A stretch of 64,000 nt of DNA from assembly GCA_965261545.1 (NCBI GenBank), contig CBDHDF010000010.1, positions 992,001-1,056,000 of the forward strand. Reading direction: 5' to 3'. This stretch comes from Bdellovibrionales bacterium. Lineage in GTDB: Bacteria; Bdellovibrionota; Bdellovibrionia; Bdellovibrionales; UBA1609. Positions 1 through 64,000 of this stretch are shown piece after piece. The position numbers were made by a program, and so were the translations under genes. Every line of letters starts with the position of its first letter. Positions within the stretch are counted from its first letter, which is position 1. Below the pieces are notes generated by a model. The model had not been told where the DNA came from, did no database searches, and worked only from the letters and a program-made list of their open reading frames with translations.

Positions 1-2901
1 ATTGAAAAATTTCCAAAACTCGAAGAAAGGGATAAGGCGATCTTCTTAAAAGCCCATGAATTTAAGGGCTTGGGTCGCTTTGAAGAGATGGTTCGAGCTT
101 ATGGCCAGCTTGTTCGAGAGTACCCCAAGAGCCCTTATTGGGAAGAATCTCAGGTTACTATTGGTAATTATTTCTTGGACCAGAAAAAAGATATAGATAT
201 TGCATTAGACACCTTTAAACAAGTCACCAAAAGACCTCTTAATCCATTTACACCTATAGTCTACTACAAAATGGGATGGATCTACATTAATAAGGATAGT
301 TTTTATAAATCACTTCTTTATTTTGAAAAAGCCATAAAGGTGGGAAGCAAGGTTGACCTTAACCATCCCTCGGGGCTTTATAAAGCCTCTGACATACGAA
401 GAGAAGCTTTACTCGCTATGGTTTGGCCCTATTCAGAATTAACTCCAGCTCAAAAAAAATACCATGGAGGTAAGCGAAAAAATGTGATTTCGTATTTCTA
501 TAAACTCTCCCCTGACTCTAAAAGCTTCCAAAAAGTGCTACTCAAGCTAGGCCACCGGCTTACTTTGAAGAAGAATTTTATCGCTGCTACCAAGGTCTAT
601 TTTGAGGCTCTTCGTATGACGACAGATCTTGAAAAACGAATCGACATCATTGAAAGAGCCTATGTTAGCATGAAGAATACACAAAAGGATTGGCCCCTCA
701 ATGGATTTGTTGAGGAGATTATTTCTACTTTGATTAGAGTCAAGACGGACCCTACGATAAAAAAATCTTTGGTAAAAAAAGTTGTTCACGACTTTGAAAT
801 ATTTTCTAGAGATGTCTCCACGCGCCAGCAGCAAAGAGCTAAAAGATTAAGATCTTCCGAAGCTTGGAAAATGGCGATAAGAGACTATGAAAAATATTTA
901 TGGGCTTTTCCAAAAAACAAGAATGCCAAAAAAATACGCTTAAATCTTGCTGAAAGCTATTTCAATTCTAATCATTACCTGAAAGCAGCTCAACAATATG
1001 CCTGGCTAGCACGCCATTCAAAAAAATCTAATGAAAAAAAATCCTACCTGGATTCATCCATCCAATCTTATATCTCAAGCATTAGAAATGAATCATCTGG
1101 AAACCTTCTTGTTCTCAATGAAACTCGATATGGATTTCGTCGTGCAGGACGTTATTTTATGAAAAAATACCCAAAAAATGAAGCTGTTCCCGGTATCATA
1201 TTTAATATTGCTCAAACTTATTACGATGAAAGAAATCTTTCTAAAGCTGTATCTTATTTTAAAAGATATATCAGAAAGTACCCTGATGGAAAGAATGTAA
1301 AGATTGCAACCCATCTCATACTAGACTCTTTCAATCAAGTGGAAGACTTTAAAGGTCTCATTCGTGCGGGAAAATGGATTCTTGCACAAAAAAGCCTCCA
1401 AGATAGTGGTCTCAAAAATCAAGTTCGTCAAATTGTTCAACAAGCCGATTTAGAAAAAGTTTTAAGTGGATCTCAAGATATTGAGTCCTCTTCCTACACC
1501 AACAAATTATTAAAACTTGCGAGTAAATACAAGGGATCCAAGCTAGGAGATGAAGCCCTCTTTCAAGCCTTTGTCGCTTTTAAAGCAAAAAAAGACCCTC
1601 GGGCCTATGAGTCAGGGGAGCAACTTGTTCTTCAGCACGGTAAATCTAAGTACGCCCAAGAGGTGACCAATCAAATGGTTCAAATGGCTCTCACAACAGC
1701 AGATTTTAGAAGGGCTGCCATTTACCTTGAACTCTTCAACGAAAAATACCCTCGCGCAACAGGGGCCACAGAGTATTTAAAGAATGCAGCCTCTATTCGT
1801 GAGTCCATGGGAGAATTTAGTATTGCCGCCAGAAATTATGCTAAATTAGGTAACTATCACTCAGTGGCTAAAATGGATTTTCTTGCCCAAAATTGGTCTG
1901 GGCTTAAAAAGACAGCTCGAAAGGCCAAGGGCATTTATGCGCCTTACTGGGAAGGGCTGGCCCTCTATCGCCTTAAAGGCCCTGGACCTGCACAAAAGGC
2001 CTTGACGGCAGCTAGTCAAGCTTCAGCCTCGGACTATAAAGAAAAAGAAGCCGCAGCTCATGCTCTCTATTTACTTTCAAGAGGTGATTTTGAACACTAT
2101 CGAAAAATTAAACTTGTTGCCAACAATGAAGCTCAGTCTGTCAACGATAAATCAGCAAAATTAAGGCAATTAGAAGAAAAACTCAATAAAGTGATTGAGT
2201 TTGGAAATGGCAGATGGGCCATTGCCGGGCTTCAAGAACTGGGAAATGTTTATAAAGAATTTGCTAAATTTATTTATGGAGCCCCTACTCCAAGCGGGCT
2301 TAGTTCAACGGAGACAAAGCAATATGCTCAAGAAATTAGAAAGCAAGCAAAAGTCTATGAAAAAACAGCCAATCAGTTCTTTCAGCAATGCCTTGGTGTT
2401 TCATCCCGGCACCATATCTTTACAGATTTTGTAAAAGCTTGCCAAAGCCGTGGAAAAATCACTGTGAATGAAGCCTCAGAGACGAAATTCCTAGCTCGCA
2501 CAAGTTCCAAAGAACCAAAGCGTGCCAAATCTATAAGAAGAAAGTTAATAGACTCCCCTCAAAATGTGACACTCTTAAGTCGTTTGACAGAAGTATATAT
2601 CCGAGCAAAGGATTTCTCTATGGCAGAGCTTATACTCCACCGGGCTTTGGAAATTAAAAAAAATGATGCCACACTTATAGCTAAGCTTGGATCTGTTCAA
2701 CTCTATAAGAATGATCCTTCAACAGCCAATGAGTGGTTTAAAAAAGCTCTTTCCGTAAACAAGAGCCAACCTCTGGCTATTTTAGGAATGGCTGGACTCT
2801 ACAAAAAATATGGTTACAAGAAAGATTTTCTAAAATACAAGACTAAAGTGAAGCCGCAAAACTCTGCGTTTGTTCATCCGATGATGCAAAAAGTTTTGTA
2901 G
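1..2901 (+). CDS. Large TPR-repeat protein, 5'-partial; probable gliding-motility (Glt/Agm-like) component
   Basis: Frame is open from base 1. Many TPR-like helices (YYKMGWIY, NLAESYF, FNIAQTYY). Lies next to a PglI/GltG-like gene. Confidence 0.75.
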   Translation: MEKFPKLEERDKAIFLKAHEFKGLGRFEEMVRAYGQLVREYPKSPYWEESQVTIGNYFLDQKKDIDIALDTFKQVTKRPLNPFTPIVYYKMGWIYINKDSFYKSLLYFEKAIKVGSKVDLNHPSGLYKASDIRREALLAMVWPYSELTPAQKKYHGGKRKNVISYFYKLSPDSKSFQKVLLKLGHRLTLKKNFIAATKVYFEALRMTTDLEKRIDIIERAYVSMKNTQKDWPLNGFVEEIISTLIRVKTDPTIKKSLVKKVVHDFEIFSRDVSTRQQQRAKRLRSSEAWKMAIRDYEKYLWAFPKNKNAKKIRLNLAESYFNSNHYLKAAQQYAWLARHSKKSNEKKSYLDSSIQSYISSIRNESSGNLLVLNETRYGFRRAGRYFMKKYPKNEAVPGIIFNIAQTYYDERNLSKAVSYFKRYIRKYPDGKNVKIATHLILDSFNQVEDFKGLIRAGKWILAQKSLQDSGLKNQVRQIVQQADLEKVLSGSQDIESSSYTNKLLKLASKYKGSKLGDEALFQAFVAFKAKKDPRAYESGEQLVLQHGKSKYAQEVTNQMVQMALTTADFRRAAIYLELFNEKYPRATGATEYLKNAASIRESMGEFSIAARNYAKLGNYHSVAKMDFLAQNWSGLKKTARKAKGIYAPYWEGLALYRLKGPGPAQKALTAASQASASDYKEKEAAAHALYLLSRGDFEHYRKIKLVANNEAQSVNDKSAKLRQLEEKLNKVIEFGNGRWAIAGLQELGNVYKEFAKFIYGAPTPSGLSSTETKQYAQEIRKQAKVYEKTANQFFQQCLGVSSRHHIFTDFVKACQSRGKITVNEASETKFLARTSSKEPKRAKSIRRKLIDSPQNVTLLSRLTEVYIRAKDFSMAELILHRALEIKKNDATLIAKLGSVQLYKNDPSTANEWFKKALSVNKSQPLAILGMAGLYKKYGYKKDFLKYKTKVKPQNSAFVHPMMQKVL

Positions 2902-3030
2902 CTGCTCACCTAGCCCCATCTCACTGCTTGCAATTTTGCTCTTACGTCCTATCCATTCACCCTTGTTCTTCCCCTATCTAGCCCTAGGTATGTTGAGCGT
3001 AGGCCCTTATATTCCGATCATATCTCTGTC

Positions 3031-5283
3031 ATGAGTTCAAAAAACAACGATATCAATTTATATATTAAGATTCAGTATCGTAATAAAGTTGTGTTTGAAG
3101 ATATCTTTTCAAATTTTCCAATTTCCATTGGACGTCATCCAAGCAATGATATTTCTTTTCCTGAATTTAATTGGTTATCTAGACAGCATGCTTGCATTGA
3201 GGAAGTTTCAGATCAACTCGTCTTAAGAGATATGCAAAGTGGTAATGGACTTCATGCCAATGGGAAGATCATCAAAACAGTCGTTATTAAAGGCCACCAA
3301 GTTGTTAAAATTCACGAGCTAGAAATAACTTTTTCTCTCTTGGACTCAGAAGCCACAGTGATCTTACAGCAACCACCGGACCTCGATGAGAATGGTGATG
3401 AAGCCACAGAAATCGTTTCACCTGAACCCTACCTTCGTCTCCAAAAAACCTTGGTCAAGTCGTTAAATGAGTCACCAGATAAGCCCTTAAACGAATCCTT
3501 GGGTGAATCACTGGATGAGCCGGATGAGCCCTTCAGTGGGCTACTGGATAGCCCACTGAATGATTCCTTAAACGAGTCATTGGATGAATCATTGGACGTC
3601 CCCTTGAACGAACCACTCGAACCACTGGATGAATCATTCCCAGTGGATGAATATGTTCAAGCACAAACCTTTGTCTCCCCAACAAGCCCTCAAGTCACAA
3701 ACCCCACGATTACAAAAAAGGAAACAAAGACGGAGACCAGAAGCAGCCTTTCTCGCCCCCCTCTTTCATCTCCCAAAAGGAAAGTACACCCTGTAACCTC
3801 TCACCATTCCATGGAAGGACCTTCAGGTTCTGTCAACCAGACCGCTCACACTCTTTGTCACACAGATATGAAGGTCCAAGAACTTTCCAAAGCCAAAATG
3901 AGTCTTCAAGTCACCGTAACCTGGCAGGGAGATATTTATGAGAGCCGTACCTTTCGCCACGGTGAGGATGTAAGCATCGGAGTGCACGCTTCATCCATTT
4001 ACCTCCCTATTCTCAATGGGAAATACCACCTCGCTGATTATGACGGGAACTATATTTACTGCTGCCTTTCAGAAAATGGGCATGGGGAGTATATTCCTAT
4101 AAATGCGGACGCCCAACCCCTACAGCAACTCATACCCTCCCTGCCGAATAAAGAAGGAGTACGGTTCCTCAAGCTCCATGCCGGAGATATGTGTGTGATT
4201 TCTATGGGGCAAGGGATTCTAGTTTATTTACAATACATTCCCTCACCTCGACAGTTGACAAACATCCGCCCCATTCTTCCTGAAAAACTTCTTAGAAGAA
4301 CGCTCACAGTTTCAGGCATTGGTCATGTCTTTGCTATTTTATTTATGTTCTTGCTCACGCCAAAAGAGCCCGATATTAAAATACGCAACCTTCCTCCAAG
4401 AATTGCTAAGCTCCTCATTCAAAAGCCTAAAACTCCACCTCCTCCCCCACCTACACCAGTGAAACCACCGGAGCCAAAGCCCAAAGTGAAGCCCGTGGTG
4501 AAAAATAAAAAAATACCCAAGGTGAACAAGAAAAAACTTATTAAAAAAGTGGTGCGAAAAAGAAAAATACGGAAACCTCGCAAAGTTGTCGTCAGAAAGA
4601 GTAAAAAAATGCAACGAATGAACAATAGGATGGTTGTTAAAAAGAAACCACCTCGAACCAATATTAAAAAACTAGGGGCTCTTGCAGCCCTTGGTCTTCG
4701 CAGCCCCATTTCAAAACCTCGAAACCGACCTGTGGCCTTAAATATTAACCCCAAAGCGGGGGGCGCCTCTTCACCAAAAATCAATACCAAGGGAGTCATT
4801 GGAACAATCAAAACTAAAAATGGACGCTTACCTCCCGCCTTGGGCAGCTCTGGAATCCAAACTAAGGGCAAGGGCTATGGAACGGGTAAAGGCTATGGAG
4901 TCCAGGGACTCAAGGGGCGTGCCGGCTCAAGAGGCATTGCTGGAGCTGTGCAAGGTAACCCCAAGCTTCTCGAGGTTCGTCGAACCGAAGGTCTCACACA
5001 TAAGCAGGTCATGAAAGAGGTCAATCGCCATATTGCCAAAATACAAGGTTGTTATGAAAAAGCCCTTCTCAGTGCTCCTAGTATTTCAGGTCTGGTTGAA
5101 TACGAATGGCATATCACACCCAAGGGGCGAGTGAAGTGGGCCAAAGTCAAGCGCTCCGAAGTCAGCAGTGGTGATGTTTTAAATAACTGTGTTGTCAGAG
5201 TTTTTAAGAAAATGAAGTTTCCTGTGGCTCAAAACGGAGAGTCCACGGTCCCAAGAATAGGCTTCCCCTTTGGAAGGTTATAA
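3031..5283 (+). CDS. FHA-domain membrane protein with Pro/Lys-rich linker and TonB-C-like (AgmX/PglI-type) C-terminus; GltG-like
   Basis: FHA motifs IGR..ND, SRQHA, S.NG. TM segment SGIGHVFAILFMFLL. C-terminal IQGCYEKAL...G.V.YEW.I...G.V...CV...FP pattern. Confidence 0.75.
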   Translation: MSSKNNDINLYIKIQYRNKVVFEDIFSNFPISIGRHPSNDISFPEFNWLSRQHACIEEVSDQLVLRDMQSGNGLHANGKIIKTVVIKGHQVVKIHELEITFSLLDSEATVILQQPPDLDENGDEATEIVSPEPYLRLQKTLVKSLNESPDKPLNESLGESLDEPDEPFSGLLDSPLNDSLNESLDESLDVPLNEPLEPLDESFPVDEYVQAQTFVSPTSPQVTNPTITKKETKTETRSSLSRPPLSSPKRKVHPVTSHHSMEGPSGSVNQTAHTLCHTDMKVQELSKAKMSLQVTVTWQGDIYESRTFRHGEDVSIGVHASSIYLPILNGKYHLADYDGNYIYCCLSENGHGEYIPINADAQPLQQLIPSLPNKEGVRFLKLHAGDMCVISMGQGILVYLQYIPSPRQLTNIRPILPEKLLRRTLTVSGIGHVFAILFMFLLTPKEPDIKIRNLPPRIAKLLIQKPKTPPPPPPTPVKPPEPKPKVKPVVKNKKIPKVNKKKLIKKVVRKRKIRKPRKVVVRKSKKMQRMNNRMVVKKKPPRTNIKKLGALAALGLRSPISKPRNRPVALNINPKAGGASSPKINTKGVIGTIKTKNGRLPPALGSSGIQTKGKGYGTGKGYGVQGLKGRAGSRGIAGAVQGNPKLLEVRRTEGLTHKQVMKEVNRHIAKIQGCYEKALLSAPSISGLVEYEWHITPKGRVKWAKVKRSEVSSGDVLNNCVVRVFKKMKFPVAQNGESTVPRIGFPFGRL

Positions 5284-5684
5284 AGGAATACGATCCCGCC
5301 AATTCTCTCTGGATTATACGGCTGGTCCAAGAAGGCAGTCCTCCGTGTACAACCAGATTAGCGTCGCTCTCTGGCAAATCTCGATTCCTGTGGTATTTGG
5401 GACCTTATCTGGTCCCCATTCCTACCTCTATTTCTTATCAGATGAGATTTGTTTCTTCGGACACCCTTGTCCTCGTCTACACGTTCCCCTCCTCTAGGGT
5501 CGTGATCAATCTTTCATTGACTAATTCCTGCCCATGCCGGGGACACCACCGAGCAAAGTTACCTTACTTTGTGAGTCCATGCGGCTTTATTGCGATGCAT
5601 CTTGATGTCAATTCGTACCTCAAGTTTATATTTTTTTATTGACAACAGTTATAATTATTCAGTAGGTGCTCCTTACGCTAGCTA

Positions 5685-7831
5685 GTTCCTGTCCAGGGAA
5701 GAAAGTTAAGTAGTTTTAAGTATTTACATGCCTTCCCTTTAGATTTTATGCTTTAAAATGGAGTCCATCAAACATAATCCGTGTAAATTCAGTTACTTAC
5801 ATAAAACGGAAAAATAAAATAAGTTCCCCCCCCCCTCTCTTGACGAACCTTTCACAGCCCCTCCCTTTCAGTGACTTATGTGGCTATCAACTGGTTACTT
5901 GATATGAGAGGAAGAGTTGGATCAACCTGTGTTTCCACCGTGGTGATTTCAAACCTCCTTCAGGGAAATAACATTACGTTGCGCATCAACTTCAAAAAAT
6001 ACTTGACGTGTTTTTTCAGAGAAATAATTTTTGATATTTTATTCTTCATTTATTTTTTATGTAGGTTTTAGGAGGCGTGGGAACCTCTCTATGAGGTAGA
6101 ATTCTTATCCATGTTCTCCGAGAACCTCTCTGATTTTTTTCTTCTTAAAAGACATCCTTGCTCACTTTTTTCCCTCAAAAAAACGTATGTTAATATAAAA
6201 ATTAAAGAGAAACTTTCACCAAAGGGGGGACTATGCGCCATTTGAAGAAGACACAGTTGGGACTCTTTTCCCAATATCCTAACCACCAACTCAGTACAGA
6301 ATTGCAGCAAATTAATAACATCATTGATCGCCATCCAGAGTTTGCCCATATGGTTCATGAAGACCTTGTTAAAGAAAAGAAAGATTCTGGTGATATTGGT
6401 ATGACATCGGAGCAAGTTCTCAAGGTGGCTATTCTTAAATCCATAAGAGGTCTTTCCTATCGTGCGTTAGCCTTTAATCTTGTCGATTCAGTATCCACCA
6501 GAGCTTTTCTGGGCCTTGAATTGGAAGAAAATTACGCTCACTCCACCTTACAGGACTTGATTGTTCAAATAAGTGAAGAAACTTGGGGAATTATTAGCGC
6601 CTCTTTAGTTTCAGATGCAAGAGATCAAAAGATTGAGCCGTGTAAGAAAATGAGATTGGACAGTACAGTGACGAAATCAAATATTCATCATCCAACGGAT
6701 GCATCCCTTTTATATGACTGCATAAGAGTTACAGAAAGAGAATTTAAAAAAGTTCGTAAAAATGTCATGAAAGATTTTTGGCGACTTATTTCAAGAGAAG
6801 ATCTTAAGAGAGCAAAAACCTTGCTTTACAAAATTAATAATTCCAAAAATGATGCGGAAAGACTACCTTGCTATAAGGAGCTTTTAAAAATCGCTACCAA
6901 ATTGAACAAAGGATTACCTGATACCATCAGAAAGATAAAAAAAGAACAAAAATGTGTGAAGATGAATGCTTTGAAAAAGAGTCTAAAACAGTTAGAAAAT
7001 GTTGCCTTCTACCTGGAAAAAATCATCTTTCAAACTCAAAAAAGAGTTATTGAGGGGAAAAAAGTATCTTCTGAAAAAAAGGTCCTATCCATCTTTGAAC
7101 CGCATACAGACATTATTGTAAAGGGGCAAAGAGAAGTCGAGTTTGGGCATAAAATCTTTTTGACCTCAGGGCAAAGCAACATGATTTTAGATTGTCAGAT
7201 CCCTGATGGCAACCCCGCAGACTCTGATATGTTTTTAAAAGTTATGAATTCAGTGACACAAACCTATGGGGCTTGCCCTGTAAAAGTAAGTGCAGATGGT
7301 GGGTTTGCTTCAAAAGAAAATCTTGAAGAGGCCAAAGAGATGGGGGCTAAAGATGTTTGCTTCCCAGAAAAAAAAGGAATGAAAATATTAAAGATGGTTA
7401 AAAGTGCTTGGGTCTTTAAAAATCTTCTCAATTGGAGAGCCGGAATAGAGGCTGTTATTTCATTCCTTAAGAGATGTTTTGGTATGAGAGTTGCTTACTG
7501 GAAAGGGCATGATGGTTTTAAGAGGTATGTAAAGAATGCCGTTTGTGCCTATAATTTTGTTGTCTTGGCAAGACATGAATTATCAACTGTCACCTAAATT
7601 TATCCATTAGGAATAACAGCAATGGACCAGGTCGAAGGTGCTAAAATCTTCCAAAGGTAGGGGTGCGTCTTCAAATCGAAAAAACTAGGGCGCAAGTCGC
7701 TTAAAGACCTTTTTCCCCTTAATCTGTAGAGTTTGTGTGGCAAATCTCCAACTCTCACTCCCCCATTGAGGCATTGGGAGGCTCAATGGGGAGTGTCAGA
7801 GAACAAAAAATGGGCCTTTCTGGACAGAAAC
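5685..7831 (+). mobile_element. ISNCY (ISDol1-like) insertion sequence, intact copy 1
   Basis: TIR GTTCCTGTCCAG / CTGGACAGAAAC, flanked by TAGCTA at 5679-5684 and 7832-7837. Near-identical inverted copy at 12700-17301. Confidence 0.9.
6233..7597 (+). CDS. DDE transposase (ISNCY/IS5-like)
   Basis: RLDSTV...NIHHPTD, EFGHK, SADGGF and WRAGIEAVIS.LKR motifs. Confidence 0.9.
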   Translation: MRHLKKTQLGLFSQYPNHQLSTELQQINNIIDRHPEFAHMVHEDLVKEKKDSGDIGMTSEQVLKVAILKSIRGLSYRALAFNLVDSVSTRAFLGLELEENYAHSTLQDLIVQISEETWGIISASLVSDARDQKIEPCKKMRLDSTVTKSNIHHPTDASLLYDCIRVTEREFKKVRKNVMKDFWRLISREDLKRAKTLLYKINNSKNDAERLPCYKELLKIATKLNKGLPDTIRKIKKEQKCVKMNALKKSLKQLENVAFYLEKIIFQTQKRVIEGKKVSSEKKVLSIFEPHTDIIVKGQREVEFGHKIFLTSGQSNMILDCQIPDGNPADSDMFLKVMNSVTQTYGACPVKVSADGGFASKENLEEAKEMGAKDVCFPEKKGMKILKMVKSAWVFKNLLNWRAGIEAVISFLKRCFGMRVAYWKGHDGFKRYVKNAVCAYNFVVLARHELSTVT

Positions 7832-7929
7832 TAGCTACATAATTAATTATAACCATAGCAACAGTCAGCTCGTTACTTCTATGTTGCAAATTAAGCCAAA
7901 CCACCCCAATTCCAATTAGGAGGAACATT

Positions 7930-8202
7930 ATGATTGCAAATATAATCACTAAAAGTATTTCTAGTAGAAACATCAAAAACACTTCCAAATACCTATGTGC
8001 ACTATGCTTGCTTATTACAACGCCATCAGTCCATGCCATTTCTAGTGGCAATAGTTCCGCTGCCAGTGCTGCCAGTTCTGCAGCCAGCGTTGCATCTTTT
8101 AACCAAGCTCTCATAGCCTCCAAACTCAGTGTGACGGCAGCAAGTCTTGCTAGTCAAGCTGCTGTAGAAGCATCTGTGCAAGCCATTGAAGCAACTTTAG
8201 AG
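7930..8202 (+). pseudogene. N-terminal half of an Ala/Ser/Val-rich secreted hypothetical protein, split by the 21-kb nested insertion
   Basis: Signal-peptide-like start. Joins in frame (...AIEATLE|LGRKVV...) to 29322-29678 after removing the insert and one copy of TSD CTTTAGAG, giving 209 aa. Confidence 0.85.
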
Positions 8203-9773
8203 GTAACTATTCAGGGGGTGGGCGAATTCGAGTCATAAATGAGGGAAGTTTTCCTTGAAATAGCATATTTAGAGCATCTTTAGGTTCTATGCCATTTTTC
8301 TGGCAAGTCAGGAGAAAGCTTCGGTTTCTACAAAATGTCTTGGCTCCCATCAACGAACGAAAGCACCCAGATATTTTCTGCTGAACTTTGGTCATTCTCA
8401 GATCATTTTCTGCTATATTATTCGTAAATGGAACTATGGGGTCCTTCATAAAGAGCAAGGTATCATCTTCAAAGTTTCTCAGTCGATCTAGTAAATTTCT
8501 AGATTTGGATTGTTTAACCTTTCCCTTCTTTTTTTTCTCTGTCCTCTCCATTAATGGAGATTCCTTTTCCCCTTCGAAGAGAATATTTCGATATTTCTCT
8601 TTGTAATATTCAATTCGGTCTTGTGAAAGGCATTGGTTCTGCGTATCGTGCACCTCTTTGTTTATTGTCTCTAAAAGAGACTTCATTTCTTTTGCCCATT
8701 TTTGATCATCTTGCTCCCAAGCTCTTTGAAGCTCCCTTAAATGGTGCGCATTGCAAAGGGCATGAATGCAGGAAGTATATGTATAATAAGGTTTCCAATG
8801 GTCATGACAAACAATCCCTGTGTATTTTGGAAGAATTCCCATGCGATCCATAGCCTCTGCGCCTCTTTTTTCGTCCACCTGATAGAGAACCACAGTATCA
8901 TTGGACAAGAGGTGAAACCACAGCCTCTTCCCATTAACATTCACTCCAGTTTCGTCAGCATGAATCAAAGGTGAGTTCAGAAGAGTTTCCTTTGCCCACT
9001 CCTCAAAAGCTTCCAGAGCCTCAAAGGCAGATTTGTTAAAATTGTGTACCGTAGATCCAGCAAGCGATAGACCCCATTGATTAAAGTAACTTGCGACTCG
9101 AAGATGAGGGATTAACTGAAACTGGGACATATAAACTGAGTGAGCTTTCACAGAAGGGCCATATTGAGTTGGGTTATTGATTCCTTCTGGAAAACCTGCA
9201 ACCCACTGATTCCCATCTTGGTCTTCGAGGATTTCTCCTTGATACTCCGTGACATGCACAGAAAGGTCTACCTCAAATACTTGACGCTTTTCAACTCCAG
9301 AAGAAATGTAATCACCTGGAGGAAGTTCCTCTTTATTAATAGAAATGAACTCCACCTTGTCTGGAGTATCCACGGGTTTTAAAGTAGCTCCTTCGTGTCC
9401 GGGTTGTCCTCCTGGCTTCTTACCAGTTTCTTCCTTAGGTTTCTTTTTAGGGCCATTCGGATCTTGAGAAGGGGCAATACTACTGTTTTGACTATTTAAT
9501 TTTTTTTGATTTACTAGAATAGTGATGATTTTGATCAACAACTCAATGGCCACAATAAAAGCGGGAGAAAGGGACTTCTCTTTCTTAAGAAGCTTCCCAT
9601 AGGTGTTCGTGGTTTTTTTCTAATTTTAATTCCGAATTAATGGAAATACTTTTCAAGCCTCCTTTTTTACATAGAGGGAAGTGGGCGATTTATAAATATT
9701 TATAGATGGTATTTTGAGAAATGGACGCAGATTGACATTTGATATCCACGACAAGCCATGTGTTTTAAGAGAC

Positions 9774-10237
9774 TTAATTGTGTAACGAAAGAACTGTGGA
9801 CTTTTGGGAACAACAGAATTTAAATTTCTTTCCACTTCCGCATGGACAGGATTGATTTCTTTCAATTTTTTCGCTTTGGTCATTTTTCTGCTGTGATGCC
9901 GACATATCTTCAGTTACAATTTTTTTTTCTTTTCATCTTCCAAATCCTCATCCAAATTATCAAAAAGAATATCTCCTAGATTCTGGTGAAAGTAACGATT
10001 TTTAAATTGAGATATGAGCATCATAAAAATACATGTAAGAACCAAAAGTGTGAGTGAAGCAAAAAACAAATAAGATGCTTGCATCTGAGTTAATGGGAGG
10101 ATGAGTGCCAGTAAATAACCAAATCCAAATACCAATAAGGAAATAAAAAGAGATATAAAGGATCCCAAAGAAAGTAATATTAAAAGTCCAAAAATCATTG
10201 CTATTTTTTGCTCCTGTCGAATACAATGAATCCGCAT
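9774..10237 (-). pseudogene. IS4 passenger membrane protein with SEC-C motif, frameshifted copy
   Basis: Nearly identical to intact 55309-55773 but one base shorter near 9925, with further substitutions in the SEC-C coding part. Confidence 0.75.
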
Positions 10238-10342
10238 AGATACAAGTGAGTTATCTACAGACTTAATGATTCTCGCGTTAGTATCTTAATAGGTCAAGAT
10301 TAATTGGAGGAAATTTTTATTTTTTAAACGCAGGGGGCAAAT

Positions 10343-11587
10343 ATGAGCACGGAAGCTCAAACACTTAAAACGATCAAAAAATGTTTCAAGAAAGTTATTC
10401 CTGAAAAGGACTCTCGGGCAACCATTCCACCTCTTGAGTTTATTGTGGCTCTTGTCTTGTCATTCCAGGGAGACTCTAAGACATATTCAATAGAGGGGAT
10501 TAGGAGGTTTATGATAAGTCATTTAGGGTTAAGAATTGAAAGACACAGCTTCTGGGAAAGACTCTCTAGAAAAAGATTAAAAAAGCTTCTGAGTAAACTG
10601 GTTGAAATGCTCATGATAAAGCTATCTCATGGAGCTTTTCATGGAAGCAAAGCCATATTATTACAACTGGGAGTCTCAGACGTTCTTCTTGTTGACTCAA
10701 GCACAATAAGCCTTTGGGATGGAGCATCTGAGAATTTTCCAGGGACAAGAACAAACGCAGGAATTAAATGGCACGCTTGTTTCAGTTTATTCAGTGGTAT
10801 AATGACTTGGTTCGAATTAACTCCGTCTTCCACTAACGATAGGAAGTGCTTTCCTGATATAAAGGAACTCGTTGGAAAATTAGTCATCTTTGATTTGGGA
10901 TATTGGGACTATGGCTTATTGTCATCTATTCATGAAGCTAAAGGATTTTTCTTGTCTAGAGTGAAGTCAAATGCCTCTATTCTTATTGATGCTGTTGTTG
11001 AAGGTTTGCCAGATTACTATGTTGGAAAAGAGTTCTCTGATATTAAACTCAAGAAAAAAAACGATGTTGTTGAATTTATAGGCAGTGTCTTGTCCAATGG
11101 TAAATGGGTAAGTTTGAGAATTGTAGGCTTCTGGAATTCCTCCGAAAAACGCTATCATTGGTATTGCACGAATTTAGATGTGGCAGCGGAGTCCATATAT
11201 CCAATTTATCGTTTACGTTGGCAATGTGAACTTATTTTCAAATCTTGTAAGAATTCTTTGAATGCAAATCAGATCACCTCAAACGATCAAAATATCATAG
11301 AGAGTCTTCTTCTTGCTTCATTAGCGGCTCACCTCACATCAAGTGTTGTTTTGAGGATAGGAAGAACTAAACTCAATAAGGAACAAAATGACTCCACATC
11401 GTTTCAAAGAGTTGCTAAGGTTACCGTCTTATTAGCCTCTGATTTTATCAAATATCTCCTAAGCTCATCTCAAAAGTATTTAAATATTTTGATAGAGAAG
11501 ATCAAGATATTCTCCCATGAAATTTATGACACAAACTACCGACGGCGAAAAACATCAATGAATATGGCTAAAAAGGTCTTGCTATGA
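10343..11587 (+). CDS. IS4-family DDE transposase
   Basis: LVDSSTISL, IFDLGY and YRLRWQCELIFK (YREK-like) motifs. Confidence 0.92.
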   Translation: MSTEAQTLKTIKKCFKKVIPEKDSRATIPPLEFIVALVLSFQGDSKTYSIEGIRRFMISHLGLRIERHSFWERLSRKRLKKLLSKLVEMLMIKLSHGAFHGSKAILLQLGVSDVLLVDSSTISLWDGASENFPGTRTNAGIKWHACFSLFSGIMTWFELTPSSTNDRKCFPDIKELVGKLVIFDLGYWDYGLLSSIHEAKGFFLSRVKSNASILIDAVVEGLPDYYVGKEFSDIKLKKKNDVVEFIGSVLSNGKWVSLRIVGFWNSSEKRYHWYCTNLDVAAESIYPIYRLRWQCELIFKSCKNSLNANQITSNDQNIIESLLLASLAAHLTSSVVLRIGRTKLNKEQNDSTSFQRVAKVTVLLASDFIKYLLSSSQKYLNILIEKIKIFSHEIYDTNYRRRKTSMNMAKKVLL

Positions 11588-13874
11588 AAGAATAAAAAAC
11601 CACGAACACCTATGAGAAGCTTCCTGATTTTATTTATGGCTGAAGACACGTCAATATTTTCTATTTTCATACTTACCTTATGAAAATATTAACATGCCTT
11701 TTTTTCATTAAAAAAAATGCACTAGGATTCGTTCTAAGAAGCAAAAGGAATGAGAAGTGCCCCCCGCGACCTATGTTTCACAATCTTTCAATACTATGGC
11801 TCTCAGAGAGTTTAAGGCATATGCAGGAACATATTCGATAAAGAACAAATGAAAGAGGTCGTTTGCTTCAAAAACTTGTCAAGAATTTTTATACTTTTTT
11901 TAAAAAAATTGTTCGAATTAATGCGGCACCCCCTGAATAGTTACTATGAATCTCCGGGGTAGTTTGGACGCACGAATCCACTATCCGTTCTTCGAATTTT
12001 TTCAAATGTCCGAGTTTTTAAATCATCCTACATTACATGAAATCATACTTTTTTAACGCTCTAATCCACCTTGGTGCATTTTTTTTCACCATGAGCTTTT
12101 CATAGTCAATTCCAGGGTCTTTGTAGGGGGTGTCATTACTTATGACTGAATAAACAACTCCCATCATTTTGTGACCAACGGCAATCACTGATCTCTTGTG
12201 CCCACGCCTTATAACAAGTGATTGGTATTTGCCTTTGAATTGTGAATTCGTCTTAATAGCACTATTGGCCATCTCACATACCAACGATTTCACATATGTG
12301 TTCGCTTTCCTCGTTCGTGAAGACTTTTTTTTCCTGCGCTCTCATTATTGGATGGGCAAATCCCCATCCAGGAGCAAAAATTTCCTTTATTTTTAAAAGA
12401 CTTCACATTGCCTCCTATTTCTGCAATCAAAAGCGCTGCACTTAATTCGTCAATTCCAGGTATAGTCTGGAGTAGATGCCACTGCCTTTCATAGGGTTTC
12501 ATACGAATGAAAAGTTCTTCTTCAATTTGAGAGCATTCTTTTTTCAAAAAATCTATTCGATCAAGAATGCGTTGAAGAACAAAACGATTTTCTTCCGTCA
12601 TCTTTCCCGACAGGGCGTAAGAAAATTCTTCGGTCTTTTGACGTAAAGACCCTCTGGCAAGAGACATCAATTTAGAAACTGATCTCTCTCCATTAGCTAG
12701 TTTCTGTCCAGAAAGGCCCATTTTTTGTTCTCTGACACTCCCCATTGAGCCTCCCAATGCCTCAATGGGGGAGTGAGAGTTGGAGATTTGCCACACAAAC
12801 TCTACAGATTAAGGGGAAAAAGGTCTTTAAGCGACTTGCGCCCTAGTTTTTTCGATTTGAAGACGCACCCCTACCTTTGGAAGATTTTAGCACCTTCGAC
12901 CTGGTCCATTGCTGTTATTCCTAATGGATAAATTTAGGTGACAGTTGATAATTCATGTCTTGCCAAGACAACAAAATTATAGGCACAAACGGCATTCTTT
13001 ACATACCTCTTAAAACCATCATGCCCTTTCCAGTAAGCAACTCTCATACCAAAACATCTCTTAAGGAATGAAATAACAGCCTCTATTCCGGCTCTCCAAT
13101 TGAGAAGATTTTTAAAGACCCAAGCACTTTTAACCATCTTTAATATTTTCATTCCTTTTTTTTCTGGGAAGCAAACATCTTTAGCCCCCATCTCTTTGGC
13201 CTCTTCAAGATTTTCTTTTGAAGCAAACCCACCATCTGCACTTACTTTTACAGGGCAAGCCCCATAGGTTTGTGTCACTGAATTCATAACTTTTAAAAAC
13301 ATATCAGAGTCTGCGGGGTTGCCATCAGGGATCTGACAATCTAAAATCATGTTGCTTTGCCCTGAGGTCAAAAAGATTTTATGCCCAAACTCGACTTCTC
13401 TTTGCCCCTTTACAATAATGTCTGTATGCGGTTCAAAGATGGATAGGACCTTTTTTTCAGAAGATACTTTTTTCCCCTCAATAACTCTTTTTTGAGTTTG
13501 AAAGATGATTTTTTCCAGGTAGAAGGCAACATTTTCTAACTGTTTTAGACTCTTTTTCAAAGCATTCATCTTCACACATTTTTGTTCTTTTTTTATCTTT
13601 CTGATGGTATCAGGTAATCCTTTGTTCAATTTGGTAGCGATTTTTAAAAGCTCCTTATAGCAAGGTAGTCTTTCCGCATCATTTTTGGAATTATTAATTT
13701 TGTAAAGCAAGGTTTTTGCTCTCTTAAGATCTTCTCTTGAAATAAGTCGCCAAAAATCTTTCATGACATTTTTACGAACTTTTTTAAATTCTCTTTCTGT
13801 AACTCTTATGCAGTCATATAAAAGCGATGCATCCGTTGGATGATGAATATTTGATCACTCATGTTGATACCCCC

Positions 13875-15920
13875 TTAGTAACGTAGCTTTTTAATTGATC
13901 CGGACTTAAGTTTTTTAAAGTCAGATATGGTTTTTTTCTTATCTGGAAAGAGATAAGCCTTTGTTTTCTCGTGTTTTTTGACAATGATCCTCCCTTGTTT
14001 AATATGGTGATAAATCCAATGAACTTTAACATCAATAAGTGCTGCAATTTGAGATGTTGTGAGGCTTCCCTCGACTTTGGTCGGAAAAGAGTGCTTTCGA
14101 TTCCGATAGATTTTATTGTTTAGTCTATAGGACTTCACAGTATTTCTGAGAAAAGTGGTATCCATTGGTGATCTGAATCCTTTTTGGGTCAATAGTTTGG
14201 CAATATCTTCATCAGACACCCCAAGCTTGACCTGATGCGCAATTATTTTCTTTATCGTTTCAGAAGATGACAGTTCATCAAAAGATCCAACTTTGATTGG
14301 AATGCTAGCTTCTGTTGTATCTCCTCCAATCCAAACAATTCTCAGTGCAACCATATCTCTTTTCTTTCTGTGAATGACAACCTTTTCAACCAATGTTCTA
14401 AGAATTTTCTTTTTCATGTCTTTGGTCAATATCTTATCCTCCCATAGCGAAGGTAGTTTTTGATTCAAATCTGAAAATTCTCTTTTCATTTTTTGAGAGA
14501 TCACAGTTGGAATACGCTGTTCATTCTTAACCCTCTCTAGGTGATCTTCGGCTTTTTTAAGTATTACTAAAGCCTCTTCCCATTGTGTTTCTAATTCATC
14601 TGCAACAAGTCTATTCTCAGGGTCTACTTTGCGATACCTCTTTTCTACCAGTTGAGCTTCATACCTTAAACGCTGAATTTGCTGAATGTGTGATTTGTAA
14701 ACCTCTTGGTCAATTTTTGACTTATTTTCTAAAGCCTTGGCATACAAGTCTAGCTCGACAGGGGAAAGAACCTTAAAAAAAGCGTTTACTACATAATCAT
14801 CGATTGGATCTGTAGGAATGAATTGGCAAGTAGGTTCCCGATGTTGTTGGCGTAGATAGTTGCATAAGTATCGAGTTGCTGTTTTATACTGCACTGACAT
14901 TTTGTGGCCACATTCTCCACAATAGACTATCCCATGTAAGAGGGCCTTACCAGGGCGAGGTATGCCTCTTGTTTTATTACGAGTATATTCAGTGTAGTTG
15001 TCTTTTAGAATTTCTTGTATCTTTAAGAATGTATTCCAATCGATATATTTAGGATATTTATCTTTCACAACAATTTTCCATTCATTAAGTGGAAGCTTTG
15101 TACGCTTAAGTTTTCCAGCTAAGTCTTTTCTACGGTATTCAGCTTTGCCATATACAAAAGTTCCGCTATAAGCTGGATTCTTCAAAATAGAAAGTATGGC
15201 TGCCTTGGATGTTTTTTTCCAATGAATACTTTTTACAAAATCAACTCTTGGAAGTAAGAGGTTGTTATCGTTAAAAAATCGCGACACCTTACCGGCTGAT
15301 TTCAGTTTTAAGAATATAGTAAATACTAAATTTATGCGATCTTGTAAATCTTTATTTGGATCTTTTAGCACTTTACCTTGTTCTGTTCGAATAAAACCAA
15401 CTGGTAATTTAAGAGCTAAATCTCCTCGCTTGGCTTTGTTGAGAAGACCTGCTGTTAATCTATTGCGTATCGTAAATAATTCCATTTCTGAGAGTTGACC
15501 TTTAAACCCGAGTAACATTCTTCCATTAACATTAGAAGGGTTATAAATAGACTCTCTATCAGCAATGAGGCAATTCTTAAAAGCACACAGATCAAGTAAT
15601 TGGTACCAGTCCGTACAGTTTCTAGATAGACGAGTGACATCGTACGATAGAATAATACCAATTTTTTCCAAGGTCACTTCTGCAAGGATATTCTTGAAGC
15701 CTTCTCTAAACTGTATACTACTTCCTGTGATCCCCAAATCATCATCGACAATTTCAATACTATCTTCTTGCCAACCTAATTCAGTAGCTCTTTGCCTGAG
15801 TGAGTATTGAAGGTCGAGACTTTCTTTGTTTTTGATGGCTTGCTGAGGGGTCGACTGTCTGATGTATATTATGGCTTTTCTCTTTAAGTGAATAGGTGTA
15901 ATCAATTCCGATGTTTTCAT
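13875..15920 (-). CDS. Large serine recombinase with Zn ribbon, coiled coil and C-terminal HTH-like extension (Y4bA-like)
   Basis: YIRQST catalytic motif, D.TRLSRN, LKNPAYSG, CGECG, VDPENRLVA.ELE..W. Start taken at MKTSELIT (15920). Confidence 0.92.
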   Translation of the reverse strand: MKTSELITPIHLKRKAIIYIRQSTPQQAIKNKESLDLQYSLRQRATELGWQEDSIEIVDDDLGITGSSIQFREGFKNILAEVTLEKIGIILSYDVTRLSRNCTDWYQLLDLCAFKNCLIADRESIYNPSNVNGRMLLGFKGQLSEMELFTIRNRLTAGLLNKAKRGDLALKLPVGFIRTEQGKVLKDPNKDLQDRINLVFTIFLKLKSAGKVSRFFNDNNLLLPRVDFVKSIHWKKTSKAAILSILKNPAYSGTFVYGKAEYRRKDLAGKLKRTKLPLNEWKIVVKDKYPKYIDWNTFLKIQEILKDNYTEYTRNKTRGIPRPGKALLHGIVYCGECGHKMSVQYKTATRYLCNYLRQQHREPTCQFIPTDPIDDYVVNAFFKVLSPVELDLYAKALENKSKIDQEVYKSHIQQIQRLRYEAQLVEKRYRKVDPENRLVADELETQWEEALVILKKAEDHLERVKNEQRIPTVISQKMKREFSDLNQKLPSLWEDKILTKDMKKKILRTLVEKVVIHRKKRDMVALRIVWIGGDTTEASIPIKVGSFDELSSSETIKKIIAHQVKLGVSDEDIAKLLTQKGFRSPMDTTFLRNTVKSYRLNNKIYRNRKHSFPTKVEGSLTTSQIAALIDVKVHWIYHHIKQGRIIVKKHEKTKAYLFPDKKKTISDFKKLKSGSIKKLRY

Positions 15921-16017
15921 ATATAATCTCCTCAATGGCTAAAGTTAAGTCTTTGATGACTTGCTTTTGAATTTCTTTTGGCAGTCTTGGCCAGACATCT
16001 TTTGGTGTAATTGACAT
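15781..16017 (-). CDS. Small hypothetical protein of LSR element A
   Basis: VWPRLPKEIQKQVI helical ORF overlapping the recombinase start. Resembles small ORFs that often precede such recombinases. Confidence 0.45.
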   Translation of the reverse strand: MSITPKDVWPRLPKEIQKQVIKDLTLAIEEIIYENIGIDYTYSLKEKSHNIHQTVDPSASHQKQRKSRPSILTQAKSY

Positions 16018-16211
16018 AGTTGCTCTTCCAGTTGTTGAGTCAGTGAAATTAGCTCCTGAATTGCAACTATACCAAGTTTGCTTGGGGCCTGCCTATCGTA
16101 GAGATTGGGGTTCAGATTGGTAGAAGCCAATGGTATGCGTAGCGTCATGTGGTTCTTGTATTGAACAAAAGCAAAAGTAGATTTTTTCTGATTTTTAGGT
16201 ATGGAAATCAC
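15945..16211 (-). CDS. Small hypothetical protein of LSR element A (Y4bD-like)
   Basis: First ORF of the element, with a LRIPLASTNL motif. Confidence 0.5.
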   Translation of the reverse strand: MISIPKNQKKSTFAFVQYKNHMTLRIPLASTNLNPNLYDRQAPSKLGIVAIQELISLTQQLEEQLCQLHQKMSGQDCQKKFKSKSSKT

Positions 16212-18148
16212 CTTGAATGACTTCCTATAAAGGGGATGGGAGGGGTCCGTGACCCTTAGCTCTCTAAAACCTCTGTCGTTGACGGGGGTATTAAGTAATG
16301 GACTCGTTTGATTTCGTCACTGTACTGTCCAATCTCATTTTCTTACACGGCTCAATCTTTTGATCTCTTGCATCTGAAACTAAAGAGGCGCTAATAATTC
16401 CCCAAGTTTCTTCACTTATTTGAACAATCAAGTCCTGTAAGGTGGAGTGAGCGTAATTTTCTTCCAATTCAAGGCCCAGAAAAGCTCTGGTGGATACTGA
16501 ATCGACAAGATTAAAGGCTAACGCACGATAGGAAAGACCTCTTATGGATTTAAGAATAGCCACCTTGAGAACTTGCTCCGATGTCATACCAATATCACCA
16601 GAATCTTTCTTTTCTTTAACAAGGTCTTCATGAACCATATGGGCAAACTCTGGATGGCGATCAATGATGTTATTAATTTGCTGCAATTCTGTACTGAGTT
16701 GGTGGTTAGGATATTGGGAAAAGAGTCCCAACTGTGTCTTCTTCAAATGGCGCATAGTCCCCCCTTTGGTGAAAGTTTCTCTTTAATTTTTATATTAACA
16801 TACGTTTTTTTGAGGGAAAAAAGTGAGCAAGGATGTCTTTTAAGAAGAAAAAAATCAGAGAGGTTCTCGGAGAACATGGATAAGAATTCTACCTCATAGA
16901 GAGGTTCCCACGCCTCCTAAAACCTACATAAAAAATAAATGAAGAATAAAATATCAAAAATTATTTCTCTGAAAAAACACGTCAAGTATTTTTTGAAGTT
17001 GATGCGCAACGTAATGTTATTTCCCTGAAGGAGGTTTGAAATCACCACGGTGGAAACACAGGTTGATCCAACTCTTCCTCTCATATCAAGTAACCAGTTG
17101 ATAGCCACATAAGTCACTGAAAGGGAGGGGCTGTGAAAGGTTCGTCAAGAGAGGGGGGGGAACTTATTTTATTTTTCCGTTTTATGTAAGTAACTGAATT
17201 TACACGGATTATGTTTGATGGACTCCATTTTAAAGCATAAAATCTAAAGGGAAGGCATGTAAATACTTAAAACTACTTAACTTTCTTCCCTGGACAGGAA
17301 CTAGCTATGGCACGAATCATGGCCATACCAGATACGCAGTCAGCTTTAGACATTGCATAGGTTAAACGAATGCCTGAATATTCAAGAACCTTATACATAC
17401 GATTTTGTTCCGAAGATATTTGGCGGATCGTTTTTGTACGATAACGAGCCAAAAGTCTAATAGAACGAATCTCACGTGGAGGAATGAAGCTAGCTCTTAG
17501 AAGACCACAAGCACCAAGCTCTGCAATCCACTGGCTATCCAACACGTCAGTTTTTTTACCAGTAATATTTTTGACATGAAAGGCATTGATAACATCTACT
17601 TCATAACCTTTTTCTGTCAAATCATCGTATAAAGAATTCCAATAAATCCCTGTGCTCTCAAAAAGAACTCTCTCAACCTTATGTGGCTTCATCCAAGAGC
17701 GCATTCTAGGAAAATTTTTTGGAAAATTCTTGAACTCTTTTGTGAAAAACTTCTTCTTACCGTCTTCCACTTTGACAATCGTACACATCAACATATGTTG
17801 ATGAACATCTATTCCACAAACAGAACTATAAATAATATCCACATGACTCCTCCTTTCTGTTAGAAAAAAAGAAGGTGATAAAACTAGAGCCTTGGGATTT
17901 TGCCATAAATTCTAAAGCGAAAATAGGTCAACTTACTATGAATCTCCGGGGTAGTTTGGACGCACGAATCCACTATCCGTTCTTCGAATTTTTTCAAATG
18001 TCCGAGTTTTTAAATCATCCTACATTACATGAAATCATACTTTTTTAACGCTCTAATCCACCTTGGTGCATTTTTTTTCACCATGAGCTTTTCATAGTCA
18101 ATTCCAGGGTCTTTGTAGGGGGTGTCATTACTTATGACTGTAAAATTG

Positions 18149-20058
18149 GTTACGGTAGGAATGCGTGTTGCCACGCACCCCCCGCACAGATCCGGACGTG
18201 CTCGTTAAAGCATCCGGCTCCTACTTCAGGTGGTACCGCATAGCGAACCTATCTGTTGGCCACGGGTGGCGTATGGATATACGAGGCCAGAATAGACGAA
18301 TCATTCTATCCAACCTCTTCCACGAGAATCTCCGTCCACGCTGTGAGCGTCGTCGGATGGCTTTCATCCAAGCACTCCTGATTGCGCAAATAAATTTTCG
18401 TAGGTACACCGTACTTCCTGGAACCGCAAAATAATTGAGCCAGCCTTTGATGACCAAACCCAACCACTTTGCACATTCCGCTAGGTCCCTCGTGTAGACT
18501 CGTTTTCTCAGACTCAGCTTCAGGTGCTGTAAGGTCCGGCAGACTCTCTTGGATATGGGTTTACGCCCTATCCTAAAGCCTCCTTTCCTCGTGCGCACAC
18601 AAAAGTGAGTGAATCCTAAGAAATCAAAAGTCTCGGAGTGACCAAGACCTCGTCGGCGGCAATTTGCATTTGCAAATCGACCGAACTCTATGAGGCGAGT
18701 TTTCCCCGGATGTATTTCTAGAGAAAACTCCTTAAGCCTGCGCTTCAGATCATTGAGGAAGCGTTCAGCTTCCCCCTTGTATTGAAAGCCTACGACAAAG
18801 TCATCGGCGTAGCGAACAAATATCATGTCCCCTGTGGCATGGTCCTTGCGCCATTTCTGCATCCATAAATCCAACACATAATGTAAATATATGTTGGCGA
18901 AGATAGGGGAAATATTTGAACCTTGAACGGTCCCTCTCCCTGTGTCTTCTAAGACGCCTTGAGATAGCACTCCGCACTTGAGCCACTTTTCAAAGAGACG
19001 AATGAGTCTCTCATCTCCGATGAGGTGTTTTAGAAAGCGAATTAGAGTCTTTCTATCCACGCTATCGAAGTAGGATTTTATATCCGCATCCAATATGTAG
19101 CTGATCTTCCTACGCTCTATTCCGTAAGCCAGAGCATCCAACGCATTATGCGCTCCACGCCCTGGACGGAATCCGTAGCTATAACCGAGGAAATGTTCCT
19201 CGTAGATGGGAGAGAGGATGCTGTCTACAACGGCCTTCTGGACAATCTTGTCCTCCAAGGCCAGGACACCCAAGGGTCTTGTGCCCCCGTCTGACTTGGG
19301 TATTTCTACCCGCAAGACAGGTTGCCCTTTGTAAGCACCCGTGTGGACCCGACGATGTAAATCGAACAGGTTTTGCACGAGGTTCTCGCCATACTCCTTC
19401 CATGTTAAATGGTCCACTCCCGCACTGGCTCCCCTATTCAAATAGAGGTAAGCCAAGTGGAGGGCTTCCACAGATACATGGTGAAGCAAGCAAGTGAGCT
19501 TACCATCCTTTCTCTTTGCTGCTATACGGACTCGCTCCGTCGCCTGTGACACCTTTTCCCAACTCTGTGTTCGGCAGATGCTTTGACGGATTGAGTTCCC
19601 TTCAGTTCCACCCCTTCGCTCCAAGGACTCCGCTGGGCTTGTAGGCCCTTTGTTCGTCCTCTTCATCGCTACTATGAGTGGATCCGATTTCTTTATTTCG
19701 TTCATGGGTTACGGTTACCTCCTTTCCCATGTCGCCCGTCGCACATGACGGGGTTAAATAAAGACCTCCCGAGGTCCCGAGATAAGATTCATGTATGTGC
19801 CAGTTTCTACGACGCCGTGGAGTCACCCACCAACTCACCATAGCGCTGGTGGGTATGTTGCGTTCGGCTACCATGACAGCCTCCGCACTCCAGAGTTCGG
19901 CATTTTCGACGCTCAATTATTTGGCCCACACACACCCCTACCGATACATCGCTTCGGCCTCACGGCCGACAGCGCACGGCTTGGGGAGAGAAGTGGTCGG
20001 TTGACCTTCCTCTCGGGGGACTCTAACCCCCTATCTTATCTCAGTTCGCCCGGCGAAC
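18149..20058 (-). mobile_element. Group II intron, copy 1 (1910 nt, intact)
   Basis: RT/maturase ORF. Domain V GAGCCGGATGC...GCACGTCCGGATC and domain VI ending CCTACCGTAAC. 5' end GTTCG. Confidence 0.95.
18221..19705 (-). CDS. ltrA: Group II intron reverse transcriptase/maturase, no endonuclease domain
   Basis: RPLG, SYGFRPGR, DADI..YFD, QGS.ISP, YADD, FDFLGF, GWLNYF. Ends HPWP..RF. Confidence 0.95.
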   Translation of the reverse strand: MNEIKKSDPLIVAMKRTNKGPTSPAESLERRGGTEGNSIRQSICRTQSWEKVSQATERVRIAAKRKDGKLTCLLHHVSVEALHLAYLYLNRGASAGVDHLTWKEYGENLVQNLFDLHRRVHTGAYKGQPVLRVEIPKSDGGTRPLGVLALEDKIVQKAVVDSILSPIYEEHFLGYSYGFRPGRGAHNALDALAYGIERRKISYILDADIKSYFDSVDRKTLIRFLKHLIGDERLIRLFEKWLKCGVLSQGVLEDTGRGTVQGSNISPIFANIYLHYVLDLWMQKWRKDHATGDMIFVRYADDFVVGFQYKGEAERFLNDLKRRLKEFSLEIHPGKTRLIEFGRFANANCRRRGLGHSETFDFLGFTHFCVRTRKGGFRIGRKPISKRVCRTLQHLKLSLRKRVYTRDLAECAKWLGLVIKGWLNYFAVPGSTVYLRKFICAIRSAWMKAIRRRSQRGRRFSWKRLDRMIRLFWPRISIRHPWPTDRFAMRYHLK

Positions 20059-21275
20059 CATGGCATTGCCCGCACCAGTTGGTTACGGTAGGAATGCGTG
20101 TTGCCACGCACCCCCCGCACAGATCCGGACGTGCTCGTTAAAGCATCCGGCTCCTACTTCAGGTGGTACCGCATAGCGAACCTATCTGTTGGCCACGGGT
20201 GGCGTATGGATATACGAGGCCAGAATAGACGAATCATTCTATCCAACCTCTTCCACGAGAATCTCCGTCCACGCTGTGAGCGTCGTCGGATGGCTTTCAT
20301 CCAAGCACTCCTGATTGCGCAAATAAATTTTCGTAGGTACACCGTACTTCCTGGAACCGCAAAATAATTGAGCCAGCCTTTGATGACCAAACCCAACCAC
20401 TTTGCACATTCCGCTAGGTCCCTCGTGTAGACTCGTTTTCTCAGACTCAGCTTCAGGTGCTGTAAGGTCCGGCAGACTCTCTTGGATATGGGTTTACGCC
20501 CTATCCTAAAGCCTCCTTTCCTCGTGCGCACACAAAAGTGAGTGAATCCTAAGAAATCAAAAGTCTCGGAGTGACCAAGACCTCGTCGGCGGCAATTTGC
20601 ATTTGCAAATCGACCGAACTCTATGAGGCGAGTTTTCCCCGGATGTATTTCTAGAGAAAACTCCTTAAGCCTGCGCTTCAGATCATTGAGGAAGCGTTCA
20701 GCTTCCCCCTTGTATTGAAAGCCTACGACAAAGTCATCGGCGTAGCGAACAAATATCATGTCCCCTGTGGCATGGTCCTTGCGCCATTTCTGCATCCATA
20801 AATCCAACACATAATGTAAATATATGTTGGCGAAGATAGGGGAAATATTTGAACCTTGAACGGTCCCTCTCCCTGTGTCTTCTAAGACGCCTTGAGATAG
20901 CACTCCGCACTTGAGCCACTTTTCAAAGAGACGAATGAGTCTCTCATCTCCGATGAGGTGTTTTAGAAAGCGAATTAGAGTCTTTCTATCCACGCTATCG
21001 AAGTAGGATTTTATATCCGCATCCAATATGTAGCTGATCTTTCTACGCTCTATTCCGTAAGCCAGAGCATCCAACGCATTATGCGCTCCACGCCCTGGAC
21101 GGAATCCGTAGCTATAACCGAGGAAATGTTCCTCGTAGATGGGAGAGAGGATGCTGTCTACAACGGCCTTCTGGACAATCTTGTCCTCCAAGGCCAGGAC
21201 ACCCAAGGGTCTTGTGCCCCCGTCTGACTTGGGTATTTCTACCCGCAAGACAGGTTGCCCTTTGTAAGCACCCGT

Positions 21276-23213
21276 TACTCCTCGGACACAATAGACAACT
21301 TTTCCATTGAAATTTCCATAAATATATATAATCATTCACTTTATGCAAGTGGTCGTAAATATGCTCACTATCGTTGGCATCCACCTGAGGATTCTTCCCA
21401 TTTAGCTTCGAACCATAGTCAAAGGAATGATAATGGCCCACCAAACAAAACATCAAAATCCATGGACAGCTCAGCTAAAAAGTGTCTATCAAAGCGACCA
21501 AACCACACGGATTCAACAGACATACGAAGTTGTTGTTCCAAAAATAAAGAAACAATTAAAGCAGAAAGTAAAACAACAGAAAATAATGGAGGTTAAAAAT
21601 GGAAACATCAGTAGCTCTTTATTGTCGAGTGTCCTCAGATAAACAAGCTCAAGAGGGAACCATTGATTCACAGATTTCTAGTCTTCACGATTTCGCTAAG
21701 GAACACAATTTTTGTGTAGAGGAGGATCTTATATTTATGGATAATGGTGTGAGTGGCGCCACCCTTGTTCGTCCTGCTTTAGACTCTCTTCGCGACAAAG
21801 CTTTTTCTGGGGAGGTTACAAAGGTACTTGTGTTATGTCCAGACAGATTAGCTCGTAAATATGCCCATCAATTGATTCTAATTGAAGAATTTCAGAGGCT
21901 AGGTGTTGAAATTATTTTTTCTAATAGAGATATTACAAATTCACCCGAAGATCAGCTTTTGCTACAAATACAAGGAGTCATTTCAGAATATGAAAGAGAA
22001 AAAATTATGGAAAGAAGTCGAAGGGGTAAACTTCAAAAGGCTTCTAAGGGCTTTGTTAGCGTTTTATGTGGAGCCCCCTATGGTTATATATATATTCTGA
22101 AAACAGACTCCGCTGACGCACGATATGAAATCCATCCAGAAGAGTCTAAAGTTGTTAAAAATATTTTTCAAATGTATTGCCGAAACAAACTAAGTATTAG
22201 AGCAATTGCAAAGGAATTAAATATAAGGGGGGTGCCTACTAGAAGACAACAAGGTATTTGGGGGCGTTCAACTATCTTGTGTATGCTTAAAAATCCCGCT
22301 TATTATGGACAAGCTGCTTTTAGAAAGACTATCAAGGTAGAAAGGTTGCGTCCAACCAAGTTCGCAAGAGACAATAATTTTTATCCAAAAAAACATAAAT
22401 CAAGTTCTTCCAATCGAAATAAAAAGGATTGGATATATATTCCCGTTCCATCTATAATTTCTTCAAAAACTTTTCAAGATGCGTCCAGCCAATTGGAAGC
22501 TAACAAAAAACTTTCCTCTCGGAATAATAAAAAATATGAGTATTTGTTAAGTGGTCTTTTACGATGCAAAGAGTGTGGTTATTCGATCTATGGCAAACCT
22601 GCTTCTCACTCAAGGTATAAGCTTTGTTATTATCGCTGCATGGGACAAGATGGTTATAGGTGGCCAGCTAAAGGTAGAGTTTGCTCATCTCATCCCGTAA
22701 GAGTTGAAGTTTTAGATGACTTAGTTTGGGAACAAACAGTTAAATTACTTGAAAATCCTCAGACAGTTATAGATGAGTATACAAGTAGAATTCATGAGCA
22801 AAAAGGTGAACAACAATCATTGGAAAAATTAATTGTAAAAAAGGCTCAGGAGATTCGTCAAATAACACATGAAAAGGAACGTCTCTTGGATCTTTATCAA
22901 AATGGAACTCTAAATCTATCAGAAATAGAGTCACGATTAAAAAAAATAAGAGGAAAAATAAAGCAACTTGAAAATGAAAAGCAATCTTTAGAGTATGAGC
23001 AAAGGCAAGAAGGACAACAACTACAGCTTGTAGATCAACTCCAAGAATTCCAAAAAAAAGTGAGTGCCAATTTAAAGGTATTGAGTTTTGAGCAAAAAAA
23101 GGAGATTGTAAGGCTACTGGTGAAGGAGGTTGAGGTGAACATTAAGGCAAGTGAAATTGTAGTTCGACACGTTGTGCCAACCTCCAAAAGTTTGCCATTG
23201 TGTCCGGGGAGTA
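21276..23213 (+). mobile_element. Minimal LSR element B (1938 bp plus GT core)
   Basis: GT at both junctions (21274-75, 23214-15). Terminal IR TACTCCTCGGACACAAT / ATTGTGTCCGGGGAGTA (16/17). Confidence 0.9.
21427..21642 (+). CDS. Small hypothetical protein upstream of the recombinase (possible accessory/directionality factor)
   Basis: AAGGA upstream, overlaps the recombinase start, contains QTYEVVVP. Function is inference only. Confidence 0.4.
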   Translation: MIMAHQTKHQNPWTAQLKSVYQSDQTTRIQQTYEVVVPKIKKQLKQKVKQQKIMEVKNGNISSSLLSSVLR

Positions 23214-23233
23214 GTGTGGACCCGACGATGTAA
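21599..23233 (+). CDS. Large serine recombinase; stop codon supplied by flanking target DNA
   Basis: YCRVSS, D.GVSG...RPAL, PDRLAR, PYGY, LKNPAYYG, CKECG. The last 20 nt lie outside the element. Confidence 0.93.
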   Translation: METSVALYCRVSSDKQAQEGTIDSQISSLHDFAKEHNFCVEEDLIFMDNGVSGATLVRPALDSLRDKAFSGEVTKVLVLCPDRLARKYAHQLILIEEFQRLGVEIIFSNRDITNSPEDQLLLQIQGVISEYEREKIMERSRRGKLQKASKGFVSVLCGAPYGYIYILKTDSADARYEIHPEESKVVKNIFQMYCRNKLSIRAIAKELNIRGVPTRRQQGIWGRSTILCMLKNPAYYGQAAFRKTIKVERLRPTKFARDNNFYPKKHKSSSSNRNKKDWIYIPVPSIISSKTFQDASSQLEANKKLSSRNNKKYEYLLSGLLRCKECGYSIYGKPASHSRYKLCYYRCMGQDGYRWPAKGRVCSSHPVRVEVLDDLVWEQTVKLLENPQTVIDEYTSRIHEQKGEQQSLEKLIVKKAQEIRQITHEKERLLDLYQNGTLNLSEIESRLKKIRGKIKQLENEKQSLEYEQRQEGQQLQLVDQLQEFQKKVSANLKVLSFEQKKEIVRLLVKEVEVNIKASEIVVRHVVPTSKSLPLCPGSSVDPTM

Positions 23234-25035
23234 ATCGAACAGGTTTTGCACGAGGTTCTCGCCATACTCCTTCCATGTTAAATGGTCCACTCCCGCACTG
23301 GCTCCCCTATTCAAATAGAGGTAAGCCAAGTGGAGGGCTTCCACAGATACATGGTGAAGCAAGCAAGTGAGCTTACCATCCTTTCTCTTTGCTGCTATAC
23401 GGACTCGCTCCGTCGCCTGTGACACCTTTTCCCAACTCTGTGTTCGGCAGATGCTTTGACGGATTGAGTTCCCTTCAGTTCCACCCCTTCGCTCCAAGGA
23501 CTCCGCTGGGCTTGTAGGCCCTTTGTTCGTCCTCTTCATCGCTACTATGAGTGGATCCGATTTCTTTATTTCGTTCATGGGTTACGGTTACCTCCTTTCC
23601 CATGTCGCCCGTCGCACATGACGGGGTTAAATAAAGACCTCCCGAGGTCCCGGGATAAGATTCATGTATGTGCCAGTTTCTACGACGCCGTGGAGTCACC
23701 CACCAACTCACCATAGCGCTGGTGGGTATGTTGCGTTCGGCTACCATGACAGCCTCCGCACTCCAGAGTTCGGCATTTTCGACGCTCAATTATTTGGCCC
23801 ACACACACCCCTACCGATACATCGCTTCGGCCTCACGGCCGACAGCGCACGGCTTGGGGAGAGAAGTGGTCGGTTGACCTTCCTCTCGGGGGACTCTAAC
23901 CCCCTATCTTATCTCAGTTCGCCCGGCGAACCATGGCATTGCCCGCACTGATTGGCATGACTGATTCCCCTTAGCATAGCGTCATTGATGTTCTATAAAG
24001 ACCTCCAATCTTTAACCAAGGAGGTCGAAATGAGAACAAAGATGGATCATGAGCGTTACACAAAAATAAAATCATTAATAAAGGCAAATATTCCCGACCG
24101 AGAAATCAGTCGCCGCATGAAATGCTGCACCAAGACTCTTAGAAAGATAAGACGTGGTCTTTTAACAGACCCCAAGGATTGGAAGACCCAAAGAGAAATT
24201 CCCCCTTGGTCTTACGGTATAGATTGGAAGATTATTGAGAAGGAGATTGAGGATAGGCATTGTTTAAGTGACGTTTGGGAGGAAAAATTTCTGAAGGTCA
24301 TTAGCTACCCCCAGTTTACGAGGGAGTTTCATAAGCAATTTCCAAAAGCTGGCAAAAGGATTATTACCTTGCGTGATTTTCAGCCAGGCCACCAAGTTGA
24401 GGTTGATTACGCAGGATTTCAGCCAGAGTGGATCGATGAAGACCTTAATATTCATAAGGCCCATATATTTTGCTCAAATCTATGTTTCTCTCAGCGTATT
24501 TTTGCTTATGGCTCTTTGAGCGAATCTAGTGAAGATTTTCTTCACGCTCACGTTCTGATGTTTGAATATTACGGTGGGGTTCCGAGAGTGGTTGTTCCTG
24601 ATAATTTAAAGACTGGAGTGAACACACCCCATTTGTATGATCCAGAGTTGAATAAATCCTACCAAGAGCTTTTGGAACACTATGACACGGTGGCTGTTCC
24701 CGCTCGAGTTCGTCGTCCCCAGGATAAAAGCCTTACTGAGAATGCCGTGAAGCTCGTTACAAGGGCCCTCAGGTTTATGTACAGACGAGAGACCTTCACC
24801 AGTCTGGATCAAATTAATAAGGCTTTAAGGGAGGTGTGCGAGAAGATAAATGCTCGCCCTCACACAAGATTTAAGGTCTCTCGCAATGAAAAATTTCAAC
24901 GAGAGGTAAAAACTTTAAAACCCTTGCCTTCTTTTCCCTACCGGTGGGGACGTTGGGAGAAGAAAAAACTCCACCAAGACTGTCATGTGAGCGTTGAATC
25001 CAACTTCTACTCGGCTCCGTTTCAGCACCGAGGGG

Positions 25036-25085
25036 TGTTAGGCGCCAATTAAAATTGGCCATTTTTAGAAGCCGTCGCCAATGAA
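25036..25085 (+). mobile_element. Orphan terminal fragment of a second, probably IS21-like, element
   Basis: TGTTAGGCGCCAATTAAAATTGGCC...GTCGCCAATGAAAA: starts TG, has an internally repeated CGCCAAT.AAAA motif, and matches neither flanking element. Confidence 0.5.
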
Positions 25086-26129
25086 AAACGGCGTACATTA
25101 AACTTTTTTCTCATTTTATCAACAATATCTGAAAGCGTCTTGCCTTCAAAAGTATTACCAGGGAAAACCTCAAAACCTAAAGGGATGCCATCCCGATTCA
25201 CCAACAAACCAAAGACAACTTGGGTGCAGTCTGATCGTCTCTCTTTACTATAGCCAAATTGACGAAGTTTCCCTAAGTCTGTTCTTGTACTCTCGAAGCG
25301 TAAGGTTGTTAAATCATACAACACAATGTCTACTTGGAAATTAAATAAATCTCGCCCCACCCAATAAAGCGAGTTCTCTATTTCATCCTTATGGGAGGCA
25401 AGTAAGTCCATAGACCGATAAATATGCTGGAGACTCAAATCACCCTTAATCATGTCTGGGTAAAAAGATTTTTGCCAATACTCAAAAACCTTTAACTTGG
25501 AACTAGGAGCAATAAATCGGCTGGCAACTAAGGTAAAAATCACCTTACATAAATCAAATTGAACTTTCTCATGAGAATCTTTTATGTCTTTGAGGGTCTT
25601 ATTGATACCCAGTTGATCAAACAACTTTTGTAAAATCAGCAAGGGACCCAAAATGAAAGTCTCTTCGATGTAAAGCTCCTTAGCCAATTGACTCACAGTG
25701 AGAAGCTCTCGGTGGCGGGATACGGCCTGCGCCAAACTATTAATCTTATCCTCTCCTCCTTCCAGCGCGTCATGCGAGCCTTGCGCACTGATAAAACTGC
25801 GCCAAACTATTAATCTTATCCTCTCCTCCTTCTCCAGCCTTACCTAAGGACATGAGCATGCGTTTTTTGGATTTGCCTTTTTCTCTGTAGGACTCCACAA
25901 GGTGGTAGTAGCACTGACCTTTTGAGTTTTTAGTCGTTTGGATGTACATGAGGATATTTTCTACATATTTCTATGATATATCAATATTTAAAACGATAAA
26001 ATCCTATTTTGTTTTCTACACTTTTTTTACGTCAATTTTAATTTTTCCAGCAGCTACCATTATATTTCAGTACAACCCCAATTTCTGGAAATTTCGCATT
26101 TTAACGCAGATGCTGCTGTCAAACTCGGG
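25086..26129 (-). mobile_element. Truncated IS1634 (left end and 5' part of transposase)
   Basis: Near-identical to 54050-55021, including the TIR. Breaks at ...KFNVRRF and carries a 70-bp insertion. Confidence 0.9.
25727..25832. repeat. 36-bp direct repeat flanking a 34-bp unrelated insert (repeat-spacer-repeat geometry)
   Basis: CTGCGCCAAACTATTAATCTTATCCTCTCCTCCTTC at 25727-25762 and 25797-25832. Single copy and no insert in the sister element (54347-54382). Confidence 0.92.
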
Positions 26130-26601
26130 ATTTACTTTCAAAAACAGCTCCTCGCTCGCCACAAGAGGACCAAAGGTAAACTCGGAGAGTACATCACCAA
26201 AAACGAACACCTCCCGGAGCCCAGTCGCGCCTACAAGGAGGCCACTCCCCAGAACATTCTTATTCAAGCAAGTATGATTTGTAAAGAGCTTGAAAACTTC
26301 ATTGAGGAGCTTTTTCAGGGTGGGACCATTGAAAATCTCAGAAGAGCTATGGGCTTTGTAAGCTCCTGTCACAAAGAAATCCAGAAAGAGGGCAAGGAAA
26401 AGTCCCTTCCTCTCATTATCAAAGCCCTTGAGGACTGCAAGCAGTGGGAGAAAAGGAGGGTTAGATATTTTCAGCAACAACTCCATTTCTATAAAGGGCA
26501 AAAAATAAAAAAGGTGAACGAGAAAATAGATCGTAAACAAGGCAACCCTTATTTGCGACATAACGAAAATCCAAATAACCAAAGCCCCAAGGAGGTGCCA
26601 G

Positions 26602-27354
26602 ATGGATGAAGTACAAATCAAAAACCACATGCATGAGTTGAAGCTCTATGGAATGTTAGACAGCCTTGAAGTGGCGCTGGATAACACAAGCCACAAGACT
26701 CAAGCATTGGATCTATTGAACGAGCTGTTATTTGCAGAAGTGGAGGCTCGGAAAATCCAATTCAGCCAAAGACTTCTCAAGACCTCAAAGCTGCCTCACA
26801 AGGTCAGAGGTGAGGCATTTGACCACCATGCCAAAAGGTCTATTAGTAAAAGAGAGGTGGATAGGCTTCAAACTTTATCATGGGTTAAGGAGCAAAGGTC
26901 TATCATTGTCGAAGGGCCAACGGGGGTGGGTAAAACCTTCTTGGCCCAGAGCCTGGGACACCAGTGTTGTCAATCCAGAATCTCCACACTGTTTATAGAC
27001 ATCAACATATTTCTAGAAACCTTGGCCCTGGAAAGGCACTCAGGAAGGTATTTGAACTACTTGCGTCGTCTGGGCCGCCCCCAAGTGTTAATTTTTGATG
27101 ACTTTGGATTAAGGAAGTTCTCCCAAAGTGAATCCACAGACTTCTGCGATATTTTAAAGTTTCGTTCCGATAGGTCCACCGTTATTACCACTCAACTGCC
27201 AATAACGCATTGGTCAGAAATTATTGATGATGAGGTGCTGGCAGATACTATCATCGACCGTTTGAAGCATACCGCCATAAAAATTTTACTTAAAGGAGAG
27301 AGTTATCGAAAAATCCAGGGAACAAAACTTGACCAGGACTTTTCCCTAAAATAG
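26602..27354 (+). CDS. istB: IS21 helper ATPase IstB
   Basis: GPTGVGKT Walker A, LIFDDFG Walker B, ADTIIDRL, GESYRK. Confidence 0.93.
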   Translation: MDEVQIKNHMHELKLYGMLDSLEVALDNTSHKTQALDLLNELLFAEVEARKIQFSQRLLKTSKLPHKVRGEAFDHHAKRSISKREVDRLQTLSWVKEQRSIIVEGPTGVGKTFLAQSLGHQCCQSRISTLFIDINIFLETLALERHSGRYLNYLRRLGRPQVLIFDDFGLRKFSQSESTDFCDILKFRSDRSTVITTQLPITHWSEIIDDEVLADTIIDRLKHTAIKILLKGESYRKIQGTKLDQDFSLK

Positions 27355-28609
27355 GAAGAAATAGGATTACAAATTAACTAAAATTTTCCCCAGAAATGGG
27401 AAGGAAAATCATCAATGACGCATTGAAATAGGGAAAGTGAGGGTAATGGGTGCAACCAGTGCGGGCAATACGCGCAATTGTACACTTATGACTGAATAAA
27501 CAACTCCCATCATTTTGTGACCAACGGCAATCACTGATCTCTTGTGCCCACGCCTTATAACAAGTGATTGGTATTTGCCTTTGAATTGTGAATTCGTCTT
27601 AATAGCACTATTGGCCATCTCACATACCAACGATTTCACATATGTGTTCGCTTTCCTCGTTCGTGAAGACTTTTTTTTTCCTGCGCTCTCATTATTGGAT
27701 GGGCAAATCCCCATCCAGGAGCAAAAATTTCCTTTATTTTTAAAAGACTTCACATTGCCTCCTATTTCTGCAATCAAAAGCGCTGCACTTAATTCGTCAA
27801 TTCCAGGTATAGTCTGGAGTAGATGCCACTGCCTTTCATAGGGTTTCATACGAATGAAAAGTTCTTCTTCAATTTGAGAGCATTCTTTTTTCAAAAAATC
27901 TATTCGATCAAGAATGCGTTGAAGAACAAAACGATTTTCTTCCGTCATCTTTCCCGACAGGGCGTAAGAAAATTCTTCGGTCTTTTGACGTAAAGACCCT
28001 CTGGCAAGAGACATCAATTTAGAAACTGATCTCTCTCCATTAGCTATGGCACGAATCATGGCCATACCAGATACGCAGTCAGCTTTAGACATTGCATAGG
28101 TTAAACGAATGCCTGAATATTCAAGAACCTTATACATACGATTTTGTTCCGAAGATATTTGGCGGATCGTTTTTGTACGATAACGAGCCAAAAGTCTAAT
28201 AGAACGAATCTCACGTGGAGGAATGAAGCTAGCTCTTAGAAGACCACAAGCACCAAGCTCTGCAATCCACTGGCTATCCAACACGTCAGTTTTTTTACCA
28301 GTAATATTTTTGACATGAAAGGCATTGATAACATCTACTTCATAACCTTTTTCTGTCAAATCATCGTATAAAGAATTCCAATAAATCCCTGTGCTCTCAA
28401 AAAGAACTCTCTCAACCTTATGTGGCTTCATCCAAGAGCGCATTCTAGGAAAATTTTTTGGAAAATTCTTGAACTCTTTTGTGAAAAACTTCTTCTTACC
28501 GTCTTCCACTTTGACAATCGTACACATCAACATATGTTGATGAACATCTATTCCACAAACAGAACTATAAATAATATCCACATGACTCCTCCTTTCTGTT
28601 AGAAAAAAA

Positions 28610-28796
28610 GAAGGTGATAAAACTAGAGCCTTGGGATTTTGCCATAAATTCTAAAGCGAAAATAGGTCAACTTACTATACGTCCATACACTCAGAGTGCA
28701 GGTACATGCGTGGGTTCGATCCAAAGCTCAAGACCATGTTACTTCACGGAATTAAAATTACCAATCTATTCAACGGCCACTCATCTTATCACCTTC
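28610..28796 (-). ncRNA. Putative IS110 bridge/seek RNA region
   Basis: Non-coding DNA just upstream of the IS110 ORF, closed by a perfect 11-bp IR GAAGGTGATAA (28610-28620) / TTATCACCTTC (28786-28796). Contains ATAGTAA matching the element circle junction. Limits are approximate. Confidence 0.5.
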
Positions 28797-29313
28797 CAAT
28801 AATGTTATTGCTTTATCCTTTATTGTATCGGAATCATACATGACAAAAATACCATCAAAAGTCCAGAGTAACTAAAAGAGGCCAATTATATAGACCAGCG
28901 AAGCTGTCCACCGAGTTGCTTCGTGCAAAGAAGTGGGGGCCTAGAAAGATTCATGGGCGTGGGTGGGGAAGCAAGGCGCCCCCATGAATGTTACTATACG
29001 TCCATACACTCAGAGTGCAGGTACATGCGTGGGTTCGATCCAAAGCTCAAGACCATGTTACTTCACGGAATTAAAATTACCAATCTATTCAACGGCCACT
29101 CATCTTATCACCTTCCAATAATGTTATTGCTTTATCCTTTATTGTATCGGAATCATACATGACAAAAATACCATCAAAAGTCCAGAGTAACTAAAAGAGG
29201 CCAATTATATAGACCAGCGAAGCTGTCCACCGAGTTGCTTCGTGCAAAGAAGTGGGGGCCTAGAAAGATTCATGGGCGTGGGTGGGGAAGCAAGGCGCCC
29301 CCATGAATGTTAC
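28672..29313. repeat. Tandem duplication of a 319-bp non-coding IS110 end
   Basis: Units start with TTAC at 28672 and 28991; closing TTAC at 29310. Confidence 0.95.
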
Positions 29314-29321
29314 CTTTAGAG

Positions 29322-29678
29322 CTAGGTCGCAAAGTTGTAATCACATCTACAAAGGTCGTTGGAGATGTCGTCGAAATAACTTTGGAAGCCTCTGCGGCCG
29401 GCCTTGAGTTTGTTGCAGAACTTGCCAGTGAAGTTATTACATTTACCATTCAAGTCTCTCGCGCCGCTTTAGAAGCTTCTTTAACTGCGGCAGGACACAC
29501 CTTAGATTTTATTGTGGCGAGTAGTGAAGTGGCACTTAAAGGTGTGGCCATTGTTGCTGGATCCACAGCTCAAGTGATTGGGCATACACTTGTCCTAGCT
29601 ACTTCACCTGCCGTCGCTGTGGGAATCGTACTCAACGATGTTGGATGCCAAATCTATGGAGCAAATCACTGCGAATAA
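29322..29678 (+). pseudogene. C-terminal half of the split Ala/Ser/Val-rich protein
   Basis: In frame with 7930-8202 across TSD CTTTAGAG. Confidence 0.85.
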
Positions 29679-29757
29679 CAGGTAGGTACATACTATTAAA
29701 TTTTGTATACCAATTAGGTTGGAGAGCTGTCTTTGCAGTTCTCCATTTCTCTTCGCA

Positions 29758-29805
29758 CAACGAAGCAACGAAGCAACGAAGCAACGAAGCAACGAAGCAA
29801 CGAAG
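29758..29805. repeat. Six perfect copies of CAACGAAG
   Basis: Direct count. Lies about 30 bp upstream of the ATG at 29836. Confidence 0.95.
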
Positions 29806-30539
29806 GCATTAAATTGCTACCATAAGGAGAATGACATGACTTTTATGAAAAATATGAAAGAAAAGATAGCATTACTCACCTTACTTACATGCAGCTTATG
29901 GCTTATCTTACTTGCGCCCACATCCTCTCTTGCTGTCGTCAGTGGTGGTGGCTGTGGAAGCGAAGAGCCCCAAGCTCCCAAGTATGATCTTAAGAAACAC
30001 AAAGAGAATACCGCCACCATGGGCTTTCTACTGTACCAATACCTAAATGAAAATGTAGACCAAGTTGCCATTGTGGCACGGGCAGGAGGAGATGTCTCTA
30101 AAGAAAATTTTCGTTATCCCTCTCAACTAAAGTATACCCATGCAGGTATTGCTTGGAAAAACTCCAAGGGCCATTGGTATTTCAAACATGTTCTCAATAC
30201 TTGTGCAGGACCAACCTCTGACATATACGATCAAAGCCTTGCTCAATTTTTTAATGATAGCCCATACTTCTATGATTTCATAGTTGGGTCCCCCTCCAAG
30301 GAATTACAAGACAAAATGATCCAAGTATTAGAGGATGAGAAGCTTGTCCAAAAAATTCACAACCCCGACTACAGCAATATAGCAAATCCATTCAATAGAG
30401 TGTATCAGAATTCCAATGGATGGGTATTAAATGCCCTAGCCGCAGCCCAAAGCGGGAAATCGACACTCCGTGGTCTCATGAATTATTATAAAAGACAAGG
30501 CTTTCGACCTAGTCAAGTTGAGGTTGGATTTTTTAAAAG

Positions 30540-32449
30540 GTTACGGTAGGAATGCGTGTTGCCACGCACCCCCCGCACAGATCCGGACGTGCTCGTTAAA
30601 GCATCCGGCTCCTACTTCAGGTGGTACCGCATAGCGAACCTATCTGTTGGCCACGGGTGGCGTATGGATATACGAGGCCAGAATAGACGAATCATTCTAT
30701 CCAACCTCTTCCACGAGAATCTCCGTCCACGCTGTGAGCGTCGTCGGATGGCTTTCATCCAAGCACTCCTGATTGCGCAAATAAATTTTCGTAGGTACAC
30801 CGTACTTCCTGGAACCGCAAAATAATTGAGCCAGCCTTTGATGACCAAACCCAACCACTTTGCACATTCCGCTAGGTCCCTCGTGTAGACTCGTTTTCTC
30901 AGACTCAGCTTCAGGTGCTGTAAGGTCCGGCAGACTCTCTTGGATATGGGTTTACGCCCTATCCTAAAGCCTCCTTTCCTCGTGCGCACACAAAAGTGAG
31001 TGAATCCTAAGAAATCAAAAGTCTCGGAGTGACCAAGACCTCGTCGGCGGCAATTTGCATTTGCAAATCGACCGAACTCTATGAGGCGAGTTTTCCCCGG
31101 ATGTATTTCTAGAGAAAACTCCTTAAGCCTGCGCTTCAGATCATTGAGGAAGCGTTCAGCTTCCCCCTTGTATTGAAAGCCTACGACAAAGTCATCGGCG
31201 TAGCGAACAAATATCATGTCCCCTGTGGCATGGTCCTTGCGCCATTTCTGCATCCATAAATCCAACACATAATGTAAATATATGTTGGCGAAGATAGGGG
31301 AAATATTTGAACCTTGAACGGTCCCTCTCCCTGTGTCTTCTAAGACGCCTTGAGATAGCACTCCGCACTTGAGCCACTTTTCAAAGAGACGAATGAGTCT
31401 CTCATCTCCGATGAGGTGTTTTAGAAAGCGAATTAGAGTCTTTCTATCCACGCTATCGAAGTAGGATTTTATATCCGCATCCAATATGTAGCTGATCTTT
31501 CTACGCTCTATTCCGTAAGCCAGAGCATCCAACGCATTATGCGCTCCACGCCCTGGACGGAATCCGTAGCTATAACCGAGGAAATGTTCCTCGTAGATGG
31601 GAGAGAGGATGCTGTCTACAACGGCCTTCTGGACAATCTTGTCCTCCAAGGCCAGGACACCCAAGGGTCTTGTGCCCCCGTCTGACTTGGGTATTTCTAC
31701 CCGCAAGACAGGTTGCCCTTTGTAAGCACCCGTGTGGACCCGACGATGTAAATCGAACAGGTTTTGCACGAGGTTCTCGCCATACTCCTTCCATGTTAAA
31801 TGGTCCACTCCCGCACTGGCTCCCCTATTCAAATAGAGGTAAGCCAAGTGGAGGGCTTCCACAGATACATGGTGAAGCAAGCAAGTGAGCTTACCATCCT
31901 TTCTCTTTGCTGCTATACGGACTCGCTCCGTCGCCTGTGACACCTTTTCCCAACTCTGTGTTCGGCAGATGCTTTGACGGATTGAGTTCCCTTCAGTTCC
32001 ACCCCTTCGCTCCAAGGACTCCGCTGGGCTTGTAGGCCCTTTGTTCGTCCTCTTCATCGCTACTATGAGTGGATCCGATTTCTTTATTTCGTTCATGGGT
32101 TACGGTTACCTCCTTTCCCATGTCGCCCGTCGCACATGACGGGGTTAAATAAAGACCTCCCGAGGTCCCGGGATAAGATTCATGTATGTGCCAGTTTCTA
32201 CGACGCCGTGGAGTCACCCACCAACTCACCATAGCGCTGGTGGGTATGTTGCGTTCGGCTACCATGACAGCCTCCGCACTCCAGAGTTCGGCATTTTCGA
32301 CGCTCAATTATTTGGCCCACACACACCCCTACCGATACATCGCTTCGGCCTCACGGCCGACAGCGCACGGCTTGGGGAGAGAAGTGGTCGGTTGACCTTC
32401 CTCTCGGGGGACTCTAACCCCCTATCTTATCTCAGTTCGCCCGGCGAAC
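30540..32449 (-). mobile_element. Group II intron, copy 3 (1910 nt, intact)
   Basis: Near-identical to copy 1. Boundaries confirmed by in-frame restoration of the host gene. Confidence 0.95.
30612..32096 (-). CDS. ltrA: Group II intron reverse transcriptase/maturase
   Basis: Identical protein to 18221-19705. Confidence 0.95.
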   Translation of the reverse strand: MNEIKKSDPLIVAMKRTNKGPTSPAESLERRGGTEGNSIRQSICRTQSWEKVSQATERVRIAAKRKDGKLTCLLHHVSVEALHLAYLYLNRGASAGVDHLTWKEYGENLVQNLFDLHRRVHTGAYKGQPVLRVEIPKSDGGTRPLGVLALEDKIVQKAVVDSILSPIYEEHFLGYSYGFRPGRGAHNALDALAYGIERRKISYILDADIKSYFDSVDRKTLIRFLKHLIGDERLIRLFEKWLKCGVLSQGVLEDTGRGTVQGSNISPIFANIYLHYVLDLWMQKWRKDHATGDMIFVRYADDFVVGFQYKGEAERFLNDLKRRLKEFSLEIHPGKTRLIEFGRFANANCRRRGLGHSETFDFLGFTHFCVRTRKGGFRIGRKPISKRVCRTLQHLKLSLRKRVYTRDLAECAKWLGLVIKGWLNYFAVPGSTVYLRKFICAIRSAWMKAIRRRSQRGRRFSWKRLDRMIRLFWPRISIRHPWPTDRFAMRYHLK

Positions 32450-32659
32450 CATAGGTGCTGCCTTCGTAGATAATGCCTCTACAGATGATCACTCTAACTT
32501 ATTTGGTGGATGGTTTAACTTTGTATCAGCAGCTTCGCTTTTTAAATATATAGAGAAAACGGATACACTCACCCATGCAGAAATCTGCCATCCTAAAGGG
32601 TGTGACATTCCACTCACCATTCTCAACAAAAGGTAAGTGATTTCTTACTAAACTTTATA

Positions 32660-32770
32660 ATTTGATGTGGAGCAGACCTTGGTAGCCACAGCTTTGGCAA
32701 TGTGGCTTTTGCCGGTTCCAGGGGAGTCAGTAAATAAGACATCCTTGTCTGCTTAATGAACTTTAAGTTC
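32660..32770 (-). pseudogene. Short degenerate IstB/DnaC-like ATPase fragment
   Basis: Minus-strand translation KDVLFTDSPGTGKSHIAKAVATKVC, a Walker A remnant with no intact ORF. Confidence 0.55.
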
Positions 32771-32914
32771 ATTAATTCAATTCCAAAACCTTCGAGAAAA
32801 CTCAGGAAAACATGAAAGATGAACTAATGCGTTAAGTAATTGAAACCATTAGTTATAAATTTTAATGACTTAGCGGGGATTTCTGAAAACGGATTCTGAC
32901 TACGAAACGAAAAA

Positions 32915-32989
32915 TGGATGGGGCGGCAGGGATCGAACCTGCGAATGACGGGATCAAAACCCGTTGCCTTACCACTTGGCTACGCCCCA
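32915..32989 (-). tRNA. tRNA-Gln(TTG)
   Basis: TGGGGCGTAGCCAAGTGGTAAGGC..., anticodon arm ACGGG-TT TTG AT-CCCGT, GGTTCGATCCC, encoded CCA. Confidence 0.95.
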
Positions 32990-33133
32990 GTTATGTGGAT
33001 ATAGATAGTTTTGATGGTTATTTTATAGCGAGCCTATGGGCTTGGGGCAAGGTCTATCACACCGAATGCCCTTGGACCTAATGCCACTTGTCAGAGGGGG
33101 ACATCGTCATCTCTTTGAAGTAAGGTCCCCCAC

Positions 33134-33928
33134 ATGGATAACCCTTGGAACCAACAGGCCCCTATTGCAGGCATTGAAAAAACCATTGTCATTGGCTCTG
33201 GCAAGGGTGGTGTCGGAAAAAGCACCGTTGCTGCCAACTTGGCTGTTGCCCTCCAGAAGGGCGGCCATAAAGTGGGTCTTCTCGATGCCGACCTCTACGG
33301 ACCCAGCCTCCCTCGAATCATGGGGGCTCTTGGGCAGCGTCCAGAAATGACCGAGGACCAAAAAATACTCCCCCTTGTTCGCTATGGACTGAAACTGATG
33401 AGCATGGGTTTTCTTATCGAAGAAAATGCTGCCGTGGTGTGGCGTGGCCCTATGCTTTTTAAGGCCATTCATCAATTTCTCAGAGATGTTCAATGGGGCG
33501 AGCTTGATTACCTCCTTGTGGACCTTCCTCCAGGAACAGGTGATATTCCCTTAAGCATGGCTCAAAAGGTTCCCGTGGATGGAGCCATTGTGGTTTGCAC
33601 TCCACAAAATATGGCTCTCACAGATGCTAAAAAGGCTGTGGATATGTTTCTTAAGATCAACATTCCCATTCTTGGTGTTGTCGAAAATATGGCATCCTTT
33701 ACCCCTCCCGGACAAAGTGAGGCTCTTTCTCTTTTTCCTAGGGGGGATCTTCATACTTTCTTAGAAACTCAAAAGATTTCCCAATTGGCAGAGCTTCCCT
33801 TTACTCAGGGTGTGGCCCTGTCCTGTGAAGCCGGAGTTCCCGCTGTGGAAAGCGATCCAAATATAAAGAAAAAGTTTGTAGCTCTTGCCAAAAAGGTGGA
33901 AGAACACTTTGTTGTTATTGGCTCGTGA
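33134..33928 (+). CDS. mrp: Mrp/NBP35 (ApbC) Fe-S carrier ATPase
   Basis: SGKGGVGKST, DADLYGPS, VWRGPM, DLPPGTGD, VENMA. Confidence 0.95.
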   Translation: MDNPWNQQAPIAGIEKTIVIGSGKGGVGKSTVAANLAVALQKGGHKVGLLDADLYGPSLPRIMGALGQRPEMTEDQKILPLVRYGLKLMSMGFLIEENAAVVWRGPMLFKAIHQFLRDVQWGELDYLLVDLPPGTGDIPLSMAQKVPVDGAIVVCTPQNMALTDAKKAVDMFLKINIPILGVVENMASFTPPGQSEALSLFPRGDLHTFLETQKISQLAELPFTQGVALSCEAGVPAVESDPNIKKKFVALAKKVEEHFVVIGS

Positions 33929-33936
33929 GTGTAAAA

Positions 33937-34110
33937 TTATAGCCTTCTTTTAAATATTCTAGTGATGGGACAGTAGCCCCAAGACCCAGTGGCAAGAAGA
34001 AGGAGCCCCATATAAGCCCATATGGGGCCTCCAGCAATAGCCCAAGTTAACATGATGGTTCCAAGAGCGAGGCGAGAAACCCTCTGAAGGAAAGATATAT
34101 TTACTTCCAT
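33937..34110 (-). CDS. DUF2892 (YgaP-like) small membrane protein
   Basis: N....R..RL..G, two TM helices, LLATG...YCP. Confidence 0.75.
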   Translation of the reverse strand: MEVNISFLQRVSRLALGTIMLTWAIAGGPIWAYMGLLLLATGSWGYCPITRIFKRRL

Positions 34111-34152
34111 AAAACCACCAGTCTCTACATGATTAAATAACATGATTTAATA

Positions 34153-34476
34153 TTATGGTTGAAGGGCATCTTTAAGCTCCCCAGCCTCAAACATTTCTGT
34201 GAGGATATCGCTACCTCCAATGAGCTTTTTATGGGCATAAAGCTGGGGAATGGTTGGCCAGTTGCCATACTCTTTAATGCCTTGGCGTATTTCCTCATCT
34301 TCAAGGACATCGACACTACCAAACTCCACCCCCATTTCATTGAGTATGGCGACAGCTCGTGCTGAAAAGCCACATTGGGGAAAAGAGGGAGATCCCTTCA
34401 TAAAAAGGACGACGGGGTTTTGAATTAATATTTGGTCAATGCGATCTTTTACGAGTGTTTCTATGTTGCCATTCAT
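34153..34476 (-). CDS. grxD: Monothiol glutaredoxin (Grx4)
   Basis: VVLFMKG...PQCGFS, WPTIPQLY, GGSDI. Confidence 0.95.
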   Translation of the reverse strand: MNGNIETLVKDRIDQILIQNPVVLFMKGSPSFPQCGFSARAVAILNEMGVEFGSVDVLEDEEIRQGIKEYGNWPTIPQLYAHKKLIGGSDILTEMFEAGELKDALQP

Positions 34477-34524
34477 TACAAGTTCCTTTTAGTTAGAATT
34501 TTTCTTAGTTAAAATTTCTCTTAG

Positions 34525-37491
34525 TTAAAATTTCTTCGTGCTTGAATAATTATTATTATCGTATGACTCCACGGGAAGGCAAGAGCAAATAAAGTGGCGA
34601 TCTCCGTGGACATTATCCACACGACTTACAGGGGGCCAGAATTTGTGTTGCTTGACCCAGGAGAGGGGGTAGGCCGCTTTCTTTCGTGAGTAGGAGTGAT
34701 TCCAAGAATCCCCCACGAGTTGTTCTATGGAGTGGGGGGCTTGAGAGAGAACATTGTCGGTGGGGTCGATCTTGTATTTTTCGATATTTTCTTCAATTTC
34801 ACGAATCTCATTTCGTATGGAAATCATGGCTTCGCAAAAGCGGTCGAGTTCTTCCTTGGATTCACTCTCCGTGGGTTCAATCATCAATGTTCCTACCACG
34901 GGCCAAGACATGGTGGGAGCGTGAAATCCGTAGTCTATAAGTCGTTTGGCAATGTCATCCACGGAGACCCCAGCTGTCACCTTAAATGGTCTTGTGTCCA
35001 CAATGCACTCATGGGCCACCCACCCCCCTTGGTTGGCGTAGAGAATCGGATAGTGGGAGGAGAGCCTTTGAGCCATATAGTTGGCATTTAATATGGCGAC
35101 CTCAGTGGCTTTTTTAAGACCCGCAGCCCCCATCATTGCAATATAGGCCCAGGAAATGGGAAGGATGCTGGCACTGCCCCAAGGTGCGGCTGAAATTGCG
35201 GAAATTCCCCTTTTGGGTCCACACTGTGGGACGATACTGTGTGTGGGAAGGTAGTTTTTGAGGTGTTCTGCTACAACAATGGGGCCGACCCCAGGCCCTC
35301 CTCCGCCATGGGGGATACAAAATGTTTTGTGGAGATTCAAGTGACAAACATCAGGCCCATTCAGAGCTCCAGGTTGGCAAAAACCAATAAGGGCATTGAG
35401 ATTGGCTCCATCCATGTAAACTTGCCCTCCATGTTTATGGATGAGTTCGCAAATGGAGAGAAAGCCTTCTTCAAAAACCCCATGGGTGGAAGGGTAGGTC
35501 ATCATCAGTGCGGCGAGATGATGACGGTGTTCGTGGGCCTTGGCTTTGAGATCCTTGAAATCAATGTTGCCTTGGTGGTCACACTGAACCACCACAACTT
35601 TCATACCAGCCATGATTGTGCTGGCGGGATTGGTGCCATGGGCAGAGCTGGGAATGAGGCATATATCTCTTTGGCCTTGCTGGCAGCTGCGGTGGTACTG
35701 TCGAATAACAAGAAGACCTGCAAGTTCACCCTGGGAACCTGCATTGGGTTGCAGGGAGATGGCAGCAAAGCCTGTAATTTCACAGAGCCAGCTTTCTAGC
35801 TCAGCAATCATTTCCATGTAACCTTCAGCTTGTTGGATCGGAGCTAGAGGGTGGAGTTGGTTCCATTCAGGCCATGTTATGGGCATCATCTCTGTGGTGG
35901 CATTGAGCTTCATGGTGCAGGAACCTAGAGGAATCATGGATTTGTTGAGGCACAGATCTTTCTCTTCAAGGCTTCGTATATAGCGAAGCATTTCTGTTTC
36001 CGAATGATAGGAGTTAAACACGACATGTGTGAGGTAGTTGGTTTTTCGTATAAGGTGATGGGGCCAAGTGGGGGCATCGCATGTGTCAGCCTCCACATCA
36101 TTATCACGATCACTATTATTATCATTGGATGACGTGTCATTATAAGATGATGTGTTAGCTTTCGTCTGTTCAAATTTCGCCTGTTCAAACAGAGAAAGCA
36201 ATTGGGCCACATCTTTTTTTGTGGTGGTTTCGTCCAAAGAGAGGCCCAAGTGTTCTTCGTCCCATTGGGCTAAGTTGAGCCCCCTTGCCTGAGTGAGTTG
36301 CACGACCTTGCGGACTTTGAATTTGTCCAAATGAATTTTTAAAGTATCAAAATAGTGAGGGTTCACCAGGCAGTCTCCTAGACTCCTTTGAAGGCCGAGG
36401 GCCAAGGCTCTTGTGAGCCTATGGACTCTTTGGGCTATGTTTTTAAGACCTTCGGGACCATGGTAAACGGCATACATAGAAGCCATCACTGCGGGCAAAA
36501 CTTGGGCGGTACAAATGTTGCTGGTGGCCTTTTCGCGACGAATATGCTGTTCACGGGTTTGCAGAGTGAGCCGAAGGGCCGTATGACCATGGACATCCTT
36601 GGAAACGCCAACAATGCGTCCGGGGAGAAGTCTCTTATGTAGCTTGCGACAGGCAATATAGGCGGCGTGAGGTCCCCCAAAACCCATGGGCATCCCAAAT
36701 CGCTGGGTGGTTCCGTAGGTGATATCGGCCCCCCACTCTCCTGGAGACTGCAAGACACAAAGGGAAAGCAAATCAGCCCCCCAAATCATAAGAGCTTTGT
36801 GAAGATGAGCCTTTTGAGTAAGGAGGGCTCCATCTTCCACAGCACCACAGGCCCCAGGAGATTGAGCAATCACAGCAAAAACAGGCTCGTTTTCAAAGTT
36901 ATGTTCCATGGCTTTTTTGTGGAGAATTTCAATGCCCATAGGTTCACAGCGAGTCTTTAATATTTCCAAACTCTGGGGAAATAAACTTTGATCCACAAGA
37001 AGCCGGTGACCTCTCTTTTTTTGAATATCGTGGGCCATGGACACGGCTTCTCCCGCTGCTGTTCCTTCATCGAGAAGGGAGGCGTTGGCCACATCCATAC
37101 CTGTGAGGTCGATAATCATAGTTTGAAAGTTCAAAAGAGCTTCCATACGTCCTTGGGAAATTTCGGCTTGATAGGGAGTATAGGCCGTGTACCACCCTGG
37201 ATTTTCTAAAATATTTCTAAGGATCACATGGGGGGTATGGCAATTGTAATACCCCATGCCGATGTAGGATTTAAATATTTTATTTTTGTCAGAGAGGTCG
37301 CGAGATCGCTGGAGGCACTCCACTTCACTGAGGGGAGTCTCTAAATTTAAAAAAGACTTCATATTTTGAATATCGCAGGGAGCAGACTTTTGAATAAGCT
37401 CTTTAAGGCTACCTAGCTTTAAGAAGCGGAGCATTTCTGAAATATCAGAATCACTGGGGCCAATATGGCGTGAAGTGAAATCAGATCTCAT
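34525..37491 (-). CDS. gcvP: Glycine dehydrogenase (decarboxylating)
   Basis: [47 protein letters not shown]. Confidence 0.97.
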
Positions 37492-37492
37492 T

Positions 37493-38143
37493 TTATTGGG
37501 TTTGCTTTTTATTAGTCTTTGTGATCTTTGTAGCTTTTTTTGTAGCTGCCTTCCTCGTTGTTTTCTTTTTTGTGGATTTGGTCTTCTTGGCTTTTTTCTC
37601 AGTTTTCTTTTTCTTTCTGAGTTTCTTTTTGAGTTTCGTAGATGCCTTTTTCAGTTCAGTTTTTTGTTGCTGTACTTTTTTCTTCAATAGAACAAAGGAG
37701 GATCCCATTTCTTGACCCGTTTCACGTAACTTTCTCAACGCCCTATTGAAATCCCTGTCAAATTGCTTTTGGGCACTGGCAATAGATTTATTGAGTTTTT
37801 GAAATCTAGCCTCTGCGTCTTTAAGGCGCTTTTGCGCGGATGGACTTAAATGAGATTCCAAATTAAAATTTTGAATTTCATTTTGAATCTCCTTGGAGAG
37901 ACGGGAGAACTCTTTTTTAAGTTCATCTACATCTTTGATCTTCTTCAATCTTTGGGTGGCTTCTTTGATTTTGCTCCAATTTATAGACTTGGCGCTTTTA
38001 GAATTCTTGGCATTTTTAGAGCCCTTGGCGCTTTTAGGATCCTTGGCGTTTTTAGAGCCCTTGGCACTTGCAGAACCCTTAGAGTTTTTAGAACTCTCAG
38101 AACTTTTAGAACTTTTAGAATTTTCAGAACTCTTGGAATCCAT
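37493..38143 (-). CDS. Lys/Ser-rich coiled-coil hypothetical protein with histone-like basic tail
   Basis: 216-aa ORF directly upstream of gcvP with GGAGG SD. N-terminal SKS/AKG repeats. Confidence 0.7.
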
Positions 38144-38296
38144 AATTTACCTCCATGCTAGTTGGTGTGGCCCTAGTGCCACCGCCTATTCTTCTTAGCC
38201 TTTACTAATACTTCTTATTCTTATAATTAGTTATGGTTGTCAACCTTATGACTCTTATGACTTGACCTCCACCTCTGGGCTTTGTAGTCCGTAAAT

Positions 38297-39643
38297 GTGC
38301 TTTGTACGACATTTTCCAAGTCCATCCAAGGGCTTTCTCTCCGCCAAGCTAAGTTATTTCCTGAGAAATTTGATTCATGGCTCGGTGGAGTTGTACTTGC
38401 CGCTGATGGTCGCTTTCTCCATCTGGGGGGGCAGGGGTTGGCGTTGAGAGCCTTACACTCTGGACTCCCCCCTCTATTTCAAGGGGATAAGGTTCTCATA
38501 AGATTGGGAAAAAAAGAGTTTCACCAGTGGTTGCAAGAGAGTCAATATCTAGTCAGTGAGATTTTTGAAGTCGAAGTTTTAGCCCCGGCCTATGGTCAGA
38601 GAAGATTAAATGGCCAGAGAAGATTCAATACCCAGAAAAGGTTGCAGGGAGAGGAAATGGGATCTTTAAGTTCCCACCGGTATCATTTGACTCAACTTTG
38701 GAATGAGTTTGTTCAGGTCACAAGGGATTACTTTAAAGAAAAGGGCTTTGTGGAAACTTCCACCCCTAGCTTAGTAAAGTGCCCAGGACTTGAACCCACC
38801 CTGGAACCCATGGCGACGACAGTTTCCGTGGGGCAGAGTTCAAAAACGCTTTTTCTACCTACGAGCCCCGAATTGCACTTGAAGAAGCTTTTATCCCAGG
38901 GTTGGAGTGAAATCTTTGAAGTGAGATCTTGCTTTCGCAATGGAGAACTTTCTTCATCTCACCAACCTGAATTTACCATTCTTGAGTGGTATCGAGCCTA
39001 TGATTCCCTAGGGTCTATCGCTGATGATCTTCAAGGATTGATGGGAGTCTTTGCCAAAAGAGGTTTTATTTTGGGACCCTCAAAAGGTTACATTGGTGAA
39101 AAGAAATTTCAAATTTGCTCCCTAGCCCAACTTTTTTTAGAGCATACGGGGATAAAGCTTACCCCATGGACGCCACGAAGCGAGCTTGTGGAGTATTGTG
39201 AGTCTATTTCTCAACCTGTAAGCCCTGAGGACACATGGGATGATGTTTTTCACCTTATTTTTCTCACAAAAATAGAGTGTCACCTCGGTATTGCAGGACC
39301 TGAGTTGATTCATAACTTTCCCCCCTCTCAAGCAGCCTTGGCTCAAATCAATAAAGAGGGGTGGGCCGATCGCTTTGAGTTTTATTGGAGGGGCTTTGAA
39401 ATCGGCAACGCCTTTAATGAGTTGACGGACCCTGTGGAACAAAGGCGAAGAATGGAAAAAGAAGTTCTTTTGAGAAAGCAAAGGGGGCAGACAGAGGTTC
39501 CCATGGATGAAGAGTTTATAGAAGCTCTTGAAAGGGGGGTGCCCCCCTGCGCAGGTATTGCTGTGGGACTTGAAAGATTGTTTCTGGCTTGTCGAAAAAT
39601 GGAAAGCCTTGGTGATTTGCGCCTTTTTCCCTATTCTATGTGA
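38297..39643 (+). CDS. epmA: EF-P lysine ligase EpmA (GenX/PoxA) with N-terminal extension
   Basis: FLPTSPELHLKKLL, FRNGE...HQPEFTILEWY, RFEFY..G.EIGNAFNELTD, AGIAVGLERL. Start uncertain. Confidence 0.9.
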   Translation: MLCTTFSKSIQGLSLRQAKLFPEKFDSWLGGVVLAADGRFLHLGGQGLALRALHSGLPPLFQGDKVLIRLGKKEFHQWLQESQYLVSEIFEVEVLAPAYGQRRLNGQRRFNTQKRLQGEEMGSLSSHRYHLTQLWNEFVQVTRDYFKEKGFVETSTPSLVKCPGLEPTLEPMATTVSVGQSSKTLFLPTSPELHLKKLLSQGWSEIFEVRSCFRNGELSSSHQPEFTILEWYRAYDSLGSIADDLQGLMGVFAKRGFILGPSKGYIGEKKFQICSLAQLFLEHTGIKLTPWTPRSELVEYCESISQPVSPEDTWDDVFHLIFLTKIECHLGIAGPELIHNFPPSQAALAQINKEGWADRFEFYWRGFEIGNAFNELTDPVEQRRRMEKEVLLRKQRGQTEVPMDEEFIEALERGVPPCAGIAVGLERLFLACRKMESLGDLRLFPYSM

Positions 39644-40854
39644 GCCAAGGTCTTTTTATAAGCCTCAACGGTTTGGCGGACCATTTGCTTGGTATCAAAA
39701 AGGCTCATAACCTTTTGGCGAGCCCGTTGCCCTATGAGCCCCATGGCCAAATGACCTTCGGAGATCTTAATGAGAAGTTGGTACAAATTTCCCACATCGG
39801 CGGGGCGTATGAGAAAACCATCCACTTGGTCCTCAACCACTGTGGAAATGGGGCTCATCTCAGAACCGATGATGACCTTTTGTTGAGCCATGGCTTCGAT
39901 CATACTTGGGTCAAGCCCGGAGGTTCTAGAACTTAAATTGACAAAGGTGTCGGCAAGGGCAATGTAGTCCAGAAGATCAAGATGGCTAACAGCACCTGTA
40001 AAAATGACCTTTGACCCTAGGGCCAAATCGAGCGTGTCTCTCTCAATCTTTTTAAACAAAGGGCCCTCTCCTATGATGATAAGCCGGGCCGAGGGCTTTT
40101 TAATCACCACTTTCTCAAAGGCGCGTAGTAGGTTTCTTATTTCAGCCACTTCAATCATATCTGTGGAGGTCACAGTGATTCGAGCCGATTCGGGGAGGCC
40201 AAGCTTTTTTCGTAGCTCTTCAGACCTTTCTCTGGGAGATAAATCTCCAATTTCAATACCATAGGGGATGGAGTATGTTCTAAGCTCAGGGTATAGGTAG
40301 TGTCTTTCAAGGGCCATCTTTTGCTGGGGACTTGTCACAAACATACCGTCGGCCGTCTTTAATAATTTACGATCTCCTCCATAGTAGGTTTTAAGAAACA
40401 CATAGGCCACCTTCAAACTAGTGCGAATCATACTTGCAAAAGACTCTTGGGTGAGGCCCATAATAGAAAAAACCTGCGCCATTCTTGTGGCTTCTACATT
40501 GTAGGTCATGGCCACCTTGTATTGCTTTTTTTTCAAACCAATTTCTAGGCCATTTTTGTCGATGCTGTGAACAATATGAAAGGGTTTTTGAGCGTGAAGT
40601 TCAGAGAATTTTCTGTGAGCCACTGAGGAAAATTTTTCCCTGGGATAGAGGTGCCCCAGATAGAATGCAGAGATACCCTCTTCTTTAATTTCGTGTTGGC
40701 CTTGGGGATTGGTATGGGAGAGAACAGTGACTTCATGGTCTTGAGCGAGACCTCGCGCAATAGGCCATAGAAAGCCATGGGTTGCAGCCCTTCCCAATAA
40801 AGGAAATTTTTTGGCAACAAGGCAAATGGATAGTTTTTCTGAGTGACGAGTCAT
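39631..40854 (-). CDS. Glycosyltransferase family 4
   Basis: GT-B pattern: IPYGI, LIIIGEGP, IFTGAV, IEAMA, DGFLI.P.D. Confidence 0.88.
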   Translation of the reverse strand: MTRHSEKLSICLVAKKFPLLGRAATHGFLWPIARGLAQDHEVTVLSHTNPQGQHEIKEEGISAFYLGHLYPREKFSSVAHRKFSELHAQKPFHIVHSIDKNGLEIGLKKKQYKVAMTYNVEATRMAQVFSIMGLTQESFASMIRTSLKVAYVFLKTYYGGDRKLLKTADGMFVTSPQQKMALERHYLYPELRTYSIPYGIEIGDLSPRERSEELRKKLGLPESARITVTSTDMIEVAEIRNLLRAFEKVVIKKPSARLIIIGEGPLFKKIERDTLDLALGSKVIFTGAVSHLDLLDYIALADTFVNLSSRTSGLDPSMIEAMAQQKVIIGSEMSPISTVVEDQVDGFLIRPADVGNLYQLLIKISEGHLAMGLIGQRARQKVMSLFDTKQMVRQTVEAYKKTLAHIE

Positions 40855-40944
40855 AGACCTAGAGCTTACCTCGATTTTTAGATAGATGGCCAGTTATAAA
40901 AGCAAGTGGGATCGTATATTCTACAGTAAGCTCAAGGAGGTAGT

Positions 40945-42657
40945 TTGTCCCGTCGCAAAGGCCTAGGTGAAATTTTTGTTGAAAAGGGCTTCATTAGTTT
41001 TGCTCAACTTGAAGAAGCTCGCCAAGAGCAGAAGGCTGGCAATGGTCAATTGACCTCTATTCTTGTCCACAAGGGACTTGTTAAAGAACAAGATTTACTC
41101 AATTTTCTAGGCGAAGAATACAGCTTGGCCGTGATTGATTTGAATCAATTCGAAGTGGATCCCGAAGCCGTCAAACTCGTTCCCCAACGCATTTGTGAAA
41201 AACATCGGGTCATTCCCATTCAAAAAGCGGATCGAACTTTAGTGGTCGCCTTTTCCGACCCAAGCAATATCTTTGTGAAAGATGATTTAAGCCTTTTGAC
41301 TCGATGTAAGATTGAGCTGGTTCTTAGTTCAGAAAGAGCTATTTTAGCGGCCATTGACACCCACTATGGAACCACCAATCAGCAGATGTCGGACTTGATG
41401 TCTGAAATGGAAGATGGGGACGAAGAACTTAGTGTGGAAGGGGATGACGATGTCATCGATAAGAGCGCTGATATTGATGATGGTCCCATTATTAAGTTTG
41501 TGAATGCCATGTTGGCCGAAGCCATTAAATTAAAAGCATCAGATATTCATGTTGAGCCTTATGAAAAACGCCTAAGAATCCGATTTAGGATTGATGGGGT
41601 TTTGCAGGAAAAAACCCAGCCACCCGTGGGAGCCGCAGCGAATATTGTCAGTCGTATTAAGGTTTTGTGTCGTATGGATATTGCCCAAAAGAGATTGCCT
41701 CAAGATGGTCGTTTCAAAGTGAAACTCCAAAAGGGAGCAAGCATTGACTTTCGTGTCAGTTGCTTGCCGACATTCTCTGGTGAGAAGGTGGTTCTGCGTA
41801 TTTTGGATAAATCCAACTTGCAGGTCAAAGTGGAAGACATTGGATTTGAGTCTACGGACTTTGAGATGTTTCAAAAGGTGATCCATCAACCCCAAGGAAT
41901 GGTTCTTATCACGGGGCCCACGGGAAGTGGTAAAACAACCACCATTTACTCAGCACTTGCAGAACTAAACAAGGTGACAGCCAATATTTCTACAGCTGAA
42001 GACCCTGTGGAATTCAACTTGGATGGAATCAATCAAGTACAGGTCAACAACGAAATCGGCTTTACTTTTCCTGCGGCTCTACGCTCCTTTTTGAGGCAAG
42101 ACCCTGACATCATTATGGTGGGAGAGATTCGTGATTTAGACACAGCATCTATTGCCTACAAGGCGGCATCCACAGGTCACTTGGTGGTGAGCACCCTTCA
42201 CACCAATGACGCCGCAGGGACGGTGAATAGATTGATCAATATGGGTGTTCCGGCCTATGTGGTGGCGGAGGCCACCACCCTGATTGTCGCTCAAAGGCTG
42301 ATTAAAACCATTTGTCCCAACTGTATCGTGGATCATACCGTGGATACGGAGACTTTGATGGACTTGGGAGTGCCCGAAGAAGATTTGGACAAATTCGGCC
42401 AACTAAGCCGTGGAGAAGGTTGTCCTCGGTGCAATGGGTCGGGTCTTTCGGGTCGAATGGCTATTTTTGAAGTGATGAAAGTCTCAGGTGCTGTTAAAGA
42501 GACCATACTTCGTGGGGATTCAGCCCTTTCCATTAAGAAGCACGCCATAAGACATGAGGGCATGACATCCTTAAGACATAGTGCCCTCTTAAAACTCATG
42601 AGGGCGCAGACCACTGTGGAAGAGGTTCTCAATGTTTCAGTGGGAGATGAAGATTGA
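40945..42657 (+). CDS. pilB: Type IV pilus assembly ATPase PilB
   Basis: MshEN-like N-terminus, ASDIHVEP, GPTGSGKTTT, LRQDPDIIMVGEIRD, tetra-Cys motif. Confidence 0.95.
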   Translation: MSRRKGLGEIFVEKGFISFAQLEEARQEQKAGNGQLTSILVHKGLVKEQDLLNFLGEEYSLAVIDLNQFEVDPEAVKLVPQRICEKHRVIPIQKADRTLVVAFSDPSNIFVKDDLSLLTRCKIELVLSSERAILAAIDTHYGTTNQQMSDLMSEMEDGDEELSVEGDDDVIDKSADIDDGPIIKFVNAMLAEAIKLKASDIHVEPYEKRLRIRFRIDGVLQEKTQPPVGAAANIVSRIKVLCRMDIAQKRLPQDGRFKVKLQKGASIDFRVSCLPTFSGEKVVLRILDKSNLQVKVEDIGFESTDFEMFQKVIHQPQGMVLITGPTGSGKTTTIYSALAELNKVTANISTAEDPVEFNLDGINQVQVNNEIGFTFPAALRSFLRQDPDIIMVGEIRDLDTASIAYKAASTGHLVVSTLHTNDAAGTVNRLINMGVPAYVVAEATTLIVAQRLIKTICPNCIVDHTVDTETLMDLGVPEEDLDKFGQLSRGEGCPRCNGSGLSGRMAIFEVMKVSGAVKETILRGDSALSIKKHAIRHEGMTSLRHSALLKLMRAQTTVEEVLNVSVGDED

Positions 42658-43727
42658 TCACTCTTGAGCGTCTACTTAAGGCCTGTGTTCAAGGGGGGGC
42701 CTCAGATTTACATCTTGTGGAGGGCTCGGCTCCAGCTCTGCGAGTCAATGGAAGTATTATCAGAGTTAAAACCGAAGAGCTTTTAGGACCTGATATCAAA
42801 AAAATATGCTACTCCGTGCTGACAGACGCCCAAAGAAGCACTTTTGAGAATAAAAAAGAGATTGATTTCAGCTTTGGAATTAAGGGGATTGCTCGGTTTC
42901 GTGTGAATTATTTTTATCAGAAAGGTTGTGTTTCTGCGGTTTTTAGGCGCATTCCCCTTTCGGTGCCAGAGCTTTCTACCCTCGGGCTTCCCAGTGTTAT
43001 TGAAGAAGTCACAAGACTATCAAATGGGCTCGTTTTATTGGCAGGACCTACGGGTAGTGGAAAGACAACCACTTTAGCAGCTTTGATAAATAAAGTTAAC
43101 TCGGAGAGGAGGGGACATATCATTACCATTGAAGACCCCATTGAGTTCATGCATCCACATAAAAAATGCATTGTCAATCAAAGGGAAGTAGGAGTCGACA
43201 CCAACAGTTTTGAAGATGGACTCAAGTATGCCTTGAGACAAGACCCAGACGTTTGTCTTATTGGGGAGATGCGAAGTCTTGAAACCATTGAGGCCGCCTT
43301 GAATCTTGCGGAGACGGGTCACCTTGTATTTGGAACTCTCCACACCATTTCAGCCCCCCAGACAGTCAGCCGTATTGTCTCTGTTTTTCCACCGGGGCAG
43401 CAGGAGCGAATCAGCTCGCAATTAAGTCTCGTGTTACAGGGGGTCGTTAACCAAAGGTTGATTCGAGGAGTTCGTGGGGGGAGGGTCGCCGCTTGTGAGT
43501 ATCTTCGAATGACTCCAGGTATACGAAGTCTCATTCGCGAGAATAAACTCCACCAAATTTATGGACAGATGCAATTGGGTCAGGGCAAAAGTGGAATGAT
43601 GACCTTAAATCAATCCCTCGCTCAGCTTGTCCTTGAGAGAAAAGTAGACCTCCGGCAGGCTTTTCAAACGGCCACCATGCCTGAAGAACTCGATGCTATT
43701 CTTAGAAAGGCAGAGAAAAAGTCATGA
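42654..43727 (+). CDS. pilT: Type IV pilus retraction ATPase PilT
   Basis: ASDLHL, GPTGSGKTTTLAA, TIEDPIEF.H, AETGHLVFGTLHT, IRSLIRENK. Confidence 0.95.
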   Translation: MITLERLLKACVQGGASDLHLVEGSAPALRVNGSIIRVKTEELLGPDIKKICYSVLTDAQRSTFENKKEIDFSFGIKGIARFRVNYFYQKGCVSAVFRRIPLSVPELSTLGLPSVIEEVTRLSNGLVLLAGPTGSGKTTTLAALINKVNSERRGHIITIEDPIEFMHPHKKCIVNQREVGVDTNSFEDGLKYALRQDPDVCLIGEMRSLETIEAALNLAETGHLVFGTLHTISAPQTVSRIVSVFPPGQQERISSQLSLVLQGVVNQRLIRGVRGGRVAACEYLRMTPGIRSLIRENKLHQIYGQMQLGQGKSGMMTLNQSLAQLVLERKVDLRQAFQTATMPEELDAILRKAEKKS

Positions 43728-44956
43728 GTGTTTTTCAGTTTCAGGCCAAAAAAGTCAATGGAGAAGAAGTTGAAGGCGAAGTTCGAGCTGAAAGTGAGGC
43801 TGAAGCTCGCCTGAAGCTGAGAGAGCGCCAACTGGTTTCCATTGAGTTGAGCAATTTAAATAGAGGGGGGGTCTCCAAGGTCAAAAAAAGCATAGGTTTA
43901 GCCCCGAAGGTCAACTCCAAAGATCTTCGATTGTTTACGCGTCAGTTTGAGGCCCTTGTCACTTCGGGAATTCCCGTGGTTATGGGCCTGCAAGAGATGG
44001 CCAGGGGCAGTTCGGTAAATATGAGAAGTGTCGTTGAGGTGGTGGTCGAAAATCTTCAAGCGGGGCACTCCCTGAGCAATTCCATGGCTGTTTTTCCCTC
44101 AGTCTTTAGCAAATTGTATTTGAACCTCATCTCTGCTGGCGAAGAGTCGGGGGCTTTGGGAGTTATTTTAAAGCGCTTGGCGAACTATATTGAAGATGCT
44201 GATCGATTAAAGAGTCAGATGATCCGCGCCCTGTGGTACCCCATTGTGATTTTGATCATAAGTATTTTGGTGCTCAGTGTGCTTTTCATTTTTGTGGTTC
44301 CAAGTTTTATGACAATGTTTACCATGTCGGGAAAATCACTTCCATGGATCACCACGGCCGTGATTGGTACCAGCAAACTGGCGGCCTCCTACTGGTATGT
44401 GGGTATTGCGGGAATGGTGGGAGCCTACGCTCTCATCAAAATGGCTTACAAGTCAGATCAGGGACGCAAGATTTTTGACCATATTATTCTCCGCCTTCCC
44501 CTTTTTGGCCCCATTTTTCACCATGGAGCCCTGGCCAGGTCTTGTCGAGTGTTCTCTGTTCTTTTAGGCTCGAATGTGAGAGTGGTGGATTCTCTGGACA
44601 TGACGGCCCTGGCCTCGGACAATTATGTGATTGAGAAGACTTTTTTAGAGGCCAAAGAGAGGGTCATCAGTGGCCATGGGCTGGCCCAAGCCCTCGCCTT
44701 TGCTCCTGATGTGCCCGACCTTGTGGTGGATATGGTGAAGGTGGGCGAGGAGACAGGGAAACTCGATGACATGTTTGAGCATATCGCTAACTTTTATGAG
44801 GATGAAGTTGAAAACTCTGTGAAAGCTCTGATGAGTCTTATGGAGCCTTTTCTTATCGTTTTTCTCGGTGGGATTGTGGCCGTTGTGATTGTTGCCATGT
44901 ACCTTCCCATTTTTGGGCTTGCCGACAACACTGGGGGAATGGATCTCGGCATTTAG
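43724..44956 (+). CDS. pilC: PilC/GspF platform protein, paralogue 1
   Basis: FTRQ, AGEESG.L, VGEETG.LD.M, AMYLPIF. Confidence 0.92.
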   Translation: MSVFQFQAKKVNGEEVEGEVRAESEAEARLKLRERQLVSIELSNLNRGGVSKVKKSIGLAPKVNSKDLRLFTRQFEALVTSGIPVVMGLQEMARGSSVNMRSVVEVVVENLQAGHSLSNSMAVFPSVFSKLYLNLISAGEESGALGVILKRLANYIEDADRLKSQMIRALWYPIVILIISILVLSVLFIFVVPSFMTMFTMSGKSLPWITTAVIGTSKLAASYWYVGIAGMVGAYALIKMAYKSDQGRKIFDHIILRLPLFGPIFHHGALARSCRVFSVLLGSNVRVVDSLDMTALASDNYVIEKTFLEAKERVISGHGLAQALAFAPDVPDLVVDMVKVGEETGKLDDMFEHIANFYEDEVENSVKALMSLMEPFLIVFLGGIVAVVIVAMYLPIFGLADNTGGMDLGI

Positions 44957-45172
44957 TTTAATGAGGTGGTTTTAGTTTAGCTATCTTGACTGTTTGGGTA
45001 TATCCGACTTTTTAGCTGGAGGACTAGTGACATAGGTGGATTATGGGGGTTAAACTAAAAGAAGAGGGTTTTATATATTTTTATACTTATCTATTATTTA
45101 ATTTAGCTATAATTATTTATTGATATTGGTATTTCATGCTTTCTATCTACGATCTAAAGGATTGTGTTCACT

Positions 45173-46396
45173 ATGGGTGTATTTGTTTTTCAGGCCAAAG
45201 ATACCAGTGGGAAGATTTTAAAAGGTGAGGTCGAGGCCGCCAATGAAGTGGAGGCTCGGGTCAAAGTAAGATCCCAACAACTCATCCCTCTCAAGGTGGT
45301 CCCCAAGCAATCTCTTGCCGGGATGGAAAGCAAGAAAAACTTTTTTTCAGGGGGAGGCATTAAGCCCAAGGAGCTTCAGGTCTTCACTCGACAGTTTTCT
45401 GTTCTTATTGGTGCAGGCGTCCCCATTGTGCAGAGTTTAGATGCTCTCATGGGGCCCGGGCGCTCGCCACGTCTCAATAAAGCCATTGAAGGTGTTTTGT
45501 CGGATGTGGAGAGAGGGCAATCCTTGGCCTCTTCCATGGGGAAATTTCCAGAAATCTTTGATAAAATGTATGTCAATTTGATACTGGCAGGTGAGGAAGG
45601 CGGAGTTCTCGATACGGTTCTCTTGCGCCTTGCCTCATATATCGAAAAGTCTGTTAAACTTAAAAGCAAGATCATGCGTGGACTTTGGTATCCCGGCGCT
45701 ATTGTCTTTGTGGCATGCCTTGTGATTTCAGCGATTCTTATCTTTGTGATCCCCACTTTTGTTGAAATGTTTTCTCAGTTGGGCAAAGAGCTTCCGGCTC
45801 TCACTAGGATGGTTATAAATGTCAGCGGCATGTTTCAAACTTACTGGTATCTCGTTCTTGGAGGTCTCTTCGGGGGACCCATTGCTTTAAGTCGGTATCA
45901 TAAATCCACTGAGGGAAGGAAGGTGGTCGATAAACTTCTTCTCTCCATCCCCATTTTTGGGGTTTTGGTGAGAAAGGGGGCCATTGCCAGATTTTCTCGC
46001 ACATTATCCACACTTCTCGCCGCAGGTGTGAGGTTGATGGAGTCCTTGGAAATTGCCGCCTCAACATCGGGAAATTATCTTATTGAAAATGACTTGATCA
46101 GCTCCAAGGAATCTATCAGTAGAGGGCGAACCATGGCCGAGCCCCTAAGAAAATCAGAGCAAATTCCCGATATGGTGGCTCAGATGATTGAAGTGGGTGA
46201 GCAGACGGGGAATATCGATGTCATGCTAGAAAAAATTGCTGATTTTTACGAAGACGAGGTTGAGGGAACCGCCGAAGCCATCTCCAGTTTGATCGAGCCC
46301 ATATTGATGGTTGTTCTCGGTGGGGTCATTGCTCTTCTCGTTGGAGCTATGTATCTGCCTGTCTTTGACATTGCCTCCGTGGTTGGTGGAGTGTGA
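45173..46396 (+). CDS. pilC: PilC/GspF platform protein, paralogue 2
   Basis: FTRQFSVLIGAGVPIVQSL, AGEEGGVLD, KIADFYEDEV. Confidence 0.93.
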   Translation: MGVFVFQAKDTSGKILKGEVEAANEVEARVKVRSQQLIPLKVVPKQSLAGMESKKNFFSGGGIKPKELQVFTRQFSVLIGAGVPIVQSLDALMGPGRSPRLNKAIEGVLSDVERGQSLASSMGKFPEIFDKMYVNLILAGEEGGVLDTVLLRLASYIEKSVKLKSKIMRGLWYPGAIVFVACLVISAILIFVIPTFVEMFSQLGKELPALTRMVINVSGMFQTYWYLVLGGLFGGPIALSRYHKSTEGRKVVDKLLLSIPIFGVLVRKGAIARFSRTLSTLLAAGVRLMESLEIAASTSGNYLIENDLISSKESISRGRTMAEPLRKSEQIPDMVAQMIEVGEQTGNIDVMLEKIADFYEDEVEGTAEAISSLIEPILMVVLGGVIALLVGAMYLPVFDIASVVGGV

Positions 46397-46430
46397 AATC
46401 AAAAGTACAAATTCCATGGAGGCAGACTTC

Positions 46431-48110
46431 ATGGGAGTGAAAGCCTTACCTTTGTTGGATGATTCTCAAATCTTCTTGGTGAAGAACGTAAGAGTCATCT
46501 TGTTATTTTGTATTTCTATTATCTTTCTCATTTTTCAAGCCAACCAACCTCATTTTATCAATTTTGAAGTCTTTATCCCTGTTTTTACATTGCTGTCGAT
46601 TTCATTTCTAATAAATAGTTTTTTCCTCACCTTGTTTGAGAAAGCTTTTTCTAAGTCTTGGGTTCAGGGGCTTCTTTTTGCCTACGATGCCCTTTGTATA
46701 TTCATTCTGGCTTTTTATACAGGTCAACAAACCTCTATATTTATATTCTTATTCCTCGTTAATATTATTTTATGTGGTGTGATTCATCAAAGAGGTGGTG
46801 CTTTTGTCTTATCTCTTTGGACCTCCATCCTTTTTAGTGCTCTTGTCATATTTAGTGGAGTTGAGGTTCAGGCCAGTGTGGGGGCCTCTGTGGTTGTCAA
46901 TAATTTGTCTTTTTTTGCCGTGGCTCTTCTCAGTGGTATCTTGGGTCACAAGATTCAAAATTTAGATGAAACTGTGAGCCTTAAAGAAAAGCATATTCAA
47001 AGTCTCGCCCATCTCAACGACCTTATTGTTGAGAATATAGGGACGGGGCTTGTCACCATAGATCGGTGGGGGGCGATTCATCACTCCAACCCATTTGTAG
47101 ATAATTTATTTCATGATCATGAACTGCCTGTTCAAAAACTACCTGTTCAGAGCCTCAAAGGCCAAAGTTTATACAATTATTTGCCTCAGCTGAGAGGAGA
47201 GTTCAGGCCCGATGAAAAGACGTCTTTAAGTGCGCTTTCCCCCACCCACCGATTGGAAATGGAGTGGGAGGACAAAGTGCTGGAAATCATTTGGTCCAAC
47301 ACTTATGACCCCATAAGTGAGTTTTATGGCTATACCCTGCTGATCCAGGATTTAACAAAAATAAAGAACTTAGAAAGGGCTGTGAGGCAGCAAGAGAAGC
47401 TCGCCGCAGTGGGGCAACTGGCCGCGGGGATCGCCCATGAAATTCGCAACCCCCTTACCAGTATGAGTGGTAGTATACAGTTGCTGGCGGCTGGGAACTC
47501 GACCCTGACAACTGAGGAGAGAAAGCTCATGGGAATTGTGAGCAAAGAGATGGATCGCCTCAACCATCTGATTTCAGAATTTTTAGAGTATGTGAAACCC
47601 ACAACTCGTGGGAAAAAAGAACCCGTGAATATCAATCTTATTCTGTCTGAAGTTTTAGAAATGGTGAAATTTAATAAGGACCTGCCCAAGGATATTCAGC
47701 AGACCATGAAGCTTGAGGCCAAAAATTGGATTCATGGGCACCATGGAAAACTTAAGCAAGCTTTTTTGAATATTATCATCAATGCTTATCAATCCATGTC
47801 GAAAAATGAGAAGGGAATGATTAGTGCCGAGACCTTTGAAGATGGCAACAACCATCTCGTGGTTGAAATTAAAGATACAGGTGAGGGCATAGAAGAAAAA
47901 ACAATTCATCGCATTTTTGAACCATTTCATACGACCAAAGCCAAGGGCACAGGCTTAGGGCTCGCCATGACTTACAAAATTCTAGAGAATCATGGGGCAG
48001 ATATCCAGGTTAAGAGTAAAAAAGACATAGGAACAACATTTCTATTAAGATTTCCACTCTCTCCGACGATAGGACAAGGTGAGGAGAATACAAATGTAAC
48101 AGCTGGCTAG
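46431..48110 (+). CDS. pilS: Sensor histidine kinase PilS
   Basis: Multi-TM N-terminus, PAS-like region, AHEIRNPL, FEPFHTTK..GTGLGL. Start chosen after GGAGG. Confidence 0.85.
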   Translation: MGVKALPLLDDSQIFLVKNVRVILLFCISIIFLIFQANQPHFINFEVFIPVFTLLSISFLINSFFLTLFEKAFSKSWVQGLLFAYDALCIFILAFYTGQQTSIFIFLFLVNIILCGVIHQRGGAFVLSLWTSILFSALVIFSGVEVQASVGASVVVNNLSFFAVALLSGILGHKIQNLDETVSLKEKHIQSLAHLNDLIVENIGTGLVTIDRWGAIHHSNPFVDNLFHDHELPVQKLPVQSLKGQSLYNYLPQLRGEFRPDEKTSLSALSPTHRLEMEWEDKVLEIIWSNTYDPISEFYGYTLLIQDLTKIKNLERAVRQQEKLAAVGQLAAGIAHEIRNPLTSMSGSIQLLAAGNSTLTTEERKLMGIVSKEMDRLNHLISEFLEYVKPTTRGKKEPVNINLILSEVLEMVKFNKDLPKDIQQTMKLEAKNWIHGHHGKLKQAFLNIIINAYQSMSKNEKGMISAETFEDGNNHLVVEIKDTGEGIEEKTIHRIFEPFHTTKAKGTGLGLAMTYKILENHGADIQVKSKKDIGTTFLLRFPLSPTIGQGEENTNVTAG

Positions 48111-48158
48111 CAGTTGGCCCTCCGACCTTAATCATGGTAAAATAGAAAAGGGAAACCT

Positions 48159-49604
48159 ATGAAACCTCGAATCTTAGTGGTTGACGATGAAGCATCCATT
48201 CGTGAGTTCTTGGAAATCATGCTTAAAAAAGATGGCTATGAAGTCACACTGGCAGAAGATGGCCAAAGAGCCCTCGACCTTCTCGAAAAGAAATCATTTG
48301 ATCTCATTATTTCTGATATGCAAATGCCCCATGTGACAGGGATGGAATTGCTGAAAAAGGTGAAAGTAGATCGTCCCGAAGTGCCCCTTATGATGATCAC
48401 AGCTTTTGGGAGCACAGAGACTGCTGTGGAGGCCATGAAACTTGGGGCCTATGACTATATCACCAAACCCTTTGATGTGGACGAAGTACGGATCAATATC
48501 GCCCATGCTCTGAGAAGTCATCAGTTAGAGGTGGAAAACAGGACCTTAAAGAAAGAACTTAATCAAGAATATAGTTTTCAAAACTTAGTGGGCCACTCAG
48601 AGCCCATGCAAAGGATTTTTGATTTGATCAGACGAGTTTCTCAAGCCCCCACCAATATCCTCATCACAGGGGAAAGTGGAACTGGCAAAGAAATGATTGC
48701 CAAGGCCATTCATTACAATGGGCCTGTGGCAAAAAAGCCATTTGTTCCCGTGAATTGTGGAGCGATTCCTGAGTCTCTCATGGAGTCTGAAATGTTTGGT
48801 CATAAGAAAGGATCTTTTACGGGAGCCGTGAGCGATAAAGTCGGTCTTTTTGAAAGTGCTGATGGAGGCACTCTTTTTCTCGATGAGGTGGGTGAATTAC
48901 CCATTTCTATTCAGGCTAAGTTTTTGCGTGCTCTTCAGGAGAGAATGATTCGAAGGGTGGGTTCCGTGGAAGATACACCCATCAATATAAGAATTATCGC
49001 CGCCACCAACTGTGATCTTCACTCCATGGTGGATAGTGGTACATTTAGGCAGGATTTGTACTATCGTTTAAATGTGATTAATATTCAAGCCCCCTCTTTG
49101 CAAGATCGGCCTGAGGATATTCCCTTTTTGGCTCAACACTTTTTAAAGAAATACAATGAGGCTTTGGGAAAAAACATTGGAGGCATTGCCGAAGAAACCA
49201 TGGAACTTCTATCCAGCTACTCTTACCCTGGAAATGTGCGTGAGTTGGAAAATATTATTGAAAGAACAGTGGCTCTTGAGCCTGGAGCGACGATTCTTCC
49301 AGAAAGCCTTCCTCCTCTAGTGGTGACACCACTGGGGAGAAAAATGGCTTCCAGCCATGAAATTGAAGTGACAGATGAAGGGCTCGATCTAGATAAGGTG
49401 ATAGGTCAAATTGAAAAAGAGCTTCTGATAAAGGCCATTCACACCAGTGGTGGGGTAAAGAAGAAGGCCGCTCGACTCCTCAATATTTCTTTCCGATCCA
49501 TGCGTTATCGAGTTAACAAATATAGCCTTGGCTCCGATGATGATGAGTTCGATGGTATGGAGGAAGTTCAAGAAGAAAATCGTCTTAGAAGACCTGCAAG
49601 TTAG
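48159..49604 (+). CDS. pilR: Sigma-54 response regulator PilR
   Basis: Receiver domain, GESGTGKE, GSFTGA, Fis-type HTH; follows pilS. Confidence 0.9.
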   Translation: MKPRILVVDDEASIREFLEIMLKKDGYEVTLAEDGQRALDLLEKKSFDLIISDMQMPHVTGMELLKKVKVDRPEVPLMMITAFGSTETAVEAMKLGAYDYITKPFDVDEVRINIAHALRSHQLEVENRTLKKELNQEYSFQNLVGHSEPMQRIFDLIRRVSQAPTNILITGESGTGKEMIAKAIHYNGPVAKKPFVPVNCGAIPESLMESEMFGHKKGSFTGAVSDKVGLFESADGGTLFLDEVGELPISIQAKFLRALQERMIRRVGSVEDTPINIRIIAATNCDLHSMVDSGTFRQDLYYRLNVINIQAPSLQDRPEDIPFLAQHFLKKYNEALGKNIGGIAEETMELLSSYSYPGNVRELENIIERTVALEPGATILPESLPPLVVTPLGRKMASSHEIEVTDEGLDLDKVIGQIEKELLIKAIHTSGGVKKKAARLLNISFRSMRYRVNKYSLGSDDDEFDGMEEVQEENRLRRPAS

Positions 49605-49720
49605 AAGATGGAGCCTATAACAACTTACTTCCCCAAGGAAGGAAGGGCTCAACCTCAGCAAGGGATCAACCCCAGCGCTTAACACGGATTTAGCTTTCAG
49701 TTTTCCGTTTTGAACTCGGG

Positions 49721-51385
49721 CTAACCTGAGTTTGAACAACTCCCGCCACCGAGAACACAAAATTTTGCACAATGGTGGTGGTTGAGTTTGATCTTTTTCC
49801 ACGACTCTCTCAAGGATGTTCCCATTTCAAATGCCTGATCATAGGGGAGAAGAGTGCAGGCCACCACAGAGGGGTGTTGCCCCTTTCTCTTTACCACCAT
49901 GCGAGATGTTGCGCACATCATGTCCTGGGGTTGAACCTTGAGAATATCCCAACATTTTGTGGTGATTTCTGGAACTTCTACTGTCTCATCCATCTCTGGA
50001 AAGAGGACGAGCCTTTGAGGGTTAAAAGCATCGATATCGATATTGTTCTCATGAAACATTTTTTGGTAACCCTTGCGCATACTTTCTATGGATTCACCCC
50101 AGAGGGTGCGCCCACCCACAGTGGGCTGAAAACCAGATTTTGAAAGCCACTGGAGTCCTTGGATGGTGGGCTCCCAAGATCTCATGCCCCTTTCGAGGGT
50201 ATGTTTTTCTTTTTTATAGTGATCAATAGAGACACGTATTTTCAGGGAGGAACCATAGGTTTGGCAAAGCCCTAAGAGTTCTTCTGATTTTTTCATCATC
50301 GGCTTCATTCCATTGGTTAAGACCAAAACTTGGAATCCCCTAGAAAGACTAAGTTTTAAGGTGTCGATGATGTGGGGATTCATAAAGGGTTCTCCACCAG
50401 TGAAACCAATTTCTTGAGTTCCCATTTTTTCTTGATGTATTTCATCAAGAAAGACTTGCACCTCTTCGGTGGTTATATAGGAAAGGCGATCATTTTTAGG
50501 ACTCGACTCAATATAACAGTGATGACAAGTTAAGTTACATAGCGTTCCGGTGTTAAACCAAAGGGTTTGAAGTTGAGTGGGGGCGACCCACGCACGAGCT
50601 TCACCTTTGGCAGTCACGTCGGAATGGCTAAACTTCTGAGATGGATTTATTTCTAACATTTTGGCTCCTTTTGGTTCTTTCTGTTTAGGTGGCTCTTTTG
50701 GTTCTTGGGAGTCTTGTGATGGCAAAAAGACTTGAAATTGTGGGTCTATGCTGGCCAATTGTTGGAGCTCTTTGAGGGTGTCCACATCAAAAAGTTGGGA
50801 GAGAAATGTAAGTTCACCTATGCCTTGAAGAGAGTGGGCTAAGGCTTTTGCCGTGCTTGGTTGGCTGTAGGCTGTGGATAGCCATAGAGACTCTGAAATA
50901 TGCTTCTTTCCACCAAAAAGATAAAAACCACCATCGTTTGCGGGGCCCATGACAAAGTCAAAGTTTAAAAGTTCTTTGTGAGCCTGAATATAGTGCTGAG
51001 TGCGCAGCTGAGGTGAGTCAGCGCCTATCATCAAAACAAAATCATAGCTTTGTATTAAAAAACTGTAAATGTGGTGAAGCCTTGCTCCGAGCCCTCCCCG
51101 TGTTTGTAGGAGAGTGGGAAAGCCTTCCCATATTGGGTTGCAAAGCCCCTCTTTCTCAGTAACAGCCCAGTGGGGAAAAAAGATGTTTGAGTCGAGAAGA
51201 GAGAGTTGTTCTTCAATGCATTTCAGGCTAGCCCTATAAAAGGAGTGGGCTTTGTCTGTTCCAATGCTTTTAGCAAGACGTGTTTTGAGGGGAGTGAGTC
51301 CCGGCGTTTTTACAAAAATCGCAATGGCACAGCTCTTAATAGAAACAGGACCTTGAAGAGGTTTTTTTTTAACAATTTCTGTCAA
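49721..51385 (-). CDS. Fusion of DUF2064/TIGR04282-like glycosyltransferase domain and radical SAM domain
   Basis: IFVKTPG...KTRLA, IGADSP, GPANDGGFYL, DVDT, then CNLTCHHC and FTGGEPF. Internal AAGGAG + ATG at 50659. Confidence 0.8.
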   Translation of the reverse strand: MTEIVKKKPLQGPVSIKSCAIAIFVKTPGLTPLKTRLAKSIGTDKAHSFYRASLKCIEEQLSLLDSNIFFPHWAVTEKEGLCNPIWEGFPTLLQTRGGLGARLHHIYSFLIQSYDFVLMIGADSPQLRTQHYIQAHKELLNFDFVMGPANDGGFYLFGGKKHISESLWLSTAYSQPSTAKALAHSLQGIGELTFLSQLFDVDTLKELQQLASIDPQFQVFLPSQDSQEPKEPPKQKEPKGAKMLEINPSQKFSHSDVTAKGEARAWVAPTQLQTLWFNTGTLCNLTCHHCYIESSPKNDRLSYITTEEVQVFLDEIHQEKMGTQEIGFTGGEPFMNPHIIDTLKLSLSRGFQVLVLTNGMKPMMKKSEELLGLCQTYGSSLKIRVSIDHYKKEKHTLERGMRSWEPTIQGLQWLSKSGFQPTVGGRTLWGESIESMRKGYQKMFHENNIDIDAFNPQRLVLFPEMDETVEVPEITTKCWDILKVQPQDMMCATSRMVVKRKGQHPSVVACTLLPYDQAFEMGTSLRESWKKIKLNHHHCAKFCVLGGGSCSNSG

Positions 51386-51492
51386 TATTTCACTTTCATG
51401 GGGGTGATTCTATCGATGTAAGTGTTGCATATGCCTATTTGTAAGGTGAGGATGACATAATAAAGGAAGTGTGCCAAGGCAAAAAAAATAGG

Positions 51493-52503
51493 CTATAGCG
51501 TCTTTTTGATAAAGCGAGACACTCTAGTCGTATAGCCCTTGGGAATTCGAATTTTGTGTTGATTAACAAACTTTGGGACAAAGCCCTTAGTCAATTCGGG
51601 ATTCAAACTAAACAAGCGGTTTTGATGAATGCCGAGAAAACTAGCAAGGTTGACCAGATCTGTACCTCCTGGTACATGAAAAAAATCATAGCGATGGGGA
51701 GACATAGGTTGGACCTTCTTCAAGCCATAGAGCTTTGGAGCTTTTGCAATAACCATAGCCGCAATAATTTTTGGGATATACTCCCTTGTTTCTCGGGGAA
51801 AGTCGCTTTTTTCAGCCAGTCTCCAAAAATTATCGGTTCCATGTTTTTTAATAAGCCTCTTGAGGCGGCCCTCTCCCATATTATAGGCTGATGCTGTTAG
51901 GTGCCAAGAGCCAAACATTTTATACAAATCTCCAAGATAAGAAGCAGCTGCCGCTGTGCTTTTTGAAAAATCTCTTCTTTCATCCAGCCACCAATTCACC
52001 TGGAGCCCATATCGGTGGGCTGTTGGTTTTATAAACTGCCAATACCCCACAGCTTGAGCATGACTTGTGGCCCTCGGTGAGAATCCGCTTTCAATCATGG
52101 CAATATAGAATAAGTCTTGAGGGAGCCCTTTGTTTGTGAGTGCTTCTTGCATCAATTTTCTATACCTAAAGGACCTTGAAATATACTTTGTCATATGGGC
52201 TTTTCCTTTTGTTTGAAAGTACTTCACCCACTTTTGCACTTTTTTGTTATAGGTAATGGGAATATCAAAATGAAGAGTTCTTCGAGGCGCTCTCCATTTT
52301 TTAGAGTTGGCGTGAAGAGCCCCCTGGTGGGATTGAAAGTTATGGCGAATCTTTGCGATGTTGGGCGACTGCGGCTGTGTATCTGCCCACGTATCCATAG
52401 AATTCATAGAAATGCCAAGCCACAAAATAAGAAAGCCAACACGAAAGCGAACACGAAAGCGAAATAAGAAATAGATCATTTGAAAAAACATGTGATAGAA
52501 CAT
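51493..52503 (-). CDS. MltD-like lytic transglycosylase
   Basis: AMIESGF, AVGYWQFI..TA..YGL, DERRD, AYNMGE, ETREYIPK. Confidence 0.9.
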   Translation of the reverse strand: MFYHMFFQMIYFLFRFRVRFRVGFLILWLGISMNSMDTWADTQPQSPNIAKIRHNFQSHQGALHANSKKWRAPRRTLHFDIPITYNKKVQKWVKYFQTKGKAHMTKYISRSFRYRKLMQEALTNKGLPQDLFYIAMIESGFSPRATSHAQAVGYWQFIKPTAHRYGLQVNWWLDERRDFSKSTAAAASYLGDLYKMFGSWHLTASAYNMGEGRLKRLIKKHGTDNFWRLAEKSDFPRETREYIPKIIAAMVIAKAPKLYGLKKVQPMSPHRYDFFHVPGGTDLVNLASFLGIHQNRLFSLNPELTKGFVPKFVNQHKIRIPKGYTTRVSRFIKKTL

Positions 52504-52657
52504 GAGGTTATTATAGAACTGAGTGAGAAGATCTTCAAATAAATGAGTGAGTATTTTGTCATAAGATATAAGGCTTAAGACAGAATTTTCTATTCATTCT
52601 CGTCAAATTTATGACACGACTTGACCTTTACAATGGCTTTTTAAGGTCATACCATAG

Positions 52658-53401
52658 GTGAGGGAGGAGTTTGGTAGGATGAACCTTTTGCAAAACATAT
52701 TATCCCCCCTCGCCCCTTGGCAAACACAAAGCCAGCAACTTAGAAGAGTTTGTCTCATGAATTCCCAAACTATTTACAAAAAAGCTCTTCAAGAGGCAAA
52801 CAACTCTCGCATCGAATTTGAAAATGCCATGTACCAAATCATCACAGAGCCTAGTCAACCCCATAGATTAAAGTCCAAGTCCTCAATACTCAATTTAGAC
52901 AAGCGAATTCAAATGGTTTCCCAAAGCCTAAAAAGTACAAAAGTGACAGGAGCCGCTCTTGATATTGAGGTGTGGGGATGCGGCTTCTTATCCTTACAAA
53001 TGAATGGGCAAGTCGTCTACACAAGAGGGGGATCTTTTAAGCAAGGCTCCAATGGACGCATTGAAAACCTCCGGGGCCACATACTTCTACCTGAAATTTT
53101 CATTCCCACACAAGCTTATGGTATCCACATTACATCCAGTGGTTTGGTCAGTTATCTTGACTCAAAAAACGGATGCCCCCAAGAAGCTGGCTGTATAAAA
53201 TTAGCCCTTTTTGCCAACTCCGCAGGTCTAAAGAGTATAGGTTCTCATTTGTACGTCCCCACCACAAAAAGTGGTCCCCCAGAGTTGGGAATTCCCCAAA
53301 TAGGGCTCTTTGGAAGCCTTCAGCAGGGACGGCTGAGAAACTATGCCTATCTTCATGACATGCTTGAGAACTTGAGCCTTATCAAATCTTGGTTATGGTA
53401 G
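52658..53401 (+). CDS. Divergent FlgG-like flagellar rod protein, possibly degenerate
   Basis: TG.ALDI...G.GF, YTRGGSF, I.LA.FAN.AGL..IG..LY..T..SG, G.LQQG.L. Conserved N- and C-terminal rod helices not recognisable. Confidence 0.65.
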   Translation: MREEFGRMNLLQNILSPLAPWQTQSQQLRRVCLMNSQTIYKKALQEANNSRIEFENAMYQIITEPSQPHRLKSKSSILNLDKRIQMVSQSLKSTKVTGAALDIEVWGCGFLSLQMNGQVVYTRGGSFKQGSNGRIENLRGHILLPEIFIPTQAYGIHITSSGLVSYLDSKNGCPQEAGCIKLALFANSAGLKSIGSHLYVPTTKSGPPELGIPQIGLFGSLQQGRLRNYAYLHDMLENLSLIKSWLW

Positions 53402-53664
53402 ATATCTACAAGAAAAACACCGTAAATATCTAGCCTTTCGTTGCTAATATAAGGATTATAGATAAAAGTAGAAGAATTTATCTAAAAAAATCCTTTTAGT
53501 ATGTTTAAGTTGTAGTTATATTCCAATATGATAATATAATTCTTAGGAAATAGATTTAGAAAGGGTCCAACGGGCATCTTTCATAGAACAAACTATTTCA
53601 ACAAAATAGTTTGTGGCAGCTCTTGTAAAAGGAAGCGGTACGTGATGTTACGAGGAGGAAAGAG

Positions 53665-53964
53665 ATGGGAGTTGATAGCTCAATGGCAATCCTATTGCCA
53701 GAAATAGGCAAAGGGCAAAGCAAAAATAACAAACAATCCGTTTTATCAAAGACAAAGAATTCCAAAACTGCGGAGTCTCCGAGTGCCAGTTGGTCCACCC
53801 AGGCAAAAAGAATGCAGCAAATCAAAGCCATGGCCAAGGATCAAAGCATTGACGAAGTGCGCATTAAGCATCTTCAGAAACTCATTGACCAAGGGCGATA
53901 TGAAGTTGATGCCGCTGCCGTTGCAGAGCACCTCCTCGATTCATATTTATCACTCCCCGAGTAG
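53665..53964 (+). CDS. flgM: Anti-sigma-28 factor FlgM-like protein
   Basis: IDEVRI..LQKLIDQGRYEVDAAAVAEHL C-terminal motif. Confidence 0.8.
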   Translation: MGVDSSMAILLPEIGKGQSKNNKQSVLSKTKNSKTAESPSASWSTQAKRMQQIKAMAKDQSIDEVRIKHLQKLIDQGRYEVDAAAVAEHLLDSYLSLPE

Positions 53965-55125
53965 GGGTGCACCCTCCTCTTCCTTTTAATTGAAGCTCAA
54001 TGCTTAAAGTTATACTCTCCGTAGTGATTGATTTTTTGTGAAACTAAATCCCGAGTTTGACAGCAGCATCTGCGTTAAAATGCGAAATTTCCAGAAATTG
54101 GGGTTGTACTGAAATATAATGGTAGCTGCTGGAAAAATTAAAATTGACGCAAAAAAAGTGTAGAAAACAAAATAGGATTTTATCGTTTTAAATATTGATA
54201 TATCATAGAAATATGTAGAAAATATCCTCATGTACATCCAAACGACTAAAAACTCAAAAGGTCAGTGCTACTACCACCTTGTGGAGTCCTACAGAGAAAA
54301 AGGCAAATCCAAAAAACGCATGCTCATGTCCTTAGGTAAGGCTGGAGAAGGAGGAGAGGATAAGATTAATAGTTTGGCGCAGGCCGTATCCCGCCACCGA
54401 GAGCTTCTCACTGTGAGTCAATTGGCTAAGGAGCTTTACATCGAAGAGACTTTCATTTTGGGTCCCTTGCTGATTTTACAAAAGTTGTTTGATCAACTGG
54501 GTATCAATAAGACCCTCAAAGACATAAAAGATTCTCATGAGAAAGTTCAATTTGATTTATGTAAGGTGATTTTTACCTTAGTTGCCAGCCGATTTATTGC
54601 TCCTAGTTCCAAGTTAAAGGTTTTTGAGTATTGGCAAAAATCTTTTTACCCAGACATGATTAAGGGTGATTTGAGTCTCCAGCATATTTATCGGTCTATG
54701 GACTTACTTGCCTCCCATAAGGATGAAATAGAGAACTCGCTTTATTGGGTGGGGCGAGATTTATTTAATTTCCAAGTAGACATTGTGTTGTATGATTTAA
54801 CAACCTTACGCTTCGAGAGTACAAGAACAGACTTAGGGAAACTTCGTCAATTTGGCTATAGTAAAGAGAGACGATCAGACTGCACCCAAGTTGTCTTTGG
54901 TTTGTTGGTGAATCGGGATGGCATCCCTTTAGGTTTTGAGGTTTTCCCTGGTAATACTTTTGAAGGCAAGACGCTTTCAGATATTGTTGATAAAATGAGA
55001 AAAAAGTTTAATGTACGCCGTCATAGGTGTTCGTGGTTTTTTTCTAATTTTAATTCCGAATTAATGGAAATACTTTTCAAGCCTCCTTTTTTACATAGAG
55101 GGAAGTGGGCGATTTATAAATATTT

Positions 55126-55228
55126 GTAACTGTTCAGGGGGTAGCAGAGTTCAAGAGGTAAATTGCTCCTTCTTACCAGAGAAAATATAAATCTCTCTCT
55201 GTAAACTCATGCCCCCCTGAATAGATAC
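55126..55228. mobile_element. 103-bp IS66-type MITE
   Basis: Ends GTAACTGTTCAGGGGG / CCCCCTGAATAGATAC, 8-bp TSD AAATATTT. Absent from IS4 copy 1. Confidence 0.88.
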
Positions 55229-55308
55229 AAATATTTATAGATGGTATTTTGAGAAATGGACGCAGATTGACATTTGATATCCACGACAAGCCATGTGTTT
55301 TAAGAGAC

Positions 55309-55773
55309 TTAATTGTGTAACGAAAGAACTGTGGACTTTTGGGAACAACAGAATTTAAATTTCTTTCCACTTCCGCATGGACAGGATTGATTTCTTCCAA
55401 TTTTTTCGCTTTGGTCATTTTTCTGCTGTGATGCAGACATATCTTCAGTTACAATTTTTTTTTGCTTTTCATCTTCCAAATCCTCATCCAAATTATCAAA
55501 AAGAATATCTCCTAGATTCTGGTGAAAGTAACGATTTTTAAATTGAGATATGAGCATCATAAAAATACATGTAAGAACCAAAAGTGTGAGTGAAGCAAAA
55601 AACAAAGAAGATGCTTGCATCTGAGTTAATGGGAGGATGAGTGCCAGTAAATAACCAAATCCAAATACCAATAAGGAAATAAGAAGAGATATAAAGGATC
55701 CCAAAGAAAGTAATATTAAAAGTCCAAAAATCATTGCTATTTTTTGCTCCTGTCGAATACAATGAATCCGCAT
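55309..55773 (-). CDS. IS4 passenger: membrane protein with C-terminal SEC-C zinc-binding motif
   Basis: Two to three hydrophobic helices, acidic linker, KIGRNQSCPCGSGKKFKFCC. Confidence 0.85.
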   Translation of the reverse strand: MRIHCIRQEQKIAMIFGLLILLSLGSFISLLISLLVFGFGYLLALILPLTQMQASSLFFASLTLLVLTCIFMMLISQFKNRYFHQNLGDILFDNLDEDLEDEKQKKIVTEDMSASQQKNDQSEKIGRNQSCPCGSGKKFKFCCSQKSTVLSLHN

Positions 55774-55878
55774 AGATACAAGTGAGTTATCTACAGACTT
55801 AATGATTCTCGCGTTAGTATCTTAATAGGTCAAGATTAATTGGAGGAAATTTTTATTTTTTAAACGCAGGGGGCAAAT

Positions 55879-57123
55879 ATGAGCACGGAAGCTCAAACAC
55901 TTAAAACGATCAAAAAATGTTTCAAGAAAGTTATTCCTGAAAAGGACTCTCGGGCAACCATTCCACCTCTTGAGTTTATTGTGGCTCTTGTCTTGTCATT
56001 CCAGGGAGACTCTAAGACATATTCAATAGAGGGAATTAGGAGGTTTATGATAAGTCATTTAGGATTAAGAATTGAAAGACACAGCTTCTGGGAAAGACTC
56101 TCTAGAAAAAGATTAAAAGAGCTTCTGAGTAAACTGGTTGAAATGCTCATGATAAAGCTATCTCATGGAGCTTTTCATGGGAGCAAAGCCATATTATTAC
56201 AACTGGGAGTCTCAGACGTTCTTCTTGTTGACTCAAGCACAATAAGCCTTTGGGATGGAGCATCTGAGAATTTTCCAGGGACAAGAACAAACGCAGGAAT
56301 TAAATGGCACGCTTGTTTCAGTTTATTCAGTGGTATAATGACTTGGTTCGAATTAACTCCGTCTTCCACTAACGATAGGAAGTGCTTTCCTGATATAAAG
56401 GAACTCGTTGGAAAATTAGTCATCTTTGATTTGGGATATTGGGACTATGGCTTATTGTCATCTATTCATGAAGCTAAAGGATTTTTCTTGTCTAGAGTGA
56501 AGTCAAATGCCTCTATTCTTATTGATGCTGTTGTTGAAGGTTTGCCAGATTACTATGTTGGAAAAGAGTTCTCTGATATTAAACTCAAGAAAAAAAACGA
56601 TGTTGTTGAATTTATAGGCAGTGTCTTGTCCAATGGTAAATGGGTAAGTTTGAGAATTGTAGGCTTCTGGAATTCCTCCGAAAAACGCTATCATTGGTAT
56701 TGCACGAATTTAGATGTGGCAGCGGAGTCCATATATCCAATTTATCGTTTACGTTGGCAATGTGAACTTATTTTCAAATCTTGTAAGAATTCTTTGAATG
56801 CAAATCAGATCACCTCAAACGATCAAAATATCATAGAGAGTCTTCTTCTTGCTTCATTAGCGGCTCACCTCACATCAAGTGTTGTTTTGAGGATAGGAAG
56901 AACTAAACTCAATAAGGAACAAAATGACTCCACATCGTTTCAAAGAGTTGCTAAGGTTACCGTCTTATTAGCCTCTGATTTTATCAAATATCTCCTAAGC
57001 TCATCTCAAAAGTATTTAAATATTTTGATAGAGAAGATCAAGATATTCTCCCATGAAATTTATGACACAAACTACCGACGGCGAAAAACATCAATGAATA
57101 TGGCTAAAAAGGTCTTGCTATGA
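55879..57123 (+). CDS. IS4-family DDE transposase
   Basis: Differs from 10343-11587 by one visible residue (K/E). Confidence 0.92.
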   Translation: MSTEAQTLKTIKKCFKKVIPEKDSRATIPPLEFIVALVLSFQGDSKTYSIEGIRRFMISHLGLRIERHSFWERLSRKRLKELLSKLVEMLMIKLSHGAFHGSKAILLQLGVSDVLLVDSSTISLWDGASENFPGTRTNAGIKWHACFSLFSGIMTWFELTPSSTNDRKCFPDIKELVGKLVIFDLGYWDYGLLSSIHEAKGFFLSRVKSNASILIDAVVEGLPDYYVGKEFSDIKLKKKNDVVEFIGSVLSNGKWVSLRIVGFWNSSEKRYHWYCTNLDVAAESIYPIYRLRWQCELIFKSCKNSLNANQITSNDQNIIESLLLASLAAHLTSSVVLRIGRTKLNKEQNDSTSFQRVAKVTVLLASDFIKYLLSSSQKYLNILIEKIKIFSHEIYDTNYRRRKTSMNMAKKVLL

Positions 57124-57767
57124 AAGAATAAAAAACCACGAACACCTATGTGTACGCCGTTTCATTTTTGTGGCTGATAGGGGGCTTTTATCAAAGGCTA
57201 ATACTGACAAACTCAGTGAGGATCAAAGCGAGTTTATTGTTGGTATGAAGCTTGGATCTTTAAAAAAAGAAAAGAAACAAGAGGTCTATGATTTAAATCG
57301 TTTTAGCTGGGTATATGAGAATGAGCTTGCTGTTTACGAAACAGACCATGGGGGGCATAGATGTATTGTGACTTGGTCTAGGAAAAGAGCAGAGAGAGAT
57401 AAAAAATCTAGAGAATCCCTTCTTGAAAAGATCGAAGGAAAACTATCTTCTAAAGGTGTTCAGTCTAGTACTTTTGTTTCCAATAAAGGTTATAAGAAAT
57501 ATGTAAAGATGGCTGACGACAAAAATAAAAAACCTGAATTAAATGCAGAACAAATAGAATTAGATGAAAAAATTGATGGTTTTTTTGCCGTCCTTACAAA
57601 TGTCAAAGACTTGACGGCAGATGAGATTATTATCAACTACAAAGAATTGTGGAAAATTGAAGATGCTTTTGGTGAGTTAAAAGGGACTTTGAAAACACGT
57701 CCTGTTTTCCATTGGACAGACCAGAGGATTATTGGACATTTAACTCTATGCTTTTTAACTTATCTTT

Positions 57768-59656
57768 GAGCCTGTAAACTATTTTGTGTAACTGCCGAAT
57801 CATATTAGGATGAACTATCATCCTGAAAGGAGAAGGCAAAATGGATATCAAGACAATAGGCAAGGAACTAGCGAAGAACGTCAAGACCCAAAAGGATTTA
57901 TCCGACATAACGGGTCAACTGATGAAGGTTGTTTTAGAGACAGCTCTTAATGCGGAAATGGACGATCACCTAGGTTATGAGAGGCATGAGAAGTCTGAGA
58001 CCCGCAAATCCAACACTCGCAATGGTTACAGTAGAAAGACCATAAAGGGAGAGAAAGGCGAGGTGGAGCTTCAGGTCCCCCGTGACCGAAGTGCCTCCTT
58101 TGAGCCCCAAGTCATTCCCAAAGGCAAGACTCGTCTTGAGGGCTTTGAAGACAGTATTCTGACCCTCTATGCGAGGGGAATGACGACCAGGGATATTCAA
58201 GGAGCTATCAAAGACCTCTACCATGGTGCAGAGATATCCCACTCAGTGATAGCCAACGTGACGGATGCTGTTATTGATGAAGTTACGGCTTGGCAGAACC
58301 GCCCCTTGGATAGCACTTACCCTATCGTATTTTTGGACTGTATCGTGGTGAAGGTCCATCAAGACAAGAGAGTTATTAATAAGGCGATTTACCTAGCTCT
58401 TGGTATTACAGAGGAGGGTCAGAAAGACTTGTTGGGCCTATGGATTTCTGAAAATGAGGGTTCAAAGTTTTGGTTGAGTGTTTTGACTGAGCTGCAAAAT
58501 CGAGGGTTGAAAGACGTATTTATATTTTCTGTAGATGGTCTTACAGGTTTTCCTCAAGCCATTTCAGCGGCTTTTCCCAAGTCTAAAGTACAACTGTGCA
58601 TTGTCCATATGGTCCGCAATTCCCTTCGCTATGTTCCTTCCAAGGATATGAAAGCTGTCGCCCAAGACCTCAAGTCCATTTATGGCTCTACGACTCTGAC
58701 AGAAGCTGAAAAGGCCCTTGAGGAATTTTGTACCAAGTGGTCTTCAAAGTATCCGAATATTGAAAAGTCTTGGCGTAGGAATTGGGACAATCTCATCACT
58801 ATTTTCGATTATCCGGATGAAATCAGAAAGATTTTTTATACCACAAACGCCATAGAGTCGTTAAATAGCGTGATCCGCAAGGCGATCAGAAATCGTAAGA
58901 TATTTCCCAGTGATCGGTCGGCTTTAAAAGTTGTATATTTAGCGATAAAAATGGCCTCTAAGCGATGGACACGACCATTACACAACTGGAAGCCAGCCAT
59001 GAACAGGTTTGCCATTGAATACGGTGACCGTTTTGACAACTAAGTTTTTTAATAAGGTCCACCACCTGCCTTATAAGGGGGCTTAAAAGCCCCTCTAAGG
59101 CGTTGACAGAAGTACTGGAATACCGAGACTATGGTTAGGGTAATATAGTATGGGAACCTAAATACATGCCCTCTTGGTGCAGATTTGGGTTCCCATTTTT
59201 TTTCATATTTCATCCCAATTCTGGTATTTCTCGAATATCCTAAGTTAAAAAAAATAAAAAAAAGGGGGTAATATAGTATGGGAACCTAAACACATGAACC
59301 CTTTGATGAGATTGGAATTTCCATTTTTTTGAGAGAGCCATTGCTGATTTTTTTTCAACCAAGATGATAATTATTTATTTGAGTTCTTTCCAGTTCTGAT
59401 ATGATCCCATTACGGCTCCATAATACAATCAAAAGTCCAGAGTAACTAAAGAGGCCAATTATATAGACCAGCGAAGATGTCCACCTCCCCATTAACTTAT
59501 AATGCATTGTGACTGACAAAATCGCTTGAAGGAAAAAATGTCAATTATACATTGACGAATAATATGGGACTGTGCTTTTTACCAGGAGTGGAGCCACATA
59601 AGTGGCTTTAAGATTTAAGAAAAAAATTGCAGTTACACAATTATTTTTACAGTCCC
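57768..59656 (+). mobile_element. IS256-family element with long 3' non-coding tail
   Basis: Imperfect TIR GAGCCTGTAAA...TGTGTAACTGC / GCAGTTACACA...TTTACAGTCCC. TSD TTATCTTT (57760-57767, 59657-59664). Confidence 0.92.
57841..59043 (+). CDS. IS256 (mutator-type) transposase
   Basis: HLGY, RNGY, VPRDR, QLCIVHMVRNS, YTTNAIESLN. Confidence 0.95.
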   Translation: MDIKTIGKELAKNVKTQKDLSDITGQLMKVVLETALNAEMDDHLGYERHEKSETRKSNTRNGYSRKTIKGEKGEVELQVPRDRSASFEPQVIPKGKTRLEGFEDSILTLYARGMTTRDIQGAIKDLYHGAEISHSVIANVTDAVIDEVTAWQNRPLDSTYPIVFLDCIVVKVHQDKRVINKAIYLALGITEEGQKDLLGLWISENEGSKFWLSVLTELQNRGLKDVFIFSVDGLTGFPQAISAAFPKSKVQLCIVHMVRNSLRYVPSKDMKAVAQDLKSIYGSTTLTEAEKALEEFCTKWSSKYPNIEKSWRRNWDNLITIFDYPDEIRKIFYTTNAIESLNSVIRKAIRNRKIFPSDRSALKVVYLAIKMASKRWTRPLHNWKPAMNRFAIEYGDRFDN

Positions 59657-60024
59657 TTATCTTTGTGAGGCCCACCTTACAAAATGTTTAAGAGATAAGA
59701 AGATGAACCTAAAAAGCCCAGCCATAGGCATTGGTCATGTTAAAGAGCGACCTTTAACTGTTGTAGAGGCCATGAGGGAACTCAAGGAAGTTAGGGCTAT
59801 CCCTGTTAAAATTCGTGATCAAGTCATTTGGACCCGCACAGATATCACTGGCAATGCCAACTCCTTATTTAAAGCCGCAGGCGTCCCCATCCCTCCCAGA
59901 ATCCTTAATGCCCACAAGTGTGGATAAACAAAATACAACTATATGCGTTAATCCTTTAATATCATTCGTTTGACGCAGATGCTGCTGTCAAACTCGGGAT
60001 TCACTATGCTCTTATCACCAAGGG

Positions 60025-60915
60025 CTAGTTTTTGTGTGTTGGGAATTGTTTGCGAATACGGCCCGATTCAATACCAACGAGGACCGCATAGGCGGATAAG
60101 GGGTCTTTTATAAGTACATCAAATTCCCAAATAAGCTCATGAGGAGGTTCATTCGCCCATACCTTGGGCTTGGCGTCTTTGACATTTATGCTCGCCTCTT
60201 CGCCATATTCTTGTTTGACAATATCCATGGCCTCATTTTGGGTCATTGTAATTTCTAGGGATATATTTTTATCCACATCTTTGATGAAGTTTTCAATGAT
60301 ATAGACGTCTCCTTGCTTCTTGTTGGAGGTGGCCTGCATCCAGCCGTCATAGACAGAAAAGTTTTCAAAGGACTGATTGACATAATGGGTCTTAGAAAGA
60401 TTGGTTTCTTTTTTGGTTTCCTCTGGGGAGTTATAGCTAAAAGACGGCCCTGTAATACCTGCAAACTCAGCGAGTTCTCTGGCTAAGTTTTCAATATTCT
60501 TGGGATTATTACCAATACTTTTAATAACTCCTCCTTCAATGCGAAAGATTTGTTCATTGTGAGTTTGAAATTGCCACTGGGAGGAATATTTTTGTAAGAA
60601 GGCTTTTTTAAAAGAACTCATAGTTTCAGTCCTGTGGGCATGTTTTTTGTCACTTTTGGGATGCTTTTCTGTGGGTTTAGGGAGAGGAGGATCCTCTTGG
60701 GAAAGAGTCATAGAGATTTGGGTTGGCTTTTTTGAAGATGGGTGGCGGGATTCAAGGTCAAGGGAGGAGTTTGGTGTGCCAGGGTCTGTTAAAGATTCGT
60801 TGAAAGAATTTGTTGTTGGCTGAGTAGGTTGGTGAGGAGTGAGAAAGAAGAAGCAGAGTAAGCTTAAACAAATGGCAAGGGCTGTCAGTAAAATCCACTT
60901 CATATAAGTATCCAT
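60025..60915 (-). CDS. Membrane-anchored hypothetical protein with possible FTP/PepSY propeptide-like C-terminus
   Basis: N-terminal TM. Q.FEN..VY, ..EA..IV and WEFDV...VLVG.ESG.I pattern; no HExxH seen. Confidence 0.6.
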   Translation of the reverse strand: MDTYMKWILLTALAICLSLLCFFFLTPHQPTQPTTNSFNESLTDPGTPNSSLDLESRHPSSKKPTQISMTLSQEDPPLPKPTEKHPKSDKKHAHRTETMSSFKKAFLQKYSSQWQFQTHNEQIFRIEGGVIKSIGNNPKNIENLARELAEFAGITGPSFSYNSPEETKKETNLSKTHYVNQSFENFSVYDGWMQATSNKKQGDVYIIENFIKDVDKNISLEITMTQNEAMDIVKQEYGEEASINVKDAKPKVWANEPPHELIWEFDVLIKDPLSAYAVLVGIESGRIRKQFPTHKN

Positions 60916-61141
60916 TTCATATTCATATAAATTTCCTTTGCTTGAAAAAGGCTCTTATTTGGAAAAACTTTCATTTGAGAAAAAACCTCGCCTCAGATTA
61001 TTATACATGGTGTTTAAGAATTACACATTGTATGCCGCAGAATGTAACTTTTTCTATCTTAGGATTTTCTTGTTTCGATGAATCAAATTGAGAAATGAGT
61101 CATATTAAGGCATTAGGTGACTTTGATCATTATGAATATAT

Positions 61142-61156
61142 TGGCATGGCATTTGC
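61142..61156 (+). promoter_or_regulatory. Putative sigma-54 (-24/-12) promoter
   Basis: TGGCATGGCATTTGC with GG and GC 12 nt apart, about 65 bp upstream of 61222. Confidence 0.6.
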
Positions 61157-61221
61157 TCTATATGGAGTATGATGACACGCTGTTCATATAAGAAATAAGA
61201 AAATAAATAAGGAGGCCTATC

Positions 61222-62340
61222 ATGAGAAAGATAGTCGCAAGGATAGATATAGGAATAGAAAAAAACAAACTTTTGGCCCTCATAGCCTTAGTGCTTAGCT
61301 TAAGTGGCTTTTATGCGTTGGGTCAGGAATCTGAGAGTCCAGATGACAACCTTTTGTTAAATACCAGTGAAGGTGTCAGTGAAGGTGAAGACCAGCCTAG
61401 GGATGTTTTTGATAAATTGGGGAGTAAAATGCGAGATAAGGCTGAAGAGCAGCGGCAGCGAGCGGAGCAGAGGATGCTCAATGATTTCGAGAATTTTCTC
61501 AATCAACGCATAGCTCCGAACCCCCAAGTGTTGCAGCCCGCACAGCCTCCCTCACAGATCGCTCCTCAGATTGTGATGCCACCCCAGCAACCAGTTCAAC
61601 CTTCAGTGATTATTATTCCACAACAAGTGCAGCAGCAGGTGTCACCAGAACCCCAAAAAACAAAAGGTGAGGTGGAGCAAGATAGTATGGAGAGTGAATT
61701 CTCTCGAAGTGAAGATATTGCACGCGAAGAGATTCTTCAACAATCCATGGGAGATTCCTTTTTCAGCTCTCAATCTCAATATTACATGCGAGGAACTGTG
61801 GGAATGGCTAACTATAGCAATGCCACCAATGTGCAGAGCAAGATGGGAGCTGGTTTTTCCATAGGAAGTGATATCAGTAACTTTTTGGCCTTTGAAATGA
61901 TGTTTCTTTACTCTCGTCATCTCATTGACGAGAGTTATTGGAAGAATAAATTGGATATATATCAAGAAATGGATCAGTATAACTTTGGGGCTCTTGGTAA
62001 GTACACCTTCTTTTCAGGATTTATTCAACCCTATGTGAGTGGGATTGCAAATATCACTCGACGAAGTTACTCTGAGATTGGTGCAAAAGTTCGTGATGGT
62101 TCTGTAGATATTAAGGATTTGAATAAGAAGGCAAGCTCTATGGCCATGGATATTGGTGCTTCTCTTGGTTTTGAATTCTTATTAACTTCGAATTTTGCAC
62201 TTGGTTTTGACTGGCGATATATGAGAAACCTTTACCAAGAAACTGAATTTGACTTTGGCCAATACGGTAGCAACAATGGGACTCCCATTGAAAAGATGTC
62301 TTATCATATCTTTGGAATTTCGGGTAAAGCTAGGTTTTAG
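61222..62340 (+). CDS. Outer-membrane beta-barrel protein with Gln/Pro-rich N-terminal region
   Basis: Signal-like segment, alternating beta strands, QPYV, terminal Phe. AGGAGG SD. Confidence 0.8.
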   Translation: MRKIVARIDIGIEKNKLLALIALVLSLSGFYALGQESESPDDNLLLNTSEGVSEGEDQPRDVFDKLGSKMRDKAEEQRQRAEQRMLNDFENFLNQRIAPNPQVLQPAQPPSQIAPQIVMPPQQPVQPSVIIIPQQVQQQVSPEPQKTKGEVEQDSMESEFSRSEDIAREEILQQSMGDSFFSSQSQYYMRGTVGMANYSNATNVQSKMGAGFSIGSDISNFLAFEMMFLYSRHLIDESYWKNKLDIYQEMDQYNFGALGKYTFFSGFIQPYVSGIANITRRSYSEIGAKVRDGSVDIKDLNKKASSMAMDIGASLGFEFLLTSNFALGFDWRYMRNLYQETEFDFGQYGSNNGTPIEKMSYHIFGISGKARF

Positions 62341-62468
62341 ATTGCATACGAGACGAAGAGCCTCAAGTTTTCCATAACTCAAGCTGCAAGCTGCATTTCG
62401 TAGGCTGTCGTGAACTCCCACTCCCTTAGCAGCTTGTATTTTTACCTTCCTATGGTATCTTCTATAAT

Positions 62469-63134
62469 GTGCCTTGGACATATTTAAGAACCGTTTTCCC
62501 TATCTATATCATTATCTATGTGATACTTCAGTTAGATTCACTTGCATTGGCTTCAAAATCACAACTTATTTCACGCACGGTGGGTCAGGTTCTCAACCAA
62601 GTCATGACAAGCCGTGATGTACTTGCTTCTTACTATGTAGATGAATTTCTTTTTAAGAAAGACAATGTTTCTATCAAAGAGCTTAGCCTTAAAGATCCCC
62701 TTTTCGACAAACAACTTTCAGCTCTTCTTTTTGAATGGACCATTTATCTAGAATCCCAAGGCTTCGACCTCTCTGTGGTTCCAAGAGTTAAGGTCTTGGA
62801 CGCCCTAAAGATGGTACAATTAAAGGGGCAAAAGCAGGCTTCTTGGAGGAAACTTCAGATGAGTCGCGGAGAAATTGAAGAGCTTCTTATAAGAAAGCTT
62901 CAAGCAAAGAAATTCATTCATTTTCGATCCGAGTCTTTAAAACTACCTGTGGCAGAGAATGAAGCGAGAGATTATTTTGATAGCCATGTTGATAAATTTA
63001 GAAATATGGCCTATGAAGACATTAAAGAAAAAATTAAAGCATTCCTTCAAGAAAACAGTTCTCGTCGCACGGAAAAATTAAAAGAATGGTTTGAAATCCT
63101 CCGAATTAAATACAAAGTAAAGAAACATATGTAA
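62469..63134 (+). CDS. Hypothetical exported protein, SurA N-terminal-like
   Basis: VGQVLNQVMTSRDV, EARDYF, LKEWFE.LR.KY.V pattern. Confidence 0.6.
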   Translation: MPWTYLRTVFPIYIIIYVILQLDSLALASKSQLISRTVGQVLNQVMTSRDVLASYYVDEFLFKKDNVSIKELSLKDPLFDKQLSALLFEWTIYLESQGFDLSVVPRVKVLDALKMVQLKGQKQASWRKLQMSRGEIEELLIRKLQAKKFIHFRSESLKLPVAENEARDYFDSHVDKFRNMAYEDIKEKIKAFLQENSSRRTEKLKEWFEILRIKYKVKKHM

Positions 63135-63181
63135 ATAACCTGAATTCATGGTCAGAAGTATACATCAGGATGACTCTTTTT

Positions 63182-63424
63182 TTATTCATCGGGATAGTCT
63201 TCTCCAATAAAGTCAATAATTTCCTTCCATTTCTTAATAAGGAAGCCTGGATTGTCAGAACTTCTTTTGACAATGGCACTTGTAATAGTTGTGGCTATAA
63301 TGACTCCAACAACAAGGAGCAACACATACTCCACAACCACTTGGCCAAAAGAATTTTTCGACGAATTTTGGCTTTTTGTCTTTTCTTCTATAAGAACTTC
63401 CATTTGTGCTTGCCCTTCTACCAA
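63182..63424 (-). CDS. Small Flp/TadE-like pilin-type protein
   Basis: GQVVVEYVLLL prepilin-like motif followed by a hydrophobic helix. Start uncertain. Confidence 0.6.
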   Translation of the reverse strand: MVEGQAQMEVLIEEKTKSQNSSKNSFGQVVVEYVLLLVVGVIIATTITSAIVKRSSDNPGFLIKKWKEIIDFIGEDYPDE

Positions 63425-63583
63425 TCAATAGGAACGATCAATAGAACCGTAGGATGATAGGGTTGACGGGATTGTGGTTTAAGTTTAAACCATTGTCTAT
63501 GGCATTGGTACCTCATATCTTATTTTATCAGAGGCTTCTTTCGGGAGTTCTTATTACTGTTATCATAGCAGGGCTTTATTTTT

Positions 63584-64000
63584 ATGCCAATTCTTACTCC
63601 ACTCCATTTTTGGATGCTCGTTTGGATTCTCATTATTCGGATTTTCATCAGGGACTTATCCAGAAAGAGAAGCGCTCCCTCGCTCCTTTGTGGTTACACC
63701 AATCTTACATTTCTTCTCAATCATCTGTTGTTTACGTTAATTATTGGTCCTATAACTGTAGAGTTTGCTTGGCGGAGCTTCCAATTCTTGCTCAATTCCA
63801 AAGTGAAGGATTGGCAGGCCAGTACAAGGTGCTTCTTTTTAATGTGGACCAAGGTCTTGATTCTATTAAAGCAGTCAAGGATTATATGATTGAGAAATTT
63901 CCAAAGGTTCAGAGCATTTACTCACATCCATCGGCCTTTATAGAGGTTGGAAAGGTGGGGGTCATTCCTTACCATCAAATCATAGATAAAAATGGATATA
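63584..64000 (+). pseudogene. Possible degraded TlpA/thioredoxin-like gene
   Basis: GPITVEFA where a CxxC-type motif would be expected, and a later V.VIP..IIDKNG frame. Weak resemblance only. Confidence 0.25.

Follow-up and report, generated by a model that had tools for sequence, protein, structure and literature searches.

We wanted to know whether an IS110-family element can insert into the DNA that encodes one of its own guides. The question is raised by a locus in the window, that is, the whole stretch of 64,000 nucleotides from a Bdellovibrionales bacterium analysed here, where one copy of a 1,704-bp IS110-family element is nested within an identical copy. According to the original prediction, the units follow each other in the order coding part, coding part, 319-bp end, 319-bp end. 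We found this order, and the 319-bp units at 28676-28994 and 28995-29313 do not differ in sequence. The predicted site, CAACTTAC followed by TATACG, the TTACTAT common to it and the circle junction, and the 11-bp inverted repeat (28610-28620 / 28786-28796) were also recovered. The nest had been placed at 17930..29313, which is incomplete, since the outer copy starts at 11945, at an IS66 tip (Table 1).

Table 1. Coordinates of the nested IS110 copies and of the features around them (positions in the window)
Feature	Position	Strand	Remark
Left copy of 8-bp duplication CTTTAGAG bracketing the composite	8195..8202	.	
IS66-family element	8203..11944	-	Split by another IS at 9598-11614; DDE_Tnp_IS66 E=1.5e-49, ORF 8207-9553
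Outer IS110	11945-17936 + 28995-29313	-	Holds inner copy
Outer IS110: short downstream end and 3' part of transposase gene	11945..12699	-	Reference 1-756; one-base deletion in T run
Later insertion in outer gene: IS holding a serine-recombinase element	12700..17301	.	Splits outer transposase gene
Outer IS110: 5' part of gene and 3' half of split RNA gene (17871-17934)	17302..17936	-	635/635 identity
Left nest junction: outer GGTCAAC, core TT (17933-17934), inner end ACTAT	17933..17939	+	Single occurrence in genome
Inner IS110	17937-28994	-	Inside outer copy
Inner IS110: short downstream end and last ~34 transposase codons	17937..18140	-	204/204 identity
IS21-family element within inner gene	18141..27483	.	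8-bp duplication CTTATGAC flanks 9.3-kb nest
Inner IS110: transposase gene, codons 1 to ~366 of 400	27484..28581	-	DEDD RuvC domain and catalytic-serine domain
Intact predicted bridge RNA gene, inner copy	28610..28796	-	Closed by 11-bp inverted repeat
Donor guide AUAGUAA, 3' strand of donor loop; split site of outer copy	28672..28678	-	Covariation with element ends
First 319-bp unit: upstream non-coding end of inner copy	28676..28994	-	Identical to intact copy
Putative short target guide ending GUAA, 3' strand of target loop	28739..28745	-	Matches core and AC of targets
Long target guide UGAAUAG, 5' strand of target loop	28766..28772	-	7/7 match to IS66 tip
Right nest junction: inner end ATGAATG, core TT (28991-28992), outer ACTAT-ACG	28991..28997	+	Once in genome
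Second 319-bp unit: upstream end of outer copy, 5' part of split RNA gene	28995..29313	-	319/319 identity
Right copy of 8-bp duplication CTTTAGAG	29314..29321	.	

The nest of two IS110 copies is real. Compared with an intact copy (C10:577807-579510, 1,704 bp), the outer middle and tail, the inner head and the inner body (1511/1511) showed 100% identity, and the outer head differed by a single base in a T run. The nest junctions are reciprocal and each is unique genome-wide: the element start follows 1 of 37 guide sites and the element end precedes 1 of 36. The right junction equals the circle junction over 14 bp, and the 8-bp duplication encloses the entire composite of ~21 kb, IS66 element included. 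The outer RNA gene is split as predicted. The inner copy, described as whole, keeps only its RNA gene intact, because the 9.3-kb IS21 nest cuts its transposase gene near codon 366 of 400. Within this nest lie copies of group II introns, a serine-recombinase element and a piece of another IS, and its stretch is absent from the common form of IS110 in short-read contigs. Judging from the 319-bp offset, the 5' part of the RNA gene left in the outer copy (29115 to 28991) would hold the whole target loop and the donor guide, without the closing stems. IS110 copies carry scattered one-base indels resembling long-read errors. As most copy variants are one-base indels resembling assembly errors, they do not date the inner copy against the outer one.

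Both transposase domains were detected above the cut-off (PF01548, E=4.5e-23; PF02371, E=3.8e-21). The catalytic residues D12, E62, D99 and S299 were invariant among 35 homologues, and D102 was present in at least 90%. The non-coding ends measure ~410 bp 5' of the start codon and ~90 bp 3' of the stop codon. When the insertion sites in the genome were listed, 37 left and 38 right junctions were found. Each of the 37 left junctions, like the reconstructed sites, has TT as its crossover core, with no target duplication beyond this core. TTAC, at which every junction had been placed, is not the core: other junctions retain just TT of the target. AC follows the core in 36/38 right junctions. The predicted circle junction occurs as 10 of the 37 left junctions, in head-to-tail arrangement. 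The normal target of this IS110 is the right tip of the IS66 element, ending TGAATAG-TT-AC. IS66-type tips (CCCCTGAATAGTTAC) carried IS110 in 14 of 32 cases in the genome, and the TGAATAG flank was seen at 16/37 left junctions, of which 15 are IS66-type tips and one is of another kind. The IS110-family elements IS4321/IS5075 insert at Tn21-type repeats; similarly, the normal target here is the terminal inverted repeat of another mobile element, in this case an IS66-type host. Neither the 319-bp unit nor the coding part behaves as an independent element, as every intact copy has 1,704 bp and fixed ends; among the matches listed, the 319-bp unit had no standalone or duplicate instance elsewhere in the genome. 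Distant homologues only (≤41% identity) were present in 8/40 related genomes, and a search for loci with one protein as query gave one distant locus.

The non-coding region was predicted to encode a bridge RNA, and the segment 28606-28800, picked after the fact but bounded by the inverted repeat, folded better than expected (z=-2.99, equalled by 0/200 shuffles). The fold of the entire 405-nt end gave no signal (z=-0.66). The region folds like a two-loop bridge RNA, and its stems are kept with compensatory changes across 22 sequences (9 of the 11 consensus pairs). The hand-drawn structure was 77.5% paired, versus 31-48% when slid, but the closing stem of the donor loop only 58%. Relatives were taken from protein-anchored loci, since an nhmmer search with one non-coding end as query gave no clear relative, its best foreign hit having E=0.0024. 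At the gathering score, Rfam matched only group II introns and tRNA within 11000-33000, and neither a sigma-70-type promoter nor a terminator was found in 28550-29350. The long target guide occurs once on that strand of the element and is mostly unpaired in the fold; the putative short target guide aligns with a conserved position in relatives.

The identity of ATAGTAA as donor guide, an earlier suggestion, was borne out by covariation, and the motif lies in a loop, not in a stem: both the best fold and the consensus leave it unpaired. Among non-redundant clusters of relatives, the corresponding loop segment equalled the element's own terminal 7-mer in 25/33, with 34 of 67 clusters excluded for lack of a recognisable end. 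The matches comprised 17 different 7-mers (shuffled mean 2.3, maximum 8). An earlier count of 80/89 was redundant and included two artefacts (L048, L084); it is superseded by 25/33. A candidate second donor guide, GCAUGUA, matches 5/7 here, but its column, judged by eye, looks conserved in relatives whatever their end sequence.

The outer copy is split at the TT core inside ATAGTAA, its donor-guide DNA. Among the 194 TT sites of that strand, TTACTAT occurs once within the element. The split site matched the donor arm at 5/5 positions, the other donor arm at 1/7 and the long target arm at 2/7, and the next best donor arm among the 194 sites scored 3/5. Six internal self-junctions were found in the genome, and only the guide-site nest had the donor match. 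The other five internal and two flank sites scored 0-3 of 5 on the donor arm; therefore this IS110 also recombines at poor sites without a donor match. There is a second two-ended nest (reference 812, contig C7), and thus true self-insertion does occur in this genome.

We see an even chance that the recombinase, with the RNA of the upstream end, joined a donor junction to its own donor-guide DNA as a rare by-product of a sloppy burst. The donor substrate would have been a circle or head-to-tail junction (ATGAATG-TT-ACTAT), the recombinase would have been loaded with the RNA presumably produced from the upstream end, and the target would have been the donor-guide-coding DNA of the resident copy. 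Guide-coding DNA necessarily equals the core and the guided donor arm (TT-ACTAT), which the donor loop can therefore recognise as a donor with one arm. The site would then have been bound by the donor rather than the target loop, in a reaction of the donor-donor or donor half-match type, and a single two-ended crossover at TT would in one step give both nest junctions. The burst of the element was probably recent, and the event would not be a programmed feature.

A one-step insertion may also have had its site picked by the target loop through relaxed pairing, the guide-coding location being a coincidence aided by the common TT-AC. We regard this as somewhat unlikely. The donor arm and the short target arm are both TT-AC, so at the split site the two loops are indistinguishable. 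Relaxed target pairing would find there the core TT, AC on one side, as where right junctions continue with AC, and A two bases before the core. The non-canonical sites (n=8) score 0-4 of 7 on the target arm, for which the 2/7 of the guide site is typical, and on its left the flank site CAAGGAC-TT likewise reads AC-TT, with no donor match. Only 7 TTAC sites exist on that strand of the element. The split site is among 22 with the loose left pattern of the other internal and flank events, a pattern defined after the fact; with A after the core added, 4 sites remain, of which 2 were used, the split site among them. However, if any TT site serves, the chance that one of the six internal events falls on the sole perfect donor arm is ~6/194, or 3%.

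The same final sequence could arise in several steps, with guide-coding DNA still as the substrate. Either the 319-bp unit left a head-to-tail dimer as a minicircle and re-entered at the far end, or there were two one-ended duplications, of which one ended at the site and the other started from guide-coding DNA as a false end. Dimers and one-ended duplications are frequent in this genome. Head-to-tail left junctions, together with 4 internal and 3 flank junctions without a reciprocal partner, fit such a route, as do the tandemly repeated non-coding units (n=468) and the partial circles reported at IS110 loci (10.64898/2026.08.14.744561) and the circles of the RNA gene only reported for ISPpu9 (PMC12288879). 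Yet a single locus would have had to undergo two events at the same rare site, and neither junction occurs alone elsewhere in the genome; we judge it improbable. Misassembly of identical repeats seems to us very improbable. The genome is repeat-dense, its copies show one-base indels like long-read errors, and short-read contigs carry an extra T where the window lacks it; but misassembly would have to make two reciprocal novel junctions 11 kb apart, the duplications close both at the outer limits (8 bp) and around the inner nests, and the genome holds a second nest of like type. Among the matches listed for short-read contigs from four runs of one sample, none bridges either junction and none contradicts the nest. 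Homologous recombination of a circle was rejected by reasoning, since it would give head-to-tail dimers and not the observed order.

Insertion at donor-guide DNA would have consequences beyond this locus. Each bridge-RNA gene, as DNA, must perfectly match the core and one arm of its own donor. A broader reading, which we consider rather unlikely, is that bridge-RNA elements have no safeguard between self and non-self, so that donor-guide DNA forms an inherent hotspot that active families hit well above chance, with loss of RNA and mobile 319-bp units as the result. If so, hits would inactivate full RNAs and leave an RNA with the target loop only; the 319-bp RNA-gene unit, with its full 14-bp donor junction, could circularise and move independently, a route to guide-only selfish modules. 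If half-matches suffice, as recent biochemical work indicates, bridge-RNA elements and editing constructs derived from them could attack their own guide cassette, like CRISPR-associated transposons. The locus offers a clean example from nature, and both of its junctions can be read. Its weight is limited, as it is a single event in which sequence does not separate the mechanism from relaxed targeting, and recurrence at guide sites was 0/61 in related genome G041 and 0/50 in G042-G044. For one subfamily, genome contigs gave 0 guide-site junction matches versus 49 normal sites.

The element resembles IS621 as described (PMC11208160, PMC11208158) in its DEDD recombinase, dinucleotide core, long upstream non-coding end, two-loop RNA of similar size, guides matching the target and its own end, and short sub-terminal inverted repeat. 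Unlike the CT core of IS621, the core here is TT/AA, clear covariation is seen for one donor arm only, and the target is an IS66-type tip. The guide in the sense of the downstream end here follows the hairpin, on the donor loop's 3' strand, whereas the LDG of IS621 (A123-C130) precedes the stem loop (PMC11208158). Donor-donor and donor half-match reactions are already known. IS621 showed donor-donor recombination in vitro (PMC11208158); one donor arm sufficed at 50 RD-only sites among 168 insertion sites (10.64898/2026.08.31.748434); and in human cells, 91.3% of the insertions made by IS622 resembled the donor more than the target (10.1101/2025.05.14.653916). As in the donor-donor (DBL-DBL) and half-match insertions described in these three reports, here the core and one donor arm are matched and the target is not, but the events described there were laboratory events at genomic look-alikes, none at guide-coding DNA. 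We found no report of insertion at an element's own guide-coding DNA in the literature searched, but insertion tables in preprint supplements may hold such events. The guide-site nest, resting on one event, looks like a rare natural case of the laboratory side reaction and not like a new system. Expanded natural IS110 loci (10.64898/2026.08.14.744561) are likewise entered when already occupied; they hold full or partial modules and non-coding units in tandem, have one-sided donor matches at internal boundaries and lack target immunity, but the boundaries described there are not placed on guide-coding DNA. Self-insertion of a CRISPR-associated transposon at its own spacer (PMC12765450) is similar in that guide-coding DNA was mistaken for a target, although the case described involved other enzymes, an engineered plasmid and a target guide instead of a donor guide.

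We mapped the IS110 copies in the 4.3-Mb genome (11 contigs) containing the window and observed one element of 1,704 bp with fixed ends, present by the dozen in near-identical copies. Two of these copies were nested in the window, and all four compared pieces of them were 100% identical to an intact copy. The mapping confirmed the order of parts in the original prediction; its start at 17930 was incorrect, as the structure begins 6 kb further left. The two 319-bp units were adjoining and identical in sequence. The IS110 protein has both IS110 domains and the catalytic residues. The outer transposase gene was broken by a later insertion and the inner one, near codon 366 of 400, by a 9.3 kb IS21 nest, so the inner copy, given as whole in the original prediction, is whole in its RNA gene only.

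Positions of the nested IS110 copies and associated features in the window
Feature	Position
8-bp duplication	8195-8202 and 29314-29321
IS66 element, partner of IS110	8203-11944
Outer IS110 copy	11945-17936 and 28995-29313
Later insertion breaking the outer transposase gene	12700-17301
Inner IS110 copy	17937-28994
7-mer AUAGUAA	28678-28672

Further, the window contained several identical group II introns (18146-23948 and 30534-32452), of which one immediately follows another copy and one is interrupted by a serine-recombinase element, and two different large serine recombinase genes (13875-15935 and 21599-23233), each within another mobile element. Within the upstream end of the IS110, 65 bp (28848-28912) were ~95% identical to 59422-59485, which belongs to another repeat family with dozens of genome copies. 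Seven 18-bp tandem units at 37988-38131 are probably a coding repeat.

The stretch within the 11-bp inverted repeat folded better than 200 of 200 shuffles (z = -2.99), and the whole upstream end gave no such signal. With an alignment of 35 homologues, 160 loci were retrieved; 137 had usable flanks and formed 67 clusters, 33 of them with a recognisable downstream end. An exact copy of the terminal 7-mer lay within the 160 bases preceding the gene in 25 of these 33 clusters, one being the window's element, compared with 2.3 ± 1.4 (maximum 8) for shuffled pairings. There were 17 different recurring 7-mers, with a common context and alignment position across relatives. They immediately follow a hairpin that shows compensatory changes, and the consensus leaves them unpaired. 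In the window's element this position is taken by AUAGUAA, which was also unpaired in the best fold, while the ensemble often paired two of its bases. This covariation with the element ends and the unpaired position bear out the suggestion that ATAGTAA is a guide in a loop. The donor-loop closing stem as drawn was weakly supported (58% paired), and only one donor arm covaried clearly in the clade (window 28610-28796, relatives L021-L145). The target loop contains UGAAUAG, which matches the IS66 tip at 7/7 positions. We assign the window element to the IS110 group, with a bridge RNA that is predicted. By eye, the short sub-terminal repeat in this element and in L021-L145 had its partner ~40 bases into the upstream end, past a hairpin that is conserved.

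The 37 left junctions in the genome lay at IS66-type tips (15), other target-like sites (3), head-to-tail junctions (10), inside the element itself (6) and in nearby flanks (3, two being repeats of one site). IS110 was carried by 14 of 32 exact IS66 tips genome-wide, and a short-read contig had the same junction. The terminal repeat of IS66-type elements is the programmed target of this IS110. The sequence is TGAATAG-TT-AC at the target and ATGAATG-TT-ACTAT at the donor junction; since reconstructable sites retain TT alone, the core is TT. We also observed one-ended duplications (G000:C7:121217-128203, 226765-232573 and 311413-314876; C11:725957-729288), in which the guide-matched end adjoins a TT site close by, either within the element or in its flank, and the element and as much as 348 bp of flank are duplicated. 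A ~110-bp non-coding element with the two ends of IS110 (G000:C6:3530-3660, C3:20850-20985, C2:233500-233640, C11:725840-725965, C10:576430-576620), in some copies at IS66-like tips, is likely a non-autonomous partner moved in trans.

We hold with moderate confidence that a single donor-guided insertion explains the nest. The donor loop would bind the guide-coding DNA of a resident copy and direct one-step insertion; a single crossover of the donor junction with the guide-coding TT would give both nest junctions. Each junction occurred once in the genome: the start of the element follows 1 of 37 guide sites, and its end precedes 1 of 36. Another two-ended nest lies in the coding region, at reference position 812 (G000:C7:263185-266588); it has no donor match and shows that such self-insertions do occur in this genome.

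It is less likely, in our view, that relaxed targeting chose the guide site. In favour of that reading, seven other non-canonical sites were used without a donor match, and a loose pattern common to them, defined after the fact, also fits the guide site (22 such sites; two of the four with A after the core were used). TT-AC is, moreover, common to the donor arm and the short target arm. However, the guide site was the sole perfect donor arm among 194 same-strand TT sites, was a poor target (2/7), and had a naive chance of ~3% of being hit among 6 internal events. These observations favour the donor loop, as do the donor-donor and one-arm reactions established for IS621 and IS622 (PMC11208158; 10.64898/2026.08.31.748434; 10.1101/2025.05.14.653916). 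A multi-step route, in which two steps could yield the same sequence, seems improbable, even with one-ended duplications common in the genome. Misassembly is very improbable: the 8-bp duplication brackets IS66 and the nest, which argues that the outer limits were assembled correctly.

In four multi-copy genomes of relatives, tandem IS110 copies were present and no guide site was interrupted by the element's own start (0/61 and 0/50). In the contig collection genome_contigs, one subfamily gave 49 normal sites and no match to the end-to-guide junction. The test was weak, because its patterns demand exact flanking context and such nests are lost from short-read assemblies; it gave no sign that the guide site would be a hotspot.

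The outer RNA gene would have lost its closing stems and kept the whole target loop and guide 7-mer. In CazIS110, one transfer step is reported to be supported by target-loop-only RNA (10.1101/2025.10.25.684509). As the right nest junction is identical to that of the circle across 14 bp, although without the short sub-terminal repeat, the 319-bp unit may be able to form a circle, as is reported for the ISPpu9 RNA gene (PMC12288879). About 35 intact RNA genes remain elsewhere in the genome, so a cost to this element's family is not evident.

We conclude that the nest is real and, on the favoured reading, a lone natural example of a side reaction that is already known, here at a site of conceptual interest. 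We found no statement of guide-coding DNA as substrate in the literature searched, which comprised parts of main texts. Work on natural IS110 loci already describes nested copies, tandem non-coding units and internal boundaries where donor matches are one-sided (10.64898/2026.08.14.744561), and the window nest shares all three. In the clade of the window element, the guide whose sense is that of the downstream end comes after the hairpin, an order opposite to that of IS621 (PMC11208158). CRISPR-associated transposons are known to insert at their own guide (PMC12765450).

Follow-up and report, generated by a model that had tools for sequence, protein, structure and literature searches.

Group II introns at the unit junctions of an IS21 left-end array in a Bdellovibrionales genome

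Introns that home into insertion sequences

Among group II introns that target the end repeats of an insertion sequence (IS), the one tested example is RmInt2 of Sinorhizobium meliloti GR4 (class D, IIB3), whose homing sites are the inverted repeats of ISRm17 (PMC4615759, PMC5894124). The intron described here resembles RmInt2 in lacking an endonuclease domain, in keeping all or most of its copies within the repeated ends of a multicopy IS, in finding several targets per IS, and in the possibility of tandem copies. It differs in that the target is a head-to-tail array of 5–10 direct units at one end and on one strand, whereas RmInt2 uses two inverted repeats; whole units separate the tandem copies, and EBS3 is a G here but a U in RmInt2. 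The initial annotation had contrasted this habit with the usual insertion into transposase ORFs. RmInt2 is a precedent for it (PMC4615759), and what is new is the variant, an array of direct units.

Restraint of IS spread by an intron has also been published. RmInt1 in ISRm2011-2 has a multicopy IS as its reservoir, as here, and has been proposed to limit the spread of that IS, which it blocks by poor splicing of the interrupted transcript (PMC5894124). In contrast, the insertions in the present case are antisense and lie in non-coding end DNA, so that any block would act on the DNA substrate, and at some junctions only.

The class E (IIE) introns S.me.I4 and Cl.be.I2 are likewise described as having no endonuclease domain and as using EBS1, EBS2 and EBS3 (PMC5894124, PMC3753933, PMC4424553), but class E introns start with GUGCG instead of the GUUCG found here, and most of the relatives that were fetched use unrelated targets. 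The invaded IS shares with IS5376 the istA and istB genes, TG...CA ends, direct repeats at both ends and a short target duplication (PMC10122671). It departs from the IS21 prototype, which has two repeats per end and 5-bp duplications, in its 5–10-unit left array and its duplications of 6–8 bp. A search of open-licence literature found no report that places group II introns in the end repeats of IS21 or describes IS21 ends of variable length.

An IS21 copy carrying two introns

The window, a stretch of 64 kb, contains two antisense group II introns 23 nt apart in one IS21 left end. This IS21 is itself inserted within an IS110 copy, and contigs of 4/4 sequencing runs contain the empty IS110 site, joining 18129 to 27484. 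The features of the locus are as follows.

18131..18138, plus strand: left target-site duplication, 8 bp (CTTATGAC), with the same 8 bp at 27485-27492
18139..18148, plus strand: terminal IS21 left-end decamer (TGTAAAATTG), separated from the array by intron 1
18149..20058, minus strand: intron copy 1, 1910 nt, uninterrupted, ends GUUCG...AC
18221..19705, minus strand: RT/maturase, 494 aa, YADD motif, RVT_1 and GIIM domains
20059..20081, plus strand: 23-bp left-end unit of type D, the spacer between introns 1 and 2
20082..23931, minus strand: intron copy 2, 3850 nt, with a recombinase element interrupting its RT gene
23932..23954, plus strand: innermost 23-bp unit, type E (13 in the genome, with an intron at the junction of 5)
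23985..26609, plus strand: istA, broken at 25035-26129
26602..27354, plus strand: istB, PF01695 and NF038214 above cut-off
27421..27484, plus strand: IS21 right end, two degenerate units, terminus CAATTGTACA, intron-free
27485..27492, plus strand: right target-site duplication, matching 18131..18138
30540..32449, minus strand: intron copy 3, ectopic, antisense in a DUF2145 gene; IBS1 CCTATG pairs 5/6

With istA and istB, TG...CA ends, multiple direct repeats and a target duplication, the element belongs to the IS21 family. Its istB product scores 204 bits against NF038214 (cut-off 200), and an intact IstA of 522 aa encoded elsewhere in the genome scores 185 bits against NF033546 (cut-off 160). 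The window's istA is broken by other repeated DNA, some 1.09 kb long, and has lost some 35 bp. A promoter scan of one empty IS21 left end returned 0 sites.

Much of the first description of the locus agrees with this layout: introns 1 and 2 are separated by 23 nt and share one register, downstream of GCCATG and upstream of C, and C is the first base of the 3′ exon in all three copies, including the one at CCTATG. The second intron is there as described, but it is not a plain copy, since a 1938-bp serine-recombinase element splits its RT gene. The 23-nt piece had been called a micro-exon; it lies opposite istA in strand, codes for nothing and is an exon of no gene. Nor do two tandem repeats make up the whole left end. 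The seven intron-free left ends of this IS21 carry 5, 6, 6, 8, 8, 8 and 10 units, and the array in the window is contracted. The spacer, a type D unit and neither A nor H, is of an inner unit type, and the first unit of empty arrays is of another type; across 13 IS21 left ends in the genome the decamer is followed by a unit in 10 and by an intron in 3. The right end, said to mirror the left, does have two units, but they are degenerate and the equivalent of IBS1 reads TACGCG (14/16) or TACGTG (2/16). Right ends whose inner sequence is intact hold no intron (0/16). A right-end-type decamer is preceded by intron sequence in three places, two with the same 3′ fragment and one with the relic of a related intron, all of which have lost their 5′ exons.

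The adjoining introns are 99.9% identical outside the insert, as would be expected if intron 1 or 2 plus 23 bp had been copied in place without a second homing event, and RmInt2 forms head-to-tail copies in assays, but without a spacer (PMC4615759). What makes a fresh tandem duplication nevertheless very unlikely is that positions 279 and 950, as well as the 1.94-kb insert, distinguish intron 1 from intron 2; without that insert, intron 2 is identical to the distant copy 3. The units that flank them are of different types (D and E), empty ends hold 5–10 units and not one, and a second two-intron left end, at C11:939833-943790, has six units between its introns.

An assembly artefact might also be considered, as the genome is very repeat-rich, some copies carry single-base indels, and the tandem pair is known from the assembly: contigs of 4 short-read runs break at repeats, and neither a read nor a contig spans it. 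However, the left and right target duplications agree, the introns carry distinct SNPs, the C11 end has the same architecture, and in run X1 (possibly the assembly's own source sample) intron and IS21 body depths of ~15-18 and 25 are near the assembled copy ratio, making an artefact highly improbable. In a run of a second study, X5, which has a low share of words, the IS21 body has a depth of ~3 and most of the intron is without cover, which is no evidence of absence.

Ribozyme, maturase and target specificity

The exon-binding sites and catalytic domains of intron 1 were located as follows.

18149..18222, minus strand: domains V and VI (RF00029, 37.6 bits, E 2.9e-5, slightly below the gathering score of 40)
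19810..19810, minus strand: EBS3 G, intron position 249, partner the first C of the 3′ exon
19870..19875, minus strand: EBS1 CAUGGU, intron positions 184-189, partner IBS1 GCCATG
19899..19902, minus strand: probable EBS2 UGCC, positions 157-160, partner GGCA at -12 to -9

The hairpin at 19866-19881, proposed earlier as the source of EBS1, is the EBS1 stem of the Rfam model group-II-D1D4-6 (RF02005, 155.8 bits, gathering 49), and its full pairing with GCCATG is upheld by covariation. In the 43 of 67 aligned relatives that have both the 5′ end and the hairpin, a mean of 5.67/6 pairs form, against 2.54 in 2000 shuffles (maximum 3.21). A blind column scan recovers positions 184-189 for exon bases -1 to -6, and G249 for +1. 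EBS3 is the best covarying column, complementary in 86% of 51 relatives against 37% expected, while EBS2 gives a weaker signal (50–57% against ~26% expected, 42–44 relatives). Of the three sites sought in domain I, EBS1 and EBS3 are thus established by covariation (43–51 relatives) and EBS2 is probable. The intron folds have z scores of -5.3 and -3.3, domains V/VI accounting for the -3.3. The domain I and domain V/VI structures are those of a mobile group II intron, and the EBS1-IBS1 and EBS3-IBS3 pairings fall at precise junctions with no target duplication by the intron.

The RT/maturase scores 324.9 bits against TIGR04416 (cut-off 300), and a domain search of its 494 aa found RVT_1 and GIIM only, and no endonuclease domain; the gene is intact in 4/13 intron copies. 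The protein shares 46–51% identity with an intron protein of pRmeGR4b whose frame is broken and which by location and disruption we take to be S.me.I4, 35% with the other intron protein of pRmeGR4b, presumed to be that of RmInt1, and 33% with three identical pSymB proteins, identified as RmInt2 by copy number. The broken intron of pRmeGR4b is assigned to class E, and three RmInt2 copies are placed on pSymB, in PMC5894124. All of classes C–F are described as being without an endonuclease domain (PMC4424553), so its absence does not separate them. On protein comparison the intron is class E-like, since its protein is closer to the class E reference, of which there was one only, than to those of class D; the protein tree of its relatives contained no named class E or F protein. 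Membership in the class D RmInt2 lineage was ruled out at 33% identity: the intron acts like RmInt2 but stands outside its class.

Of 50 perfect matches to the motif GGCA-NN-GCCATG-C in the genome, which is 4.3 Mb long, 49 are within units of this IS21, so the match between intron and array is not due to chance. The introns match the units in sequence and register, the motif is almost exclusive to this IS21, and nine of its sites are occupied. The other intron copies (13 in all) are 2 ectopic insertions and the 2 identical 3′ fragments before a right-end-type decamer. The proposal that an IS21 end unit is the homing site is therefore sound, with most copies in the left-end array rather than at unrelated targets. 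That the target is also a transposase-binding repeat would follow from IS21 biology: it is an end unit, and the units are presumed to bind IstA by analogy with IS5376.

It is very probable that a class E-like intron matched through EBS1/2/3 retrohomes at the unit junctions of the left-end array, on the strand opposite istA. The intron RNP would reverse-splice into DNA and, because the protein is without an endonuclease domain, priming would take place at a replication fork. A check for lagging-strand bias gave a patchy GC skew that fails to separate the 7 invaded from the 7 empty IS21 copies. Target duplications of 6-8 bp match around five invaded elements, and hence the introns were inserted into whole IS21 elements. 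Copy number and near-identity point to recent movement, suggesting that the intron was recently active.

Distribution of insertions and fate of the IS

This IS21 is present in 7 empty and 7 invaded copies, the latter hit at terminal, internal and innermost junctions. Insertions concentrate at the array edges (7/25 junctions, against 1/58 inside), with 5/13 innermost junctions occupied. Units with distal CAATC (types A and E) are occupied in 6/21 cases and those with CAACT (types C and D) in 2/43; 24 free type D units match EBS1/2/3 perfectly, yet internal junctions are nearly empty.

The excess at innermost junctions could reflect hitch-hiking, in which a few homing events were multiplied by an IS21 that still transposes with an innermost intron, or by gene conversion from one copy to another. 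Intact outer units remain in three other invaded copies (2, 6 or 7 of them), and IstA of IS5376 is reported to require two complete repeats in vitro (PMC10122671), which would suffice for movement. A 7-unit array allele is found in invaded copies only (3/3), and the same recombinase insert, at one intron position, is shared by six copies. Against this, both SNP lineages of the IS21 have introns at the innermost junction, some with and some without the insert; introns with the insert further occupy an internal junction and an ectopic site, positions that IS transposition by itself cannot yield; and the bias would be explained equally well if the intron protein preferred certain distal exon bases (CAATC over CAACT). 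Hitch-hiking as the main explanation is accordingly possible but doubtful.

The insert itself has the following features.

21276..23213, plus strand: serine-recombinase element, 1938 bp, short inverted ends, duplicated GT flanks
21599-23233, plus strand: recombinase gene, 544 aa, Resolvase, Recombinase and Zn ribbon domains, its stop lying in intron sequence

The element is identical in the 6/13 intron copies that carry it. Strict specialisation on RT genes is not supported for it, as 97% variants are at sites unlike the intron and away from RT matches. The swapped SNP at position 279 would be consistent with the element having hopped from one window intron to the other, but the counts (4/5 against 1/4) are too small.

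It is also conceivable, if quite unlikely, that the IS21 expanded and homogenised its left end as a decoy in response to the intron, with slippage between identical units deleting internal insertions. Adjacent units are 97% identical in the 10-unit array, compared with 60–86% in the ~2–8 units of 12 related IS21 left ends and 88% in the ~4 units of a second IS21 family of the same genome; internal junctions are almost free of introns despite their perfect matches, and the right end has lost IBS1. However, multi-unit ends are normal in this IS21 lineage, a longer array also means more targets, and a relative in genome G245 has ~8 units at 86% identity where no group II RT was found in the 94%-complete genome, which weakens the idea.

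Arrays of this IS21 normally number 5–10 units, a length that probably shifts through slippage, so that a single IS21 provides many sites. Under retrohoming, the window copy would have been hit at its innermost and terminal junctions, as in the C11 copy, and its array would have lost all but one intervening unit, perhaps afterwards, whether through recombination of one intron with the other or through slippage via 13 bp that first and inner units have in common. The window copy is dead as a transposon, because only 10 bp of its end lie outside the intron, splicing cannot mend a DNA end and istA is broken. Immobilisation of the IS, as first suggested, fits this copy, but need not hold for the three with intact outer units: copies hit only further inside, with two or more units, may still move.

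Few of the relatives with DNA context share this target. On a metagenomic contig (L030), an intron with a 59% identical protein and EBS1 GUCAUC has two intron ends 23 nt apart upstream of istA, in an IS21 unrelated to that of the window; in intact relatives of that IS21 the left end has two 23-bp units of this kind. Five loci of the 45-member intron clade have DNA context: L030 is clearly in an IS21 end and L029 partly (3′ exon only), whereas L033, L034 and L059 are not in IS21 ends, so that IS21 targeting is not a whole-clade trait. The four nearest proteins (P0004-P0007, 62–70% identity) are without DNA context. Searches for further loci gave 2 distant ones with a single protein, and weak or partial matches only (32–43%) with 41 relatives. 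By eye, no IS21 flanks were seen near 4 relatives (43–48%) from 401 genomes of the same phylum or 3 (47–49%) from 401 genomes of another phylum, and viral sequences gave 0 matches to the intron-end/IS-end junction. An IstA/IstB search of 82 loci (L029-L110) found only L104, outside the clade, at a low sensitivity that missed the short istA piece in L030.

A more speculative and unlikely extension is that class E introns repeatedly re-coded EBS1 onto the 23-bp units of unrelated IS21s (CAUGGU, antisense, here; GUCAUC, sense, in L030), and that variable arrays sort the insertions, internal ones being lost by slippage, innermost ones leaving the end functional and being carried by the IS as cargo with a 1.9-kb recombinase passenger, and only terminal ones being lethal to the IS. 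If true, this would be a three-tier mobile element, a recombinase element in an intron in an IS end, with array length balancing parasite against vehicle.

What this genome adds is a natural series in one IS21, 7 copies empty and 7 invaded, with terminal, internal and innermost hits. The series allows tests of which insertions stop the IS and which ride along, of the repeat requirement of IstA in vivo, and of whether movement in trans is open to an intron whose RT gene is broken and which bears a passenger of 1.9 kb.

The IS21 element and its left end

The IS21 element of the window lies in a copy of IS110. From the outside inwards, its left end consists of the terminal decamer (T), intron 1 (1910 nt), a 23-bp unit, intron 2 (3850 nt), another unit and istA. 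The two introns lie on the minus strand, with istA and istB on the opposite strand. The tandem introns reported in the initial annotation are present, but that account omitted the breakage of istA and a recombinase element inside intron 2, which was recognised from its domains and ends. Features of this region are listed below.

Features of the window and its mobile DNA
12934-17842: other mobile DNA to the left of the tandem introns (DDE transposase, piece of a DUF772 transposase, IS110 fragment)
13875-15935: second large serine recombinase, within that mobile DNA
18139-27484: IS21 element, with an 8-bp target duplication
21276-23213: serine-recombinase element inside intron 2, 1938 bp, with short inverted ends and a duplicated GT
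25036-26128: interruption of istA, about 1.09 kb, composed of parts of other high-copy elements; about 35 bp of istA are missing, and a 228-aa ORF within it had no Pfam match
28672-29313: stretch of about 319 bp present twice, head-to-tail, adjoining the upstream end of an IS110 (by eye)
29719-30539 and 32450 onwards: DUF2145 gene, with intron copy 3 antisense inside it; the frame resumes after the intron

Empty left ends in the genome read T-ABFDE, T-HIJCDE (twice), T-ABCCDDDE (twice), T-AGBCCDDE and T-ABCCDDDDDE, where letters are types of the 23-bp unit. Invaded ends, with the intron as [I], read T-AB[I]CCDDE, T-HIJCDCD[I]E, T-ABCCDD[I]E, T-[I]ABCCDD[I]E and, in the window, T-[I]D[I]E. These sequences make the IS21 end a variable array of 5-10 units. 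The left end on contig C6 is truncated to [I]E, and the copy on C7 has an intron at T and has lost its units. The window copy is a shortened version of the arrangement with two introns found on C11. Units A and D have their first 13 bp in common, and slippage from A to D would give precisely the D spacer of the window; recombination between intron copies would also yield it. The initial annotation called this 23-nt spacer an exon, but it would have no coding role because the intron is antisense to istA.

The left ends of 12 related IS21 loci (a 13th was too short and was left out) have about 2-8 units of 23-25 bp with 60-86% identity between adjacent units, compared with 97% in a 10-unit array of the window's IS21 family; left ends of several units are normal for this IS21 lineage. 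One relative (L152, G245:C1:1777900-1778100) has about eight units of 24 bp with 86% adjacent identity, and no group II RT was found in its genome, which weakens a reading of the array as a decoy.

The intron and its target

Domain I was found by Rfam in all three intron copies of the window (155.8 bits), and domains V-VI scored slightly below the gathering score. The intron protein is a 494-aa RT/maturase, in which a domain search found no endonuclease domain; this domain is absent from class C-F introns according to PMC4424553. The protein shares 46-51% identity with the broken intron protein of Sinorhizobium meliloti plasmid pRmeGR4b, an intron assigned to class E in PMC5894124, versus 33-35% with presumed class D proteins. 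Other group II RT genes of the window's genome (C10:509259, C11:346850, C7:387889 and C11:325946) show 35-37% identity.

For 67 relatives found on metagenome and viral contigs, the 5′ regions were aligned, and EBS1 pairing was counted in the 43 with a recognisable 5′ end and hairpin. The hairpin loop paired on average with 5.67 of the six exon bases next to the intron, compared with 2.54 when the data were shuffled 2000 times. A blind column scan connected exon positions -1 to -6 with intron positions 184-189, and exon +1 with intron position 249 (86% versus 37%, 51 relatives), with a weaker EBS2 signal at 157-160; since the aligned relatives are kin, these figures locate sites and are not probabilities. 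Class IIE introns can splice in vitro without EBS2, as described in PMC3753933. The genome contains 50 occurrences of the target motif from the pairing scan, 49 of them in units of the window's IS21 family, and 109 of a wobble-tolerant version (83 in IS21 units).

The genome holds 13 intron copies: nine in the array, two at ectopic sites (the DUF2145 gene and C2:419568) and two identical 3′ fragments, which are followed by a right-end-type decamer and have lost their 5′ exons. None of 16 intact right ends carries an intron, and their IBS1-equivalent pairs with EBS1 at only 3-4 of six positions (by hand). A domain V-VI relic of a second intron (L006, G000:C10:843330-843399; 85% identical) abuts a right-end-type decamer, where the chance probability of a given 10-mer at a given site is about 1.6e-6; this suggests an older wave of introns at the same kind of site.

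The recombinase passenger and related introns

The recombinase element is present in six of the 13 intron copies, at one position of the RT gene and 99.8-100% identical. Introns bearing it occupy innermost, internal and ectopic sites in both IS SNP lineages, and its free copies, located on C7, C10 and C11, are 97% variants and stand at unrelated sites. The simplest reading is that the 3.85-kb composite arose by a single insertion and then spread, perhaps via trans-homing or gene conversion.

In a tree of 121 proteins the intron falls within a 45-member clade (support 1.0), and DNA context was compared for five of its members. One of these, L030, is a single 2.6-kb metagenome contig with a partial istA match below the cut-off. 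It reads 125-nt intron 3′ end, 23-nt unit, whole intron, second unit and start of IS21 istA, with the intron in sense orientation:

L030, 125-148, also 2060-2622: 23-nt IS21 left-end unit between tandem intron relatives, upstream of the istA start

The EBS1 of L030 (GUCAUC) pairs with each of the final six bases of the exon, including one G-U pair (by hand), and in intact elements of that IS family the left end carries two units of this kind. The 3′ exon of L029 is also such a unit, its 5′ exon being lost, and L033, L034 and L059 have other targets (by eye). Targeting of IS21 ends therefore recurs in the clade without defining it. Outside the close clade, L104 holds a class E-like intron; an istB-like gene lies upstream of it, and its 3′ flank resembles repeated IS21-type units.

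Position bias and effect on the IS

Introns occupy 7 of 25 edge junctions of the array versus 1 of 58 internal ones (Fisher p 7e-4, overstated because the IS21 copies are not independent). Three readings of this bias remain: the intron protein may prefer certain distal exon bases, slippage may remove internal insertions, or the IS may carry the innermost insertions along. IstA of IS5376 required two complete repeats in vitro, as reported in PMC10122671. If this requirement applied here, the three copies with an intron at T would be dead; three other invaded copies retain 2, 6 or 7 outer units. Splicing would not restore a DNA end.

A class E-like intron has colonised the end array of an IS21, and this colonisation is real, precise and recent. 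Searches of an open-licence literature library listed no account of group II introns in IS21 ends. The window intron works in the same way as RmInt2, the S. meliloti class D intron in the inverted repeats of ISRm17, but it belongs to another class and has another kind of target. To what is known it adds an array of variable length, insertions biased to the edges of that array, a recombinase element carried as a passenger and, in L030, a parallel tandem arrangement.

Follow-up and report, generated by a model that had tools for sequence, protein, structure and literature searches.

How serine integrases choose their direction of reaction is an active question to which the known solutions are a separate cofactor or none, and the recombinase TnpX gains a promoter at its circle junction and uses GA cores. 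We found no description of a built-in C-terminal directionality switch for serine integrases. In the SSV-type suicidal integrases (SSV1, pT26-2), the att site lies inside the integrase ORF, which integration splits and excision rebuilds; these enzymes are tyrosine recombinases, and the split is described as leaving two inactive pseudogenes (PMC7253208). In mycobacteriophage BPs, attP lies in a coding sequence and the free and integrated forms have different C-termini, the switched protein being the repressor, which loses a degradation tag upon integration (PMC3694055). The elements Tn4451/Tn4453 and Tn5397, driven by the large serine recombinases (LSRs) TnpX and TndX respectively, move via a circle using 2-bp cores, without a cofactor and with low target specificity, and carry genes for mobilisation and resistance as cargo (PMC5704250). 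Serine recombinases of the IS607 family have their DNA-binding domain N-terminal to the catalytic domain, and their elements lack terminal inverted repeats (PMC6188088). Among the LSRs that interrupt conserved genes described by Durrant et al., distant enzymes share one target gene cluster (PMC10083194); the terms group II intron, RVT_1, GIIM, reverse transcriptase and maturase are absent from 8 supplementary files of that study, and the available part of the preprint text (bioRxiv 10.1101/2021.11.05.467528) contains no mention of group II intron or RVT_1. The LSR sr2WO of phage WO (WOVitA1) moves a 65-kb phage and targets VNTR-105 (PMC5062602, PMC9203015). Its attP was Sanger-confirmed from phage (PMC5062602), and the accessible text of the two papers puts attP between gwv_1089 and the recombinase and leaves a changed C-terminus unmentioned. 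In the open literature, where most matches were judged from title-level listings, we found no LSR element described as targeting group II intron reverse transcriptase (RT) genes and no serine recombinase described as completed across attP.

The element studied here lies in a 64,000-nt stretch of a Bdellovibrionales genome (GCA_965261545.1, contig CBDHDF010000010.1, positions 992,001 to 1,056,000), hereafter the window. It occupies positions 21276-23213 of the window (1938 bp), ends in inverted arms of 28 nt that are 86% complementary and has a GT on each side. Comparison of filled and empty alleles placed the left copy of the 2-bp crossover core at 21274..21275 and the right copy at 23214..23215, neither assigned to a strand. 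The left arm (21276..21303, plus strand) is the element half of attL and provides codons 1-9 of the circle-only tail described below; the right arm (23186..23213, minus strand) is the element half of attR, and its plus strand encodes the PLCxGS family motif. The element cuts a group II intron RT gene of the opposite strand at residue 122, leaving a 5' part (residues 1-122) at 23214..23578 and a 3' part (residues 122-494) at 20154..21275, both on the minus strand, within a minus-strand host intron with approximate limits 20079..23948 (Rfam group-II-D1D4-6 at 23676-23897). A neighbouring intact copy of the same intron (18146..20075, minus strand, RT at 18221-19705) supplies the empty site, and the genome has 4 intact introns, including two inside the window, that carry the empty allele, CACCC-GT-GTGGAC; filled and empty intron copies share alleles and flanks. 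The first-pass annotation, made from the letters of the window, had described a 1938-bp element with terminal inverted repeats and a GT core, and every coordinate given there is borne out. The gene content of the element is the LSR and one small gene only: mobilisation, conjugation and cargo genes are absent, as are phage structural modules and a repressor, and attP sits within the recombinase gene.

The LSR (21599..23215, plus strand, residues 1-539) comprises catalytic, recombinase and zinc-ribbon domains and a coiled coil, and is stop-free through the right arm. It was matched by PF00239 (E-value 6e-32; catalytic domain at residues 5-151), PF07508 and PF13408; the residue S12 is invariant in 136 sequences, as are C323, C326, C347 and C362, which form the zinc ribbon. 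The AF2 model of the integrated, 544-aa form is that of a standard LSR, with helices at 402-487 as the inserted coiled coil and residues 527-544 at pLDDT below 50, and its fold matches are the SPbeta, phiC31, Bxb1 and LI/A118 integrases. The sequence features of the class are present (catalytic serine domain, recombinase/zinc-ribbon/coiled-coil region, and a 2-bp core between inverted half-sites), and the 28-bp arms and the position of the catalytic domain set the element apart from IS607. The integrated gene spans 21599-23233 and ends CPGSS-VDPTM*, the last five residues and the stop (23216..23233, plus strand) being supplied by target DNA.

We joined the ends of the element by script, which gave a 1940-bp circle with a single 645-aa frame ending in TENNGG. 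Its TAA (21594-21596) stands two bases ahead of the recombinase ATG at 21599, between this ATG and a Shine-Dalgarno-like GGAGG (21588..21592, plus strand) that lies within the final two codons of the circle frame. The chance of 106 open codons at the local base composition is about 0.0007, and about 0.001 given the protein sequence of the small gene over the 53 codons tested (0 stops vs 3.8 expected). What had been claimed of the reading frame stands: the recombinase has no stop within the element and takes its end from the target, the joined ends give a 645-aa frame with its stop 2 nt before the ATG, the open stretch of 106 codons is unexpected, and the integrated and joined forms encode different recombinases. 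As in SSV the attachment site lies inside the integrase ORF, but the enzyme in this element is a serine recombinase whose three Pfam domains are all retained, no more than the final ~35 conserved residues being lost; as in BPs integration changes a C-terminus, but it is that of the recombinase, and what is removed is a conserved piece.

Five full copies of the window element (type A) are at most 1 base apart. All five occupy one base position in introns that are nearly identical, and several have flanks in common. There are two further full copies (type B, 97% identical to A), and the genome also contains broken pieces. The B copies border the PQG motif of other RT genes, several of which are distinct from one another. 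At the left junction of one B copy stands GC instead of the AC of the empty allele, a difference of one base that could be a mutation. The types differ at 28 LSR residues, of which 16 are closer to the family in B, 11 in A and one equally close in both. Radical changes of conserved residues are seen in type A (W227L, R342L, E222G, and S307 in place of P), whose branch measures 0.04 vs 0.005 for type B. Because of these changes and the longer branch, type A, and with it the window copy, may be weakened. The 106-codon frame is open in both types, and all five internal differences between them are non-synonymous in the circle frame. We found no close relatives in 60 kin genomes, where the best full-length matches reached at most 28% identity.

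Out of 8000 scored sequences, 3936 matched the LSR clade at an E-value of 1e-40 or lower. Inspected by eye, all but a few of the best 120 share a terminal PLCxGS-like motif, beyond which their tails are unrelated and highly variable. A family set of 100 sequences was then made from types A and B and 98 of 112 loci, with 13 distant or partial loci left out; one more locus that has both ends lay outside this set and is not counted. Of the 100, 6 lacked the N-terminus, and both ends passed the score threshold in 61 of the 94 scored. The right arm of each of these 61 lies in the LSR frame, and this frame is stop-free to the end of the element in 60, the remaining one being a frameshifted assembly.

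Thirteen of the 122 flanks were too short to read; the remaining 109 comprised 47 PQG ends, 43 SPLL-like starts, 3 other RT sequences and 16 unassigned, so that 90 of the 109 readable flanks belong to one group II intron RT motif (PQG or SPLL). Twenty-seven elements had one flank of each kind, 12 in sense and 15 in antisense orientation, with matching cores in 18 and differing cores in 9. Since 10 of the 61 loci have two like flanks, some of the metagenome contigs are chimeric or rearranged. The flanking sequences show that the insertion point of the family is the codon separating PQGGx from SPLL in group II intron RT genes, with both orientations occurring; the window copy uses another site in an RT gene. 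Low target specificity is thus not a trait of this family. Compared with TnpX/TndX elements, with which it shares 2-bp cores and would share LSR-driven movement via a circle, the present element is without cargo, targets one RT motif and tolerates several cores. RT targeting had not been mentioned in the first-pass annotation.

Sequence comparison shows that the integrated element encodes a recombinase ending in PLCxGS plus arbitrary target-derived residues, and that a conserved piece of ~35 amino acids lies at the opposite end of the element, in frame only once the ends are joined. In the window, this circle-only C-terminal piece spans about 35 codons (21276..21380, plus strand) and has no conserved start codon: a start occurs within the first 12 tail codons in only 13 of the 61 elements, at varying positions. 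The first-pass annotation had named early stops past the junction in homologous elements as a result that would speak against it. Joining the ends of homologues in silico, we found that all 61 of 61 elements keep the circle frame free of stops over 24 codons or more (median 56 codons, range 24-114), against 8 and 18 elements in the other frames. Outside the arm, codons 11-24 were open in 51 of 51 clusters at 90% identity (28.2 expected from composition) and in 29 of 29 clusters at 70% (15.7 expected; 7 and 15 in the other frames), the clusters being kin and not fully independent. Codons 11-33 had a dN/dS of 0.35 in the circle frame vs 1.39 and 1.56 in the other plus-strand frames among 19 unique close-clade sequences; in these, H20, Y23 and R27 are invariant while their codons vary synonymously, no third position is invariant in the 23 tail codons, and G26 uses all four Gly codons. 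In a second clade (14 sequences), the third positions likewise vary most (0.65 vs 0.45 and 0.41). By this pattern of substitution, the putative tail is under protein-level selection across the family, and its conserved aromatic and basic residues suggest a folded contact.

A tail profile was searched against proteins clustered to 50% representatives, yielding 38 matches, mostly circle frames called with target-derived starts. No full-length fusion of LSR and tail was present in the 30 tail-bearing proteins read of these 38, and no single-match protein among the 38 was longer than 179 aa. The tail had no Pfam match at the curated cut-off, no PDB sequence match and no match in the plasmid collection, and searches with the tail and the small protein gave 1 weak match in 45 in PHROGs and a best score of 0.80 in the Atlas, a lead only. 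We also considered a fusion of the upstream RT to the tail: a sense-strand RT would run on into the +1 frame, where the median distance to a stop is 10 codons, and so fails to explain the open tail. An antisense gene across the leader, an idea raised by the five A/B changes sharing one codon phase, was rejected on finding stops in that frame in all 19 sequences. In complex prediction, LSR residues 300-539 with tail residues 1-38 scored 0.57 vs 0.02 for the best control (contact agreement of at least 65%, partner pLDDT of at least 52, no interface given). This is weak support, since most passes with so low a score are false: the mark was attained for 116 of 157 solved complexes against 2 of 215 mismatched pairs, and 18 solved complexes and both mismatches fall at or below 0.60. 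The halves of a split gene may also pass such a prediction through likeness to solved structures.

The remainder of the circle frame (21381..21596, plus strand, open to its TAA) is not conserved and overlaps a small conserved gene of 69-71 aa (21427..21642, plus strand, second ATG at 21433), which itself overlaps the start of the LSR gene and is a candidate directionality cofactor. Over the core of the small gene, dN/dS was 0.41 in its own frame vs 1.58 in the circle frame (9 elements). A profile seeded with 20 distant elements matched the small gene in 41 of 61 elements at an E-value of 0.001 or lower, 21 of the 41 being non-seed; the copy in the window scored 0.009, and a homologue precedes the phage WO LSR (E-value 7.6e-7). 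The small protein had no Pfam match at the curated cut-off and no PDB match, and was modelled by AF2 as one long helix (pTM 0.33). In the close clade, 13 of 20 elements have a circle frame that ends no more than 40 nt from the LSR start, compared with 0 of 41 distant ones, from which we take the near-whole-circle ORF to be a trait of one clade; 7 of the 20 stop earlier, and two elements (L001 and L077) have a near-whole-circle frame despite a small gene in another relative frame. By these comparisons, the conserved unit is only about 35 codons, not the 106, and the far 70 codons would be passenger sequence over the small gene. The 645-aa, 106-codon frame that had been proposed as the unit thus holds for its near ~35 codons; its far part is constrained in the frame of the small gene, and tails vary from 24 to 114 codons. 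The accompanying caveat, that the ORF at 21427-21642 may be the real constrained gene, was right about that gene, but the near tail is real as well.

Phage WO provides a natural joined form. The WOVitA1 LSR is 36% identical to the window LSR and groups inside the family in a quick tree whose three outgroup rows, on very long branches, are not informative. It measures 550 aa in the prophage record vs 579 aa in the particle-derived genome; the two forms diverge just past the arm motif, and the junction consists of arm, 4 nt and arm, as in the window element, and reads through likewise. Using a tail profile built from 16 elements picked by their right-end motif, the 44-aa virion tail scored 12.5 bits, against a maximum of 8.2 in 1000 shuffles and 0.7 for the prophage tail; the part beyond the arm scored 9.5 bits vs a shuffle maximum of 9.1 (1000 shuffles). 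WOVitA1 thus shares with the window element the arm motif in the LSR 3' end, the 4-nt spacing, a homologous read-through tail and the small upstream gene, and differs in moving a whole phage to VNTR-105 where the window element targets intron RT genes. An infecting phage would be limited to the long form and a prophage to the short form.

We searched for a circle of the window element in the contigs of 4 runs (one sample, one study), where contigs drop rare forms, and found no circle junction, only the empty-site joint. Five junction-pattern scans gave 0 matches in genome_contigs and viral_contigs, and an LSR match was present in 54 plasmid records, of which the 50 listed include no 2-kb circle.

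In our view, these observations are best and probably explained by an IS-sized LSR element that has its attP inside the 3' end of its own gene, such that recombination switches the C-terminus of the enzyme itself. Drawing on LSR biochemistry and on phage WO, the element would move through a circle made by 2-nt staggered cuts. Excision would fall to the short enzyme that the integrated copy encodes, probably assisted by the small upstream protein as a cofactor, and integration to the complete enzyme encoded by the circle, its tail probably packing on the zinc-ribbon/C-terminal domain. Known small cofactors of 7-9 kDa bind the junction between coiled coil and zinc domain (PMC11795197, PMC11722253), for which reason we take the small protein to be a probable excision cofactor. 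The GC/AC mismatch of the B copy and the differing cores (9 of 27) suggest the trace left by a circle carrying its previous core.

In a different reading, which we regard as unlikely, the short form is dead, as in the SSV-type precedent (PMC7253208): excision would need full-length enzyme from another circle, and copies would spread mainly as cargo of introns or of duplicated DNA. The near-identity of the five A copies, their shared insertion base and flanks, and the radical changes of type A would fit such a history, and a tail under purifying selection may be needed for folding. Against it, a 2-kb element without replication or packaging genes would have no other route to its first circle, and B copies sit in several different RT genes; prophage WOVitA1, with its short gene, also yields attP particles, although complementation by another prophage could explain these. 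It is quite unlikely, in our estimate, that both forms carry out both reactions and differ in amount, with the tail stabilising the enzyme or target-derived ends destabilising it, so that a burst of activity follows excision. The high variability of the integrated ends among 120 homologues and the low pLDDT of residues 527-544 in the short form are compatible with this, as are the attP-switched C-terminus of BPs that is read by proteases (PMC3694055) and the TnpX-type enzymes that perform both reactions without a cofactor (PMC5704250). It leaves unexplained why the small gene is conserved, even next to the LSR of phage WO, and the aromatic and basic tail residues would point instead to a folded contact.

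The whole-circle frame might itself be the functional feature, the long tail carrying ribosomes over the small gene and so silencing it in the circle, followed by re-initiation at the LSR start. The far circle frame is more open than chance in the window copy and may have a role in translation: it lacks the 3.8 stops expected, ends between Shine-Dalgarno sequence and ATG, and approaches the LSR start in 13 of the 20 close-clade elements, L001 and L077 included. Those 13 are kin, whereas none of the 41 distant elements and not all of the close ones have such a frame, and the dN/dS of 1.58 in its far part and the amino acid change caused by each of the five A/B differences make this role improbable. 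Least credible of all, and highly improbable, is that the left-end frame encodes a separate peptide or results from constraints on the DNA or RNA, such as an att site or a promoter. Its first 9 codons are indeed the inverted arm, gene callers do call the frame with target-derived starts, and positions 21307-21335 resemble a sigma-70 site weakly, at a frequency no higher than chance allows (2 found, 1.1 expected); but beyond the arm only a single frame shows conservation that tracks codon position, a conserved start is lacking, and the virion junction of WOVitA1 is read through.

Under the preferred reading of an enzyme that switches its own C-terminus, the feature is a serine-recombinase counterpart of the att-in-gene integrases. 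We put forward, as a possibility on which we remain doubtful, that throughout this LSR clade, from 2-kb intron parasites to Wolbachia phage WO, a circle-only tail turns the excising enzyme into an integrating one. The database proteins of the clade are annotated in their shortened form with random ends, and those mining these proteins for genome-editing tools would clone an incomplete enzyme. The element is a minimal parasite of group II introns that disables the intron RT and tolerates differing cores and both orientations.

The C-terminal tail that the large serine recombinase gains when the ends of its element are joined varied across the family. Among the loci compared, we found one subgroup that combines a leader of about 600 nt with the shortest tails of the family, at 24-37 codons (L160:1919-4150, L085, L091, L094, L095, L097, L100, L103, L104, L115, L119, L120 and L138); in L160, its plasmid example, the leader holds an annotated ribbon-helix-helix gene. 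The linker between recombinase and tail is flexible in length, since some of the best 120 homologues inspected carry an insertion of about 40 amino acids directly ahead of the right-arm motif PLCxGS (P0010, P0013-P0015, P0039, P0068, P0071, P0084, P0094 and P0107). The first base after the right arm was T in only 2 of 60 elements, a scarcity that keeps a stop out of the junction codon but may simply belong to the arm.

The same genome holds two broken left ends of type B, the copies 97% identical to this element (G000:C10:10006-10146 and G000:C7:151713-151829). At the junction each carries an additional A that would throw the circle frame out of register, and one and the same inserted sequence interrupts them both. 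Elsewhere, element ends abut non-RT or unmatched DNA (left flank at G000:C10:793053, which run X3 likewise shows as a loose end, and right flank at G000:C2:409442), which suggests rearrangement between copies. The genome also encodes a further, distant large serine recombinase (G000:C11:892898-894391, 29% identity).

The interrupted reverse transcriptase (RT) gene belongs to a group II intron with three copies in the window, all on the minus strand, two in tandem at 18146-23948 and one at about 30539-32466; several copies of this intron in the genome lie within an array of tandemly repeated short units of about 21 nt. An outward-facing ATG within the left end of the element shares the reading frame of the RT gene's 3' part, and the resulting 393-aa ORF (20154-21335, minus strand), which is tied to the non-canonical insertion site of this copy, could allow expression of most of the interrupted RT. 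The surroundings form a dense nest of insertion sequences (15781-17842 and 23985-28581) comprising IS21 istA and istB, with a further transposase-like piece between them, IS110 copies and a DUF772 transposase.

In phage WO, the C-terminus of the related WOVitA1 recombinase differs between the particle and prophage records (L158:1311-3234; L159:1311-3147). Phage WO also carries gwv_1155, a homologue of the small gene that overlaps the recombinase start in our element, and this homology makes gwv_1155 a candidate for an excision cofactor of the phage.

What the first reader, a model, noticed from the sequence alone, without database searches (positions are those of the whole stretch)
25727..25832. 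Repeat-spacer-repeat scar resembling off-target Cas1-Cas2 spacer integration (nascent CRISPR unit)
Seen: in the truncated IS1634, exactly 36 bp of transposase coding sequence is duplicated around a 34-bp insert CAGCGCGTCATGCGAGCCTTGCGCACTGATAAAA (19/34 GC, higher than its surroundings; I saw no source in the window). The sister copy at 54347-54382 has one copy and no insert, so the event is derived. Known: Cas1-Cas2 duplicates a repeat-length target when inserting a roughly 30-38-bp spacer, and ectopic integrations have been shown experimentally; 36/34 fits common repeat/spacer sizes. Inference: a natural neo-CRISPR event with its pre-insertion allele preserved in the same genome. No cas genes are in this window.
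Basis: partly seen in the sequence, partly recalled or inferred. Interest (0 to 1): 0.8.

Follow-up and report, generated by a model that had tools for sequence, protein, structure and literature searches.

The report
Lone spacer-like insertion in a transposon
One dead copy of a multi-copy transposon carries a 34-base foreign snippet flanked by an exact 36-base duplication, most likely a CRISPR memory pasted at the wrong address, although the transposon family itself also makes duplications of this length.

Summary
Window 25727-25762 and 25797-25832 are identical 36-mers around a 34-bp insert. 35 other copies of the same IS1634-family element carry one 36-mer and no insert. The closest copy is 975/975 identical apart from these 70 bp.

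The genome has a CRISPR adaptation module on another contig: a type I-C locus with cas4, cas1 and cas2 ORFs essentially full-length (cas1 and cas2 each have an IS at the 3' end) and interference genes broken by IS insertions. Its array has 37-nt repeats and 33-36-nt spacers. A second array has 36-nt repeats and 36-41-nt spacers. So 36+34 fits native sizes. Like all 13 native spacers, the insert has no source in the genome or the phage collection.

Against this reading:
- The scar is the only one in 4.3 Mb.
- The target resembles no repeat or leader.
- The resident IS1634 element itself makes exact target duplications of 35-407 bp.

That rival is weakened because the insert holds no IS sequence and the site lacks the IS's A|TSD|T signature on one side.

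Verdict: ectopic Cas1-Cas2 integration at about 0.55. This is a known kind of event, here a single inert unit and not a working CRISPR locus.

The parts
25727..25762 (.). Left copy of the duplicated 36-bp target (transposase coding sequence of the IS1634-family element)
   Evidence: exact 36-nt direct repeat D1.
25763..25796 (.). 34-bp insert, unique in the genome, 56% G+C, spacer-sized
   Evidence: one occurrence only, and no k-mer of 10-11 nt at IS-like copy number; no source in the public collections searched; not templated from nearby sequence.
25797..25832 (.). Right copy of the duplicated 36-bp target
25086..26130 (-). Scar-bearing copy of the IS1634-family element: its first 975 bp plus the 70-bp insertion; transposase ORF truncated and frameshifted
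25036..25092 (.). 57-bp terminal piece of a third, high-copy IS abutting the truncation point of the IS1634 fragment
   Evidence: 48-64 copies; 73 short hits.
23932..25038 (+). 5' part of the IS21-family element (istA) in which the IS1634 fragment sits
   Evidence: Intact copies have 34-37 bp more between this part and the 3' part.
26129..27484 (+). 3' part of the same IS21-family element (end of istA, then istB)
54347..54382 (-). The same 36-mer, single and without insert, in the sister copy (window 54049-55021, itself interrupted by another IS at 55021/55022)

Best explanation
This is a one-off ectopic ('non-canonical') spacer integration by the genome's own CRISPR adaptation complex.

Inferred mechanism: Cas1-Cas2, here part of a type I-C cas4-cas1-cas2 module, bound a processed 34-bp prespacer of foreign origin. 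Its two 3'-OH ends attacked opposite strands of a non-CRISPR target 36 bp apart, inside an already dead IS1634-family copy. Gap repair then duplicated the 36 bp on either side of the insert.

What is shown:
- the anatomy, an exact 36-bp duplication around 34 unique bp;
- that it is derived, because 35 pre-insertion alleles exist;
- the presence of essentially full-length cas4, cas1 and cas2 ORFs (cas1 and cas2 each with an IS inserted at the 3' end);
- native repeat lengths of 36 and 37 nt and native spacers of 33-41 nt.

The enzyme responsible and the order of the strand transfers are inferred.

The product is inert. The duplicated 36-mer has no hairpin or crRNA handle, the interference genes of the only cas1-linked locus are broken, and the only visible effect is a frameshift in a transposase gene that was already truncated.
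For: Geometry. The duplication is 36 bp and the insert 34 bp. Array A has ten identical 36-nt repeats. Array B, next to the only cas1, has six identical 37-nt repeats with spacers of 36, 35, 34, 33 and 35 nt and periods of 70-73; the scar's period is 70. The two native repeats share their ends (5' AT[TC]TCC, 3' ATTGAA[AG]C) and a hairpin, so spacings of 36 and 37 bp are both native to this genome.

Enzymes. There is one Cas1 hit (306 bits) and two Cas2 hits. NCBIfam types the locus as I-C: cas3, cas5c, cas8c and cas7 fragments, cas4, cas1c at 408.8 bits against a cut-off of 385, and cas2. Cas1 aligns over residues 12-358 of 367 to a solved Cas1 (PDB 8d3p, deposited as 'CRISPR-associated endonuclease Cas1'), E = 3.8e-70. 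I read the conserved E, H and D/E positions from that alignment; their role is recalled.

The insert behaves like a native spacer. It is unique in the genome. No 10- or 11-mer of it occurs more than 9 and 4 times respectively, so it holds no end of any multi-copy IS. Its 56% G+C lies inside the 20-58% range of the 13 native spacers, none of which has a source in the genome or the phage collection either. It is not templated from the flanks (best local score 12 against a shuffle mean of 10.6).

One-step event. The copies are otherwise 975/975 identical.

Scans. In a genome-wide scan for exact repeats of 26-45 bp separated by 24-50 non-periodic bp, 17 rows remained of 103. Thirteen are the CRISPR arrays, one is the scar, and three have other sizes: 33/45 in a Gly-rich coding repeat, 29/25 and 29/26.

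The main rival fits the site poorly. IS1634 insertions in this genome have A just 5' of the duplicated stretch in 16 of 16 cases and T just 3' of it in 15 of 16. The scar site has C and T.

Precedent. Off-target integration by Cas1-Cas2 with repeat-length spacing is in print: 30-31 bp for a 30-bp repeat (passages of PMC6698737), and Nivala et al. 2018 as cited in passages of PMC7054753 and bioRxiv 10.1101/148544.
Against: - It is a single event. No second scar of this geometry turned up in 4.3 Mb, either with exact repeats, with up to 3 mismatches in 34, or by comparing all repeat copies with each other.
- The target shares at most 9 of 36 positions with either repeat in any orientation, below the mean of 11.8 for random genomic 36-mers. 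By eye, its flanks do not resemble either leader (output).
- The array beside the only cas1 has 37-nt repeats, not 36. The 36-nt array has spacers of 36-41 nt, not 34, and no cas1 of its own.
- No protospacer was found, so there is no PAM and no orientation.
- The cas locus is decayed. IS elements sit in cas8c/cas7, at the 3' end of cas1 (the last ~9 codons are IS-derived) and at the 3' end of cas2, so activity at the time of the event is unproven.
- The resident IS1634 element makes exact target duplications of 35, 38, 51, 55, 62 ... 407 bp, so the 36-bp duplication alone does not point to Cas1-Cas2.
- The scar has not been confirmed in raw reads.
Confidence: 0.55

Rival explanations
1. By-product of the IS1634-family transposase. 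The element's own enzyme, which makes long staggered target cuts, produced the 36-bp duplication. The 34 bp are then either what is left of an inserted element after near-complete loss, or short non-IS DNA captured in an aberrant strand transfer.
For: 16 of 25 full-length copies have exact target duplications of 35-407 bp, including 35 and 38 bp. One copy is inserted in another copy with a 246-bp duplication, so the element does hit its own kind. The family is known for direct repeats of 8-514 bp with no mechanistic model (passage in section 14 of PMC2266710). The element is very active here, with 37 copies that are 99.7-100% identical in the stretches compared.
Against: The insert contains none of the element's 27-bp terminal inverted repeat and no k-mer of 10 nt or more shared with any multi-copy sequence. 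Its local alignment to the full IS scores 9 against a shuffle mean of 9.4. The site has C where 16 of 16 genuine insertions have A. No other 'long duplication plus short unique filler' exists among copies with pre-insertion alleles; the other such events carry multi-copy inserts with 25, 288 and 111 genome hits, or no insert at all. The reading needs two events or an unprecedented activity, and the spacer-like size of 34 bp would be a coincidence.
Confidence: 0.15
2. Break repair or replication template switching. A 36-bp tandem duplication formed with 34 bp of filler DNA at the junction, without any site-specific integrase.
For: Duplications without filler do occur in this genome's IS copies: a 56-bp tandem duplication at C7:390930 has 59 unduplicated alleles. 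Nothing in the target resembles a CRISPR repeat.
Against: The filler is not templated from the surrounding 4.4 kb, from the IS, or from anywhere in the assembly. There are no microhomologies beyond chance 5-6-mers (read). The match of both lengths to native CRISPR sizes would be a coincidence. The scans found no other filler-bearing duplication.
Confidence: 0.13
3. Assembly or sequencing artefact. The 70 bp do not exist in the organism's DNA.
For: The genome is a draft of 11 contigs, 96.8% complete with 3.7% contamination. It is extremely repeat-rich, and the scar could not be confirmed in reads.
Against: Collapse or mis-joining of IS copies cannot create 34 bases that occur nowhere else, flanked by a perfect duplication. 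I recognise no adapter or barcode in the 34-mer (recalled, not tested). The rest of the copy is error-free against its nearest relative, 975/975.
Confidence: 0.07
4. A 34-bp miniature mobile element or IS remnant with a long target duplication.
For: The first 28 bp have weak terminal inverted symmetry (CAGCGCG ... CGCACTG, 6 of 7; read).
Against: It is single-copy in the genome. It is absent from viral, genome and metagenome contig collections, tested with the whole 34-mer in the viral collection and with 20-24-mers in all three. Phage and plasmid records give only chance matches of E >= 0.4.
Confidence: 0.03

Closest known systems
Non-canonical (off-target) spacer integration by Cas1-Cas2 giving 'neo-CRISPR' units (Nivala, Shipman and Church 2018, E. 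coli type I-E). The paper is not held and is known here only through citing passages.
   Same: A repeat-length duplication of a non-CRISPR target around one spacer-length insert, in a genome that encodes Cas1-Cas2. The event sits at a site where it does no harm.
   Different: This is a natural event, not one from over-expression. The system is type I-C with Cas4, and its interference genes are broken. There is only one event. No repeat-like or leader-like motif is seen at the site. The citing passages say IHF-site-like motifs favour such events in E. coli and mention only 'circumstantial evidence' in two other species.
Off-target full-site integration by Pyrococcus furiosus Cas1-Cas2 in vitro (PMC6698737; abstract and passages read)
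   Same: Paired strand transfers on opposite strands at repeat-length spacing. The spacing there was 30-31 bp for a 30-bp repeat, which shows a tolerance of one base like the 36 versus 37 seen here.
   Different: The preferred off-target sites there share bases with the repeat (43% identity in the best-studied site) and G/C at the borders. The target here shares at most 9 of 36 positions with either repeat.
Long, variable-length target duplications of IS1634/IS1549 (passage of PMC2266710)
   Same: The host element belongs to this family. In this genome it makes exact duplications of 35-407 bp, which brackets 36 bp.
   Different: A genuine insertion has the 1915-bp IS between the duplicated copies and an A|TSD|T site. 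Here the copies flank 34 unrelated bases and the site is C|..|T.
Earlier notes of this scan on 'duplication-insert-duplication' scars in other genomes (AI notes, unchecked)
   Same: The same geometry: 36-37-bp duplications around inserts of 34-38 bp, several of them in dead transposons.
   Different: Those notes report about a dozen to more than two hundred scars per genome. This genome has one.

Membership tests
Ectopic Cas1-Cas2 spacer integration | Genome encodes Cas1 and Cas2 | tested here: met
   one cas1 (type I-C, 408.8 bits against a cut-off of 385), two cas2 and a cas4, on contig C11. None lies in the window.
Ectopic Cas1-Cas2 spacer integration | Target duplication equals the native repeat length | tested here: met
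   The duplication is 36 bp. Native repeats are 36 nt (array A, 10 copies) and 37 nt (array B, 6 copies, beside cas1). It is one base short of the cas1-linked array.
Ectopic Cas1-Cas2 spacer integration | Insert length within the native spacer range | tested here: met
   34 bp against array B's 33-36 nt (5 spacers). It is outside array A's 36-41 nt (8 spacers).
Ectopic Cas1-Cas2 spacer integration | Derived state: a pre-insertion allele lacks both the insert and the second repeat copy | tested here: met
   35 alleles; the nearest copy is 975/975 identical otherwise.
Ectopic Cas1-Cas2 spacer integration | Insert traceable to a protospacer with the system's PAM | tested here: inconclusive
   No source was found. 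The 13 native spacers also have none in the genome or the phage collection.
Ectopic Cas1-Cas2 spacer integration | Target or flanks share motifs with the repeat or leader | tested here: not met
   At most 9 of 36 identities against a null mean of 11.8; 96.7% of random genomic 36-mers do as well or better.
Ectopic Cas1-Cas2 spacer integration | Recurrence: several scars of the same geometry in the genome | tested here: not met
   The scar is the only such structure outside the arrays.
Functional (nascent) CRISPR array | Repeat with a hairpin and crRNA handle that the Cas endoribonuclease can process | tested here: not met
   Predicted fold is 0.0 kcal/mol on both strands of the 36-mer, against -13.7 and -17.4 for the native repeats. 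It has no ATTGAA[AG]C tail.
Functional (nascent) CRISPR array | Intact interference module to use the spacer | tested here: not met
   cas8c and cas7 are reduced to fragments by two IS insertions.
IS1634-family target-site duplication | Duplication length within the element's observed range | tested here: met
   The range is 35-407 bp in 16 of 25 full copies.
IS1634-family target-site duplication | The IS, or a recognisable remnant of its ends, lies between the duplicated copies | tested here: not met
   No IS-derived k-mer of 10 nt or more occurs in the 34-mer, and its alignment to the IS scores at chance.
IS1634-family target-site duplication | Target signature A just 5' and T just 3' of the duplicated stretch | tested here: not met
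   16 of 16 insertions have A and 15 of 16 have T. The scar site has C and T, so it fits one of two half-sites.
Miniature mobile element | Multiple copies, each with its own target duplication | tested here: not met
   One copy in the genome and none in the collections searched.

The most novel reading that the evidence does not exclude
The DDE transposase of the resident IS1634-family element, which makes 35-407-bp staggered target cuts by an unknown mechanism, inserted a short foreign DNA fragment in place of its own element. That would be a transposase acting like a spacer integrase. It would give a natural handle on how this family produces its long variable duplications.
Probability: 0.07. 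Interest if true: 0.65.

Novelty: new member of a known kind. Interest (0 to 1): 0.38.

Why it matters
If the Cas1-Cas2 reading is right, this is a clean natural example of off-target spacer integration, with the pre-insertion allele kept 35 times in the same genome. It would come from a type I-C adaptation module whose interference partner has already been destroyed by insertion sequences. That would mean the memory-writing half of a CRISPR system can go on writing, at wrong addresses, after the system has stopped defending.

It also carries a caution for scans of this kind. In genomes with IS1634-family elements, a repeat-length duplication is not by itself a Cas1-Cas2 signature, because the transposon makes duplications of the same size.

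The event has no visible consequence for the cell: it lies in a dead transposon fragment.

Tried and rejected
Reads.
- The look-up of sequencing runs gave 5 runs from 2 studies holding 0.83-0.85 of the sampled words.
- Logan contigs of 4 of them (X1, X2, X3, X5; 2 studies) were laid on window 25300-26300. In each run one contig of 1.8-1.9 kb covers the element and joins 25726 to 25797, skipping the 70 bp. No contig covers the insert.
- That contig is the collapsed consensus of about 37 copies, and contigs drop rare variants, so this neither confirms nor denies the scar.

Source of the 34-mer.
- Exact scans found nothing. I scanned the whole 34-mer in viral contigs, bases 1-24 and 12-34 in genome contigs and metagenome contigs, and three 20-mers in viral contigs.
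- blastn against phage and plasmid records gave only chance matches of 17-26 nt, with E between 0.4 and 4.
- In the genome itself the best non-self hit from blastn-short is 12 nt. The exact k-mer scan also finds one 14-mer shared with C7:548662, which does not extend into the flanks.

Relatives.
- 0 of 40 related genomes hold the IS region.
- 0 of 200 genomes of the order hold repeat B with up to 3 mismatches.
- So there is no comparative dating and no larger sample of spacer lengths.

Other candidate 'duplication plus filler' events (C7:187566, C2:649141, C6:56082, C2:602426, C6:276670, C2:876160) were examined.
- C7:187566 is a diverged tandem repeat.
- C2:649141 and C6:56082 have a repeat-gap-repeat layout (134-bp copies at 97.8% identity, and 696-bp exact copies with a 57-bp gap) but no pre-insertion allele elsewhere in the genome. 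Their nature was not resolved, and their sizes are unlike CRISPR units.
- C2:602426, C6:276670 and C2:876160 carry multi-copy inserts.

Considered and dropped:
- Tandem duplication of a 70-bp ancestral unit: the insert matches the flanks at 8 of 34 and 4 of 34 positions.
- Hairpin-type (palindromic) excision footprints: the insert ends are not the reverse complement of the duplicated ends (read).
- An excision remnant made of IS ends, a mechanism recalled from Tn10: no IS ends are present in the insert.

Nivala et al. 2018 could not be read, so its details are taken only from citing papers. The organism was not identified taxonomically.

Full report
THE OBSERVATION

Reading the window and the repeat finder both show two identical 36-mers, at 25727-25762 and 25797-25832, with start-to-start spacing of 70. 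Between them lie 34 bases (25763-25796) with 19 of 34 G+C. The bases next to the two copies differ on both sides, so the duplication cannot be longer than 36 bp.

The 36-mer occurs 38 times in the 4.3-Mb genome that holds the window (G000, contig C10). That is once in each of 36 other copies of one repeated element, including the sister copy at window 54347-54382, and twice only here. An all-against-all comparison of the genome's repeats finds 35 copies that serve as pre-insertion alleles for exactly this event: 36-bp overlap in the reference allele, 34-bp gap in the scarred one. The nearest copy (C10:1072236-1073210) is identical at 975 of 975 positions apart from the 70 bp. The event is real in the assembly, it is derived, and it is recent.

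THE HOST ELEMENT

The repeated element is a 1915-bp insertion sequence with 27-bp terminal inverted repeats and one 553-aa ORF. The ORF matches the IS1634-family transposase model NF033559 at 383 bits against a cut-off of 100. There are 25 full-length copies and many fragments.

The scarred copy keeps only the first 975 bp (window 25086-26130, minus strand). It is followed by a 57-bp end of a third IS, and the whole piece sits inside an IS21-family element that lacks 34-37 bp at that point. The 70 bp fall in the transposase ORF and shift its frame. The gene was already truncated, so the insertion costs nothing.

THE CRISPR SIDE

The window has no cas genes, but contig C11 has.

- A Pfam Cas1 search of the whole genome gives one match (306 bits). 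Cas2 gives two.
- NCBIfam typing of the surrounding ORFs gives a type I-C locus: cas3, cas5c, a 186-aa start of cas8c, a 184-aa end of cas7, cas4, cas1c (408.8 bits, cut-off 385) and cas2.
- Four IS insertions lie in it: two between the cas8c and cas7 fragments, one at the very end of cas1 and one at the end of cas2.
- Interference is therefore dead, while the three adaptation ORFs remain essentially full-length. Cas1 aligns over residues 12-358 of 367 to a solved Cas1 (PDB 8d3p, deposited simply as 'CRISPR-associated endonuclease Cas1'), E = 3.8e-70, and keeps the conserved acidic and histidine positions visible in that alignment. The catalytic role of those positions is recalled.
- About 180 unique bases after the last IS comes array B: six identical 37-nt repeats with spacers of 36, 35, 34, 33 and 35 nt.
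- About 49 kb away is array A: ten identical 36-nt repeats in two blocks, spacers of 36-41 nt, with only a cas2 beside it.
- The two repeats share their first six and last eight positions almost exactly and both fold into a hairpin with a 3' tail.

The genome's native repeat lengths are 36 and 37 nt and its spacers run from 33 to 41 nt. The scar's 36+34, period 70, falls inside these ranges. Its period equals the shortest period of array B.

THE INSERT BEHAVES LIKE A SPACER

- It occurs once in the genome. The best other blastn-short match is 12 nt, and one exact 14-mer is shared with C7:548662 without extending into the flanks.
- No 10-mer of it occurs more than 9 times and no 11-mer more than 4 times, so it contains no end of any of the genome's many high-copy elements.
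- It is not copied from the neighbouring 4.4 kb or from the IS; local alignment scores are at the level of shuffled controls.
- No source was found in viral, genome or metagenome contig collections or in phage and plasmid records.

That absence means little, because the 13 native spacers were put through the same test. None has a match in the genome beyond chance. Array B finds nothing in the phage collection and array A only E >= 0.2 matches. Native spacers span 20-58% G+C, and the insert has 56%.

WHAT SPEAKS AGAINST A CAS1-CAS2 ORIGIN

First, the target does not look like a repeat. In any orientation and with either end anchored, it shares at most 9 of 36 positions with repeat A or B. That is less than the average random genomic 36-mer (11.8), and 96.7% of random 36-mers do as well or better. 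By eye its flanks do not resemble either leader. In the P. furiosus in vitro work, preferred off-target sites do share bases with the repeat.

Second, the event is alone. I ran four scans.
- Exact repeats of 26-45 bp with 24-50 bp between them: 103 candidates. 17 remained after periodic sequence was removed, of which 13 are CRISPR, 1 is the scar and 3 have other sizes.
- Exact repeats of 28 bp or more up to 1.2 kb apart: 23 isolated pairs.
- At least 31 of 34 matches at periods of 60-85: 199 candidates. Those printed, other than the scar and an array A fragment, are by inspection coding or tandem repeats.
- Comparison of all repeat copies with each other: 95 event keys.

None found a second unit of this kind.

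Third, the array next to the only cas1 has 37-nt repeats. The duplication is one base short of that, although a one-base tolerance is documented for another system (30-31 bp for a 30-bp repeat).

The IS1634 family is known for long, variable target duplications: 8-514 bp for IS1549 and IS1634, with no mechanistic model (passage of PMC2266710). I measured them for the resident element.
- 16 of 25 full-length copies have exact flanking duplications of 35, 38, 51, 55, 62, 108, 123, 143, 173, 188, 217, 225, 239, 246, 320 and 407 bp.
- One copy has 6 bp and eight have none detectable.
- One copy sits inside another copy of the same element with a 246-bp duplication.

So an enzyme able to cut a target about 36 bp apart is abundantly active in this genome, on this very kind of target.

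Two results weaken this rival.
- What lies between the duplicated copies is not the IS, nor any trace of its ends. A second event or an unknown activity has to be assumed, and the spacer-like size of 34 bp becomes a coincidence.
- Genuine insertions carry a site signature. The base just 5' of the duplicated stretch is A in 16 of 16 cases and the base just 3' is T in 15 of 16. Alternatively, the duplicated stretch itself begins with A and ends with T, if the terminal T and A of the element are counted as target. The scar site has C and T, so it fits at most one of two half-sites.

The other 'duplication plus insert' events with pre-insertion alleles carry multi-copy inserts such as MITEs and IS fragments with 25, 288 and 111 genome hits, or no insert at all (a 56-bp tandem duplication).

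WEIGHING

One enzyme complex explains all three features in a single step: the duplication length, the insert length, and a unique, foreign-looking insert. The transposase explains only the duplication. Break repair with filler DNA explains neither length.

An artefact is unlikely to invent 34 novel bases between perfect duplicates, but it could not be excluded with reads. The public runs are held only as contigs in which the 37 copies collapse into one unscarred consensus.

My estimates are about 0.55 for ectopic Cas1-Cas2 integration, 0.15 for a transposase by-product, 0.13 for repair with filler, 0.07 for an artefact and 0.03 for a mini-element, with the rest unassigned.

WHAT IT IS NOT

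It is not a working or 'nascent' CRISPR locus. The duplicated 36-mer has no predicted structure (0.0 kcal/mol on either strand, against -13.7 and -17.4 for the native repeats) and no handle-like tail. There is one spacer only, and the linked interference genes are broken.

COMPARISON WITH WHAT IS KNOWN

Off-target integration by Cas1-Cas2 that duplicates a repeat-length stretch of non-CRISPR DNA is in print for E. coli type I-E. I know Nivala et al. 2018 only through citing passages, one of which mentions circumstantial natural evidence in two other species. It is also in print for P. furiosus in vitro.

Earlier notes of this scan list 77 similar findings in at least 48 genomes, several with about a dozen to hundreds of scars. 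These are unchecked AI notes and I use them as context only.

This case is therefore a new member of a known kind, and a weaker one than multi-scar genomes because it stands alone. Two things are particular to it. The pre-insertion allele is preserved 35 times. And the setting is a type I-C locus whose adaptation ORFs outlasted its interference genes, in a genome whose IS1634 element mimics the duplication length.

LIMITS

- There is no read-level confirmation.
- There is no protospacer, so no PAM and no orientation.
- The activity of the IS-flanked cas1 and cas2 is inferred from intact ORFs only.
- No close relatives exist among the genomes searched (0 of 40 with the IS, 0 of 200 with repeat B).
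- The organism was not identified.

Noticed in passing
G000 contigs; reference copy L016 = G000:C6:191610-193524; window copies at 25086-26130 and 54049-55021: The resident IS1634-family element makes exact target duplications of 35-407 bp (16 of 25 full copies). Its sites show a strict signature: A just 5' of the duplicated stretch in 16 of 16 cases and T just 3' of it in 15 of 16. The literature passage read says no mechanistic model exists for this family's long duplications, so the signature may be useful.
   Followed up: partly
G000:C7:316462-319596: One IS1634 copy is inserted into another copy of itself with a 246-bp target duplication.
   Followed up: partly
L004 (G000:C11:786000-805500), coordinates 4847-18431: The type I-C cas locus is hit by four different IS insertions: two inside cas8c/cas7, one at the end of cas1 and one at the end of cas2. 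The cas4, cas1 and cas2 ORFs and a 6-repeat array survive.
   Followed up: yes
G000:C11:752146-752255 and 754681-755235: A second CRISPR array (36-nt repeats, 10 copies) is split in two by about 2.4 kb. Only a cas2 and transposase genes lie next to it, with no cas1.
   Followed up: partly
G000:C7:390930: A 56-bp tandem duplication without any filler lies in one copy of a high-copy IS, with 59 unduplicated alleles elsewhere. Its cause is unknown.
   Followed up: partly
window 55126-55228 (G000:C10:1047125-1047226) and five other loci: A 100-bp mini-element with an 11-bp target duplication is carried inside 6 copies of the IS that starts at window 55022; 24 copies lack it. A separate 244-bp MITE with 8-9-bp duplications is also present.
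   Followed up: partly
window 23932-27484: This is a mosaic: an IS21-family element, the 57-bp end of a third IS, then the 975-bp IS1634 fragment. The IS21 lacks 34-37 bp at the junction, so a deletion followed the insertions.
   Followed up: partly
whole genome G000: The insertion-sequence load is extreme. Several families are present at 65-125 near-identical copies, for example the two elements inside cas8c. There are also many 75-bp-period coding repeats.
   Followed up: no
L004:14067-15437 (+): A 456-aa ORF lies inside the 17-copy element inserted between cas1 and cas2. It has no NCBIfam match at E <= 0.001 and may be a transposase of an undescribed kind.
   Followed up: no
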